From: Cyanophora paradoxa CCMP329
Taxonomy: Eukaryota; Plantae; Glaucophyta
Reading direction: 5' to 3'
Assembly: GCA_004431415.1 (NCBI GenBank)
Contig: QPMI01000015.1
Coordinates: forward strand, 496,001-560,000
DNA: 64,000 nt
This document shows, one piece after another, positions 1 to 64,000 of this stretch. Position numbers and translations under genes: made by a program. The notes under the pieces were generated by a model. That model searched no databases. It was not told where the DNA came from and saw only the letters and a list, made by a program, of their open reading frames with translations. Positions within the stretch are counted from its first letter, which is position 1. Each line of letters begins with the position of its first letter.

Positions 1-138
1 TGCCGGCGCCGGCGCCAGAGGCAGAGTCGACGTCTTCGGCTCTGTCCCCTTCAGCGGTGTGCGATGTGAAATTTGCACGGGTGCTCTTGCAAATTTAAAT
101 TTAAAGCGGACACTGATGACGAGCAGATTGAGAGACCG

Positions 139-1152
139 ATGGCCAGTGAGCGTACTCTGACGGAGGCGGAGGCGGAGCCGGAAATCGTCCCAAAGGCGCC
201 GGCGCCGGCGCCGGCGGCGCGCAAGGCGAAGAAGAAGCACGCAGCGCCGCAGGCCCCGCCCGCGAAGTCCGTGTACGTGTGCCGCTACTTCGCGCAGGGC
301 TTCTGCCGTCTCGGGCACCACTGCCGATTCCTGCACCCCGTCAGCACCGGCGCAGCGCCGGTTTCAGAGTGCACTCAATCCTTCTTCTGATATTCATATC
401 TTAAGCTTGTTCTAAACTCGGACCCTTCTCAGATCTTCGGGAGTTTCGTCAGCCTCATCTCCCGCCCGCGGCCGCCGCAGCAGCGCCGAGGGCGAGTGCG
501 CCATCTGCAGCGAGCCGCTGATCGCGCCGAGCACGCGCGGCCCCGCCCGCCGCCTCTACTGCGGACGTGCGCCGACCTTTTATGTATGCGTCATCGTGTT
601 TTAAATCTTCCCTCCGCGATTTTCGCAGACGAGTTCCACGGCGCGTGTGTCGACGGCTGGGCGCGCTCGGACTTCTCGGATGGCTGCTGCCCCATCTGCC
701 GCGCCCCGCTCGATCGCGACGGATCGCAGCTCCAGCTCGCGACGCAAGTGGGGCCAGCAGCCGCTGCTGTTTCGCAGACCGCCTTGAGCTCTTCGGCCCC
801 GGTTCCTGCCGCTGTCTTGGAGGCCGCAAGATCTGGACCGCCCTCTCCGTCCTCGAGTCCCCACCCATTTGCATGCACTGGCGTTCGAATTCCGCCGGCC
901 CGCTCGCGTCCCTACCAGCCGCCCTGGGGCGGCGCGCCCCCTCCGGCGTCGGGCCGAGCCGCAGACGACGTCGACGTCGCTTCGATGCAGCGGCGGCTGG
1001 CGGAGATGCGAGCCGAGCTCGCGGCGGCGGCGGAGCGGGAGGCGAGGCTCGCTGCTGAGCTGGCGGAGGTGCAGAGGCGAGGCGCCGCGTCCCGCGGCCA
1101 GCGCGCGAATTCAAACACCAGGCCTCCTGCTTACGGTCGTCGTGAAGTGTGA
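139..1152 (+). CDS. CCCH zinc finger + RING-H2 protein (putative RNA-binding E3 ubiquitin ligase); may extend upstream of the window
   Basis: CRYFAQGFCRLGHHCRFLH is a C-x7-C-x5-C-x3-H finger. Removing GT-AG introns at ~369-432 and ~567-628 gives CAIC...CGHEFHGACVDGW...CPICR (RING-H2), followed by a coiled-coil tail and a stop at 1152. Confidence 0.85.
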
Positions 1153-1436
1153 TCGCAGTCGCCTGATTCGGCCATGGAAACCGAAATTTATTTGCGTGTA
1201 ATCCGCCAACAGTACTTGTATGGGATCCAACATTGATTGAAGGGACAAGGGGCCGGGGCAACGGGTCAAGTGTGATCGCAGTCGCTTAATTCGGCCATGG
1301 AAGCCGAAATTTATTTGCGTGTAATCCGCCAACAGTACTTCTATGGGATCCAACATTGATTGAAGGGGCAAGGGGCCGGGGCAACGGGTCGGGCCTCGGT
1401 GGGTTCGAAGATTGATTGATTGAAGGGGCAAGGGGA
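1145..1436. repeat. ~123-bp tandem duplication (two copies plus a partial third) overlapping the stop codon and 3' UTR
   Basis: aagtgtgatcgcagtcgc...ggggccggggcaacgggtc occurs at 1145-1267 and 1268-1390; attgattgaaggggcaagggg recurs at ~1415-1436. Confidence 0.9.
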
Positions 1437-1656
1437 CCCACATACCCAGCTCGATTTGCGGGCGAATTTGCCGCTCTAACTACATATATAAAGTCATGAT
1501 CAACTGCACTTCACTTCAAATTGCGGATTCATAATTGGTTTACAAATGAATATTCCGGGGCAAATTTGCATATATAATACTGCTGTCAAATGGCGCTCTG
1601 CCGGCGCCTCAAAGCGCTATACAAGATACAACCCGTGCAGACGCGGATGTGAAGGG

Positions 1657-4600
1657 CTAGAGAGCGATTTGGCTCGCGAACTTGAGGAGGACGGGGACGC
1701 CGGCTTCGAGGTCGACCCACGCGGTGCGTTCCACGCCGTACTGCTCCTCGCTCACCGCCCCCGCGTACTGCGCGAGCGTCTCCGCCGAGAGCCCGCCCAT
1801 CGTGACTGCGCATGCGCGCGTTGTGCCACCGATGAGCGCGATCTCAATCGGCCCCGCGCCGCCGAGCAGCGGTAGCTGGGCCGAGAGAAAGGGATGGGCG
1901 TCGACATCGCACCCGGCACGCGGCAGGCCATCTTCGAAGACAAGAGGACCCCGGTCCACGCCCCGTTCTCCATCCGCAGGCGAGCCTGCGCATTGTGGTA
2001 TGATTTATAAGCGATCAGCGGGGAGTAATGAATTCGAATAAAGGAAGAAGGAGAATGTTGATGCCGGGCGCGCACGTCGAGGCCGCAGAAGTACTCGCGC
2101 GCGCGCTGTTCGCGGGCGAGCTGGAAGACGTCGTCGTGCTTCAGCGTCTTGATTGGCAGGCCCTGCGACGATAATTCAGAAGCGGACAGCAATTATTGTG
2201 CTAGATGTTTGATAGTGTAAATGTAAAATTGAAAGAGGCAGGCGCGCAGTGCGCACTGAGTAGATGCGGTGGAGCTTGTCGATGACGGCGCGCGCGAACA
2301 GGGCGTAGAGGGTGTTCCTCTGTCCGTTGAGGGTGAAGGTAACAGTTTGGAGCGTGTGCAACATGAACGCTGCCGAGTCGAATTATTGAAAGATCATCAG
2401 AATTGGGGCATGCGGCGCGCACAGTTTCGACGACCCTGTGCCCGTGCACATGAACGCAACGCGCGACCGCGAGGGAGCCGGACGCGTCAGCCCAAATCAT
2501 AGAAGAAAATTAAAATACAGGGGCGCGACTCGGACGCACAGTGGAAATAAGGAAGGCTGCCCGGGTGGCATCGTTCTCGAGACACGTTTGCCTGCCGAAA
2601 CGAAGTCAAAGTTATGAGCGCGCCTTTTCCTTGCGGCGTCTCACCAGGGCTGGCCACAGAACAGCTGGTAGTCGGCGGTGTCGTACGCGTGCCAGGGGAG
2701 GGCGTTCCAGCGCGGCATGACGAGCTCGTCCTCCACCGCGACGAAGTTCGTGAGCGAGAACGTCTGTCCCCTCTGCGCGAATTTTCAAGTTGAAAAGGCA
2801 GCTGCAGGTCGCGGTAGGCCGTTATCGAATATTTGAACCTGGAATGTGCCGATCGGGGGTTCGGATGCGTTGTTGTACTTCTGTTAGTCGCCTTTCAGTC
2901 AGACACTAGATGAATGCACTGATCATGATTACCGAAAAGGCTTTGCGCACCACTTCATCGTGCACGACGTTGAAAATTGCGTTCGCTTGGCGGGCGCGGA
3001 ACACATTGCTGCGCCGATCAATAAATATACAACATGAATTAGCCGAGCACAAGCGAATTGTCGGGATCTGAATTGATGCGTACACGCTCTCGACCCCAGA
3101 TAGAGACGCTGAAAAAATAGACGAAGAAATAAAAGAGTAAATTAATTTCGCGGCGGAAGCGGAGATTCGGGGAAAGCAGAGAAATGAGCGGACGGGGGAC
3201 GAGGCCGTTGCGGGAGTGGGTCGGGTACTGGTCGGACCCGAAGAACGACTTTGCGAACTCGACGTTCTTCGAGAATTCGGCCGATGCCTGGTCGTACGTG
3301 AGCGACGTCATCGTCTCGTGGTCCCACGTGTGGCCTGCCGCAATTGAGATAATGAATTCGCCGGCGAGAGCGGGCGCAAGGCGGGTTAGAAATCTAGAAG
3401 AGCCGCGCACTGAGCCAGAAGAAGTCGTCCTTCATCGACTGCGCGGCAACGAAGAGGGGGTCCTCGTAGAGCTGCGCCTTGTACTCGGCGCCCGCCGGAT
3501 TCATGCCCTGGCAGGCGTATTGATCCCCGTACTTGGGGGCGCAGAACTGGCCGCCGTTGTACGCCCACTGCGCATGCGCGGCGCTGGCGTCAGCAGTCTA
3601 CAGCAGCACATGCGCAGGAAAACATTGGGAGGAGATTTCCGAGTTCGAAGTTCTTCGACCTCGGCGCGGAAGTCATCGCTGTCGCCGTTGGCGCTGAAGG
3701 CGCTGCGAATCGAAGCTTGCATGTCCCGCTGCGGCATGTTTAATTTAAGCCTCTCACAACACCATTTCATTTTCATTCTCTGTGCACACCATGAACTGGA
3801 GATCCGCCGGCGTGTTTCGGATTTCGCTTCCGCCTTTGAAAGGGGGATTGGCAAACCCTAAATCGTCTGATATTGCAGAAACAAAAATCAGTCGAATTCG
3901 GAAATAATTCATTACGGAGCTGCATGACTTGCGCACCGATTTGCATGCTGAAGAGAAGTCTGCGCATGCCGACATACGCGCCGCGCGTCGCCCATGGGAT
4001 CCTAAATTCAGCCCACATTGTCCCAATCGGCGCTCGAAAATTGCGGACGCCCCTGCAGGGGCTACAACCGCATGCGCACCAGAGGTTAGCGACGTAGGAC
4101 GAGAGGAAGTGCACCCTTATGTCGCCAAACGGGATTTCGGTAATCGTGAAGAAGAAGTGCATCTGCTGGCGCCCGTCGCCCAACGTCACCTGCGATCGCG
4201 AGGGGAGAGCTTAGCTCACCCGCATCCGCAGCGCGGAAACCGCCGGCGGCTGGGACTCGTCGCACCAGGCCGGCGGCGGGCTGGCCGCCAGTGGAGCCGA
4301 AGAACATGAAGGGCTTGAAGGCGGACGACGCGGGAATGCTGGCGCGGTAGGACGGGTAGGAGCCCGTGAAGAGCATCCCCCCGCCGTTAGACACAGCCTG
4401 AATTACAGTGCGCGAATTATAAATATAAACATAGCGTCTCGGCATTAAGATCGCGCTTGGAGATTAAAACGCACGGAGGCGCCGACGGCGGCGGGGTTGG
4501 CGACGACCTGGGTGTTGGCGGTGCTCGGGCTCGAGGTGACGGCGCCGATCCCGCTCGCCGCCGAGGAGAGCAGCGAGGGGTTCGCTGCGCGGGGCAGGGT

Positions 4601-6611
4601 CGTCGGGTGATGAAGCGCTGCGTTTTAAATGTTTTTTAAACGTATTTGGAGCGCACAGTAGAAGACGACGCGGCGGATCTTGTGCTTCAGCTCGTACGCG
4701 TCCAAAGCCGCCCGCTGCAGGGATACGCGTGAGCCCAAGCACTAGCGCCGCAGAGAATTACAATATGCGAAGTAAAGGGCGGGCCTGCGCGGAGGTGAGC
4801 GCGCTGACGTCGCTCCCGGCCGCGAAGACGATGAGGGAATAGCTGCGCGGAAGAGGTGAGAGGCCGCCTGCCGCGATCAGCGGCAAGCTTAAGGTGCAGG
4901 CACCGCGGGAGGCCGGTCGCGGGATCCGTCAGGACGAGAGCGGGAGAGAGCGGCACAGTGACGGTGTCGAAAGCGATGCCGAAGTTCTGCGGGCCAGCGG
5001 AAATTCGAGTTTGTCTGACACGAAACCGGCGCATCGCGCACCCAGAGGTTCATGCGGACGCCCTTGTAGCTGTCGGCGTTGGCGCTGGAGGTGACCACGA
5101 GCGCGCGGGACAGGACGTCGTTTGAAGTCTGCGCAGGACACGCATGTGTAAGAAGCCGAATTAAATCAACTTGCGCAAATACAAAGCTTTTCTGCGTGCG
5201 CACTGCAGCTGGCACGGTTCTCGAGGCTGTTGGCGAAGTACTGGTGCCAGTGCTGCCAGTCGTACCCGTGCTAGAGGAGCTCGAGCCGGTCGAGGTCCCC
5301 GACGTGTCGCCGGTCGACTGGAATCGCACTCGCATGTAGTCGATTGTGATCGCGTCCGCTTTCAGAGCTGCGCAAGCAATTGCAAGTTCGTCTCAGATTC
5401 AATTACAAAGTAATGTAATAGTGGTTATCAAGCTCGCGAGTCGCGATTAGTTTCCGCACTGATGCAGGTCTGGCGAATTATGACGGAGTACGTTGTGCCG
5501 GTCTTCAGCAGGTATTGAGATGCGGAGCCGGCCAGAGGGGCGAAATCCAGCGTAACCCACGTCCTGCGCAGAGCCCATAATGGCATCCACTGAATAAGCC
5601 TTCCACTACGTATACGGCTGGATGGGACGTACCAGGCCTGGGAGGGGGGAATGACGGTGTTGTCGCCGAGCTTGACCCACGCTTTCGTTGCCTGGTTTTG
5701 GACCTCCCAAACCCATGTAATCCAGCCCCCGTCCGGGCCTGCATTCGTCCGCGCATGCCATAAATTATAAGCATCTCAAAGGTGCACCTCGCATCGCAAC
5801 TGAAAACTGCAGAGCGGAGAGGGTCTGTGCCGCTACGTCGGTAATGGCGGGAAGGTCAAGCTGGATCAATGTGTCAGAGGCCGTCGCTTGGGTGGAGCCC
5901 GAATAAAACTGCAGAGAAATAAAACATGATCTTTGCAAATAGAAGGGTAAGAGCAAGTGTCAGCTTTCGTTCGAAAGCGTACCGCCACGTAATCCTCCCA
6001 GCAGTCCTGAGAGCCAGTGCAGGCGGCTCCTTTCGTTTGCAGAGCCTTGACGCCAGCGCTCGAGCCAGAGATAGTGCCCTGGCATTTTCAAGGTCGCGAA
6101 AGATCCTTCAATATTCAAGCGACAGAGATGCCACGCATATATATAGCTTACAACTGTTGCGGTCAGCTTTGCGGGGAGAGCATCGACGGTGGAGGTCGTT
6201 TGCAAGAGGGCTCGCCCTGTGCTCGCCAACCCAGAGCCCGGGCCCGCGGCTGACGATGCAATGCGGCCGACGAAGGCGTATGTGTACGGCAGCTCAAGAT
6301 CCGCGCGATAAGCGTGGGCGGCCTCCTGTCCGGCCTCCGGCCCTAATCGTAGGCGCACGACCACGTTCAGGGTTTCGGTTGACGATATATCGATTGCATG
6401 CGCAAGTGCAAGTGATCCTCGAAATGCAATTTTAAGTCTTAAAGGATCTCGATATATATACATCATGATGGCAGATCTTGACCGTACCGTCGCTTCCCAG
6501 CGCGGCGCCTAGGCCTGCAGCTGACCATGTGGTCGCCGCCGCTCCAAGATCGAAGCTTAAGAGTACTAGTAAGGCAAGCGCGAGAAGCGCCGCCACGTGC
6601 ACGACGCGCAT
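1657..6611 (-). CDS. Secreted Agd3-like (CE18-type) polysaccharide deacetylase, paralogue A, with one N-terminal ~165-aa module and an S/T/G linker
   Basis: Signal peptide MRVVHVAALLALALLVLL. Spliced exons give RALVVTSS...ALDAYELKHKIRRVVFY, DGRQQMHFFF, IPWATRGAYVGMRRLLFSMQIDD, HTWDH, GLVPPSLSG, LVMPRW, AFMLH, LPIKTLKHDD, EQYGVERTAWVDL...IAL*. This motif order is collinear with fungal Agd3 as I recall it. Confidence 0.85.
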
Positions 6612-7334
6612 GCCGAAGCTCGCGGGCTGCAGGTTCTGTCTTCGAATTCGCGGAGCGCGCCTTGCCTCCATTCGGCGCGCTGCCTGCGAATGCTGCAGCT
6701 GTCGCTATAGCTAGCTGGCCTGGAGGAATTGGAATGTGGGTCAGCCTCACCGTGGCGCGCCGCAGAGCTAGCCTCGCGCCTCGTCGCGAACCGAGAAGGC
6801 GCGTCGGGGTGACGTCGCGCCGGGAAGGTGACATCGAAAACCAGTTCACATGCGAATCAATGATAGACTAACCGGCACGAAACCGGCATTCAATCGTTGA
6901 CCGGTGCGAAATGTGGTTTTTCATGTTCCCGGTTTAAATTTCCATAGCATGACAGCGAGGAGCCTCGAATCCTCGATCGAGCCCGGAGCTCGCTCCAAGC
7001 GAAGCGATGTAGGAACGTCATATATATCCTCTCGACCACTTTTCGGCACTCAAAAAATTTCCGCCAGATCGCCAGAGCTAGGCCGCGGCCGCGAGCTCCG
7101 AATCGACCCTCTAAACCATTTTCGAGTTCGCCGTACGCGTGCATTTCGTTTCAAAGTTTTCCCGCACTTCTCGCCGCCAGACTGGCCATGACATGTCCAT
7201 GCCATGATGGACCACGTGCACTTTCTGAGGAGCGCCTCGCTTCGAGGGCGCCGCGGCCGGTCCGCCGGGGGCCCGCACGTGCAAAGCGAAACCACTTTTA
7301 ACTTGAACCACTTTTCGACAGCAGCTACGTCTAT

Positions 7335-7407
7335 GCAGCAGCAGCATGGAGCAGCAGCAGCAGCCGCCGCCGCTGAGCAGCAGCAGTAGCAGCAGCAGCG
7401 CTAGCAC
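7335..7407. repeat. Imperfect (CAG)n microsatellite between the divergent deacetylase genes
   Basis: Runs of gcagcagcag interrupted by a few other triplets. Confidence 0.8.
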
Positions 7408-7545
7408 CAGCTGGCAGGAGCAGCGGAAGCAGCGCGAACAGCGGCAACGTTTACTGAGGTACTCTATCGTGAGCTCTAGAGAGCGCGAACGACAGTCGAC
7501 ATCATAGGATTTCGCGGCGGGTCTAGAAGCAGCAGACCGGCCGCG

Positions 7546-10500
7546 ATGGCTGCGATGCGGGCGGCGGCCCCTCTTAGCTTGCTCGCCCTCGTCCTCGTCC
7601 TGGTGGCCTCGTGTGCGGGGCCTTCGGAGGCCGCCGGCTCGCGGTACGCGCGCACGCACGATCGCGGCCATTCGGCAGCGGCTCCACCCTCGCAAGGAGG
7701 AGCTGGCCATGGCCCCGCTGATGCCAGTTCTGACGGTGCTCGCTCCTCTATATATATATTCAGTGCGCTGGGGTTTGGCCGCACGCGCGTTCTGATCGTA
7801 CGCGCATGCACGTGCGCGCAAATCCGAAAGGCTTCGGGTCCCGCGAGACTGCTCAGACGAACTACTTTTACGTGACGCGGGAGTTGCTCAATTATGACAC
7901 GTCGACCTCGGACACCGAAGTGGAGGCCTTGCCGGCAACCCTCAACTCTCAATCCGTGCGCATGCGCTCCTCCTGTATAATCGCATTATATTGATTTCGA
8001 CACCGTGCCGAATATTAACTTGAACAACTTGCGTCTCATAATCAGGGCACCCTTTCCGGCTCGAGCAAGGGTATCGAGGCTCTGAAAGCCCCGAGTGCGG
8101 AATGCGACGCTGCGCAAGATTGCTGGGAACACTATGTATCGGTACGCATATACGTATATGGCAGCTGGTTGTAGCATGCATTGCGTTTCAGCTGCCGCCC
8201 CCGCTTAGCCGCGAGTGCAGTTCGTGTCCGGGAGCACACCAGAGACCGCGTCGAGAACCGTAATCGAGTTCCGTCTGCCAGAGAGCATCTCAGACGAAGC
8301 CGCCGCTAAGGCCCTCTACGGTCTCCAGTTCTCCGTGAAGAGTCGAGGTGCGGCCGAGCCCCGTAATAAATTACGAGACAAAGGAAACCCTAGCCTCGAC
8401 TCACAGCGCTCGTCCAAATTGTTTAAAATTTTATATTCAATCAGGGCCGGACGGCGGCTGGATCAAGTGGGTCTGGGAGGTCCAGAACCAGGTGACCAAG
8501 GAGTGGGTCACGCTTGGCGACAACACCGTCGTTCCCTACACCCAATCCTGGTAAATCCGCCAGGCCGCCCATCAGCTTCGGTCTTGGAATTGCGATCCAA
8601 GCTCTTTTCGCAGGAAGTGGGTGTCCCTAGACTTTGGCCCCGTGCCTGGAGAGGCCTTTCAGTACTTGCTCAAGACCGGAACCACGTACTCCGTCCTCGT
8701 CCGCCAGAGCTGTCTCAGTGCGCTGCCGCACGCTCCGTGCATGCTTCTGCGCATGCGCGCTTGATTCTGCTGACACGTCTTTGCAGCGCTCAAGGCAGAC
8801 GCCATCACGGTCGACCACATGCGGCTGCGCTTCAAGAAGCCGGCGACGTCGCCTCCTCCTATGAACGCGGGGCCGTCAGTGGATGCGCTTCCAACGCGTC
8901 TGACGGCTCTTGCGGTGAATAAAACAACTATCCCGATTTGGCAGTGCCGGCGCCATCGTATCGTATTCGTCATGCGTTTCACAGAACAAGTTCTCGGCTC
9001 AAGGGGTCAGTGTCATGCAGTCCTTATCTACAGAGTGCACAGGCACGCAGAATTGCTGGGACCATTACGTTTCGGTTCGATTCTTACACTGTCTTCTTGC
9101 GGAATGACGCTCGATATTAACATGCATATGATTAACATTAACATTAACATGTCGCAGTTCTACTCGGGGGATACGGCGGAATCTGCCTCCAAAACTCTAA
9201 TTGAGCTCGATCTCCCTGAGATTTCCGTCGAAGATGCACAGAAGCTCTCGAACCTGCAATTCACTGTCAAGATGCGCGGTGCGCTTTCATGTAAATATTC
9301 TGTATCAGGTTTAGAACTTTAAAGCTCCAATCAATAAACCGCAATCGTGATTAGGTCCGGACGGCGGCTGGATTAAGTGGGTATGGGAGGTCCTGAACCA
9401 GGTGACCAAGGAGTGGGTAAAGCTTGGCGACAACACCGGTATTCCCTATACGAAATCCTGGTAATTAGAGATCTCGTCATTCACATCGAAATTATTTAAA
9501 TTCGTGTTGATGCGGCGTATTCGACGTGCAGGACCTGGGAGTTGCTCGAATTCGGCTCACTGCTCGGGGCCGCCTCGGACTATCTTCTGCAAACGGGCTC
9601 GAAATATTCTGTGATCATCCGCCAGACCTGCCAGAGTGCGTTGCACTATAGCTAGCCGAAGTGCATTATTGTCTCCCGGTTTAAGCGGTTTTCGCGATCG
9701 TAGCCCTGAAAGCGGACGCGATCACAATCGACTACATGCGGGTGCGGTTCCAGCTGCAGTCCGGCGGCGGAGGCGGATCCGGAAGCGGCTCCTCGGGGTC
9801 GGGATCGAGCACACCGACGCCGCTTCCGGACCCCGGTGACGGATCTGGGTCGGGAAGCTACGACACCGTTCCGGTTCGCGCGCCCTAGCTTGTAGCTATA
9901 TAGACAACAGGCCATGACATATATATATTTGTGTGTACAATTAATCTGAAAGTTAACCTTAAGAGCCGAGAACTAATGTCGCGCGCAATCCAATCACAGA
10001 CGGAAAACGACGTCCTGTCCCGCGCGCTCGTGGTCACCTCCAGCGCCAACGCCGACAGCTACAAGGGCGTCCGCATGAACCTCTGGGTGCGCGATGCGCC
10101 GGTGCCCTCTACAGAAAGAATTGAAGTCGATTTTCCGCTGGCCCGCAGAACTTCGGCATCGCTTTCGACACCGTCACTGTGCCGCTCTCTCCCGCTCTCG
10201 CCCTGACGGATCCCGCGACCGGCCTCCCGCGGTGCCTGCACCTTGCCGCCGATCACGGCAGGTGGCTTCTGAACTCTTCCGCGCAGCTATTCCCTCATCG
10301 TCTTCGCGGCCGGGAGCGACGTCAGCGCGCTCACTTACGCGCAGGCACGCCCTCAACTTCGCATATTATAATTCTCTGCGGCGCTAGCGCTTGGGCTCAC
10401 GCGTATCCCTGCAGCGGGCGGCTTTGGACGCGTACGAGCTGAAGTACAAGATCCGCCGCGTCGTCTTCTACTGTGCGCTCCGAGTACACGATTCGAAGCG

Positions 10501-13433
10501 CAGAGCTTAAATTTATCACCCGACGACCCTGCCCCGCGCAGCAAACCCCTCGCTGCTCTCCTCGGCGGCGAGCGGGATCGGCGCCGTCACCTCGAGCCCG
10601 AGCACCGCCGACACCCTGGTCGTCGCCGACCCCGCCGCCGTCGGCGCCACCGTGTGTTTTAATCTCCAAGCGCGATCTTAATGCCGAGACGCTATGTTTA
10701 TATTTATAATTCGCGCGCCTGTAATTCATGATCAGGCTGTGTCGAACGGCGGGGGGATGCTCTTCACGGGCTCCTACCCGTCCTACCGCGCCAGCATTCC
10801 CGCGTCGTCCGCCTTCAAGCCCTTCATGTTCTTCGGCTCCACTGGCGGCCAGCCCGCCGCCGGCCTGGTGCGACGAGTCCCAGCCGCCGGCGGTTTCCGC
10901 GCTGCGGGTGCGGGTGAGCTAAGCTCTCTCCCCTCGCGATCGCAGGTGACGCTGGGCGACGGGCGCCAGCAGATGCACTTCTTCTTCACGATTACCGAAA
11001 CTCCGTTTGGGGACTGGGGCTGGCACGTCCTTTCGTCCTACGTCGCGAACCTCTGGTGTGCACCACCCATGCCTAATATAAGGCCGTGCCTAATTATATA
11101 AGCAAATCGAGCGCCGTCTTGATGGCGGTCTTCAGGATCCCGTGGGCGACGCGCGGCGCGTATGTCGGCATGCGCCGCATGTACTTCAGCGCTCAGATCG
11201 GTGTGTCCGTCTTTTGGATGATTCCAGCACGTGCACTGGCTGAAAACAGGGACCACTGCAGATGATTTGGGCTTCGCGGATAGCCCCACCAAGGGCGGAG
11301 CGCAGATTCGAAACACTCCTCGGGACTTTGATTTCATGGTTTGAGCTTCTTATACTCGCTTGTGGAGAGCTAGAAATTTGAAGCAAATTAAAGTGTGCCC
11401 TTGAACGCAGATCGCTATGCAAGAGTCCATCCGCAGCGCCTTCAACGCCGACGGTGACAGCGACGACTTCATCGCCGAGGTGCGGCGAACTGCGAAGCAG
11501 ATCTAGATCTAGAGGGCGCCAAGGCGGCTCTGACGACGCCGTTCGTGGCCGCGCGTGCAGTGGGCGTACAACGGCGGCATGTTCTGCTCGCCCAAGTACG
11601 GCGATCAATACTATTGCCAGGGCCTCGACCCGACGGGCGCCGAGTACAAGGCACAGCTCTACGAGGACCCCCTCTTCGTCGCCGCGCAGAAAACGAAGGA
11701 CAAATTTCTTTGGCTGAGTGCGCCGTCTGCCCCCCTGGCCATGGACTCGCGATCGATCGCGACTGCCCCCGGCCCGCGCTCGCCTCCACAACGTTAACGC
11801 TACTGATCATGACTTGCGAGCAGGCCACACCTGGAGTCACGAGACAATGACATCGCTCAGCTACAGCCAGGCGAACGACGAACTCTACAAGAACGTCGAA
11901 TTCGCGAAGCTGCTCTTCGGTTCGGATGATTACAAGACGCACTCCAAAGAAGGCCTTGTGCCCCGTGCGCTCTTTCGGATTCAACTATTAATCTATTCTA
12001 TTATTCTAATGCTCGCTCAGCATCGCTTTCGGGAGTGGAAAATCCGTGCGCCGCGAAATGTTTACGATAGAGTTTGTTCAAGATTGCACTTGCTCAAATG
12101 GAAATGCGAGCAGAGATGTCTTCCGCGCCCGGCAAGCGAACGGCATTTTCAATGTTGTTCATGATGAGACGGTGCGAGATCCTCCTTCATTTTATAATTA
12201 GAGGGAATCGGCATCTCTTTTCGCTGACCTTCCGGATCCGCCGCCCATGCTTCGGTATCCGGCGCCAGAAATACCGCAACGCGTCGATGGCGCCCATCGG
12301 GACTTTCCAGGTCCCCCCCCCCCCCCCCCCGCAGAAAAGAGCAGCGCCGGCGCCGAGCCGATCTGCAAAGCACTGACGCACACCCGCGCGCGTATATATA
12401 TCAAAGACGGGGAAGACCTTCGGGCTCACGAATCACGCCACCAAGAAAGAGGAGCTCGTCATGACCCGCTACGATGTCTTTGACTTCAACAACTACGACA
12501 CTGCCGACTTCGAGCTGTCCTGCAAGGCCCCTTGGTCAGTCAAGCTCACTTGAAGAAATCGCAATCGCAAGACGATTTTATCTTAATTTATTCCTTTAAT
12601 TTGCAGGCGGCTCGTGCATGGACGAGTACACGACTCGCGCAGCGTTCCTTCTCTCGACGGTGCGCTTGATTAGCCGCAGTACTTCCCTTTATCCGATTTA
12701 CATTGAGCTAATCGAGTCTGAACAGTTCCGAATCAATTGCAAGCACCTTTGATTCTATTGTGCGATGGAGTGCGATGCGCATTTCTGAAGTTCGCGCACG
12801 TGCAGCCTTCATGGTGCACATCCTGCAGACCGTGCCGTTTACACTGGACGGGAAGCTGACGACGCTGTACGAATTGTATGTGCGCCAAACTATCGAGAAG
12901 GTCCACCGCATCTACACGGTCCGCGCGATACGATGGCGATATCGATATCCCTTTTGTCGTTCGCATTAAGATTTGAGCCTGCGCATGCCTCAATTGACGT
13001 CATCTCTTCGCAGGGCCTTCCGGTCAAGACGCTGAAGCAGGACGACATCTTTCAGATCGCGCGCGACCACCGCGCCCGCGAGTTCGACTGCGGTCTCGAT
13101 GTGCGCTAGCACTAGCGCTCGCGATCGTCGCCATCGCGTAGCTATAGCCTGCGTTCGTTTTATTTCGCACTCTCAGGCGCGCCTGCGGATGGAGGACGGG
13201 GCGTGGACTGGGATCCTGCTCTCGTCGCAGAAGAGCTGCCGCGTGCCCGGTGAGAGCGCCTTATTCTTTTCCCACTTCCATTTTCTGTCCCTTGCTGATC
13301 GTGATTTCGTCTGGCGGTTATTTCAGTTACGATGACCGGCCTCTCGGCGGAGACGCTCTCGCGGTACGCCGGCACCGTCGCTGTGGAGCAGTACGGAGTG
13401 GACCGCACCGCGGAGATAACAAACGTTATCTAG
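7546..13433 (+). CDS. Secreted Agd3-like (CE18-type) deacetylase, paralogue B, with two N-terminal modules; C-terminus appears shortened
   Basis: Signal peptide MAAMRAAAPLSLLALVLVLVASCAG; modules at ~7900-8840 and ~8870-9750; then AQIDD (split by an intron at ~11200-11260), HTWSH, GLVPPSLSG, LVMTRY, AFMVH, LPVKTLKQDD, EQYGVDRTAEITNVI*. Intron positions match paralogue A. Confidence 0.85.
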
Positions 13434-13849
13434 CAGGTGCTGTAGCTGTACTGTAGGCCGCCGAGTCGTCTCCAGAACGTAGAATGCGCGTGGCATGACG
13501 AGCTGCACTGTCCGAGATGCCCGCGGCCGCTTGTTGAGTCGTCGAATCGCGGCTGCGGTGCGCTCTGAATTCGAACTATAGCTATCTACTATGGGGGGCG
13601 CGGTAAAGGGTGGGGGGCCGCGGTGTTGTGCCGGTCGTCGCCGTCGCCGCCAGCCGAAGTCCAGCTCCGGATCCAGCCGATATGTACATGTACAGGACGA
13701 TCACGAGACGCCGCGCTCCAACGCGCTCCAAGACCTGCCCCGCCCCCCCCCCCCCCCCCCCCCCCCTCCCCGGCCCCCCCGTCGACGCCCCCCCCTCCGC
13801 ATCCCCCCTTCCCCCCCGGCTAGCATTATATAATTAGTAATTCAGGATT

Positions 13850-15693
13850 CAGTGCCCCGGGGGTCAACATGGAGGGAGTGCACGTGCACGTGGCCATGGA
13901 ATGCGGCAGAGATTTCGAACGATGAGCCGACGAGTTGGTGGGCATACGTTTACGTCGATGGGCGGAGCAGCTGCAGGTTAGGGACTCCGGGGAGGTGGCC
14001 ATGGGCCGAGGCGTTTGAACGCTGCGTGGCTGTGAGGTGGCCGGCGTCGGCGACTGATCGGCGATCTTGACTCGGTTCTCTGAACATGTTCAATGAAGTA
14101 TATATTGCCCGATCGCGAACTTCGAACCGGGTCCGGAGTCTATTAAAAGCACCGTTTTAAAATATGAACGCTGAATCAGTCGTTATGACCGCTGAATATA
14201 GAACTTGCGTGGCACTGCGCATATGCATGCAGTGCCGAAGTGCGCGCTCTGGCAACTATCAATTGCGGAAAACTTGAAAGCGACGTTAATGCCGGCAAGG
14301 GCACTGAGGCAGCCGATCGTGACGCACCCTGCTTCGCGAGAGCTCGAGGACTCAATATCATGCATGCAATTGCAACGTGCACGTGCTTCAACCCAAGCGT
14401 ACAATTGATCAAGCTTGTCGCACTTATACTTGACGCTTCCGCGAGTAATTATGAAGACCTAGATGTTCAGAAATGCACATGTTCAGAATTTGCAATTTCA
14501 AAGTGCACGTTCAGAGATTGCAATTGCAACGTGCACGTGGATATCGATTGCCGCGTGCAAGTATCCGGACGAGGACCCGACCCTCGGCTGGCGGTGTTGC
14601 TCATCCGTTGCAAGTTGCTTATTACTGTCATGGATACGCGTCACATCTCTAAATCTGTACACAAAGAAAAGGTCAACATGTAATTATACAAGCATGGAAC
14701 TATATATGCGCTGGCTATACGCTGCACTACAGTAAAGCAAATTGCAAACGAGAATTGGTGGAAATGCCGATACGTGATTAGAAACGCGAAATCAAAGATG
14801 GCCACGCATATGGGCGGCTTCTAATTTCGCAGGAAAGCGTTCGGGATCGGAGGGGGACTCGGCGCGCCGCCGCTTGTATCGCAGCGAATAGGCGTAACAC
14901 TTGGGATCGGACGTCCCTGCGCCGCGGAAGCGATCATGAGGCCGGATCAGATGCGATTGAATAGAATATGAATTTAATTTTAAAAAAACGGTCGCACAGT
15001 ACATGGCGCGGGCACTGCGGCCGTTGGGTACCCGGAGGGGGATTTCCAAGGTGGCGGGCGCTGGCTCCGTCTCGGCGGCGCGCTTCAGGCTGAGTGAGCT
15101 GTGGCTACCCGAGTCCGCAAACTTAAGCCCCAGTGGGGTCAGCGCCGAGGGTATGGATGAGCGCCGCTGCAGGTTGCGCTTTGCAAGGCTCACGCGCAGC
15201 TCGCCCGTCGAGGCCGGCGCCTGCAGCTGGAGGTCGGCCCCGATGGACTTGCGCCGGCGCGCCGCGCCTGCATGCTGAGCGGTGCCCTGCTGTGATCACG
15301 TGTCAGTATCGATATATATCGGCGTCCACCGCGCACGGCGGCATTAATATTCGACACGAAGTTGAAGCAACTCACGTTAACGTTGGCCGACTGCGCGTGC
15401 GCCGTTGGGTCGGCCGAGTCGCGTACGCGCACTGGCGACGGCTCGAGCTCGAGTTCGGACCGGGGGCTAAGAGGCGGAGATGGCGTTTCGCTGCAGCTGT
15501 GTGCCGCAGTGTTCAGCGCGTTGAGCAGCCGCGCGAGAGGAGATGCGGTGGGCTTGCGTTGCAGCGATCGGCTGAACGGACAGTGCTCGGAATCGCTGTC
15601 CAACGCGGTGGGCGTCTCGCAGCGGCTGTTGCTCGCGCTCGAAAACGGGGGGACTCCCGGAAGACTCTCTATATGCATAAAATTGGGCACCAT
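13850..15693 (-). CDS. Hypothetical multi-exon Ser/Pro-rich protein
   Basis: GC-rich open segments (15693-~15378, ~15270-15003, ~14908-14810 and others) bounded by plausible GT/AG sites. No recognisable domain, and the 3' end is uncertain. Confidence 0.3.
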
Positions 15694-16537
15694 CTAAACC
15701 TGACGGCGCGGACAGCCACGGCCGCAGCCGCAACCAAATGTCAATGTTGGAATGCGCACCACAGGCAAAGACGGCGGGCCGACGGGGCGCGCACGCACCC
15801 GACTCGCCGAGTCGATGATTCAGAGCACTGCAGAACAAAACACAGTTGGCCTATAGCTAGCGCTAGCACTACGTAATACCGTACGTATATGCCGGCAGAT
15901 CTAGAGCGTGGTTCAATTTTCTGCTCGCCGAGTCGCGCTAGCGGCCGCGGATCCGGAGCGCAGTCAACGCGTACGTATATATACGTACGAGTATACGTAC
16001 GCACTTTGGCACTGGCAGTGAACTTGGCACTGAACTCGCCGAGTCGGAATATGGCAGTGTCACAGTGTTGGCACCGTTGCAAAAAAACTTGCAATTGCCA
16101 AGTGGCCCTAGGCCTAGACCAGTCACCAGTGAGACCACGGCCCGCCGCCGGCCACTTGTATGAGTGGACCCGGGGGCTCCCGGCTCCACTGAACCCAGCC
16201 CAACTCGGCCCCCGGGCCCCGCCGCCGGTAACTTGCGGCGGTAAGTTGCGGCGGTACCGGTAACTCGGGAGTCGGGAGTCGGGACTCGGGGGAGTCACGG
16301 ACTCACTGGCGGCCGCCGGCCGCGGCGCGCGGGCCCGGCGCGAGCCGGCCGCCGCGGCCGGCGCCCCGCCGGCGCCGGATGATGGCCCGGATCCGGATTC
16401 CGGTCCAATTTCCGGACCGTTGGCCCGCCGGCAGGCCGCGGCCCGCGGGCCCCATGAACGGGGCCGCACGTTTCGGCACCCGTTTTTTTGTTTCTGCATC
16501 GAAACTACTACTACTGGATTGCTTAAATCGCCGCGTA

Positions 16538-16707
16538 GTTAAATTGCCGAATTCCACCAAAACCGGAATTGCCGTGGTGATAGATTGTCGAAACTCTGGA
16601 TTTCTTCTATGGCGCCATACAAAAGCGGCCATTTAGCCCTACCCCCTGAGAATTGCCGTGGTTTATAAAATTGCCGAATTCGGCCTCTCGGCAATATACG
16701 GCAATTT
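16538..16707. repeat. Array of AATTGCCG motifs in both orientations (transposon subterminal-repeat-like)
   Basis: aattgccg x4 and inverted cggcaat x2 within 170 bp. Confidence 0.5.
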
Positions 16708-16844
16708 AAAACATCGGCTTAAAAAGCATTCCTACCGTAGTACAGTAGTAGCTAGACAACCGACGTCTACCTCAGGGCCTAGCCTTTTAGTAGTAAACAC
16801 TAGTAATAGACTACTACTACTACCGTATAAGAAGAAGAAGGATG

Positions 16845-16991
16845 ACTGACACGAAGAAGAGCCAGAGCTAGAGATACCATATGCATCAATATCAGAAGGA
16901 ATTATAATTACATCACTAAGAAGCGGAGGACAAAATTAAGAAAGATAACTTAGTAAATAACAGGAAGCAGACAAGTAAGAGGAACAACAAG
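16845..16991. mobile_element. Degenerate fragment of the element at 37841-39330
   Basis: Aligns with 38264-38390 (actgacacgaagaagagccagagctagagatacc...gtaagaggaacaacaag), with small insertions. Confidence 0.85.
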
Positions 16992-17429
16992 GCTACGTAT
17001 ACGATCGATATCAGGCCTCCAGAATTTTGCATTATAAAGATCAGGGATCCAGTGTCCGACGGTCCCGGGTTGAACACGGACCTTACACGGTTCACAGAAT
17101 CACACTGTGTGTGTGTGCACACACGTGTGACAGTGCTTCACAGTGTTCACACAAGTACAGAATTACTACGGACCCGGGATATCGATACCGCGGCCGGTAC
17201 TGCTTTACACTGTTTACAGTAACGGCCCTAACGGGTCCCTCGATGGGTCCGCGGAACTTAGGACCGGAAGGACTGGAACGTCTGGAAGACTGGAACTTCT
17301 TTCAATTGGACGGTTGTGTTTTTCTCTCTTGGGCTCTCGAGTCTCGATGTTCTTTTTAAACTCGGAGTTTTGGGCTTTTTTGTTTTTTTCAAGCTGATAG
17401 GCTGAATGATCCTGAATCGTGTTCGGTCA

Positions 17430-17830
17430 TGTGGCGGGCCACTGGCGGCCCACTGGCGGGCCACTGGCGGCACTGCCAGGCTGGCGCCCGCGGCCGGCCG
17501 CGGCCCGCGCGGGGCGCGCCGCGGCGCGCCCGGCCGCATGCGCTGCGTGATGCGCTGATCATGCGCATCATGGCATGTGCAGCGCCGCGCCCGGCGCCGC
17601 CGGGCCAGTGCCGGGCCAATGCCGGCCCTGCATGGCCCCGGGGGCCGGCGGCGGGGGCCGGGGGCCCGGGGCCCACTGGGCCCAGCCGCGGCTGAGCCGC
17701 CCAGTGCACTGTCACAGTGTCCTGCCAGTGTGCTCACAGACTCCGTAGTACGCGTGGGGCCCGGCGCCCGCGGCCGGGCCGGGCCCCGCCGCCCCGGCCC
17801 CCGGGGCCCGGGGCCCGGGGGCCCAGGGGC
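17430..17830. repeat. Extremely GC-rich, self-complementary low-complexity region (a similar tract lies at 16300-16470); probable TE relic
   Basis: Multiple ggcccgggg/ccccgggcc inverted and direct repeats; gggccactggc x3. Confidence 0.45.
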
Positions 17831-18174
17831 TACCCTCTTCAACTCCCGCAAGGACCGAAATCGATTCGATCCCCATTTCCAATGTTTCCATCGTGTATCA
17901 TAGTATAAAAGAGCCCGAGCGGGCCGCGGAGCGGCTGATCATGAGCCGGCGCCAGCTCTGCGTCCAATCATACTCCAATGCTGTCCATCGATGTATGTAT
18001 ATATGTATGTACAACGCTCGAAGTCGAAACGTTAACGCGACCAAGTTGCACACCGCAACTGATGAATCATGACACTAGTACTGTGACAAAGCAATCGCGA
18101 CCGTCGGACGTCGACGGACTGCAGCTGCACGTCGACGTCGCTGGTTGGGATTCTTGGGAAGCAAGCTGAAGGTT

Positions 18175-21100
18175 CTAGCTATAGCCTGGCCTGTAGGCCG
18201 ACGTGAACGTTAACTGCACGCGCATGTAGTCGATGTCGATCGCGTCCTTCTTCAGAGCTGCGATCGCGAGGCAATCATCAGCGACGTTAACGTTCAACTT
18301 GGCAAGCTAAAGTGTACTTGAATCCCTTGCAAATTGCAGCAAAGCAAACGTCAACGAAGCGCACTGAGGCAGGCCTGGCGGACGAGGATGAAATGAGCCG
18401 AGCCGTCCTTCGCGATATACGGCGAGGCCGAGCCGCGGAGCGCGGGGAAATTCAGCGTCTGCCACGTCCTGCGGAAAAGACCCGACGCCCAGCATCGTTA
18501 TTTGCGAAAGCCCTGCTTCAGCTTTGTGCTCACCATCCGTCCGAGGGGGCAATGACCGTGTTGTTGCCGAGCTCGACCCAGTCGCCAGTCGCCTGGTTCT
18601 TGACCTCCCAGACCCACGTGATCCAAGCGCCGTCGGGACCTGTATACGTATTAAAAATGAATCATACGCATGCTCAGTTGCATATGCATTGGATGTCGCA
18701 GTGTGGCTCGCCGCCCGCGCCAACCCCACAGCAAGTATTTCTAAACTTGAAGATCGACGTCGACGTCGACATTCTCAAGTTTTCCAACGCCAGCGGGTTA
18801 GAGTTGCGCGTACCAAGCATCTTGACGGAGAGCTGGGGGTCGGCCAGGCCCTTGACGGCCTCGTCCGAGGTGCCGGCGGGCAGGTCGAGCCGGACGATCG
18901 TGCGGGACGCCTCCTCCTCAGTGGCCCCGGAGTAGAACTGCCGCGCGCCCCGATCGCGAGATCAACGTCGCGGTTTGCGAGCTTGTCGAATTAAACAATC
19001 AAGGACAGCTGCGCATGCAGGCCAGCACGCACCTCGACGTACATGTCCCAGCAGTCCTTCTTGTCCGTGCAATCCGCTGACGGCGAGCGCATCACAGTGA
19101 CGCCCTGGTTGGAAAACGTGCTCTGCATTGCTGGTTGTATCAACAAGCTTTAGCGTATGCGTGGATGGTACGTGATGCGAACTTTCTCGGGGGCGAGGAG
19201 GGTCGGAAGGGCGATGACCGACGTGTCCGGGGGCGGCATGGGCGTGCTCGACTGGAAGCGGACGCGCATGTAGTCGATGTTGATCGCGTCCTTCTTCAGA
19301 GCTGTGATCGCAAGCACGAGGTGAGGGTCGAACTCGGGATGGCTATCGCGAAACTATCGCCGTGAAGTCAACTCTGGATCTATAGAATTAATTCGCCAAG
19401 CGCGCGCACTGAGGCAGGTCTGCCGGACGAGGATGAAATGAGCCGAGCCATCCTTCGATATGTACGGCGAGGCCGATCCGCGGATCGGGTAGAAAGTCAG
19501 CGTCTGCCACGTCCTGCACACGCACAAGCGGCAGGCAGATCGCAAGGCCAGTCAGCGGATACTGTATATATTGCACGATTGTCGCATGCAGCTGCTCGTG
19601 ATCATTAGAGCATGCGCACCATGTCTCCGAGGGGTGAATGACGGTGTTGTCGCCGAGCTTGACCCACTCCTTGGTCGCCTGGTTCTGGACCTCCCAGAAC
19701 CACTTGATCCAGCCGCCGTCCGGACCTAATGACGATACCGAGACGCATCAGGGAAACATTGGAGCAGCTGCTGCAGGCTAGGAGCCCTATGACCGAAAAA
19801 CAACGGACCCTTCATCTTGACGGAGAGCTGGGGGTCGGCCAGGCCCTTGACGGCCTCGTCCGAGGTCCCGGCGGGCAGGTCGAGGCGGATGACCGTGCGG
19901 GACGCCTCCTCCTCGGTGGCCCCGGAGTAGAACTGCCCCGGATCCGGACGCACAAGCGCTAGTTGTTCAGAAAGATGCGCGGTCCGTTGGACGTTGGCCG
20001 CGCGCGTTTCCAGAGCGCACCTCGACGTACTCGTCCCAGCAGTCTTGCTTGCCCGTGCAATCCGCAGACGGCGAGCGCATCACAGTGACGCCCTGGTTGG
20101 AAAACGTGCTCTGCGCATGCGTGCGCAAGTAGCGTTTGAATTAAACAGATGAGAAAGCCCGGCGGCCTTGGCCTTAAAGCTTGGTCCTAGATGGGCATGG
20201 AGCGACTCCAGAATAATAATTATATAAATTTAAAACTCGTCGCACGTTATTCTCGGACGTCAGGCTGGTCGGAAGGGCGATGATCGACGTGTCCGGGGGC
20301 GGCGTCAGCGTGCTCGACTGGAAGCGAACGCGCATGTAGTCGATGTTGATCGCGTCCTCCTTCAGCGCTGCGGTATACGTAGCGAGCACGAGGTGAGGGT
20401 CAGAAGTTGGCTGGCGAGATCTAGACAATATAATAGCCGGGGCTCGAGCTCGAAAGCCACGCGCTCGTGCACGCACTGACGCAGGTCTGGCGGACGAGGA
20501 CGAAGTGCTTGGATCCGTCCTTCTTGATGTACGAAGAACCCGCGCCGTGGAGCGCGGGGAAGTGCAGCGTCTGCCACGTCCTGCACACGCGGCGACGGCC
20601 CATCTTTAATATAATTTTTATCATCCGACTAGCGAATCGGCGAGCGGACCATGTCTCAGAGGGAGGGATGACAGTGTTGTCGCCGACCTCGACCCAATCG
20701 CCGGTCTCCTGGTTCTGAATCTCCCAGACCCACTTGATCCAAGCGCCATCGGGACCTGTCCAACGGTTGTCGATACAAATGAGCGGCAGCGGATGCGGAC
20801 CAACATGTTATAGTGGAGCGCCCCGGCAGTTGGCCTGGCTCACCTTTCACGTGGATGGAGAGCTGGGGGTCGGCCAGGCCCTTGACGGCCTCGTCCGAGG
20901 TGCCGGCGGGCAGGTCGAGCCGGATGACTGTGCTCGACGCCTCCTTCTGTGTACATGTACATGTGGCCCCGGAGTAGAACTGCCGTGCGCGCGCGCGCGC
21001 GCGCGCGCCGACATCGTCATTTAATTTGAATGAATCAATCACATTGTTGAGCGCAAACGTACCTCAACGTAGTCCTCCCAGCAGTCGTTCTTGCCGGTAC

Positions 21101-21586
21101 AGTTTGGCGACGGGGAGTGCAGCACTTCGACGCCCTGCTTGGAGAACGTGCCCTGCGGCGCCGAATTCGAATTCGCCGAGAGGAGAAGCTCTACAGTCGG
21201 ACCGAGGGGCGCACCGACTTCGGATCGAGGCTCGAAGGCAGGGCGTCGACGAAATTGGTCGAAGCGTGCGCCTCAAGCAGGGCCCGCTGGGTGGGCTGGC
21301 CGAAGCCTGTCAATATTAACATCGCGCGCTCGCAGTCAGCGCCGAGGAACCGAACTTCGGAAACTTTGGGCACGCGGCGCGCTCGCTCGGAGCTCGCACC
21401 ACTTCCGGGATGCGCTTGCGCATGGTGCCTCAGGCGCGCGTGCCGCGAGGCGCGGGCGCCGGCGGCGGCCGCGGCGTGCTCCGCCCAGAAGCCCGCCAGG
21501 AGGAGCGCTAGCGCGAGCGAGAGGGAGAGGGGGGCGGCTGCAGCCCGCCGGGGCGAGCGGCCTGAACGGTCCGACGTCGACGCCAT
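18175..21586 (-). CDS. Secreted non-catalytic protein made of three tandem copies of the ~165-aa module found N-terminally in the deacetylases (candidate lectin/CBM)
   Basis: Signal peptide ...APLSLSLALALLLAGFWAEHAAA, then three copies of DCW.xYVE/FYSGAT..ASRT.I/VRLDLPAGTSDEAVKGLADPQLS/PDGxWIxWxWEVxNQ...LGDNT/TWQTLxF...LVRQTC/LKxDAIxIDYMRV with identical intron positions; stop at 18175. Confidence 0.8.
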
Positions 21587-21987
21587 GTTCGACTGCAAGT
21601 CTGCGCTTGCTCGACTCGGTGACTGGCGCCGGCAGGCCAGCCAGCAGCAGGTCGAGCTCAAAAGTGGTTTCTGACAGTGGTTCTCGATCATTCGCAATGA
21701 GTGATTGATGCGTGATTGCTTCGCACGGAGCGAAGGGAACATGAAAGACCACTTTTTTTCCGGTGCGCGAAAAAGTGGTTGCGGGGCGCGAAACGGTGGC
21801 GCGAGCTTCGCCCCCGGCTCCCGGCCCCAGTCCCGGGCCCCGTCCCCCGCTCCCTTGTTGCCGAAGACTCGCAGACTTGCAGACCCCTTGCACGCAAACA
21901 AAAGAGGGGGTCGGGGATGCGAGGGGGGAGGGGGCGGCAACTTGGGGGTATCCTAATTCGACGCGCCTTCCGACGCGCCTTCTCTTC

Positions 21988-24900
21988 TCAGCGAAGGTAG
22001 GCCAGGTTCTGTCGGGAGGCGCGCCGGCGTCAACGAGGGCCGGGGGCGCCGGGGCCGGGGCCGGGGCGGGGTACCTCGTCGTCGAGGAAGGCCTGCACGA
22101 GGGCGGGGGTACGCTCCTCCGGCTCGAACAGGTTCGCCAGCTGACGGCAGCCCCGCCGCGTCACGCGCGCTCGGGGCGGGGGATCGAGGGCTGGGGATCG
22201 AGAGGGGGGGGGGGGGTAGAAGGGGGCGAAAGGGGTACTGTCGCCGCGCACCACGAGGCCCGAGCGGAGGTACAGGTCGCGGGCGGCCTCCTTCCCCCCC
22301 AGCTCCTTCGCCAGCATCTGCGGGGGGTATGCGTCGGGCCGCGCCGGCGCGGGCGGGGTACGCGCCGGGCCGGGCCGGACCTTGGCGCAGAGGGCGAACA
22401 TGCGGGGGGCCTTCTTGGAGGGGGCGGCGAGGGTGAGGGCGCGGGCGAGGTACGGGGCGGCGACGGCGCCGGCGGCGAGGAGCTTGGCGAGGAGCGCGGC
22501 CATGAAGAGGGAGGCGCGGGGGAAGTCCACCTCGAGCTCGCCCGCGATCTCGTAGAGCTCGTCCAGGCCCCGCTCGACGAGGGCCGGCGGGAGCACGCCG
22601 GCCTTGGCCAGGCCGCACAGCAGCGGCACGACGGCCAGGCGCTCCTTCTCGCGGCGGTCCAGCGCCTGCGTGACGGCGGCCGAGACGAGGTGCGGGCCGT
22701 AGTGGCGCAGGTCGGGCAGCTCGCGCGCCGCCGCCGCCGCCTCCTCCACGTTGGACGAGGCCCAGTACTCCTCCAGGAGCCCGTTGCCCAGCTGCTCGAA
22801 CCGCGCCTGGCTCACCCGCGGCGGCGTGCCCTCCAGCGGGGCCGGGAGCCCGCGCTTCTCGGGGCTCTCCGCGACGGTCCCGAGCGGGCAGCCGCGCCCG
22901 GCGGCGGCGGCGGCGGCGGCGGCGTGCGGGTGGGGCCCCAGCGCGCGCTCGCTGACGCTGGTGTTGACGGCCGCCGCCGCGATGGCCGACATCGAGAAGG
23001 CGGCGGTGCCCATCGAGATGGCGCGCCTGTGGCCCGGCCGCGCCTCCGACGCCGCCAGCACCGCCGCCGCCGGCAGCGGCATCGGCGCCGGTGCCGCGGC
23101 CTTGGCCGCCGCCGTGGGGCTGATGGGCGCGCCCGGCGCCGCGGCCGCGGCGGCGGCGGCGGCAGAGCCGGGGATGATCGGGAGGTCGGGGCGGAGGCGG
23201 AGGGGCCGGGGGCGGCGGGGGAGGCAGGAACGGGTTGGCGGCGGCGGGCGGCTGCGGCGCCACGGGCAGGGTCGGGGAGGCGGGGTGCGCCAGCGCCCCC
23301 GGGCGGGGCGCGGCGGCGGCGGCGGAGGCGGCGGCTGCGGGGCAGGGGCGGAGGAGGACGGGGAGGGGCCGGGCGGGGCGTGCGCGTGCGCGAGCGGCGC
23401 GTGATTCGCGTGCGGGGAGGCGCGGGCCGGCCCGCCGGGGCCCGAGGAGCCGCCCCACGTGGGCCGCCCCAGCTCGGCCAGGGCGCGCCAGTCGCCCGAG
23501 CCGGAGCGCGCGTGCCCCGAGTGCTTGCGCGGGCCCATCCCCCGCTGCGCCTGCTCGTGCTCCAGCTGCGCCGGCGTGAGCGCAGGGAAGGGAAGAGGGG
23601 AGCGGGGCGCCGCGTCGCGCACGTCGGCGCGGATCTGGTCGATCTTCTTGGCGACGGCCTCCTCGCGGCGTGGCACCCAGGCCGAGCGGCGCAGCTCGAC
23701 CAGGTCCTGCAGCATGAACCGGATGCGGCTCGCGTACGACTCGTCCCCCGCCAGCGATTTGATCCGCGCGAAGTAGGCGTCCAGGCGGCTCCGGTGGGGC
23801 GGGCCCCCCGCGTCCAGCAGCTTGCCGACCGTCCCGAGCAGCGAGTTGATCGCCTCCAGCTCGTGCTCGGCCGGGCTGCTCCCGTCCGCCTCGAGGGGGA
23901 GGAGCTGCCCCGGGCGCGCCGCCTCGCCGGCCGCGTCGCGCTCGGCGAGGGCGGCGGGGAGCGGGCGGAGGTGGAGGCGCCGCGCGATGCACTCGTGGAT
24001 GACCCAGCTCCCCAGCATCTTCTTCTTGAAGAGCTCCCCGATGAACCGCACGTCTGCGGCGGGGCGGGGCGGAGCGAGTCAGAGCCGCCGCCGCGAAGGA
24101 AGGAAGCCGCCGCCCCAAGGCATAGCCAAGGGCGGGTGCGCCACGCCACGCCACGCACTGCCGTTGATGCGGCGCTTGAGCTTGCCCTCCTTCTCGAGGC
24201 GCTCCTCGGCGGGGAGGCCCTCGTACTCCTCGAACTTCGGCTCCTGCCGCCTTCGGCTCAGAGCGGGGCGGAGCGCAGCGGAGCAGAGCGTGGCAGAGGG
24301 GCGCGGGCGGACCTTCTCGAACTCCTCCTGGCAGCGGGAGAGGAGGAAGCGTTTGAAGGTGCAGGGCGGCGGCGGGGCGCCCGCCTCGCCGGGGGCGGCC
24401 GAGGCCGAGGCCGCCTCGTCGGGGAACTCGGGGAGGTGGCCCGAGAGGCGGACGCAGAGGTCCGAGTACATCGTGCTGAACGACGGCTCCATCACGCCCT
24501 GCGCGGCGGGCGGGCGCGGGGCGTCAGGAGGGCCGGCGGGGCGGGGCGGGGCGGGGCGGGGCGGGGCGGGGCGGGGCGGGGCGGGATCGCTCGCCTTGTC
24601 GAAGACGATCTCGGCGATGCCCTTGAGCCGCGACACGGAGTCGACCTGCGCGGGCGGGCGGGGGCCCCAACGCCGTCAGGGGGAGCGGGAGGGGTGGAGG
24701 GGGAGGAGGGGGAGGGGAGACGGCGGGCAGGCCGCGCACCTCGATGGCCATGAGCTGGCCGATCAGAGTGTCGAACTTCTCCGGCGTCAGCTTGTTCAGG
24801 ATGCTGCAGGGGGCGAGGGCGAGGGCGAGCGCGTCGGGCGCGGGCGGGGCGGGCGGGGCGGGGCGGGGGAGGACGGGGGAGCCGCGGCGGGGCGGGGCGG

Positions 24901-25645
24901 GCGCGGGCCGGGGCGCGGGCGGACCCCTTGACGAGCTTGAAGACGCGGTCGTCCTCCGTCTGCTGGCCGCGGCGGGGCACCCAGCGGTTCTCGGAGGTCG
25001 CAAGCCCGTCCACAGCGCCCAGCTGCGGGGCGGCGGGCGGCGTCCGGTCGGCGGTGCCGGCGGCCGCGCGTGCGACTCAGCGGGGACGCGCGCACGTCGA
25101 CTGGCACAGAGAGCGCGCGGCGGTGCGTGGGGGTGCCTGGCCCTTTCGCCGGCTCATTTCCCTTCAGGAAGTTGAGCTGTCGGCTTGAGATCCCCGGCGG
25201 GCCGCCACCTCGTGGATCGCTTTCGAGCCTGCGCGGGAGCCCGCTCGCTCCGACCCGCGCCCGCGGGTGCGCGCTGCAACGCACCCCCGCGTTGGGGTGA
25301 CGGCGCGCGGGTCGTGGCTGGCATCGCTCCGCAGCGGCGGAGGCGATCGCTCGGTGTCGTGAGTCGATTGCTGCGAGCGGCAGCGTCGGTCGGACGAGCG
25401 TACGCGGTGCCGGAGAGGTGAGCCCGATGGACGGACCCGCCTAACGATGGGGGAGGTTGCCTGGAGGATCTCCTTCGCATGGCCTTCGCCCTCGCGTCTC
25501 CGGAGTAGCTGCGGCGGTCGGTGAGCCCGCATCAAACCCCTTCAGTTTTTGCTCTCGGTGGACCCGCGCTACGCGCCTGGCGAATCCTGAGCAGGTCCGC
25601 CGAGCTGTACCGGATCTTCTGCTGCTCCGCGGCCGGTTCGGCCAT
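21988..25645 (-). CDS. eIF4G: Translation initiation factor eIF4G (short, eIFiso4G-like architecture: 4E-binding motif, MIF4G, MA3)
   Basis: N-terminal YSSADLL (YxxxxLPhi); MIF4G motifs ILNKLTPEKF, FDKGVMEPSFSTMYSDLC, FKRFLLSRCQEEFE, GNVRFIGELFK, SRIRFMLQDLVELRRSAWVPRR; MA3 LLEEYW...EEA...ELEVDFPRA. Confidence 0.93.
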
Positions 25646-25838
25646 CGCCACTAAGGCAGGCAGGCTCCAGTCGATGATGTACCCCTCGGTCCAGACCTGA
25701 GCGAGACTTCCGGCCACCGGACCTGATTTCGGTGGCACTAACAGGCTGTAAGAGAGCAGCAGAGACCGTGCAGCGTACGAACGGCAACGCGCCGGAAGGA
25801 GCGCACCAAGTGAGCTTTCCTCTCTCTCCGGCGATCTC

Positions 25839-27060
25839 ATGTGCGTCATCTTCCTCGCCTGGAGCTCGCACCCAGTCTACCGCCTCGTCCTCCTTTCGAA
25901 TCGGTAGCGCTCCCGGGGCCCGCGGCCGCAGCCGTGCGCATGCGCTCGCGGCTGAGATGAGCTTGCGCAGAGATGAGGACTTGCCCCGACCGACTGCACC
26001 GCTGGCGGAGTGGGAGGACGCGCCTGGCGTGGTTGCGGGCAGAGACCTCGAGCGCGGCGGGACGTGGCTCGGCGTCAACAAGGCGGGGCGGCTCGCGGCC
26101 ATCACAAACGTGCGGGTTGTGACGGCAGACATACGGGACAACATGCTGACGCGCGGCGAGCTGCCGGTGCGGCTCGAGCACTGCGCCGTCACCGCACGTC
26201 CTCTCGTTCTCATCGCCGTGGCGCGCTCCAGGTGCAGTTTCTGAGTGGCGGCGTGGCGAGCGTACGCGTGCGGCCGTTCGCGGAGGAGCTCGTCGCGCGC
26301 TCGCACCGCTACAACGACTTCAACATGCTGCTCGGAGACGTTCCGCGCGGCGAGCTCGCCGCGGTCCACTGTGACGGGGCTCGCGGCGCCTGCGCCGTCC
26401 ACGAGGTGGCCCCGGGCGTCCACGGGCTCAGCAACGCGGACTTCGACACGCCCTGGCCCAAGGCGAGCCGCGCGCGGCGCGCCCGCCTCAGCTGCAGCGC
26501 GCTGAGCGCCAGTCCTTCAGGTCGTCCGGGGGAAGCGCATGCTCTCCGAGGCTCTCGAGAAGGCGGGCGGCGCCCCCGCCAGCTCAGCTCCTGCCACAGG
26601 CCGCGCCCGCTGACTTTGTGCCCCGCCCCAGATGCCGGGGCCGGCGTCGGACGCAGACATCGAACGTACGCAGACTTCGACCCGCCCCGGTCCCGGTGGC
26701 CCCGCCCCGCCCCGCCTGACTCACCCCCACCCACCCAGGCCTCTTCGACATCCTTCGCGACACGCAGCGGGCTCCGGACGACCAGCTCCCCGACACGGGT
26801 GCGGTGGCCCCGTGCGCGGGCCGCTCCGGACCGGCTCTGATGCGTTGGAAGGGTGCGGCGCGGACGTGGAGCGAATGCTCTCCCCCATCCACGTCCGGTG
26901 GCCGGAGAAGGACTACGCGACGCGGTCAATGACCCTCGTGCTGGCGGGCGCGGACGGCAGGTGGCGCGTCATAGAGCTCTCGCTCGACCCCGCGAGCGGC
27001 GCCTGGCACAGGCGGGAGGAGCAGTTCGCGGCGGCCCCGCCCGTGGCGCTCGGCGCGTGA
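25839..27060 (+). CDS. TANGO2: TANGO2/NRDE-family protein
   Basis: MCVIFLAW...LLSNR|DE..RPT, GRDLERGGTWLGVNKAGRLAAITN, RGELPV, YNDFN, HGLSNADFDTPWPK, YATRSMT. Confidence 0.92.
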
Positions 27061-27225
27061 TCGAGCGATCGAGTTCGAACAAACCAGAACCAATGCCACT
27101 GTTTGGCACGGGCTCGGGCAGAGGCGAGCGGGGACGACACGGACGGGTGATGTGGTGGGGGCGAAGGGCGGGTGCGAGAAATCAAAAGAGGGGAGAGCCG
27201 GGCGGTGCCGGGGCGGCGGGCCCGC

Positions 27226-28435
27226 TCAGAACGACTCGGTGGCCTTCTTGAGGTGGGAGTAGGAGGCGCCGGTCTTGAGCGACTGGTCGTGGGACGCGAC
27301 CTGCACGACGAACGATCAGAGGAGGAGGAGGGGGAGAAGGGCGGGGCGGGGCGGGGCGGGAAGGGGCGAGCCTCGAGGTCGAGGCGCTCGGGGAGGCGAA
27401 GCAGCTCCTTCATCTTGTCGCTGCGCGAGGCGTCAGACGGTGCGAGCGGAGCGGCGCGGCGCGGCCGCACGTGAGGAGCTTGCGCATCGCCGAGTCGTTG
27501 TAGTTGCGGAACCAGAGCGCGATACGGTCGCCCGCCTTTCGCCGCGAGGCCACCGCGCCCGTGAGCTCTGCAGGGCGCACGCGGCATCAGGAAACGCCGC
27601 GCAAAAGAAAACGAGAGGCCGGCGCACCGTCCGCGGGGTCCAGCGTCTCGCCAACGAGGGCCATGATCTGGCCACGGGGCGTCAGCGCACGGGACGGAGC
27701 GGGGCGGGCGGCGGTGCGGCGGACCAGATCCTCCCAGTACCGATCCAGCAGGTCCTTGGCGTCACCCTTGAGGGTGATGACCAGCTTGCCGCCCTGCCGA
27801 GGCGATCAGCGGCGGACGTTGCGGCGCCCGGCGTCCGGCGCGCCTTCTTGTTCGCGGAGTCCTCCCACATGGGCTTAATCCCGTCCTTGAACAGGTGCAA
27901 GTTCGCGTTCATCTCGATCATGCTCGGCCGAGGAGTGTTGTTGATGAGCCTGCATGGACGGGCTTTGTCAGCGGCGGGCGGGCGAGCGGCGCGTGCGGAG
28001 GCGTGCAGATGCTCACCGCCAGAAGCCCTCGACCTAATGCACCGGCGGAGAAGGCGAAACAGATCAGAATGGCGAGGCGGGGGATCGCGGTCTGGCGAGT
28101 GTGCGGACCGTGCCGAAGCGGCCAAGAGCCTTCAGGTTCGACTCGTAGTTCTCCTTCTCGCCAGGTACTCTGCGCGAAGCCGCGGGGTCAGCGACGCTCC
28201 CCGTCCATCGCCGGCGCCGGCGCGATCTTCGCCAAACGGGCGCACCGCCGACCCATAGCACCGCCGACGCGCGCATCGTACCAGAGGCACCACTGGTTCT
28301 GCGGAGGGCGCGTCAGGTTCGGGTCGGACGCCGGGGCCGGAGCGAGCGCGTCGCGAAGACCTCCAATGGGTGCGACTCCGGCTTCGGCTTCTCCTCCTGC
28401 TGCGGCTGCTCGGTCTTGGGCTCTTCGTCCGCCAT
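27226..28435 (-). CDS. eIF4E: Cap-binding protein eIF4E family member with non-canonical aromatic residues
   Basis: HPLENQWCLWYD, YESNLK, TVEGFWR, LHLFKDGIKPMWED..NKKGGKL, LDRYWEDL..ALVGE, GAVASRRKAGDRIALW. Confidence 0.93.
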
Positions 28436-28479
28436 CTTCGCTACTTTTTCTCTGCGGGGGGTAGGGGCAGTCGAAGCCG

Positions 28480-31017
28480 ATGGAGCCCGGCAAGCCGGTT
28501 CCGGCGCTCCTCGTACTCGCGGAAGTGCTCCACAAGGCCGGGAACACCCGCGAAGCCGTTCAGGCGCTAGAGTGGTGCTTCCTTGGCGATGCTCGGGTTT
28601 CGGCGCTCCCTTTAACCGCGCACCCGCAGCGTGCTCCAACACGGCGCTTGCAACGCTGAGAGGGAGCTTCGCGTGCGGGCGCACTTGGCGGGCATCCTGC
28701 TGTCGAGCGGGTGCGGAATGACCGTTCGCACAGACCCGCGCGGGCCGTGAGGGACGCCGTGCCGCGCAGGTGCGCGGAGTCAGCGCGTCGCACGCTTGAG
28801 CAAGGCGCGGGAAGCTCGTCCTCGGCCATGGCGCCCCGCCAACAAGCGAACCTGTGGCGCGTGTTGTCAACCGCGCGGGCTGCGTGCGGCGATCGGCAGG
28901 GAGCGATCGACGCAGCGAGGAAGAGCATCGAGATCGGAAGGAGGTGAGGGCCGGCCTGCGAACCGCGCCGCGCCGCCATCGAAACAGAGTCGCGCTCCCG
29001 CCACGGCGTGTTCTCACGAGCAGCGGCGGCAGGCACCGAGCGCACGAGGTCGCCGACTCCGCGGCGCTTCAGCTGGCGGACCTTTACCGGCGGGCCGGCG
29101 ACGCCGACGCGGCCATCCAGAGCCTGCTCGAGGCGGCGCAGGCGGCGCGGGCGCGCGACGACCCGGGCGCCCTGGCCGCATTCGGCCTGGCGCGCGCGCA
29201 GGCGCTGCTGGAGGGCGACTCGCCCCTCGCCGCGCTGCAGGCGATCGACGCCGGTGACGAGGACGTACCCCCGCCCGTCGGCGGCGCCGAGCGGGGGGCC
29301 GCGGGGCCCTCCGCGTCCTCGCAGGGCTCCTCGCAGGGCTCGGCGCAGGGCGCCCAGACGCCCGTGCACCCCGAGGCGAGCCGCGCCGCTTGCCTGGCGT
29401 TCCGGACGCGCCCTGACGCGCCCTGACACGCCGCGCCGCAGCTGCACGCGCAGGGGATCATGCTGAGGGTCCTCGCCTCGCTCCGAGCCGGCCGGCCACA
29501 GGACGCGCACGCCTCGCTCCTCAGGCTCCACCACGCCATGAAGGCCGCGCCGGAACCCGGCGTGTCCCCCTACAGCTGGTTCCCCTCCGTCCTCGCCCGG
29601 TGCGCCGTACCCCTCCTGGCTGCCTCCCCCTGGGCCCCCTTGACACCGTACCCCCCAGGAACTCGTTCCTGTACTTCCTCTCGGCGGAATGTAACCGCCT
29701 CCACAAGCCACAGTCCGCCTTGAAGTTCGCGATCAAGGGCCTTGAATCCGTCGACGGTCCGCCGTACCCCCCCCCGGTTCCCGTACCCCTCGAACGCGGC
29801 GGGGCGGGGCGGCAGCGGGAGCGAGGGGCGCCGGGGACGGTCCGCAGCAGGCGGGGGAGCGGGCGTTCCTCGCGTCCCTGCGGGGCGCCCTACTATCCTC
29901 GCTCTCCGCCATACATCTCCAGGCCGGGAACCTCGTAGCGGCTGTCAAGGCCAGCCCGTCTCCGCTGTCTCCGCCCCCTCTTTCTTTTTCTGAGCGGCGG
30001 CGGCGGCGGGCGGCGCAGGCGGCGGCGGGGGTGCCGGAGGAGGCGGGAGACTCGGGTGAGCTGATCAAGGCGGCCGCCTGCGCCGCCGCCGGGCGGCTCG
30101 ACGCGGCGGCCGAGCGGCTGCGGGCCCTCGGCGCGGGCTCCGCCTCTGGCTCCGGCTCCGCGGCCCGCGGCATGACCTGGCGGCGGCCGCGGCGGCGCTG
30201 GCGGCGGCGGTGGCGCTGGAGGCGGGCGCCCCGCGGCCCGAGCTCGCGCGGCGCCTGGCGGAGGTCGAGCGGCTGGCCGGCGGGCCGGGCGCCGGCTGCG
30301 CGGGGCCCTCTCTGCGCCTCGTCGAGGGCTGCTGAGGCTCCGCCTCAAGCAGAAGAACGCCGCGTCCGCCCCGCCCCGCCCCGCCCCGCCCCGCCCCACC
30401 CGCCCCGCTAGCGCTGACAACGGGGCGGGCAGGGTGGAGTTCCGTGCGGCGGCGGAGGCGGGGCGGGCGTGGGGCCACGCCGCGCTCGTGGCGCACGCGT
30501 CGCTGGGCCTCGCGGCGGCCGGCGCGCCCGGGAGGAGGCGGCGGTGCACCTCCGGGCCGGCCTGGCGGCGCTGGAGGCCGCCCGGGGCGCCCACGACGAG
30601 CCGGGGCTGCTGGCCCGCCTCTGGGGCGGCCTCCCCGGCGAGGACCGCAGGCGCGCCGAGGCCGCCGCCCGCCACGCCGAGCAGGCGCGCTCGCTCGCCC
30701 GAGCGCCCGGCCGTCCCACAAACTCTAGATCTCTTTTTGAGGGGCTTCGCTGCGCCGCGCAGGTCCAGGCGGCGAAGGCGCTGCCAGAGCTCGCGCTCCT
30801 GTGTCAAGAAAGGGCGGCGGCGGGGCCCGCGGCGACTTCGACGGCGGTGGCGGGGACCGCGGCGGGCAAGCAGCCGAAGCAGCAGGGCCCGGCCGCGGGC
30901 CCGGGCGTGGCGCCTTCCAGCTCCGCCCCGTCCCCAAAGCGGTGCGACCCCGGCCTACCCATCTGTCCGAGAACCCCGCCGATTCTGCGCCATTCCCGCA
31001 GGCACAAAGCTGGCTAG
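28480..31017 (+). CDS. TPR-like helical protein resembling cohesin loader MAU2/Scc4 (3' end uncertain)
   Basis: ALLVLAEVLHK...AVQALE, ERELRVRAHLAGILL...ARRTLEQ and YSWFP...FLYFLS...ALKFAIKGLE resemble the MAU2 N-terminal and WLP segments (from memory). Confidence 0.55.
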
Positions 31018-31266
31018 CTCTAGCTAGCTTGCACAAATCCGAGTCTACAATATTAATTCAACCTTTATCTGTATCATGTTGCGGCGTCGCACTGATCATG
31101 AGAATTATAGCAGCTCTAGAAACGAAATCGAAATCGAAAGACAGCGAAAGTCATTCAAGGCACTTGGAGCACATTGAGATGCTGCAGCTGAATCTTACAG
31201 TTTATAGTCAAGCAGCTGCAGAGTGGTTACAGCTTTACTGAGCTTGGGAATTGTGTGCATGGATGC

Positions 31267-33075
31267 TCACAGCTGCAGAGCGGCCGCCAGAAAAGCAGCG
31301 TGGACGGCCATCGCCAAGCCAGCGAGCGTGGGGGCGCCGGGGCCGGCCGAAGACACGTAGGGGATCCCGACCGCCGCTGTTGGGGTCCACGTGAATGCCT
31401 GCAGTCGGCGTCAGGGTTGCCATTGCGATCGAACGAAATTCAAAAAAAAATGAAGTCCGCGCATTCAGCAAGGTGAAGGTGTCCTGAAGAACACGAGCAC
31501 GGTTAAGAAGTTCGAACCCGAGACGTCGACTCGGGCGCTAATTAATTGCTTGTGTGCGCACGAAAGAGCCGGAGGGGCTGCTGAACCGGAGGCCGTAGTT
31601 CGCGTTCGTGGTGAATGCGTTCGTGGCCTGTGATTAATTAGATACGTTTACTAGAGTATGGTAGTATACTTAAACAGACGCACCCCAAGCAGAGAACGCT
31701 CCAGGCGGCGCCCGCTGTTGCAGGTCGACAGAGAGGGGATAACTGCCGAGCACCGATATGTTATTTTCAGTCGACGTCGAGTTGCGATTTTCAAAGACAA
31801 GTCAAAGCCTATGCAAATCAAGAACTTCGGAAATTATGTAATTAAGAGCAGAGAGAGGTCTAGCGGAATTTTTAAGGAGCTCAACGGCCGCGGGCCCCGA
31901 GGAAGCAGACGCACAGAATGTGATCAGAGTCGCGCTTGCGATCTTGCCGTCTCGAGCCTTGCACTCGCTCGCTCCGGACACAATGTACACGTCGATGTTG
32001 GACGGGTAGGGGCCCGGGAAGTTCTATAAAGCGTGTCCCAATCGCGAATCAGCTCAAACAAAGCCCATAGAAATTGAATACGAGCTCGAGCTCATTCGCG
32101 CCTCTCCATTGATGCTGACTTCTACGCCAGCGGCCTGAGGGGTCCGGACGACGGGCTGCCTCGTGTCGGCCGTGTTGGTGTTCGGATCGAAGACGAGGCT
32201 GAACGAGCCGCTGATGCCTTGCACGGTGATCTTCGTGATGTTCTGCGCCATATGCATGCAAACGATCAGCAGCAAGAACTTCGAATGCAAACCATGCATG
32301 CGCAGCTGATCATGACACATGCAAATTCTAATACTTTAATTGGACGCACCAGGACGGGGGGCTTGGGCGTGGGCGACGGCAAGGGTGAAGGTGACGGCGT
32401 GGGGCTTGAAATTGGGCTCGCGGGTGCGGAGGGAGACGGAGACGGGGACGGGGAAGGGGAAGGGGACGTCGACGGGGACGGGGACGGGGTGGCCGAGGGG
32501 CTGGCGCTGGGCGACGGGCTGGCGCTCGGGCTGGGCGACGGCGAGGGGCTCGCGCTCGGGCTCGGGCTGGGGGACGGCGTCGGCGGGTTCGCGCAGGCGC
32601 CGTCGATGACCTGCTGGCCGGCCGCGCAGCAGAAGTTGGAGATGTTGACGAGGGGCGGCTGGCACGCGCAGACGGGGCGCATCGCGACGAAGAAAGTCGC
32701 GCCGTCGGTTTGGACGAACCGGTCGCTCTCGGGATAATAGCCGCCAGAGAACGCCTGGAGCCGCCGGGAGAATAGCTGATGCCGCTTGGTCGACGGCGAC
32801 GACGGCAGCGACTGGTCGCTGCAATTTTTCTCGGAAACCATGGCCTGCCCCGCGGTGCAGTTCGTATGGATGCAGTAAGAATCGCCGAGGTACTCCACAA
32901 CCGTGCGGCCGAGGGTCGCATCGCTCGTACAATCGGAAGCCGTACAGCCATCCGGAAAGATAACCGAGCGATCGATTTCGCACTTACTGCACGCGCCGAC
33001 CAGCGCCGGACCGACAGCCGCGAAGGCGACCAGGAGGAACGCCACGCGAACGGAAACCGACCGCTCCGATTTCAT
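31267..33075 (-). CDS. Secreted Cys-rich + (SP)n hydroxyproline-rich glycoprotein with a C-terminal GPI-anchor-like signal
   Basis: Signal peptide [18 protein letters not shown], Cys-rich domain, SPSPSP tract at ~32365-32585, further short exons, and last exon ...[30 protein letters not shown]. Confidence 0.7.
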
Positions 33076-35399
33076 GGCGTGGTCTTGCTTGCACGTTACC
33101 GCTAGCTAGGCCTAGGGCCGCTGTTGCGCGCGCGCGGTTCCGAGGTTCGATCAGCGGGACCGGCGAGTCGGCGGCGACGGATACCATGTACCCCCCGGTA
33201 CCACTTAATTGATGCGCCAGCTATTTTTTCCAATTTTTCCAACTGCCGCGCGCAGTGCAGTAATTATATAACTAGTACTTATCGGTAGCTATATATAGTA
33301 ACACTGCATGAGTCTGCATGCGCATCAGTCTGCATGCACAGCTCGTTTTTTTTCCTAATCGACCCAACACGGCCCGGATATGGGCAAGGGTAGCCGGCGA
33401 TCGCGATAACTTTTCACCCGGTGCACGACGGCTAGTCCCGCTGCAGGAGGTTAATTGTAGCCGGCAAGCTAGCGGGTAGAATGCACTAGCTTGCGCCGGG
33501 GAATTCCAAACACCCGCGGGGAATTTTGATGAAAACCGGACACTCGCCGTGTTGGGTCGACCGGTAAAAAAACGAGCTGTGCATGCGCAGTTCAACGGTT
33601 GAAGCCTTGAAGCGTCCCACGGTCCGGTACCCCGGTCCTCGCGTCCGACGGATCCGGTGATTCCGGTCACGAATTCGAATCACGATTTCGGTGAGATTCC
33701 CGGATCCGGATCCCGGACTCGGAGTCCGGTCCGGAGTCCGGACTAGTACTCCGGGAATCGGGATACCGTAATGCAGAATATTAAGGTCTGTTCTTAATTA
33801 ATTATGTCGTCCCGAATTCGAAATTATGTCGCCTAAAACTTGACAGAATTCGAACGACATAATTTGGGGACGTCATAATGGAGTGCGCAATGAGGTATCC
33901 CCCCACTTTTACCGCCCCATACAAGCCCATACCGGCCACAGTCTCTAGACACCAGCGCTAGCACTGCGGGGGCTGCGCATGCCCAGGGGGCATAAAGACA
34001 AAAAAGCAAAATAACTAAGACAAGATCTAGAGCACGAAGAAAGATGTTAAGTCTCAAGTCCGAACGGTCCCTTTATAGTTATTGTCTAGGGGTGACACGG
34101 ACTCGGACACGGACTGAGACCCAACAGAGTTTTATCTGACCTGCAGTGACCACACGCCCGATCCCGTGCCGGCTCTTAGGCAAGTAGTGTTTCACGTAGA
34201 CCGCAGCTGCAGATAGGCCCGCGCGCCAGGGGAGGCTTAGCTATAGTGGGGTATAGCTATATGTATATGCTGGCCATGGGGCCGGCCGGCGCCCTCCCTC
34301 CGGATCAATGTCCAGCTCCAGAGTCGAACCCGCCTCTCGCGGCGCAGTTTTTGCCCGCGACATTCGTCGCAGCAGAGAAAAGCCGTCCTCGGCGCCTATA
34401 GCTACGTATACTGTCTCCCGCGACATTCGTCGCAGCAAGAGTTGTACCCCCTCCATCGTCGTCCAGGGTATAGAGTTCGAAGCCCCTCCGGGTACATCCA
34501 GTGACCTTCGGCCTGGGTACTGGACGAGCTTCCGAGCCCGGTCCGTTCCGAACCCTTCGCGATCGCCGATCGACCAGCTGCAGATTATATTGCGATTGAG
34601 GGGGAACTTCGGAAGCGCCGCGGCGGATCGATATCTTCGAGATCTTGGGGAAAGCAGAGCTTCCGAAGTCCCAAGCGTCCGGCCGTAGCCGTGTGTAGTG
34701 CCTGTCAGTGATGGGCACTTTATTAATAAGTACTTATAATATTTTATTAATAACGTATTAATAATACGTTATTAGTAAGGTCCCGGAACAGCCATTCTTA
34801 TTAATAACGTTTATTAGTTTGGGGGGGTACCCGTAGACACACCATTTCTTGCACTCTATGACGAGTCTGTGCATGCTAGAGCGATACAAAGCAGTTCTAT
34901 ACACGTCTAGAGACCTTCTGGGCACTTCTGCAGCTTGATATGATGCTCATAAGCTGATCAGACGGCAGCTCCAGACCATCCAGTACCCCCTTGGTCGCAC
35001 TTTAACCCTTTTATTCGACCCCCAACAGATATAGAGGGCACTCGCAATGCTCAGGCAGCTTATATAAGAGTGTTTAGCACCAGAACCGCGCGGCAATGCT
35101 CCTTCAACGCGTGGTTTCGCGCTTCTATGAGGAAGTAATTATTAATCTACTAATAACTAATTATTAACTATCAGGCGAAGCCTCTTTCTCAAACCCAAAA
35201 ACCGCCGATATAAATTCCTTTTTTAACCTTTTTTTCCACTCAAGATCCCCCCTGCTAAATAATTTCCGCGTCGCACTCCCTCGAGGACGAATTATTAATT
35301 CTGCCTCGACACGGACGCGATTGCCGCTAATGACTCAGCTACCCTAACCCCCACAGACCTCTCTAGATCCATTTTTAGCGTCGTGGCTCCCCTAAGACG

Positions 35400-36080
35400 A
35401 CCGCTCGCCCGTGGGCGTCGCGCGAAAATCGAATTTCCCTCTGGATCAATTCCGGTACTTAACCTCCGACAAATGCAGTCCGAGTCAGAAGGTGGGACCC
35501 GGTCCCGCCCGGTCCCGCGACGAAATCGCGCCAGGGACGCCCCAGAACGATACAGAATGCCGCGCGAGGGCGAGCGCATCGCCGCAAACTCGATTTCAAG
35601 CGCCGTCGACGCTCCAGTGCGAAGAGTCGGCCGAAAATTTGATCCAGCGCTAGCCGGTCCCGCCCGGTCCCGCGACGCGCGCAATCGATGCGTACTGGCG
35701 CGCATGGACATAGCAGGGCCTGCGCACCCCGAAATCCGCTTTTCGGAGCCGGAACAGCGCAGGAAGGTACCCGACGGCCAAAATTCGATCCTGCACGCGC
35801 CCTGACATCTTTCCGCGCGCCCACGCCGCGGCGCATGCGCGGAACGATAGCATAAGCATTTAAGATGTAGGCAAAGTCTTCCGCACGCTTTGCGTATGCG
35901 ACGGGCCGCGAGGACCCAGCCGACCCCGAAAATTCGATCCTGCATGGACCTGCACATCTTTCCGCGCGCCCTCGCCTCGAGCTCCGCAGCCCCGCACATC
36001 GATGCTATAGCTATATGCATTCAAGATTCTGTTTAAGCGATTCGCAAGCTCTGTGCATGCGCCTGGCCGCGAGAACCTTG
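35400..36080. repeat. Degenerate ~150-160-bp tandem repeats
   Basis: ccggtcccgcccggtcccgcgacg at ~35499 and ~35654; aaattcgatcctgca...catctttccgcgcgccc at ~35781 and ~35931. Confidence 0.65.
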
Positions 36081-36527
36081 CCCCTCCCGGGCCTCCCTCT
36101 CAACAATATTATATATAATTCATCTCCTCTAATCTCAACCTGCTCCGGCCTCCCTTTATTTCCTCAGTACATTAATATTCCTCTAGTTATATTCCTCTAG
36201 CCGGCCAGCGGTAGCTGGACTGGCCGTCAGCCGGCCAGCTTCCAACCAGAAAGCTGTTCGCGATCGGCCAGGCCGCTGGCCAGTGCCCTATAGGCCTACT
36301 GTGACAGCCGCGAGGGCGTCCGCGAGGCTTCGCCGTACTTAGTGCTCCGCAGGAGCACGGATCTTGTTAATAATCATTCTTATAAAGTCCCATTTTTGGG
36401 GTTATTATTAATTCCATCACTGGTGCCTGTGTACTAGCCTAATGGGATTTGATATAGAGGGATAAGAACGTTCAAGCGAGTTCGAATTCCCTCGAAGAGA
36501 AGCTCGAAAAATATAGAAAAACAAATC

Positions 36528-37840
36528 TCATGAAGCTCCGTGCAGCTTCCGGAGCCTTGCAACGTGGACCTCAAACGTGCCACTGGCACCGGGCCTGAAG
36601 AGTGGGCACCGTGGCACATCGACGCGGCTCAGGCGCTTCTCGATCATGAACGGTCCCAGCCAGCCCGACGCGTTCGGTCGCGGTGCCTTTCCCCTGCGGC
36701 TTTCGACGTAGAGCTCGACTAGCTCCTCCGGCTGGAAGGACCAGCGTCGCCCCGCGCGCCGCCACGCGCGTTCGTAGCGCAGCCCCTGGCGCACGATGTT
36801 GAGGAAAGCCTCGCGCCAGAGCGCGTGCGTCTCGCGCGACCGCGCCTCCGCGATCTCTTGAGCCTCCGCCCGAGTCATGTCGCGGAGCTGATCGTCCCCG
36901 GCCGCCAACGGTATGTCCGCGCCCGGCCGCGTCGTTGAGCTATCGTCTTCACGACCGACAGCCTTGCGTCGTCGCGCAGCGCCCGCCGCGCCGTCGGAAC
37001 GAGCAGCCTTGCGCGCGCGCTTTGCCGGCAGCGGTTGCGTCCAATACTCGCCGGTTAGGCCATCACCAGGACCAGGTCTGTTCCCCGCGAGCTCCTCGCG
37101 ATCGCCCTCTTGTTCGAAATCCTCGTCCGAACCTGACGCCGACTCCTGGTCAGATGCAGGCTCGACCTGTTCGGCCGGCGGTGCGGTTGCTGAGGGCGCT
37201 GCCGCTGCTGGCGCCCGTGCGCGCCGTGGTTGCGAGGGCAGAGCCCAATAATCACCCGTGAGGCCGCGAGGACCCAGACCCGTCCTCCGCGCGCCCGCGA
37301 TGATAGAAGCGATCATCATGTCAAGCATGTCCCGGTACGACACGCTCGCAGCTTGCGGCCGCGGCCCGACTGCCTCGTCCGTTGCCGCTGAGCGCCTTGC
37401 GCAGCGAGCAGTGGCTGGCCCGGCCACCCACTTGCGCGTCGCCGCGTCGTACACGAAGCTCTCCTCCGGCTCGCATGAATCCGCTCGCGCCTCCGGCCGA
37501 CTCGGTGAGAACGCGTCGTACGCTGACCAACTGGCCTGGCCACTGACAGGCTCCTTCGAATGCAGAGCTCCGAAGCGAGCGTGCAGAGGCAGGATGGCAT
37601 CGTACGACTTGTGCAGCCGGAACGGCGTGAACCCCGTCGCGTCCGACACCGAGGTATTCATGGCCAGCACCGCCTCCGCGATGTGGTTCTTCCATGATCC
37701 GCCTTTCGCACGCCAGATGCAGCGGATCTCCTTCTCGAGCGTCTGATGCGCCCGCTCCAAGGATCCCTTTGCTTGAGGTGCGTACGCCGGAAGAATAATC
37801 AGACGAATTCCGTGCCGTGCACAGAATTGCTGAAATAGCC
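36528..37840 (-). mobile_element. 5'-truncated Ty3/Gypsy-type (or Ginger-like) DDE integrase ORF
   Basis: FQQFCARHGIRLIILPAYAPQAKGSLERAHQTLEK...W...AVLAMNTSVSDATGFTPFRL (second half of the rve core) and C-terminal WLGPFMI...VHVARLR. The N-terminal core is missing, cut at 37840. Confidence 0.85.
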
Positions 37841-39330
37841 ACGTAGCCGGATCACCTCACACTAGCTCGGCGCCGGATTTGGCTAGGAATCACCCCTGCC
37901 GTAACATCCGGGCCAGCACATATGAGGCGTCCTCGCCGAATCGTGCTTCGGACTAAGTCCGGAATTCTCCTACGTGGGTTCGAAGCCATGTCCGTTCGTT
38001 CGCACTACCCGGGCTCTGCCGGGAGTCGAACCATGGTCCGTTCGCAGCCCCCATGTCACGATGGCGAGAATCCTATCCAATAGGCTACGTAGCCGGATCA
38101 CCTCACACTAGCTCGGCGCCGGATTTGGCTAGGAATCACCCCTGCCGTAACAAAGATAAGACAAAGAGCCAAAATCGACAATAAAAAAGGAAAGACACAG
38201 AGCTCGAAACAGATCGATAGCGAGAAGAGACGATAAATCGAGCAGATCTAGGGACAGAGGAGAACTGACACGAAGAAGAGCCAGAGCTAGAGATACCATC
38301 AATATCAGAAGGAATTACATCACTAAGAAGCGGGGGACAAAATTGAGAAAGATAAATAACAGGAAGAAGACAAGTAAGAGGAACAACAAGACGACATGGA
38401 GGCGGAGGCGAAGCAGGACGATGCGAAAGGGCAGAGCTACGGCACGAGGTCGAGGAGGACACAGGAGGCGGAGCAGGCGGATCAAGAGCAGGCAAAAGGA
38501 CAGTCAAAGGAATCACTAAAGCCGGCCGGGGTCGAGGCGGGCAATCGAACTGCAAACGACGGCGAACAACAGGTCGAGCACGAGGACTATAGCTAGTATT
38601 GAAACTAACTCTAGCATCAACACTACGATCAGAATCCGAACCAGACCGAACTAAACTAGAAGACGAAGAAGTACGCCGGCGCCGGCGGGATACGATCGCG
38701 ACCAGCAAAGCAGAAGACGAAGGCAAAGGCGGCAGTCCGGTATCAAGAACAAAGGCTTGAGGGTCCGGCCCGGCAAACTGCCGGAGGGAAGTAGAAGGAG
38801 CCGCAGGCTCGGCAAGCCGGCGACGGGTACGTCCACGAGTCCGGGAGGAGATCGGGGAAGCCGGTCCCGGAGCTGAGGGCCCAGGAGCAGAGCCAGGAGA
38901 AGGTGAGCCCGGCGAGAAATCTGACCCGGAGCCGGAACCCAGCGAACGACGACGACGAAGAGGCCCCCGAGGAGCCACGACGGGGGAGCTACCGAGCAAA
39001 GTACTGACAGCCGGCGCCGAACACGGCGGCGGAGGTACCCCACAGACAGTGGCAGGCGGAGAGTCCAGGGTCGATCGAGAGATCCGCCGACGGGAATGCG
39101 GCGGGGGCCGACGAGACGGAAGAGGCGAGGAGGGAGCCGAGGAAGGGTCGGAGGCAGGGGAAGGGCCGCGAGCAGGTGACGGGGATCGCTGCCGGCGCCG
39201 AAGAGACGGCAGCGAAGCAGGAGAAAGGTCGGGTGGCGCCGGATCAGATGACACGGAGGTCATGGCCATGGGCGGCGCAGAGAGAGACGAGCTCGAGGGC
39301 GCAAGGGCCCGACGAGGACTCTCAGAAATT
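37841..39330 (-). mobile_element. Truncated element with a low-complexity S/P/R ORF (38136-39269) ending in a 66 bp - 180 bp - 66 bp split direct repeat
   Basis: Identical 66-mers at 37841-37906 and 38087-38152; related fragments at 16845-16991 and ~46375-46430. Confidence 0.6.
38012..38094 (-). other. tRNA-derived (SINE-head-like) segment; not an intact tRNA
   Basis: A-box TAGCCTATTGG, D-like hairpin, B-box GGTTCGACTCC; acceptor stem pairs 5/7 and T stem 3/5. Confidence 0.5.
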
Positions 39331-39479
39331 ATAATTAATGCGTTTTTAGACCCGGGGTCCCGCGCGCCGGCCCCGCCGCCGGGCCGCCGGCGCGCCGCCC
39401 GTCGACGTCGCCGTCACCGTGGCACGTCGGGTCGTCGTCGGCCGCGGCCGGCCGCCGGCGCCGCCCGGCCGGCCCGATG

Positions 39480-40080
39480 AAATCGAGCTCCACGAGGGAG
39501 CGCCGGGCGCAGGCGCTGGAGAGGAGAGCAGCGACCTCGCCGGGGCCCGTGCTCCGCGCTTCGCGGAAGGGATCAGATCAGATCAGATCAGATCAGATCA
39601 GATCAGATCAGATCAGATCCGAGGCCGCGCGGCCCGGGCGGGCGGGCGCACCGTGGAGCTCGATGCGGAGCCTGGAGAGGCTGGGCAGGGCCGCGATGGC
39701 CTCACTGAGGGCGGTGAGGGCGCTGGCGGCTGCACCCGCGGCGCGGCCGTCCAAAAGACGGAGGTGGAGCTCGCGCAGGCACGCGGCGCCGCCGAGGGCG
39801 CGGACGGCCCCCGGCGACACGTGCTCCAAACTGAACTGCGGGCGGGGCGGGGCGGCTCAGCCGAGGGCGAGGCGAGACAAGGAGCACGGACCCGCAGCGG
39901 CTCGAGGCGCTCGAGCCTCGGCAGGCGGGCGACCGCGCGGAGGGCGGCGTCGGAGAGCTCCACGCTCGCGGAGTCGTCCAGGCGGGGGGCGGCGGCCTCC
40001 GACCTGCAGGAGGGCCTCGGGAGCGAAGAAGAGGATCGGAGAGAGAGCAAGGGCCGCGCACCCCCGGACGGCGCCCTCAT
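39480..40080 (-). pseudogene. Partial duplicate of the F-box/LRR gene (internal exons only), with a (GATCA)n microsatellite at 39571-39619 in an intron
   Basis: AALRAVARLPRLERLEPLR / SPGAVRALGGAACLRELHL / PGEVAALLSSA are paralogous to 40970-41535; both ends are missing. Confidence 0.8.
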
Positions 40081-40176
40081 GTGCGGCCAGCTGCTGGCCA
40101 TGTGCGCCCCCGCTGAGGGCCGCCGGGCCTCCCTCGCAGTTGGCCGGCCGCGGGCCCGGGGCCGCCGGGCCCCGCC

Positions 40177-40555
40177 TCAGGCCGCCTCGATGGCGCGGAT
40201 GCAGTCCACCGCACGGCGGCGGCGAAGACGCCCCACCGCGTCCGCTCCATCTGCTCCTTCCGCGCGATCGGCCTGCCGCACGCCCCGGGGGCGCTCGCTC
40301 AGCCAAGGGCGGTGCGGGGCGGGGAGGGGCGGGGAGGGGCGGGGCGGGGGCGGACTGGGGCGCGGCGTTGAGGATGGCCTGCAGCTCGACGAGATCGGCC
40401 TGGCCGCCCCGCGCCTCGGGGTACTCCAGCCCCTCCCCCGCGATCCCGCTCATCGCCACCACCGTGCACCTGCCCGCCAACGAACGTCAGCCGGGGTGCG
40501 CTGTTAAGAAAACGAGCAGGGGTACGCGCGTGTCGATCTGGTCGAGGGTGAGGCG
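40177..40555 (-). pseudogene. 3' fragment of an FtsH M41 protease-domain-like (plant At2g21960/VIR3-type) gene, copy A, internally deleted
   Basis: RLTLDQID..CTVVAMSGIAGEGLEYPEARGGQADL.ELQ...EQMERTRWGVFAAA...VDCIRAIEAA*. Confidence 0.7.
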
Positions 40556-40623
40556 GCCGCGGCGCCCCGGGGTCGTGGCGCCGTGGCGCCGAGAGCGAGG
40601 GGGGGCGGGGGGAGGGGGGAGGG

Positions 40624-42602
40624 TCAAGGCCGCCAGCGGTAGGTCCGGCGCCTCTCGATGGCGCCGATGGCGGCCTGCAGCCTCGCAAGCTTTGCCGACG
40701 GCAGAGTTCTGCTCTGAAGGTGAACTTCGATGGCGACCTTGGGGTCCAGGCGCGCCAGAATCTGGGAGGAAGGAAGCTCAGGTGGGCCGGGAAGGGAGGG
40801 GCGGGACCGGGGCACCTCGTAGAATCGGAGGGCGGTGCTGGACATCGAGTCGAGCACGGGGGCGACGCGGAGGCGGCGGAGGGCGGGGAGGGCGGCGATC
40901 GCCTCGGCCTCGGCCTCGGAGAGCGGCCGGAGGAGGGTCAAATCGAGGTCGGAGAGGGCCCGTTGAGCGCTGGAGAGGAGGGCAGCGACCTCGCCGGGGC
41001 TTGTGCTCGTCGCTGCGCGAAGGGGATCGGATCGGATCAGATCGGATCTGAGGCCGCGCGGCCCGGGGGGGCGGGCGCACCGTGGAGAACGATGCGGAGC
41101 ACGGAGAGGCTGGGCAGGGCCGAGAGCGCACCGGCGAGGGCGGAGCGGGCGGCCGTGGCCGCGGCGCGCCCATCATCAACGTGGAGGAAGAGCTCCCGTA
41201 GGCACGCGGCCCCGCCGAGGGCGCGGACGGTCTCCGGAGACCAGTTCCCAAGATTGAACTGCGGGCGGGGCGGGGCGGGGCGGCTCAGCCGAGGGCGAGG
41301 AGAGACGGGTGCATGCGGGCCGGGCACCCGCAGCGGCTCCAGTCGCTCCAGCCTCGGCAGGCGCAAGACCGCGCGGACGGCCGCTTCGGGCAGATAAACG
41401 AAATCAAAGTCGACGGACTGCGGGGCGACGACGTCCGAGAGCCGCGGAAAGGCATCCGACCTGCAGGAGGGCTGAGGAGCGAAGAAGAGGATCGGAGAGT
41501 GAGAGGGCCGCGCACCTTTGGACGGCTCCCTCATCGAGGAAGAAGAGGGTGCGAAGGCTCCTGCCGGCGGCGCCGTCCGCGATCGCCCGGAAGCCGCCCC
41601 CGGAGGCGTCTACTAGGACTCCGCGATCGAAGAGCAGCGCGAGCCGCTCGAGGTGCGCGAGGGGCGCCAGCGCCGCCAGCGCCGCCGACTCCGAATCGAA
41701 GTCGGGGCGGAAGCTGAGGGAGCGGAGGAGCGGGCAGGCGGCGGCGACGGCCGCAGCGGCCTCCGGCGTGACGCCCTTCTGGACCGCTTGGAAGTACAGG
41801 GTCAGGGAGCGGAGCTTGCCGAACGGGGAGAGAGCGGCCCGCAGCTCGTTGCCCGGCGGCAGCGCAAGCGGGTTCCGCCGCATATATGCGTAGACCCCGT
41901 TCCAGAGGCAGAAGTGGAGACCCTCGAGGCGGCTGGGGGCGCCCCCCGGCGGCCGCAGCGCCCGCAGCGCTCCGAGCACGAAGCGGCTCAGGAAGTCCTC
42001 GCCGTAGCCGTCTTCCTCGGCCCCCTTCTCGGATGCGAGGACCCGAAAGGCCACCTCCCGCGGTTGCGCCGGCGCCGCTCCGCTGCCGCCGCCGCCGCCG
42101 CCGCGGACGAGGGCCGCGAGGAGCCCGCAGGCCGCCTCCACCTCGCGCCAGCCGGCCCCGAGCGAGACGCTCGCGCCGTCGCCGAGCCGCATCTTCCGCT
42201 TCTTCACGAGCGCCATCGCGGCGTCGTGTCTCGACGGTGCGGAGCCAGCCGAATTCTCCTCGTCCGTCCGCAGCTCGAAGCTCGGCCACTCGGTCTCCTC
42301 GATCACCTGCCGCCACCGCCTGCGACACGGCGGCCTCAGCAACGAATTCGAAAAGGAGCTCGCGGGCGTTCTCGGGGTCGCAGTCAACAGAGCGAAACGG
42401 ACCTGCACACGCTGCGCAGGGGCCAGCTCACTCCCGGCCCCAGCGTCTTGAACACGCCGCTCGCCACCGCGTCCGGCAGCGCATCGAGAGTGCTCATGGC
42501 CGCAGCCGCCGCTGGCGCTCCGACAGCTGCAGCTGGAAGCGTGGCTGCAAGTTCATCGACGCGCGCCCGCTTCTCCGCGCGCGAGGTGCTCGAGCTCGAC
42601 AT
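40624..42602 (-). CDS. F-box/LRR (RNI-like) protein
   Basis: F-box-like LDALPDAVASGVFKTLG....PLRSVCRRWR followed by LRRs (ACPLLRSLSF, LAPLAHLERLAL, LPRLERL, LPSLSVLRI); six exons with GT-AG introns. Confidence 0.85.
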
Positions 42603-42967
42603 CGCCCGCTGTTTCTATTCGATCCGCGGCGCGCTTTGCATGATCTTTTCGCGTGTCGAATCGAAATGTCTACCCCCCCTCCGGGTCCCTAGGCCTAGCT
42701 ATATATATAGGCCTCTCGCCGACGGACGAGCAGAGCCCCCGTCCGACGGTCCGACGATCCGTCCTTTGATATCGATATTCCCTTCTGACATCCGCACCAC
42801 GGCAGGCTATGCGCGCCCCCCGCTGAGGCCTCGGGCCCCATGGCCAGACCGCACCGGGCCCCATAGGTCGAGACAAGAACGTTCAGGCAAACACGACCTG
42901 GGAAAAGTGCGACGGAACGTGCTGCTGGGCGAGGGAAGCGGACCTGACGGACCCCGAAGTACGCAGC

Positions 42968-45475
42968 ATGAACTTTGACCCTGAGACCTGCGAGTACGAT
43001 GAGAGAGTAAAGGCGCTCTTCCCGCTGTGGGGCGTCCGGTACGAACGTCAGACGGAAACTGACAGAGACGAGGAGCGGCCGCCGCGGGTGTGCCTGCCCC
43101 CCGAGACCGAGGAGCTGCACGCCTGGAGGACGGGCGGGATGGAGGCGATAGAGTCAGATCGCGAATCGGACATGAGCGAGGATCCCGGAAGCCCACCAGG
43201 GCCCGACGACGTGGACCCGCCGCAGGCGCAGGATGCAGGGAGAAGCCGGTACCAACTGCGAGCCCGCGCAGCCCCAGTCAAGGAAGGGAAACGGGTGCAG
43301 AAGCAAAGCAAACGGAGACGGGTACAGCCGACCGCCAAGCGAGAGAGAGGGATGGAAGAGAATGACACTCGGAAGCAGACAGCGGCCGCCCCCGCGCCAG
43401 AGGATCCCGCCGAGACCGGAGACGAAGAGGAGGAAGCGGGCCCTGAAGCGCTGATGGGAGCGACGATATGGCAGATCTACGAGATGCGTAAGGAAGCCAT
43501 CCTGGAAGCGGGTACAGAGGGGATACAGACCCGGATCGCCGAACGCGAAGGACAGGAGGAGTATCGGATCGACTCCGACGGATCAACCTTCGACCTGGGC
43601 AAGGCCGGTAAGGCGAGAGCGGGGTACGCCGTATACGATCCCCAAGAACCGCACATGCAGTACGGTGGGAGGCTGCGAGGGCAGCTGTCCAATTATAAAG
43701 CCGAGCTACACGGGGCCATACTCGCGACGCTGATCGCACCGCTCAACAAGACGGTGAGGGTACACTGCGACAACCTCTCCGTCGTACGGAACTTCGCCAC
43801 CCGGGTGCGATACTACAGGAGGAAGTCAGCGCGCAAAGACACACGGGATAGCTACGAAGCAGAGTACCGGCTGTGGCGCGCGGTGATGGAGCTCCGCGGG
43901 GCGGGAAGGCGGGAGGACGCAGGAGTGGAAGTAATGTGGGTGCCGGGCCACGACCCCAATGACGAGATCCACAAGGAAGTTGACCTGCGCGCAAAGGCAG
44001 CAGCGAACATGCCCCTTGTCAACCCCGCCACCGGCGAGCACATGACATACCGGGCCGACGTACTCGTACCCCCCGAATCCACGGGCTTTGAGCTCATCCA
44101 CCAGGGCGAGCGGGTTGAGATCGACCCCTGCAGATACATCAGAATGCAACACGCGGTGCGGAGCTTCGTCAAATGGACTCAACTGAGACGGACGGGCGAA
44201 GCCCTGCGGGACGCGCTTGGAAGCCCTAAGCAAGCGCTCGAGCTGCTGAGCGTCAAGTACTGGCACCGCAAGATAAGCGGCTACAGGCACAAGTGGCGGG
44301 CGCACGGCGTGAAGGCGCTGATCGACGGGCTGCCACTGATGCCCGAACGCCTGCGCGACCGCCCGGACCTATACGAGGGGAAGTCAGAAGGGGAGTGCCT
44401 GCGGTGCGCAGCGAGCGAGGCCAAACCCAAGGAGACGCTGCGACACTACCTGATCGAATGCCCCAGCCTGCCCGCCGCCCACGCCCGCATCCAGAAAGCA
44501 GTTGACGAGGAGTTCCTGAAACTGTACGACAAGAAAGTCGTGGGGGCGGCGCGCAGAGCGCTCGACGCAGCTGAGGAGGCGAAGGAGCGGACAGAACGGT
44601 CAGAGGGCTCCGAGCAGGCCCCGAACGCCCAGGCCCGAAAGCGCAAGGCGGCGCACCTCGAGCAGCCAACCAAATCGGTGGAACAGGCGAGCCTCGACCT
44701 AGAACGCGTCTACGAGGCGCGCCCGGTAGCCGAGAAGAGCCTGTCGGCGAGAATGCGGTGCTACGACTTCAGCCGGAGGTACGCGCACGCGCCGGAGGCG
44801 GGCAATAGCTATCCGGGCGCATGGCACGACATGCAAGGCGAGCACAAGGGTTGGCGCAGCGCGCACGACCTGGATCACATGCGGGTACTCCAGGGCCTGC
44901 TGCCGAACGACATGGACAGAGTCTTAGTCGACCTGGGATTCGCAGAAGCAGAGACCATACCGGTCTGCCGGCAGCTGGCGGAGACGGTGCTCACGGAAGT
45001 ACACAGCGAGATCTGGAAGCCGAGAAGCAAAACAACGAGCAAGCATGAGTCCCGAGTGTGGGGGATCACGCAGGGAAACAAGCGCGCACCGAAGGGGAAC
45101 CGAGCACCGACGGTTGGCAGCGAGGCCGACCCAGAGGCTGCAGGAGGACATCCCGAGGACGCTGCTGGGACGCCGAGCGCGGCAGAGGTCGGGGGAGCGA
45201 CAGCGATGCAAGAAGCAGAGAATGAGGACCGGCCGGATTCGAACCCGCCCGACCCGACCCGGAACCGAAAGCGAAAACGCGAACTCGAATCGCACCGTAT
45301 CGCGGCGCGGGAACTCGATCGGATACGCGGAGAGGGCCACTGCGACCACTGCCAAGAATACCACGCCCCGGGGACAGCGTGCCACGAGACAGCAGTAGTG
45401 GAAACGCTTGCGGTACGAGCTTTCAAGAACTACCTGAGGTACGGAGACATGGGACGACTGCCTAAGGTATCGTAA
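42968..45475 (+). CDS. Retroelement C-terminal polyprotein portion: RNase H plus CCHC-type zinc finger (RT absent owing to truncation)
   Basis: DSDGS / YKAEL / HCDN / WVPGH / EVDLRAK is an intact RNase HI D-E-D-D set; RDRPDLY...CLRC...ETLRHYLIEC. Confidence 0.88.
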   Translation: MNFDPETCEYDERVKALFPLWGVRYERQTETDRDEERPPRVCLPPETEELHAWRTGGMEAIESDRESDMSEDPGSPPGPDDVDPPQAQDAGRSRYQLRARAAPVKEGKRVQKQSKRRRVQPTAKRERGMEENDTRKQTAAAPAPEDPAETGDEEEEAGPEALMGATIWQIYEMRKEAILEAGTEGIQTRIAEREGQEEYRIDSDGSTFDLGKAGKARAGYAVYDPQEPHMQYGGRLRGQLSNYKAELHGAILATLIAPLNKTVRVHCDNLSVVRNFATRVRYYRRKSARKDTRDSYEAEYRLWRAVMELRGAGRREDAGVEVMWVPGHDPNDEIHKEVDLRAKAAANMPLVNPATGEHMTYRADVLVPPESTGFELIHQGERVEIDPCRYIRMQHAVRSFVKWTQLRRTGEALRDALGSPKQALELLSVKYWHRKISGYRHKWRAHGVKALIDGLPLMPERLRDRPDLYEGKSEGECLRCAASEAKPKETLRHYLIECPSLPAAHARIQKAVDEEFLKLYDKKVVGAARRALDAAEEAKERTERSEGSEQAPNAQARKRKAAHLEQPTKSVEQASLDLERVYEARPVAEKSLSARMRCYDFSRRYAHAPEAGNSYPGAWHDMQGEHKGWRSAHDLDHMRVLQGLLPNDMDRVLVDLGFAEAETIPVCRQLAETVLTEVHSEIWKPRSKTTSKHESRVWGITQGNKRAPKGNRAPTVGSEADPEAAGGHPEDAAGTPSAAEVGGATAMQEAENEDRPDSNPPDPTRNRKRKRELESHRIAARELDRIRGEGHCDHCQEYHAPGTACHETAVVETLAVRAFKNYLRYGDMGRLPKVS

Positions 45476-45485
45476 ATAAAGCGCC

Positions 45486-45561
45486 TAGGGTCCGGCCGAG
45501 TCGCTGGAAACAGCGGCGCGTGGGGAGGGGGGCAACCCCCTCCCTGCCTGGCCGGACCTAT
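45486..45561 (+). other. Predicted three-way-junction RNA structure in the retroelement 3' UTR
   Basis: Outer stem ggtccggcc/ggccggacc; hairpin gtcgctg-GAAA-cagcggc; hairpin gggaggggg-GCAA-ccccctccc. Confidence 0.75.
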
Positions 45562-45635
45562 CCGAGCAAATTTTTTTTTTTTTTTCAGACCGCGCCCGCC
45601 GCCGCAGCCAGGCAGGGCCGGCCCCCGAGCTCGCC

Positions 45636-46146
45636 TCAGGCCGCCTCGATGGCCCGGATGCAGTCCACCACACTGCGCGGCGGGGCCCGGGGCCCGGGGC
45701 GGGGTCAGCGGCCCTCGCGGGGGGGCGGCGCGGGGCGGGCGGCGGGCGGGGGCGGCGGGGCGGGCCTGTCGCCGCGGAGGACGGCCTCCGTGAGGGCCTC
45801 CAGCGCCCCCGCGTTGTTCTTCAGCAGCGCCTGCCCGGCCCGAGGTTAGGATCGGCGCCGGGGCCGGGCCGGGCCGGGGGCGCGCACGGCGGCGGCGAAG
45901 ACGCCCCACCGCGTCCGCTCCATCTGCTCCTTCCGCGCGATCGGCCTGCCCCCGCGGGGGCGCCCGTTCAGCAAAGGGCGGGCCGGGGCAGGGGGCGGGG
46001 GGGGCGGGGCGGGGCGGGGCGGGGGCGGACTGGGGCGCGGCGTTGAGGATGGCCTGCAGCTCGGCGAGGTCGGCCTGCAGCTGGCCGCCCCGCGCCTCGG
46101 GGTACTCCAGCCCCTCCCCCGCGATCCTGCTCATTGCCCCACCGTT
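45636..46146 (-). pseudogene. 3' fragment of the M41-like gene, copy B (introns retained)
   Basis: MSRIAGEGLEYPEARGGQLQADLAELQAILNAAPQ/PIARKEQMERTRWGVFAAA/ALLKNNAGALEALTEAVLRGD/SVVDCIRAIEAA*; no 5' portion present. Confidence 0.75.
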
Positions 46147-46149
46147 CAG

Positions 46150-46252
46150 GGCCACGTCGGCTCGGGCCCTGGCCACGTCCCCTCGGGTTCTTCAGAGCCA
46201 CGTCGGCTCGGGTCCTGGCCACGTCCCCTCGGGCCCTTCAGCGCCACGTCCC
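46150..46252. repeat. ~46-bp tandem repeat (about 2.2 copies)
   Basis: gccacgtcggctcgggYcctggccacgtcccctcgggYYcttcag repeated. Confidence 0.8.
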
Positions 46253-46800
46253 CTAGGGCCCTTGAGCACCATCGTACACGTGCCGGGCCGGGGGCCCCTC
46301 CGGGACCGGGTACGCCGCGCCCGGCGGCCGGCCCCCCCTCGAGGCCCGCGGCGGGTACGCCCCCACGTTCGCGCCCGATACTATCAACATCTGAGGGAAC
46401 CACATCACTAACAAGCGGAGGACAGAACAAGCGAGTTCCTGCGGAGCAGGAGTGGCCTTGGGTCTTGGGGTTTCAAGGCGTGAGGGTGGTCGCTCTTTGT
46501 TTTAAAACGGGGGACCGCAACCGCGCGCGGTTACCGGGACCTACGGGGGGTTCGCCCCACCGTAGTCTCTCAAAAACAAAAACACAAATTAAAATGCAAT
46601 TCATGATCATACACGCAAATAATTAAATACATAATTTTGATACTCTGATATTTATATTTATCAAAATATACTTCGACTGTGAAGTAAAATGCGAACGTTA
46701 ACGATACTTTGACGTTGAGTACGAAGCTACTATAGCTAGGCTATTATAAAATTACCAGTACATTAATATTGTAGTAAGCTTAGAAGAGAGCACGATGCTA

Positions 46801-49800
46801 TCAAACTTTATCGATATCTAGGGCTCGTGCCGGTGCCACGAGAGTGCTCTCCATCATGTACGAATAGCGACGTGTCCGTGGTGCCTCGCGATCGGGAACC
46901 GAAGCCCGGCGCCACTGAGCGAGGGACTGGCCATGGGGCGCTGCGGCCGCGGCCGGCGCGGGGGTCGACGTCGTCGACTTCGGCTCAGCCGCGTCGATGA
47001 TGTCGTCCGCCGGGGCCGGGCCCTTGATGATAGCCGCTGCTGACGCCCGCCGCGGTTTGCGCGGCACTTCCGCTGCGGCTGGCGAGCGGGTCGTTGGGAT
47101 GGCCGCATCGATTATGTCGCCCGTGGCCGTATTGAATGACACGGACGGCCCCCGCGGCCGCTGCGGGACATGCTGTGCTTTCGCGACAGTTAGAGCTGGC
47201 GAGCGGGTTGTTGGAACAGCCGCGTCGATGATGTCATCCGTGCCGGTTGCCATGGCTGAGGCCCGACGCGGGGTTCGTAGCGCTGTGGCGATGGCCGGCG
47301 ATCGCGAGCGCGCCGCTGGACCCGGAATGGACGCGTCGATTATGTCGATGTCGTCCGTGTCGATCGCCGCGGCCGGCGGCCGCCGCGGGACCCGACCGCC
47401 GTACGCGTCCGAATCGATGACGTCGACGTACGATGCCAATCGCGACTGCGGGTTTCCGAGTTCGAGGCCTGTCCGCGGCAGGTGCATCGACCGCCTTTGC
47501 TTGCGACGACTGTACGTGTAGACCCCTATGCACACGAACAAGGCGACCGTCACGCCCACCACAACCCCGGTGACGATGCCGGCCACCTTCCCCACATCGA
47601 AAGACGACGCCGCCTCCTCGCTGGCGGAGGCGGATGTCTGCACGCCGGCTTTGATCGCGTTCTGCGTGCACTGCGGCTTGGCAGTCGCTGCGCCGCTTGG
47701 GAGGGCAATTGTGTACACGCTCCCGCAGAACGAGCCTGTGAGAAGGCGAATCAGATTTCATGGTGCTTAGGTAAACGGTTACAATCACGAACTGTTGCGC
47801 GAGAAGCCGGGGCCGGAGCCGAGGACTGGCGATGAGCCGATGTAGGCCCCCGTGATGTCGACCGACGGGCTTGAAGTGATGCCTAGTTGGAGGGCGTGCC
47901 GCCGGGTGCCGTTGCTGACAGCGTCTGCGAAGGCAGCACGGCCTTTGAACTGCACGCCACTGATGCTCACATCCGGGTCGACTTGCCGCAGGAAATTGTA
48001 GAGCGTCATCAGCCAGTAATCGTCGCGGGCAGCGGCATCCAGCGAATCGTAGTTCTCCGAGAGCCACGCGACAAACGAGCCGAGGCTGTTTTCAACGCGC
48101 ACAGTGAAGTTTAATCTGGACGCGTTGACCGGTACTGCCGCCGCAGAGCGCATCAGCTCCGCCTTGACGGCCTGGATGTACGGTGCGACACCGGCAAAGT
48201 TGCCGCCGATGGAGCGGACGGTGCCGCCCGTTAGGTTCGAGCCGTCGGACAGCGAGAGCGTGAGGCCGCTGTTCAGCGAAGCGTATACGAGCCCCCGAGT
48301 GATCGCTTCCGGCCCGGTTGTTGTCGCCGAGACGTTGAAACCGCCGCCATCAGTCGGGCTGGCGAGCAGCCCGCCGAACACATTCATCGTCAAAACAAGA
48401 GATTCCGCGTCGCGATCGGCGCTGACGTATGCCATCTGCAGGGATGCATCCACGTATGAGTGACTTCGGACGGCGCAGCAATCGCAAGCGCATTTATGCA
48501 CATACCTGAACGTCGATGCTTTTCGCGATCTCTGCGGCAAACGAGGTGCCGCGCACAGCGCTCCGGAGCGCCTCAAGCGCCGCGCGGACGAGCCGCGGGT
48601 TGCCGAGAGCGGAGGGCGACACCGGGTACAGCCTCTGGAGTGCTTCGAGCGTGGCCGCCTGCCGCGGGAACGAGAGGACAACGGGTAGCTGAAGGCCAGC
48701 GCGGTCTCGGAACCCGCCGATTCCAGGCACGCCAGGCTGCAAGACAAAGCGATACTCAATAGACTTCGATGACGTTACGAATATGGCTGCCGCACCGACG
48801 TGATGCGCTGGCCGTCGAGCCTCTGCGGGGTGCCGCCGACAAGGAGCGGGTCGACGGCGGAGAGGTCGAGGCCGCTGAGGAGCGCGTCGGCGTAGACAAA
48901 GTCGCGGAGCGCGGTCGAGGACGGCCGTCTCAACCCGGGCGCCAGGTTGGCCACGCCAAAGAACCTGAGCCGACTGTCAACGACGGCTCCAGTAGTGCGG
49001 GGCGCGAACATACGAGAAAGTGATCTGGATGCCTTCGACAGAGCCTGCGGCAGAGGGCGCAATGGCACCCGTTTCGACGGCAAGCTGCAGGGCTTGATCG
49101 AATGTAGCAACGTGGGATGCCGCAGCGCCAATGGCGGCCGCGCGGGCTCGGATGCGCGCGGCGATGGCCGCAACGAGGCCTGCGGGGTCCGATTTGGAGC
49201 TGCCGGCAAAGACCGCCGCGGCCGACGTGTTGCCATCACCGGTGTAGAGCTCGAACGCGACGCCGAGCGTGGCGCGCGAGGTGAGGTTGCGCGACTCGGG
49301 GCGCGTGCGGACGACGTGGGCGATGTCGTGGAACGCGGCTGGCGTGCCGGAAGGAATCACGGTCGTCTCGGACGACGCGTAGCGCCCGTCGATGCCGCGC
49401 ACAGCGATGGCGCCGGGGTTAGTCTCCGTCCAGATGGACTTCGACACGTTGAATCGCGACAGCGAAACTGCGCAGAAATGGAATAATGAATATGGTGACA
49501 GCCGCAGAAGATGCAAGGGTAGTTTACTTCGCTCGGACAAGGGATCGAAGGCAGCTGCCGCGGGCACGGAGCCGGCGAACGTGAGGGCTTCCGAGAGGTC
49601 GGCGACCGGGAGGCTCTCGCAGCTGGCGCCGCAGCCGGCCCTGTACACGGCGAGCTGGACGACGTCGGATGCGAGGCGCTCGCTGCCACCGTACAGCGCC
49701 GCGGGGAGGCGCAGGGCAACGACGTCGAGGGTCCGGTCGTCTGTCGCGTTGCCGAGGACAGAGAGGGCGAAGCTCGAGGGAAGGCCGATGCGGACGTCGG

Positions 49801-52800
49801 AGCCGCCGCCGAAGGCGACCACCTGTGCCGGGTAGTCGACGGTCCGAGAGACGCAGAGCTGGAGCGGGAGCAGCTCGGCGTCCTTGCGGGACGCGGACGG
49901 CGATGCGTACGCCGCGACGGGCGAGGTCCAGTTGGCGCGCGTGGCCGCGCAAGTGCCGCACTCGAGGGAGCGGCGGCCGAGCTGGGAGAGGAGCTGCCGG
50001 AGCGCGAGCGACGCGCCGAGGGTGCGGTTGACGCCGGCCTCGTTGCTGAACAGGTTGAGGGAGCCCCGGACGAGGCTCTCGAGGACGGCGTCCGTGTCCG
50101 GTGTGTACGAGTTGCAGTCACGGACGTAGCGGGTAGTGAGGTTAGCCGCAAGGGAGAGCGCGTCGTGGACGACCGATGCGCTGTAGTCGGCAGCGAAGCC
50201 GGCGCCGAGGATTGTGGCGAACTGCGACGCCGCTGCGCTCACGGCCATCTTGCTGTACCCGGCGCCCTCGACGGCCTGCATGGAGCTGCGGAGCGCGTCC
50301 ACCTGGATCTGGAGGAGCGCTGCGTCCGCGGCGCTGAGGCGACGGCGCGCGGGGACGCTGGTGAAAGCCCCGAGGACCTTGCGCCTCCGCGCGTTGACGG
50401 CGGCCTGCTGCGCGGCCGACTTTGTTGCCGTCATGATGCTTCCGAACACGCACACGTAGTCCTGGGCACGCCTGCAGGCGCTGACGGCAGCGTCGGTGCT
50501 GTTTCTGATGATCTCGGCAGCGTCCGTTGTCGACAAGCCAGCCATCGGGTCGGAAACAGCCACGGGCTCAAGATCATCGAAGACGGTGAATGCGCCCGTC
50601 GAATCACGAACGTATCCACGGAACTTCAATAGGTCTGAAATCCAATGTGTCAGATCAACGAATAGCGGGGATTAATGTATCCACGGAACTCTAATAGGGC
50701 TGAAATGCAATATATTTCAGATTGACAAGTGGCGGAGATTAATGTATATATCCGCGGAACTCTAACAGGACTGGAATCCAATGTGTCCGATCAACGAATG
50801 GCAGAGATTAATATAACCGCGGAACTTTAATGGGCCTAAAATCCAATATGTCAGATTAACCGCGTGCAACGATTCTTGATTCAATAACGAGGAAGGAACC
50901 GAGGCAGAAATAAACGAATGAGCCAAATATAACACTTTCGTAAGCGTCGACGGAAGCAAAATCAAAGCAGCGCACCCTTCACGGGGTACGCCTTGATCTT
51001 CGTGAGCGTGCTGTCCGACGAGTAGCTGCGGAGGGTGGTCCTGGAGCCCGCGCCGACCTCCTCCGCCTCGAAAGCGTACTGGAGCGGCGGGCTCCCCGTC
51101 ACCCAGTCGCCGCACGAGAGGCGGTACTCCTTGCTGAGCGCCGTTACGGACTTGGCGCCCTGGATCACGTCCAGCAGGCCGCCGTCGGCGAGGGGCTCGA
51201 GCAGCTTGCAGCTCCCCGAGGCCGGCGGCTGCGTTTTACCTTATTCAGTTACGGATTCGAACGTAATTTCGAATTCGCACGCACCCGGTTGACTTCCAGC
51301 GTGACTTCAGCGGACGCGGTGCGAGTCTTGCCGTCCTTCTCGAGCGTGACCGAGAGGGCGAACGTGTACGCCTGGCCCGGGCGGAGGACGTTCTTCTTGA
51401 GGACGAGGGACGACCCCGTGCTGCTCTCGGTGATCCCCTTGTCCTGCAGGTCCAGCGTGCTCGCGCTCTGCACGGTCCACAGGTACTGCAGCTTGTAGAC
51501 CGACTCGCCGTTCGCCTTGAAGTCGGCAGCGTCGATGTCCTTGGGCGCCTCGACGGCGCCGGTGAGCTTCAGCTCTCGGAAAGCGTTCACTGTCCGCGAT
51601 CCCTCGAGCTGCGCTCGCACAAGTGAGACGAGCACTATCCAGAACCGAGCAGAAGAGCTGCACCGATATCGAGACAGAGGGCGGGGCGTACTCCGCGATG
51701 ACAACGGGGACGGCGGCCATCGCAGCGGCGCGGTCGAGGCCGTCGGTACGAGTAACGTGCACTGCAAACGAGAACCTACATTCGAGAATCGAATCAACGC
51801 ATATTGTCATATGTATAAATGAACGGCTTACGGCTTCTGTGGAGACGCTTTGTCTGGCTGGAGAGTACGAGCCGTGATTTGGAGAACGCAGCCATTTTTT
51901 TCGCTCGGGAGGGCCACACCGGGACCGCTGATTAGAAAGCCGTCCGGGTCCAGCGGGAGCGCGTGCGTCGGAGAGCTGGCGCCCAGGGTCCACTTGCAAG
52001 CGAGCATCGTGTCAAAGCCGGCGACGGCGTCAACGTTGTCAGGGTCGAATGATTTCGTCGCGTCCAGCACAATATTCGAATCGACCCCCACGGTGCTCGT
52101 CAGCTTCAGCTGGCCAGCTGACTCGGAGAACGACCTGGCGTCCGCAACGAGTTTCGCGGCCTTTACTGTGAGTTCGGTCGTGAAACTGTTCCTGAGGCTG
52201 GCGTCCGTCCTCACGTTGCCCTCGACCTCCACCTTGTACGGCGTGGTCCGAGGCTGCACACGAAGGCGGGCGGATCAGCAGCCGATCGTAGACATCCTTG
52301 TTTAACTTCCGCACCAGCAGCGAGAGTTTGAGCTTTCCGTTTGGTCCGATCGTAAATGTCGAGGACGTCTCTCCGACCTGCTCGACTTCGTCGATGAACC
52401 ACCGGAACTCCATCTCGATCGCTGCGGCAGCATCTCGAATCCTCTTCAAAAGAACGAATACTCATGTTTTCGCACTCGAGCTCGAGGAGCAGGCGCTGAA
52501 GGTCGCCCGCGCGGTGAGCGTCGTGTCGGCCGTCTTTGCCGTCTCGAGCTTCGCCCCCTCCGCGATCACGACGCTCGGGATCTCCGTGTTGGTTTTCGCG
52601 AGCTGCCGCAAACACATTTCGCTAAGCAATTCAACGCCTCCCATGGCCAGATCTAGACACTCTAGCAGAGCGCACCGCAATGGTCTGCTGCACGCTCGGC
52701 TTGTTGAGGAAGTTCTGTGCCTGGACGGCAACGAGGTAGCTTCCGGTTGGCGCGGACGCGAGGATACGGAGCGCCGTCCCTGAGATTCTGTACAGGGCGG

Positions 52801-55800
52801 GATCTGCTGGTACAGAACAATACTGAGTGAATCCGTCTATGGAAGTGCTTGTCAGAGAAGGCACGGACCAACAGCGATTCCGCCCTGAGTGACGGTCCAC
52901 TGCAGAGTGAGTGGTCGGCCGCAGCCGCCGCCCTCTACCTTCACAAAGTACTCTGCGGGGTTGCACCTCCCGACCGAGACGTCGCCTGTGAGCTGGATGA
53001 CTGGGGTCGGCGGGTTGGCCGGGGCTTGAATGACGATGGCGGGAGCCGAATCAGGGATCGGAGCGGAGTTGCCGATGCTGCTCATGCGCGTATCCGGACG
53101 AGACCACGGTCAGAGATCAACAAGATGAAATAGCTATAACAGAGCGCACGCGTTCAAGATCGGAGCCCCGGAGCTGGCAATCGACACGGCGGAAAGGAGC
53201 TTGGCGAGGCCGCCGATGTTCTGGTCGTTGACTCCGGCGATCGTGACTTCGAGAACACTCGGACGGACGAATGAGCAGTACGATGCTGCGAGCAAAATGT
53301 AAATGTGAAGCACAAATGCCTTCTTGCTAAAAGGACATCGCGCACCAGAACCGAACAGAGTGGCGGCATCGCGGAAAATGGCGCTTGCACGCACATTCCT
53401 TGCGGAGTCCAGGGCGGCGCCCGGCGTGCCCATATAGCTCTGCCGCGACACGAGAAGAAATGAGAAATCGAAGAGACAGTATACAGCCGCTATAAGAGGA
53501 AAATGTGAAGCACCTGCAGCATATCCGAGTCCTCACTCAGCGTGAACAAAACGGTATTGCCCTTCGCATGAATTAAGTCAGCCGGCGCCGTGCTGCTCGT
53601 GACATCAATCGAACAGTTGTTCGGAGCTCAAGCTCACCACATCAGAGAATTTCGCGGACAGGATCTGAATGGGGTCCTTGGGGGTACGGGCCACAGCCAC
53701 CCGCGCCGCCGGCGCGTCAGCGGAAGCCATGCGCGACCCTTCAATGAAGGTCGTCTGCTTCGCGTTGACGAAGAGGTCCAAAGTTCCTGAGCCAGTCGCA
53801 TAAAGCTTGTACGCTGCGCGAAAGATTATGCTGTGATCAAGAGTACCTTTATACTTTCGCTTCGAATTCTTTCTTAAAACGCACAGATTGTAACGATGCC
53901 AGTGGTGCCAGGAACGCGAGCCATCTGCGCAGAGCGCGCAATATTAATAGCAGCAAAGTCAAATCAAGCTTATTCGAAAATAAGATTCAGATCACGAACC
54001 GCGAGGTCGCGGAAGCACCCAATGACGCCCTGGTAGCGGACGTACGAGCAGAGTGGGGTGGCACCCGCTGCGGTCGTGAAGTCTGCAAAGAACGGAAGCT
54101 TTGCGAAACCGCCCGAAAATGTAAACTCAAACACGTCGTTCGGGGCCCTGACCGATATTTATTATTGTGTAATCAGTTTATCATTAAAGATACGGGAGAG
54201 ATCGGAGGAACGCACTGGTCAAAGTCAATCACGTTGCCGCACTGGTCGACGCCTGTGAGGCGAAGCGAGTTGAGAGCCTCCGCGGCCAGCGGGCCCGCGA
54301 TGCTCTCCTTGAGTGCAGAGGCGTCTCGAATGCTTGCCAGAATGTTGGGCTTCACCGTGAGAGGGAGCAGCCCTCCGAAGCCGGTACCGCTACGCGTCGC
54401 CTGAATTTGCACAATGCCGGTGGAGCAGGTCGAGAAGGTGACCTGGTAGACCCCGGCGACAGTGCCAGAGCTTGCTGATGACTGCTCGGAGACGTTCCAA
54501 CTCCTGGCTGAGCCGCCGAAGCCCGCCACCGCGAGCACAGGGAGCAAACTTATGACATTCGCAGGAGCCGCCAGCGAGAGAGTCTGAGAACGAAGGCGCA
54601 GAATTGGTTAGATATGATTTGATATGCAAGAAGGCTATGAAAATTCAGGAGCACCGAGGCTGCCCACGGCGACGGGATCGCTTCGCTCGCAATCGAGCAG
54701 CTGGAGGCAGCCGCCGCCGCGCCAAATCCAAGCCGCAAGGTCGTCTCGCTGTCGGCAAGGGACTGATACGCAGCCTGTTCCACCAGGTTCCCGAGTGCGT
54801 CGCGGACTGCGACGTACGCGGTTGTCGCCTGGCCCGCAAGCACGTGCGGACTGGAGCTGGCGAGCCACTCAAGCCGGGAGGCGACGTAGGTGGGGTAGGC
54901 TGCATCCGGCGAGGTGGCGGGCTCGCCAGGACTGACGAAGACGGCGACGCTCGATCCTACTCCGGCAGCCTGGCCGTTAATGGCGACAGACAGCTTGTAG
55001 TAGCCCGCCTTGAATGCAGTTATCGACGCCGTATAGGAACCATCGGCATTGACTGAGACTGCCACAGTGGCTGCGGAAGGGAAGCTGTTCGGATTGACAA
55101 CGGCCTTGAAGTTGTCCGGCAGGGTGAACACGGTCTCACTGGAACTGCGGTTTTGTTAACATTAATTAACATTAAGTGATGGAGCGCGCGCTCGAGCTCT
55201 GCAAACCTGACAGTGGAAGCGGGGCCGAGGTACGTCGGGGTCACCGTGATGTTGCTGAACGCATCGACCCGCTCGTCCTGCGCGTTGCGGAGCTCGATAC
55301 GGAACGTGAAAGGTCTGCCAGCAGTGTACGCCCTGCAAATGTCGCCGAATACGCCCGACTTCGAAATCGCGATGTCTCCAGCGGTCAGCGAGATTGTGGT
55401 GACAGTCGAGACGGATGCACCGACAGTCCCAGTGACCGTGACTGTGGCACTCCCGTCAACAGACGTTTTGCCTGTTAAAACGAACTTGTCGACCCAGGTG
55501 CCGCCAGCCCCGTAGGTGCCCTTGGTCGTCACTATGTCCACTGGGGCCGCGGGGGACGCCGAAATGCTTGCAGCCACAGGCGGGGCGGAAGCTGTGCCTG
55601 CAGAGGAGCGGAAATCGATGGCGGCGGGGCATGATGACGCAGCCACGCCCGCTGGGACGTTGCCCATATAGTTGTCGTTGCTGCAAGAAAGTATAGTTGA
55701 ATACAGATCGAATCCGTCCAAAGGACACAGCATTGCGCACCGGTCGCGGTACACGCCGATGAACGAGACGGGGAAGCCCTTGAGCGCCTTGACGCTCGAG

Positions 55801-58800
55801 GAAACGCCCTCGAACGACACCTTCGTCTGCATCGACGGGAGAGCGAAGAACCGGACGGGCGAGCTGGCGATCGCGCCGGAGGTCGCGGGATCGCCCGTCG
55901 CGAGGCTCAGTTGGAGCTCGTACGTGCCGCGTCGCCGTGGGACCTGCACCTCGACGAGGAACGTTCCTGCTCGACGAGCGTTACTTCGTAGAAGGCAAGA
56001 CCAAAGGAAAGCTCATGCTCATGCTCGCCGTTCTGATAGTTGATGATACCGATCTGAGGAAGGGCGCTGAACGCAGGGTCGGTCGGGTCGGACGCCGTCT
56101 GAGGGACGAGCTGCGCATGCACGGTCGGAGGTTAGGGTGTTGTCGACGGATCCCGGAGCTTAAGAGGAAAGCTTAAGAGGAAAGCTGATGATAATTATGA
56201 GTAGGCGCACCTGGACGGACAGAGTGCCTGGGTTGCGCCCCGAAACGATAAGACCGTCTGCATCGAATGCCTGGACGACCAGGGAGGAAGTCCAGCCGAC
56301 GATCTGGTATTCACATGCGGCCGGCCCGCTTGCGACGCTCCGTTGGGCTACGACAGGCGCGAGGCCTTTCTTTGTGACGAATGTGCGCGTGTCGGCGGAG
56401 GATGTGCCACCAGCGTTCGTTGTCGTCGCGGTGCACTGGTATCCCGTCAAGGCTTCGAGTGGAACTTGGACGATGATTGAAGTCGGAGAAGAGAGTATGG
56501 AGAGCACTGTCACAGGATCCACAACGATCTGGGTGGCGGTGGAAGTACAGGCGACGGTTGCACTAGACACAGCGTCGATGCCGAGAACGGAGAGCACGAT
56601 GGCGACCATGCCGTCATTTGTCCGCTCCACGTCGACAGCGCCATCGGTACTGGGAGTCACTATCATAGGCGGTGCTGGCCCCGCGAAGGTGGTGAATCGC
56701 CTCGACGCCTCCAGTGAAGCGCCATCAGCATTCACGGTTGAGACTCGGCACGTGTGCTCTATGCCCGGAGCAAGATCAACCTAGATTTCGAGGAGTGAGA
56801 TTAAACTAGATGCCGGCAGGGATAGATATCGATGGCCATGGCCAAGATGCACGAACAGTTACACACGAACCAGCGCAGTGATTGACGTGACTATTCCAGT
56901 GAGCCCGGCGACTCTGACTGGCGCGAGATCCGCGGTTGCTCCAGTCGCTCTGCAAGTCACGGTTGCGCCAGCGACTGAATCAGCTGCCAGGACACCGACT
57001 GTTATCGAAACTTGGCCATTGGAGTTGCGGGTAACTCCAGCCGCTCCGTCGGTTGCAGGGGAGGTGATGCTAGGAAGGGCCGGGCCAGCACGAGTGGAAA
57101 AGCGTCGCATGGCGAAGTCGGAGTTGCCATTCAAGTTCGTACTCTGGGCGCGGCATTCGTACTCGGTTCCTGCATCGAGAGCCACCTCAACCGCAATGGC
57201 CGCCAAAGTCGGCCCAACTTGCACGAGGACCGGGGGACGATCCGTGGACCCGACAAGGGTAGACTTGCAGGTAACTCCGACTGAGGTTACTGCGGACGGG
57301 GCGGAAAAGTCGATATTCAAAGCCAGAGACACTTTCCCAGACGAAACACGGGGGATGTCTCCAAGACCGTCCGATGCTGGGAACGTAATCGAAGGAGGTG
57401 CTGGGCGGAGATCAGGAGTAGGAGAAGGGGTTGGCGACGGCCTCGATGTGGGAGACGGGCTGGGCGACGGGCTCGGGCTGGGCGACGGGCTCGGGCTGGG
57501 CGACGGGCTCGGGCTGGGCGACGGGCTCGGGCTGGGCGACGGGCTCGGGCTGGGCGACGGCTCGGCTGGGCGACGGGCTCGGGCTGGGCGACGGGCTCGG
57601 GCTGGCGACGGGCTCGGGCTGGGCGACGGGCTCGGGCTGGGCGACGGGCTCGGGCTGGGCGACGGGCTCGGGCTGGGCGACGGCTCGCGGGCGACGGCTC
57701 GGCTGGCGACGGGTGGGCTGGGCGACGGCTCGGCTGGGCGACGGGCTCGGGCTGGGCGACGGGCTCGGCTGGGCGACGGGCTCGGCTGGGCGCGGGCTCG
57801 GGCCTGGGCGAGGGCTCGGCTGGGCGAGCTCGGGCTGGGCGACGGGCTCGGGCTGGGCGACGGGCTCGGGCTGGGCGACGGGCTCGGGCTGGGCGACGGT
57901 CGGGGGGCGACGGGGCTGGGCGGGCTCGGGCTGGGCGACGGGCTCGGGCTGGGACGGGCTCGGCTGGGACGGCTCGGGCTGGGCGACGGGCTCGGCTGGG
58001 CGACGGGCTCGGGTGGGCGACGGGCTCGGGCTGGGGCGACGGGCTCGGGCTGGGCGACGGGCTCGGGCTGGGCGACGTGGCTGCGACGGCCGCTGGGCGA
58101 CGGCGCTGGCGCGGGCTGGGCGACGGGCTCGGGCTGGGCGACGGGTCGGCTGGGCGACGGCTCGTGGCGCTGGGCTGGCGACGGGCTCGGGCTGGGCGAC
58201 GGGCTCGGGCTGGGCGACGGGCTCGGGCTGGCGACGGGCTCGGCTGGGCGACGGGCTCGGGCTGGGCGACGGGCTCGGGCTGGGCGACGGGCTTCGGCTG
58301 GGCGACGGGCTCGCGGCGACGGGTCGGGCTGGGCGACGGGCTCGGGCTGGGCGACGGGCTCGGGCTGGGCGACGGGCTCGGGCTGGGCGACGGGCTCGGG
58401 CTGGGCGACGGCTCGGGCTGGGCGAGCTCGGGCTCGGGCGCTGGGCGACGGGCTCGGGCTGGGCGACGGGCTCGGGCTGGGCGACGGGCTCGGGCTGGGC
58501 GACGGGCTCGGGCTGGGCGACGGGCTCGGGCTGGGCGACGGGCTCGGCTGGGCGACGGGCTCGGGCTGGGCGACGGGCTCGGGCTGGGCGACGGGCTCGG
58601 GCTGGGCGACGGGCTCGGGCTGGCGACGGGCTCGGGCTGGGCGACGGGCTCGGGCTGGGCGACGGGCTCGGGCTGGGCGACGGGCTCGGGCTGGGCGACG
58701 GGCTCGGGCTGGGCGACGGGCTCGGGCTGGGCGACGGGCTCGGGCTGGGCGACGGGCTCGGGCTGGGCGACGGGCTCGGGCTGGGCGACGGGCTCGGGCT

Positions 58801-61800
58801 GGGCGACGGGCTCGGGCTGGGCGACGGGCTCGGGCTGGGCGACGGGCTCGGGCTGGGCGACGGGCTCGGGCTGGGCGACGGGCTCGGGCTGGGCGACGGC
58901 TCGGGCTGGGCGACGGGCTCGGGCTGGGCGACGGGCTCGGCTGGGCGACGGGCTGGCTGGGCGACGGGCTCGCTGGGCGACGGGCTGGCGACGGGCTCGG
59001 GGCGACGGGCTCGGGCTGGGCGACGGGCTCGGGCTGGGCGACGGGCTCGGGCTGGGCGACGGGCTCGGGCTGGGCGACGGGCTCGGGCTGGGCGACGGGC
59101 TCGGGCTGGGCGACGGGCTCGGGCTGGGCCGACGGGCTTCGGGCTGGGCGACGGGCTCGGGCTGGGCGACGGGCTCGGGCTGGGCGACGGGCTCGGGCTG
59201 GGCGACGGGCTCGGGCTGGCGACGGGCTCGGGCTGGGCGACGGGCTCGGGCTGGGCGACGGGCCGGCTGGGCGACGGGCTCGGGCTGGCGACGGCTCGGC
59301 TGGGCGACGGGCTCGGGCTGGGCGACGGGCTCGGCTGGGCGACGGCTCGGGCTGGGCGACGGGCTCGGCTGGGCGACGGGCTCGGCTGGGCGACGGGCTC
59401 GGGCTGGGCGACGGCTCGGCTGGGCGACGGGCTCGGGCTGGGCGACGGGCTCGGCTGGCGACGGGCTCGGGCTGGGCGACGGGCTCGGGCTGGGCGACGG
59501 GCTCGGCTGGCGACGGGCTCGGGCTGGGCGACGGGCTCGGGCTGGGCGACGGGCTCGGCGGGCGACGGGCTCGGGCTGGGCGACGGCGCTGGCGGGGCTC
59601 GGCGGCACGGGCTGGGCGCGGGCTCGGCTGGCGACGGGCTCGGCTGGCGACGGGCTCGGCGGCGACGGGCTCGGGCTGGGCGACGGGCTCGGGCTGGGCG
59701 ACGGGCTCGGGCTGGGCGACGGGCTCGGGCTGGGCGACGGCTCGGGCTGGGCGCGGCTGGGCTGGGCGACGGGCTCGGGCTGGGCGACGGGCTCGGGCTG
59801 GGCGACGGCTCGGCTGGGCGACGGGCTCGGCTGGGCGACGGGCTCGGGCTGGGCGACGGGCTCGGGCTGGGCGACGGGCTCGGGCTGGGCGACGGGCTCG
59901 GGCTGGGCGACGGGCTCGGGCTGGGCGACGGGCTCGGGCTGGGCGACGGGCTCGGGCTGGGCGACGGGCTCGGCTGGCGACGGCGGGCTGCGGGCCTGGG
60001 CGACGGGCTCGGGCTGGGCGACGGGCTCGGGCTGGGCGACGGGCTCGGGCTGGGCGACGGGCTCGGGCTGGGCGACGGGCTCGGGCTGGGCACGGTCGGC
60101 TGGGCGACGGGCTCGGGCTGGGACGGGCTCGGCCGGCTGGGCGACGGGCTCGGGCTGGGCGACGGCTCGGGCTGGGCGACGGGCTCGGGCTGGGCGACGG
60201 GCTCGGGCTGGGCGACGGGCTCGGCTGGGCGACGGGCTCGGCTGGGCGACGGCTCGGGCTGGGCGACGGGCTCGGGCTGGGCGACGGGCTCGGGCTGGCG
60301 ACGGCTCGGGCTGGGCGACGGGCTCGGGCTGGCGACGGGCTCGGCTGGGCGACGGGCTCGGCTGGCGCGGCTGGCTGGGCGACGGGCTCGGGCTGGGCGA
60401 CGGGCTCGGGCTGGGCGACGGGCTCGGGCTGGGCGACGGGCTCGGCTGGGCGACGGGCTCGCTGGCGACGGGCTGGGCGGGACGGGCTCGGGCTGGCGAC
60501 GGCTCGGCTGGGCGACGGCTCGGCTGGGCGACGGCTGGCTGGCGACGGCTCGGCGGGCGACGCTCGGGCTGGGCGACGGCTCGGCTGGGCGACGGGCTCG
60601 GCTGGCACGGGCTCGGGCTGGGCGACGGCTCGGCTGGCGACGGCTCGGGCGGGCGACGGGCTCGGGCGGGCGACGGGCTCGCGGGCGACGGGCTCGGCTG
60701 GGCGACGGGCTCGGGCTGGGGCGGGCTGGGCGACGGGCTCGGGCTGGGCGACGGGCTCGGGCTGGGCGACGGGCTCGGGCTGGGCGACGGGCTCGGCTGG
60801 GCGACGGGCTCGGGCTGGGCGACGGGCTCGGCTGGGCGACGGGCTCGGGCTGGGCGACGGGCTCGGGCTGGGCGACGGGCTCGGGCTGGGCGACGGGCTC
60901 GGGCTGGGCGACGGCTCGGGCTGGCGACGGCTCGGCTGGGCGACGGGCTCGGGCTGGGCGACGGGCTCGGGCTGGGCGACGGGCTCGGGCTGGGCGACGG
61001 GCTCGGGCTGGGCGACGGGCTCGGCTGGGCGACGGGCTCGGGCTGGGCGACGGGCTCGGGCTGGGCGACGGGCTCGGGCTGGGCGACGGGCTCGGGCTGG
61101 GCGACGGGCTCGGGCTGGGCGACGGGCTCGGGCTGGGCGACGGGCTCGCGGGGCTGGGCGACGGGCTCGGGCTGGGCGACGGGCTCGGGCTGGGCGACGG
61201 GCTCGGCTGGCGACGGCTCGGGCTGGGCGACGGGCTCGGGCTGGGCGACGGGCTCGGGCTGGGCGACGGGCTCGGGTGCTGGGCGACGGGCTCGGGCTGG
61301 GCGACGGGCTCGGGCTGGGCGACGGGCTCGGGCTGGGCGACGGGCTCGGGCTGGGCGACGGGCTCGGGCTGGGCGACGGGCTCGGGCTGGGCGACGGGCT
61401 CGGGCTGGGCGACGGGCTCGGGCTGGGCGACGGGCTCGGGCTGGGCGACGGGCTCGGGCTGGGCGACGGGCTCGGGCTGGGCGACGGGCTCGGGCTGGCG
61501 ACGGGCTCGGGCTGGGCGACGGGTCGGCTGGGCGACGGGCTCGGGCTGGGCGACGGGCTCGGGCTGGCGACGGGCTCGGGCTGGGCGACGGGCTCGGGCT
61601 GGGCGACGGGCTCGGGCGACGCTGGGCGACGGGCTCGGGCTGGGCGACGGGCTCGGGCTGGGCGACGGGCTCGGGCTGGGCGACGGGCTCGGGCTGGGCG
61701 ACGGGCTCGGGCTGGGCGACGGCTCGGGCTGGGCGACGGGCTCGGGCTGGGCGACGGGCTCGGGCTGGGCGACGGGCTCGGGCTGGGCGACGGGCTCGGG

Positions 61801-64000
61801 CTGGGCGACGGGCTCGCGGCTGTGGGCGACGGGCTCGGGCTGGGCGACGGGCTCGGGCTGGGCGACGGGCTCGGCGGCGACGGGCTCGGCTGGGCGACGG
61901 GCTCGGGCTGGGCGACGGGCTCGGGCTGGGCGACGGGCTCGGGCTGGGCGACGGGCTCGGGCTGGGCGACGGGCTCGGGCTGGCGACGGCTCGGGCTGGC
62001 GACGGGCTCGGGCTGGGCGACGGGCTCGGCTGGGCGACGGGCTCGGGCTGGGCGACGGGCTCGGGCTGGGCGACGGGCTCGGGCTGGGCGACGGGCTCGG
62101 GCTGGGCGACGGCTCGGCTGGGCGACGGGCTCGGGCTGCTGGCGACGGGCTCGGGCTGGGCGACGGGCTCGGGCTGGGCGACGGCTCGGGCTGGGCGACG
62201 GGCTCGGGCTGGGCGACGGGCTCGGGCTGGGCGACGGGCTCGGGCTGGGCGACGGGCTCGGGCTGGGCGACGGGCTCGGGCTGGGCGAGGCTCTGGACGG
62301 CTCGGGCTGGGCGACGGGCTCGGGCTGGGCGACGGTCGGCTGGCGACGGCTCGGGCTGGCGACGGGCTCGGGCTGGGCGACGGGCTCGGGCTGGGCGACG
62401 GGCTCGGCTGGGCGACGGGCTCGGGCTGGGCGAGGCTCGGGCTGGGCGGGCTCGGGCTGGGCGACGGGCTCGGCTGGGCGACGCTCGGTGGGCGACGGGC
62501 TCGGGCTGGGCGACGGGCTCGGGCTGGGCGACGGGCTCGGGCTGGGCGACGGGCTCGGCTGGGCGACGGGCTCGGGCTGGGCGACGGGCTCGGGCTGGGC
62601 GACGGGCTCGGGCTGGGCGACGGGCTCGGGCTGGCGACGGCTCGGTGGGCGACGGCTCGGCTGGGCGACGGGCTCGGGCTGGGCGACGGTGGCTGGGCGA
62701 CGGCTCGGCTGGGCGACGGGCTCGGGCTGGCGACGGGCTCGGGCTGGGCGACGGGCTCGGGCTGGGCGACGGGCTCGGGCTGGGCGACGTGGCTCGGGGG
62801 CTGGGCGACGGGCTCGGGCTGGGCGACGGGCTTCGGGCTGGGCGACGGGCTCGGGCTCGCGGCTCCGGGCGACGGGCTCGGGCTGGGCGTCTCCTGGCGA
62901 CGGGCTCGGCTGGGCGACGGGCTCGGGGCTGGGCGACGGGCTCGGGCTGGGCGACGGGCTCGGGCTGGGCGACGGGCTCGGGCTGGGCGACGGGCTCGGG
63001 CTGGGCGACGGGCTCGGGCTGGGCGACGGGCTCGGGCTGGGCGACGGGCTCGGGCTGGGCGACGGGCTCGGGCTGGGCGGACGGGCTCGGGCTGGGCGAC
63101 GGGCTCGGGCTGGGCGACGGGCTCGGGCTGGGCGACGGGCTCGGGCTGGGCGACGGGCTCGGGCTGGGCGACGGGCTGGCTCGGCGCTGGGCGACGGGCT
63201 CGGGCTGGGCGACGGGCTCGGGCTGGGCGACGGGCTCGGGCTGGGCGACGGCTCGGGCTGGGCGACGGGCTCGGCTGGGCGACGGCTGACGGGCGGCTGC
63301 GACGCGCTCGGGCTGGCGCGGCGGGCTGGCGAGGGCTCGGGCGGGCGACGGGCTCGGGCTGGGCGACGGGCTCGGGGGCGCGGCTCGGGCTGGGCGACGG
63401 GCTCGGGCTGGGCGACGGGCTCGGCTGGGCGACGGGCTCGGGCTGGGCGACGGGCTCGGCGGCGACGGGCTCGGGCTGGGCGACGGCTCGGGCTGGGCGA
63501 CGGGCTCGCGCGCCGTGGGCGACGGGCTCGGGCTGGGCGACGGGCTCGGGCTGGGCGACGGGCTTCGGGCTGGGCGACGGGCTCGGGCTGGGCGACGGGC
63601 TCGGGCTGGGCGACGGGCTCGGGCTGGGCGACGGGCTCGGGGCTGGGCGACGGGCTCGGCTCGGCGTCTCCGTCGGCGAGGGGCTCGGGCTGGGCGTCTC
63701 CGTCGGCGAGGGGCTCGGGCTGGGCGACGGGCTCGGGCTGGCGACGGGCTCGGGCTGGGCGACGGCTCGGCTGGGCGACGGGCTCGGGCTGGGCGACGGG
63801 CTCGGGCTGGGCGACGGGCTCGGGCTGGGCGACGGGCTCGGGCTGGGCGACGGGCTCGGGCTGGGCGACGGGCTCGGGCTGGGCGACGGGCTCGGGCTCG
63901 GCGTCTCCGTCGGCGAGGGGCTCGGGCTGGGCGTCTCCGTCGGCGAGGGGCTCGGGCTGGGTTCTTGTAGCATCGATCGCCGTAATCGTTGGAGCCGTTG
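46801..64000 (-). CDS. Giant type-I membrane glycoprotein: (SP)n stalk, three FN3-like repeats, filamin/Ig-like repeats, REJ (PKD1-like) module, single TM, cytoplasmic tail; 5' end outside the window
   Basis: FN3-like [24 protein letters not shown]; filamin-like [24 protein letters not shown]; REJ-like [17 protein letters not shown]...[21 protein letters not shown]...VNRPPASGSC...LSCGDW...PLQYAF; [25 protein letters not shown] followed by RRKQRR. Confidence 0.85.
50610..50865. repeat. Four ~65-bp tandem copies of an intron 3' end plus exon start
   Basis: Unit gtatccacggaactYYaataggKctgaaatccaatgtgtcagatcaacgaat... repeated with periods of 65/71/65 bp. Confidence 0.85.
57437..63960 (-). repeat. 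~6.5-kb coding minisatellite with 18-bp unit AGCCCGTCGCCCAGCCCG = (Ser-Pro)3
   Basis: gggctgggcgacgggctc repeated hundreds of times, with many 1-bp deletions; (SP)n is in frame with the flanking unique sequence at both ends. Confidence 0.95.

Follow-up and report, generated by a model that had tools for sequence, protein, structure and literature searches.

Locus and gene models

The window, a stretch of 64,000 nucleotides from the glaucophyte Cyanophora paradoxa CCMP329, carries a cluster of three genes, here called A, B and C; A and B are arranged head to head, and 4.7 kb separates B from C. An earlier reading of the sequence alone (the preliminary description) had supposed a non-fungal host, which is confirmed, the organism being an alga. 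The features are listed below, with the four catalytic motifs numbered CM1 to CM4.

1657..6611, minus strand: gene A (public partial model tig00000076_g2438), 29 exons, 930 aa, frame intact; from N to C terminus a putative signal peptide, one GH114_assoc module, a Ser/Thr linker, a CBM87-like domain, a CE18 domain and a C-terminal beta domain
2356..2367, minus strand: CM4 of gene A (FMLH), putative catalytic acid
2423..3108, minus strand: exons 20-25 of gene A with CM3 (MPRW, 2718-2707), skipped by the public model and under purifying selection
3318..3332, minus strand: CM2 of gene A (HTWDH), putative metal-binding histidines
3862..3943, minus strand: CM1 of gene A (QIDD); a phase-1 intron (3936-3867) interrupts the codon of the first Asp
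4200..5130, minus strand: CBM87 exons and introns of gene A, nearly identical to gene B at 10000-10950
5320..6190 (bounds approximate), minus strand: single GH114_assoc module of gene A, in five exons
6612..7545: divergent promoter region shared by A and B; ACCACTTTT occurs here three times (7035, 7291, 7307), and a variant of it once (6910)
7546..13433, plus strand: gene B (public partial model tig00000076_g2439), 34 exons, about 1,103 aa; from N to C terminus a putative signal peptide, two GH114_assoc modules, a Gly/Ser linker, a CBM87-like domain, a CE18 domain and a C-terminal domain
7920..9755 (bounds approximate), plus strand: two tandem GH114_assoc modules of gene B
11194..11266, plus strand: CM1 of gene B (QIDD); a phase-1 intron (11201-11261) interrupts the codon of the first Asp
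11826..11840, plus strand: CM2 of gene B (HTWSH)
12461..12472, plus strand: CM3 of gene B (MTRY), lying in an exon that the public model omits
12608..12611, plus strand: exon 29 of gene B, with one extra base relative to A and a frameshift as assembled
12808..12819, plus strand: CM4 of gene B (FMVH)
18175..21586, minus strand: gene C (public model tig00000076_g2440), 17 exons, 628 aa; a putative signal peptide and three GH114_assoc modules, with neither a catalytic domain nor a membrane anchor
21660..21780: region upstream of gene C, with three copies of ACCACTTTT

The exon models were built from sequence and contain 74 GT-AG and three GC-AG introns across the three genes; for gene C every exon is identical to that of the public model. 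The public models of A and B skip the six exons that hold the third motif and also lack the signal peptides. The shorter catalytic domain that they imply was ruled out as the true product, since those six exons show purifying selection and occupy a conserved block, and corrected gene models are supplied for both genes. Each of the three products has a single hydrophobic stretch, located at the N terminus and consistent with a signal peptide, and all three appear to be secreted. The two divergent secreted paralogues of the preliminary description are borne out, with QIDD, HTW(S/D)H, M(P/T)R(W/Y) and FM(L/V)H all present in the exon models of A and B. Its third secreted gene, placed about 5 kb away and sharing the N-terminal module, holds for the distance and the common module, but that module is the GH114_assoc domain PF14741 and not CBM87.

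Beside the cluster, the part of the window read at 1-25 kb holds a zinc-finger gene, a small gene of unknown kind and an eIF4G-like gene. Neither this part nor ten long ORFs checked beyond it yielded a synthase, epimerase or GH114 gene; the layout of the fungal GAG cluster or the Pel operon, with a deacetylase gene beside synthase, epimerase and hydrolase genes, does not occur in the portion examined. The cluster extends beyond the window, as an additional gene combining five modules with a CBM87 domain (g2435) is annotated on the same contig, tig00000076.

The nine-base motif ACCACTTTT was found only upstream of A, B and C; it was chosen after inspection and may stem from gene duplication. 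The near-identical CBM87 regions of A and B, introns included, are a probable gene-conversion tract. Relative to the window, a contig from a DNA run spanning 12355-13049 lacks one base, and the extra base in B is probably an assembly error. Spliced transcripts of B were looked for and not found; the 17 RNA-labelled runs contain at most 0.04 of its words, and two small contigs matching B read through introns.

Relationship of A and B to Agd3

Queries for these searches were the individual exons of the spliced models, or natural stretches that read through without a stop. Against the PDB, the sole significant match of A and B was Agd3 of Aspergillus fumigatus (6NWZ; E 8e-15 and 3e-15), in an alignment colinear over CBM87, CM1, CM2 and the C-terminal domain. 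In Pfam, Agd3_CE (PF25115) scored 43.5 bits and CBM87 (PF25116) 42.4 bits against cut-offs of 27.6, with a query model that lacked about 105 aa. The third domain, PF25117, gave a weak match on the last exon (E 0.19), and the alignment there is colinear to the last residue of 6NWZ; the order of CBM87, CE and C-terminal beta domain is thus found in both proteins. A search of NCBIfam, feature-based searches of the ESM Atlas and searches of single exons against the PDB returned nothing useful.

CM1 (D377/D378) and CM2 (H510xxxH514) of 6NWZ align residue for residue in A and B. Counterparts of the CM3 arginine (R613) and the CM4 histidine (H668), assigned by motif, position and family alignment gap, stand in order at family-like spacing and are conserved between both proteins; searched alone, the CM3 exon gave no significant match. 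In A the six putative metal-site residues are D537, D538, H639, H643, R747 and H795. The spacings CM1-CM2, CM2-CM3 and CM3-CM4 are 102, 108 and 48 residues in A and B, 133, 103 and 55 in Agd3, and 75-101, 95-126 and 52-70 among 95 bacterial homologues, so that the CM1-CM2 insertion has 102 residues versus 133 (>120) in Agd3 and 75-101 in the bacterial proteins. A and B did not classify as CE4: PF01522 remained below its cut-off, and the 102-residue CM1-CM2 gap and the late arginine are CE18 traits. A and B show purifying selection, with a dN/dS ratio of 0.28 overall and of 0.19 for the catalytic domain. The CBM87 binding residues of Agd3 are partly kept: a Trp stands opposite W344 in B only, W292 is aligned with a Pro that has a Tyr next to it, and D242 lies opposite an alignment gap. 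The 6NWZ match, the two Pfam domains above cut-off and the four motifs in order uphold the CE18/Agd3 identity proposed in the preliminary description, and by sequence A and B encode Agd3/CE18-type proteins.

Agd3 (CE18 with CBM87; Bamford et al. 2020, PMC7229062) is secreted, as A and B are predicted to be, with the same domain order, CM1 to CM4 in sequence, an identical QIDD and a similar C-terminal strand. The Cyanophora proteins differ from it by one to five extra N-terminal GH114_assoc modules, the shorter CM1-CM2 gap and the partly kept CBM87 residues, and their genes are tandem paralogues in a glaucophyte, with no adjacent gtb3, uge3, sph3 or ega3. Bacterial Agd3-like proteins, such as DEGR_35400 of Deinococcus grandis and the metagenome protein P0131, share the three domains and the motifs, and the Cyanophora exons are colinear on their profile; however, identity to the Cyanophora proteins is about 25%, and the bacterial enzymes carry no GH114_assoc module. 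The Deinococcus gene is part of an operon that also encodes GT4/DUF3492, a UDP-glucose epimerase and GH114. GH114 acts on deacetylated alpha-1,4-GalN and shares operons with agd3 (PMC7229062). PelA (CE21) and Bacillus PelA-DA (CE26/CBM114; PMC13254593) deacetylate alpha-1,4-GalNAc, the latter in an Agd3-like three-domain layout, but they form separate sequence families, and the Cyanophora proteins match the Agd3 models and no other solved deacetylase.

Searches of bacterial genomes, metagenomes and viral contigs returned no close relatives outside Cyanophora. Scores of 58.9 bits to Agd3 and 55.5 bits to the best bacterial protein come from separate databases and do not separate the possible origins. 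Three further matches (P0125, P0126, P0128) were discarded as repeat or composition artefacts.

The preliminary description knew of no such system in algae, which is true of the main texts of the papers searched, including PMC7229062, where "algae" occurs 0 times and neither module-only genes nor co-regulation are described. The part of its supplement consulted does, however, list Agd3 homologues from Monoraphidium neglectum, Ectocarpus siliculosus (CBJ48647/CBJ32938) and Sphaeroforma arctica, non-fungal eukaryotes in which these matches are often multi-copy; no glaucophyte Agd3 appears in that part. The Ectocarpus proteins (about 1,400 aa) have N-terminal beta-rich repeats and Pro/Ala linkers that, by eye, resemble the Cyanophora module. 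As GH114 genes have also been reported from brown and green algae, the surprise is smaller and the novelty partial, the green and brown algal Agd3 matches in that supplement being already in print, though undiscussed.

The GH114-associated module and gene C

PF14741 occurs once in A, twice in B and three times in C. CBM87 was rejected as the identity of this shared N-terminal module, since it is a separate domain and C has no CBM87. The gene C product matched PF14741 in three stretches with 143 bits (E 7e-42; model positions 4-109 of 126), above the curated cut-off; searched exon-wise, all six module copies of the window matched it below the cut-off. C as the 5' part of some longer gene for an enzyme was rejected, there being an in-frame stop and no CE18-like sequence downstream.

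Structure prediction for the module reached pLDDT 82, while a single-sequence fold gave only pLDDT 34. The model resembled CBM29/CBM8/CBM22-type sandwiches (Z 9.6-10.5, rmsd about 3, 119-128 aligned residues), and its best ESM Atlas match was a bacterial GH114 protein with a PF14741 domain (TM 0.74). CBMs make up most of the best structural matches; equally high scores went to phage baseplate and Eph domains. PF14741 has four invariant Trp and two further Trp in its consensus. Sequence searches of the module against the PDB and plasmids gave no match, hence no close solved PF14741 structure, and literature searches found no report of PF14741 binding. The module is predicted to be a CBM-like beta-sandwich, and with a family tied to GH114 alpha-1,4-galactosaminidases this prediction agrees with the carbohydrate-binding-type role first suggested for the third protein. 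On GH114 endo-alpha-1,4-galactosaminidases PF14741 accompanies the hydrolase, whereas in Cyanophora it is fused to CE18 or stands alone in tandem arrays. Gene C offers a small, natural, stand-alone test protein for this uncharacterised family.

Possible substrates and roles

Cationic alpha-1,4-galactosamine polymers are studied as biofilm glue, namely fungal GAG and bacterial Pel. The explanation we favour, and to which we give an even chance, is that A and B deacetylate, and the modules and C tether, an alpha-1,4-GalNAc polymer made by Cyanophora itself; enzymatic activity, substrate, self-synthesis, module binding and biological role are all parts that we infer. A and B would be secreted, metal-dependent CE18 de-N-acetylases. 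By analogy with Agd3, QIDD would supply the base with its first Asp and, with its second, a metal ligand alongside both histidines of HTWxH; the Arg of MxR would orient the base, the His of FMxH would be the acid, and the CBM87-like domain would lengthen the substrate groove. Acetyl groups would be taken off an alpha-1,4-GalNAc-rich exopolysaccharide of Cyanophora, giving a cationic, adhesive polymer that could serve as mucocyst mucilage, for attachment or as a stress sheath; mucocysts are present in Cyanophora (PMC6704402). The N-terminal beta-sandwich modules would anchor the enzymes to the polymer, and gene C, with its three modules only, would bind or cross-link it. The three genes appear to be co-regulated and would be induced together via the common upstream motif, under a condition absent from routine culture. 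We counted against this explanation the partly kept CBM87 binding residues, the missing B transcript, the absence of a synthase, epimerase or GH114 gene from the part of the window examined, and the fact that a jelly-roll fold is not proof of sugar binding. Literature searches turned up no mention of a GalNAc/GalN polymer in Cyanophora.

The enzymes could work as proposed and C still not be a lectin, its modules binding protein or acting as spacers or scaffolds. PF14741 has no close solved structure and no binding reports were found, and non-lectin jelly rolls match equally well; with its conserved tryptophans, mostly CBMs among the top structural matches and a domain joined to two different enzymes of one polymer, we nevertheless consider this unlikely. 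Slightly less probable is a foreign substrate, bacterial Pel or fungal GAG deacetylated on shared surfaces to prime GH114-type cleavage for anti-fouling, defence or nutrient release, C being an agglutinin or sensor. The cluster portion examined indeed holds no biosynthetic partner, the module is an accessory of hydrolases, its copy number varies (1, 2, 3, 5 and more), and apparent silence in culture suits inducible interaction genes, but deacetylation alone increases the stickiness of these polymers (PMC4817252).

We are about as sceptical of a CE18 fold acting on another N-acetylhexosamine glycan, be it an algal surface glycan, a chitin-like polymer or peptidoglycan. The low identity to the bacterial homologues, only about 25%, the altered CBM87 aromatics, a CM1-CM2 stretch 31 residues shorter than in Agd3 with its own Cys-containing insert, and a weak CE4 Pfam match would fit; yet two separate domains (CBM87 and GH114_assoc) indicate alpha-1,4-GalN(Ac), alpha-1,4-GalNAc is the substrate of both relatives of this three-domain type that have been characterised (Agd3 and PelA-DA), and N-termini that look like ER signal peptides disfavour plastid peptidoglycan. 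Finally, a once-functional cluster now silent or decaying in a long-cultured strain, with B a fresh pseudogene, seems very improbable: A and C are unbroken across 29 and 17 exons, dN/dS is 0.19-0.28, the upstream motifs are conserved and the DNA-run contig is one base short in the frameshift stretch, which outweighs for us the lack of RNA support for B, its one-base frameshift as assembled and the incompleteness of the public RNA-trained models of A and B.

Returning to a polymer made by Cyanophora itself, the cluster hints at a similar glue in algae. More tentatively, and with some doubt on our part, Cyanophora and green and brown algae may run a complete, unclustered galactosaminogalactan/Pel-type pathway with a Gtb3-like synthase, CE18 deacetylases and GH114-associated binders. 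If so, the polymer would be an adhesive both old and eukaryote-wide instead of a speciality of fungi and bacteria, and PF14741 would define a new CBM family, also active alone as a multivalent cross-linking lectin. The conserved, apparently co-regulated glaucophyte CE18 cluster makes algal production of the same polymer directly testable, and it also bears on the question of what the wall-less Cyanophora secretes.

Gene models and their public counterparts

Positions 1-24,000 of the window were read and translated in all frames to build gene models, and the exon phases of three intron-rich genes close without forcing in these models: the predicted secreted Agd3/CE18-like paralogues A and B, and gene C, which consists only of modules shared with them.

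Features of the window
6611 to 1657, minus strand: gene A, 29 exons, 930 aa
7546 to 13433, plus strand: gene B, 34 exons, about 1,103 aa
21586 to 18175, minus strand: gene C, 17 exons, 628 aa
4200-5130 (gene A) and 10000-10950 (gene B): near-identical CBM87 tract of the inverted paralogues
73-1152, plus strand: spliced gene whose ORFs show a CCCH zinc finger and a Cys/His pattern resembling RING
1142-1390: stretch of about 125 bases repeated in tandem (95% identity), in the 3' region that separates gene A from the zinc-finger gene
14792-15876, minus strand: small Ser/Pro-rich spliced gene between B and C
22030-25000, minus strand: eIF4G-like gene with MIF4G and MA3-like segments (by eye), just upstream of C
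42968-45475, plus strand: ORF of 835 aa encoding an RNase H domain, probably from a retroelement
16839-16991 and 38258-38390: two copies of a dispersed repeat (84% identity)

A and B lie head to head with 934 bases between them, and the introns of the three genes measure 49-174 bases (74 GT-AG, 3 GC-AG); the acceptor of gene A exon 2 may lie at 6342 or at 6417. Each gene encodes one hydrophobic stretch, which is N-terminal. Exon 29 of gene B has one base more than its gene A counterpart, likely an assembly error, since a DNA-run contig over 12355-13049 lacks one base relative to the window and is otherwise the same.

Gene C corresponds to public model tig00000076_g2440 with 17 of 17 exons exact, while B is g2439 and A is g2438 on the same contig; the public models of both A and B are without the signal peptide and six short exons. 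Also on this contig, g2435 carries five modules and CBM87 and is probably one part of a third enzyme gene, immediately before the window, whose annotation was split; the model (P0121) breaks off at the expected start of the catalytic domain. The zinc-finger gene sits between gene A and this five-module gene.

Family identity of the enzymes and probable gene conversion

Homology searches of A and B used single exons or public protein ids. In the exon-wise search, the exon with HTWxH matched Pfam Agd3_CE and the last exon matched Agd3_C weakly. The HTWxH exon also matched a Deinococcus plasmid gene in a GT4/epimerase/GH114 operon, and on a profile of that gene's relatives the window exons align in colinear order. 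Solved Aspergillus fumigatus Agd3 (6NWZ) was the sole significant PDB match of the public models, whose sequence lies above the Pfam cut-offs for CBM87 and Agd3_CE. All four motifs named in the preliminary description, QIDD, HTW(D/S)H, M(P/T)R(W/Y) and FM(L/V)H (definitions from PMC7229062), were recovered in both gene models with family-like spacing, QIDD being formed only by splicing. The six skipped exons, which encode the arginine of the third motif, fit exactly into a block conserved across the family, two of the six fall immediately after the HTWxH exon when the comparison is left unconstrained, and dN/dS between A and B over them is 0.19. On the sequence tests run, the A and B enzymes are members of CE18, as proposed. 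The best match of the catalytic half outside Cyanophora is a bacterial Agd3-like gene (P0131, L002:10001-12151; 30% identity), around which a polysaccharide operon is not obvious.

The CBM87 exons and introns are nearly identical between A and B (exon dS 0.02), whereas the catalytic parts diverged long ago (dS 0.7-1.6, introns saturated). This pattern suggests that the inverted copies recently underwent gene conversion, which would have homogenised CBM87 while the catalytic domains stayed diverged. Exon-level exchange between B and C is possible. Exon 3 of the middle module of C (19636-19736) is 90-93% identical over about 100 bases to the corresponding exon of the gene B modules at 8440-8534 and 9344-9444, and is slightly closer to the gene B exon than to C's own copies.

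The shared module

The module, present once in A, twice in B and three times in C, spans five exons and about 175 residues, with identical intron phases in all six window copies, which are 48-84% identical to one another; Pfam matches assign it to PF14741 (GH114_assoc). A profile from two module read-throughs, searched against 1.84 billion representatives, gave true matches to Cyanophora paradoxa proteins only. Three further module-only models lie on other contigs (tig00020563_g11345, tig00020563_g11347 and tig00021127_g18869; P0123, P0124 and P0127), and stand-alone proteins make up a small family in Cyanophora. Two of these three combine numerous near-identical modules with Pro/Thr linkers.

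The fold predicted from 14 Cyanophora copies (pLDDT 82, pTM 0.81) is a beta-sandwich. Most of its closest matches among solved structures are CBMs (Z about 9-10.5), and a phage baseplate domain shares the top rank. The module is a putative sugar binder. A non-lectin role of gene C is a rival reading that is compatible with the other explanations. In the Atlas, the closest model belongs to a bacterial GH114 protein with the same domain (TM 0.74), so PF14741 ties the locus to alpha-1,4-galactosamine chemistry by a second, independent domain.

Proposed role, rivals and known systems

The most likely mechanism, to which we give roughly half of our confidence, is that the A and B enzymes would deacetylate, outside the cell, an alpha-1,4-GalNAc polymer made by Cyanophora itself, with the modules keeping enzyme and polymer together. 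Self-synthesis is proposed by analogy with GAG and Pel (PMC7229062, PMC4817252), and the substrate might instead be a foreign polymer. It might also be another glycan; the CBM87 binding residues are kept only in part.

A silent cluster is a further rival. The preliminary description had made its proposal depend on expression; none of the RNA-labelled runs contained gene B, the one gene examined, a weak negative given that contigs show presence and not absence, but one that counts against the proposal by that standard for as long as no expressing condition comes to light. One run gave two 151-base contigs that match gene B; they span introns, and hence are DNA or unspliced RNA. The 64 kb contain ACCACWTT 7 times (1.0 expected), always upstream of A/B or C. 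Six of these sites are exact copies of ACCACTTTT, three upstream of A/B and three upstream of C, a confinement seen in 0 of 2,705 random region pairs for a motif picked after inspection. That the motif has survived where the surrounding DNA diverged suggests that it is a control element common to these genes, though inheritance through duplication could also account for it.

The locus differs from both the fungal GAG cluster and the Pel operon and belongs to neither. The view that no such system is known in algae stands insofar as a literature search of incomplete coverage found no paper discussing algal CE18, its fusion with PF14741 or module-only proteins, and the homologues described in the Agd3 paper are all fungal or bacterial (PMC7229062); it needs amending in that the supplement of that paper contains matches in Monoraphidium, Ectocarpus and Sphaeroforma, and algal GH114 genes are already published (PMC11468063, PMC11811186). 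By eye, N-terminal repeats of the Ectocarpus homologues CBJ48647 and CBJ32938 (PMC7229062, supplementary file 3) resemble the module; if confirmed, the fusion would be common to a brown alga and a glaucophyte.
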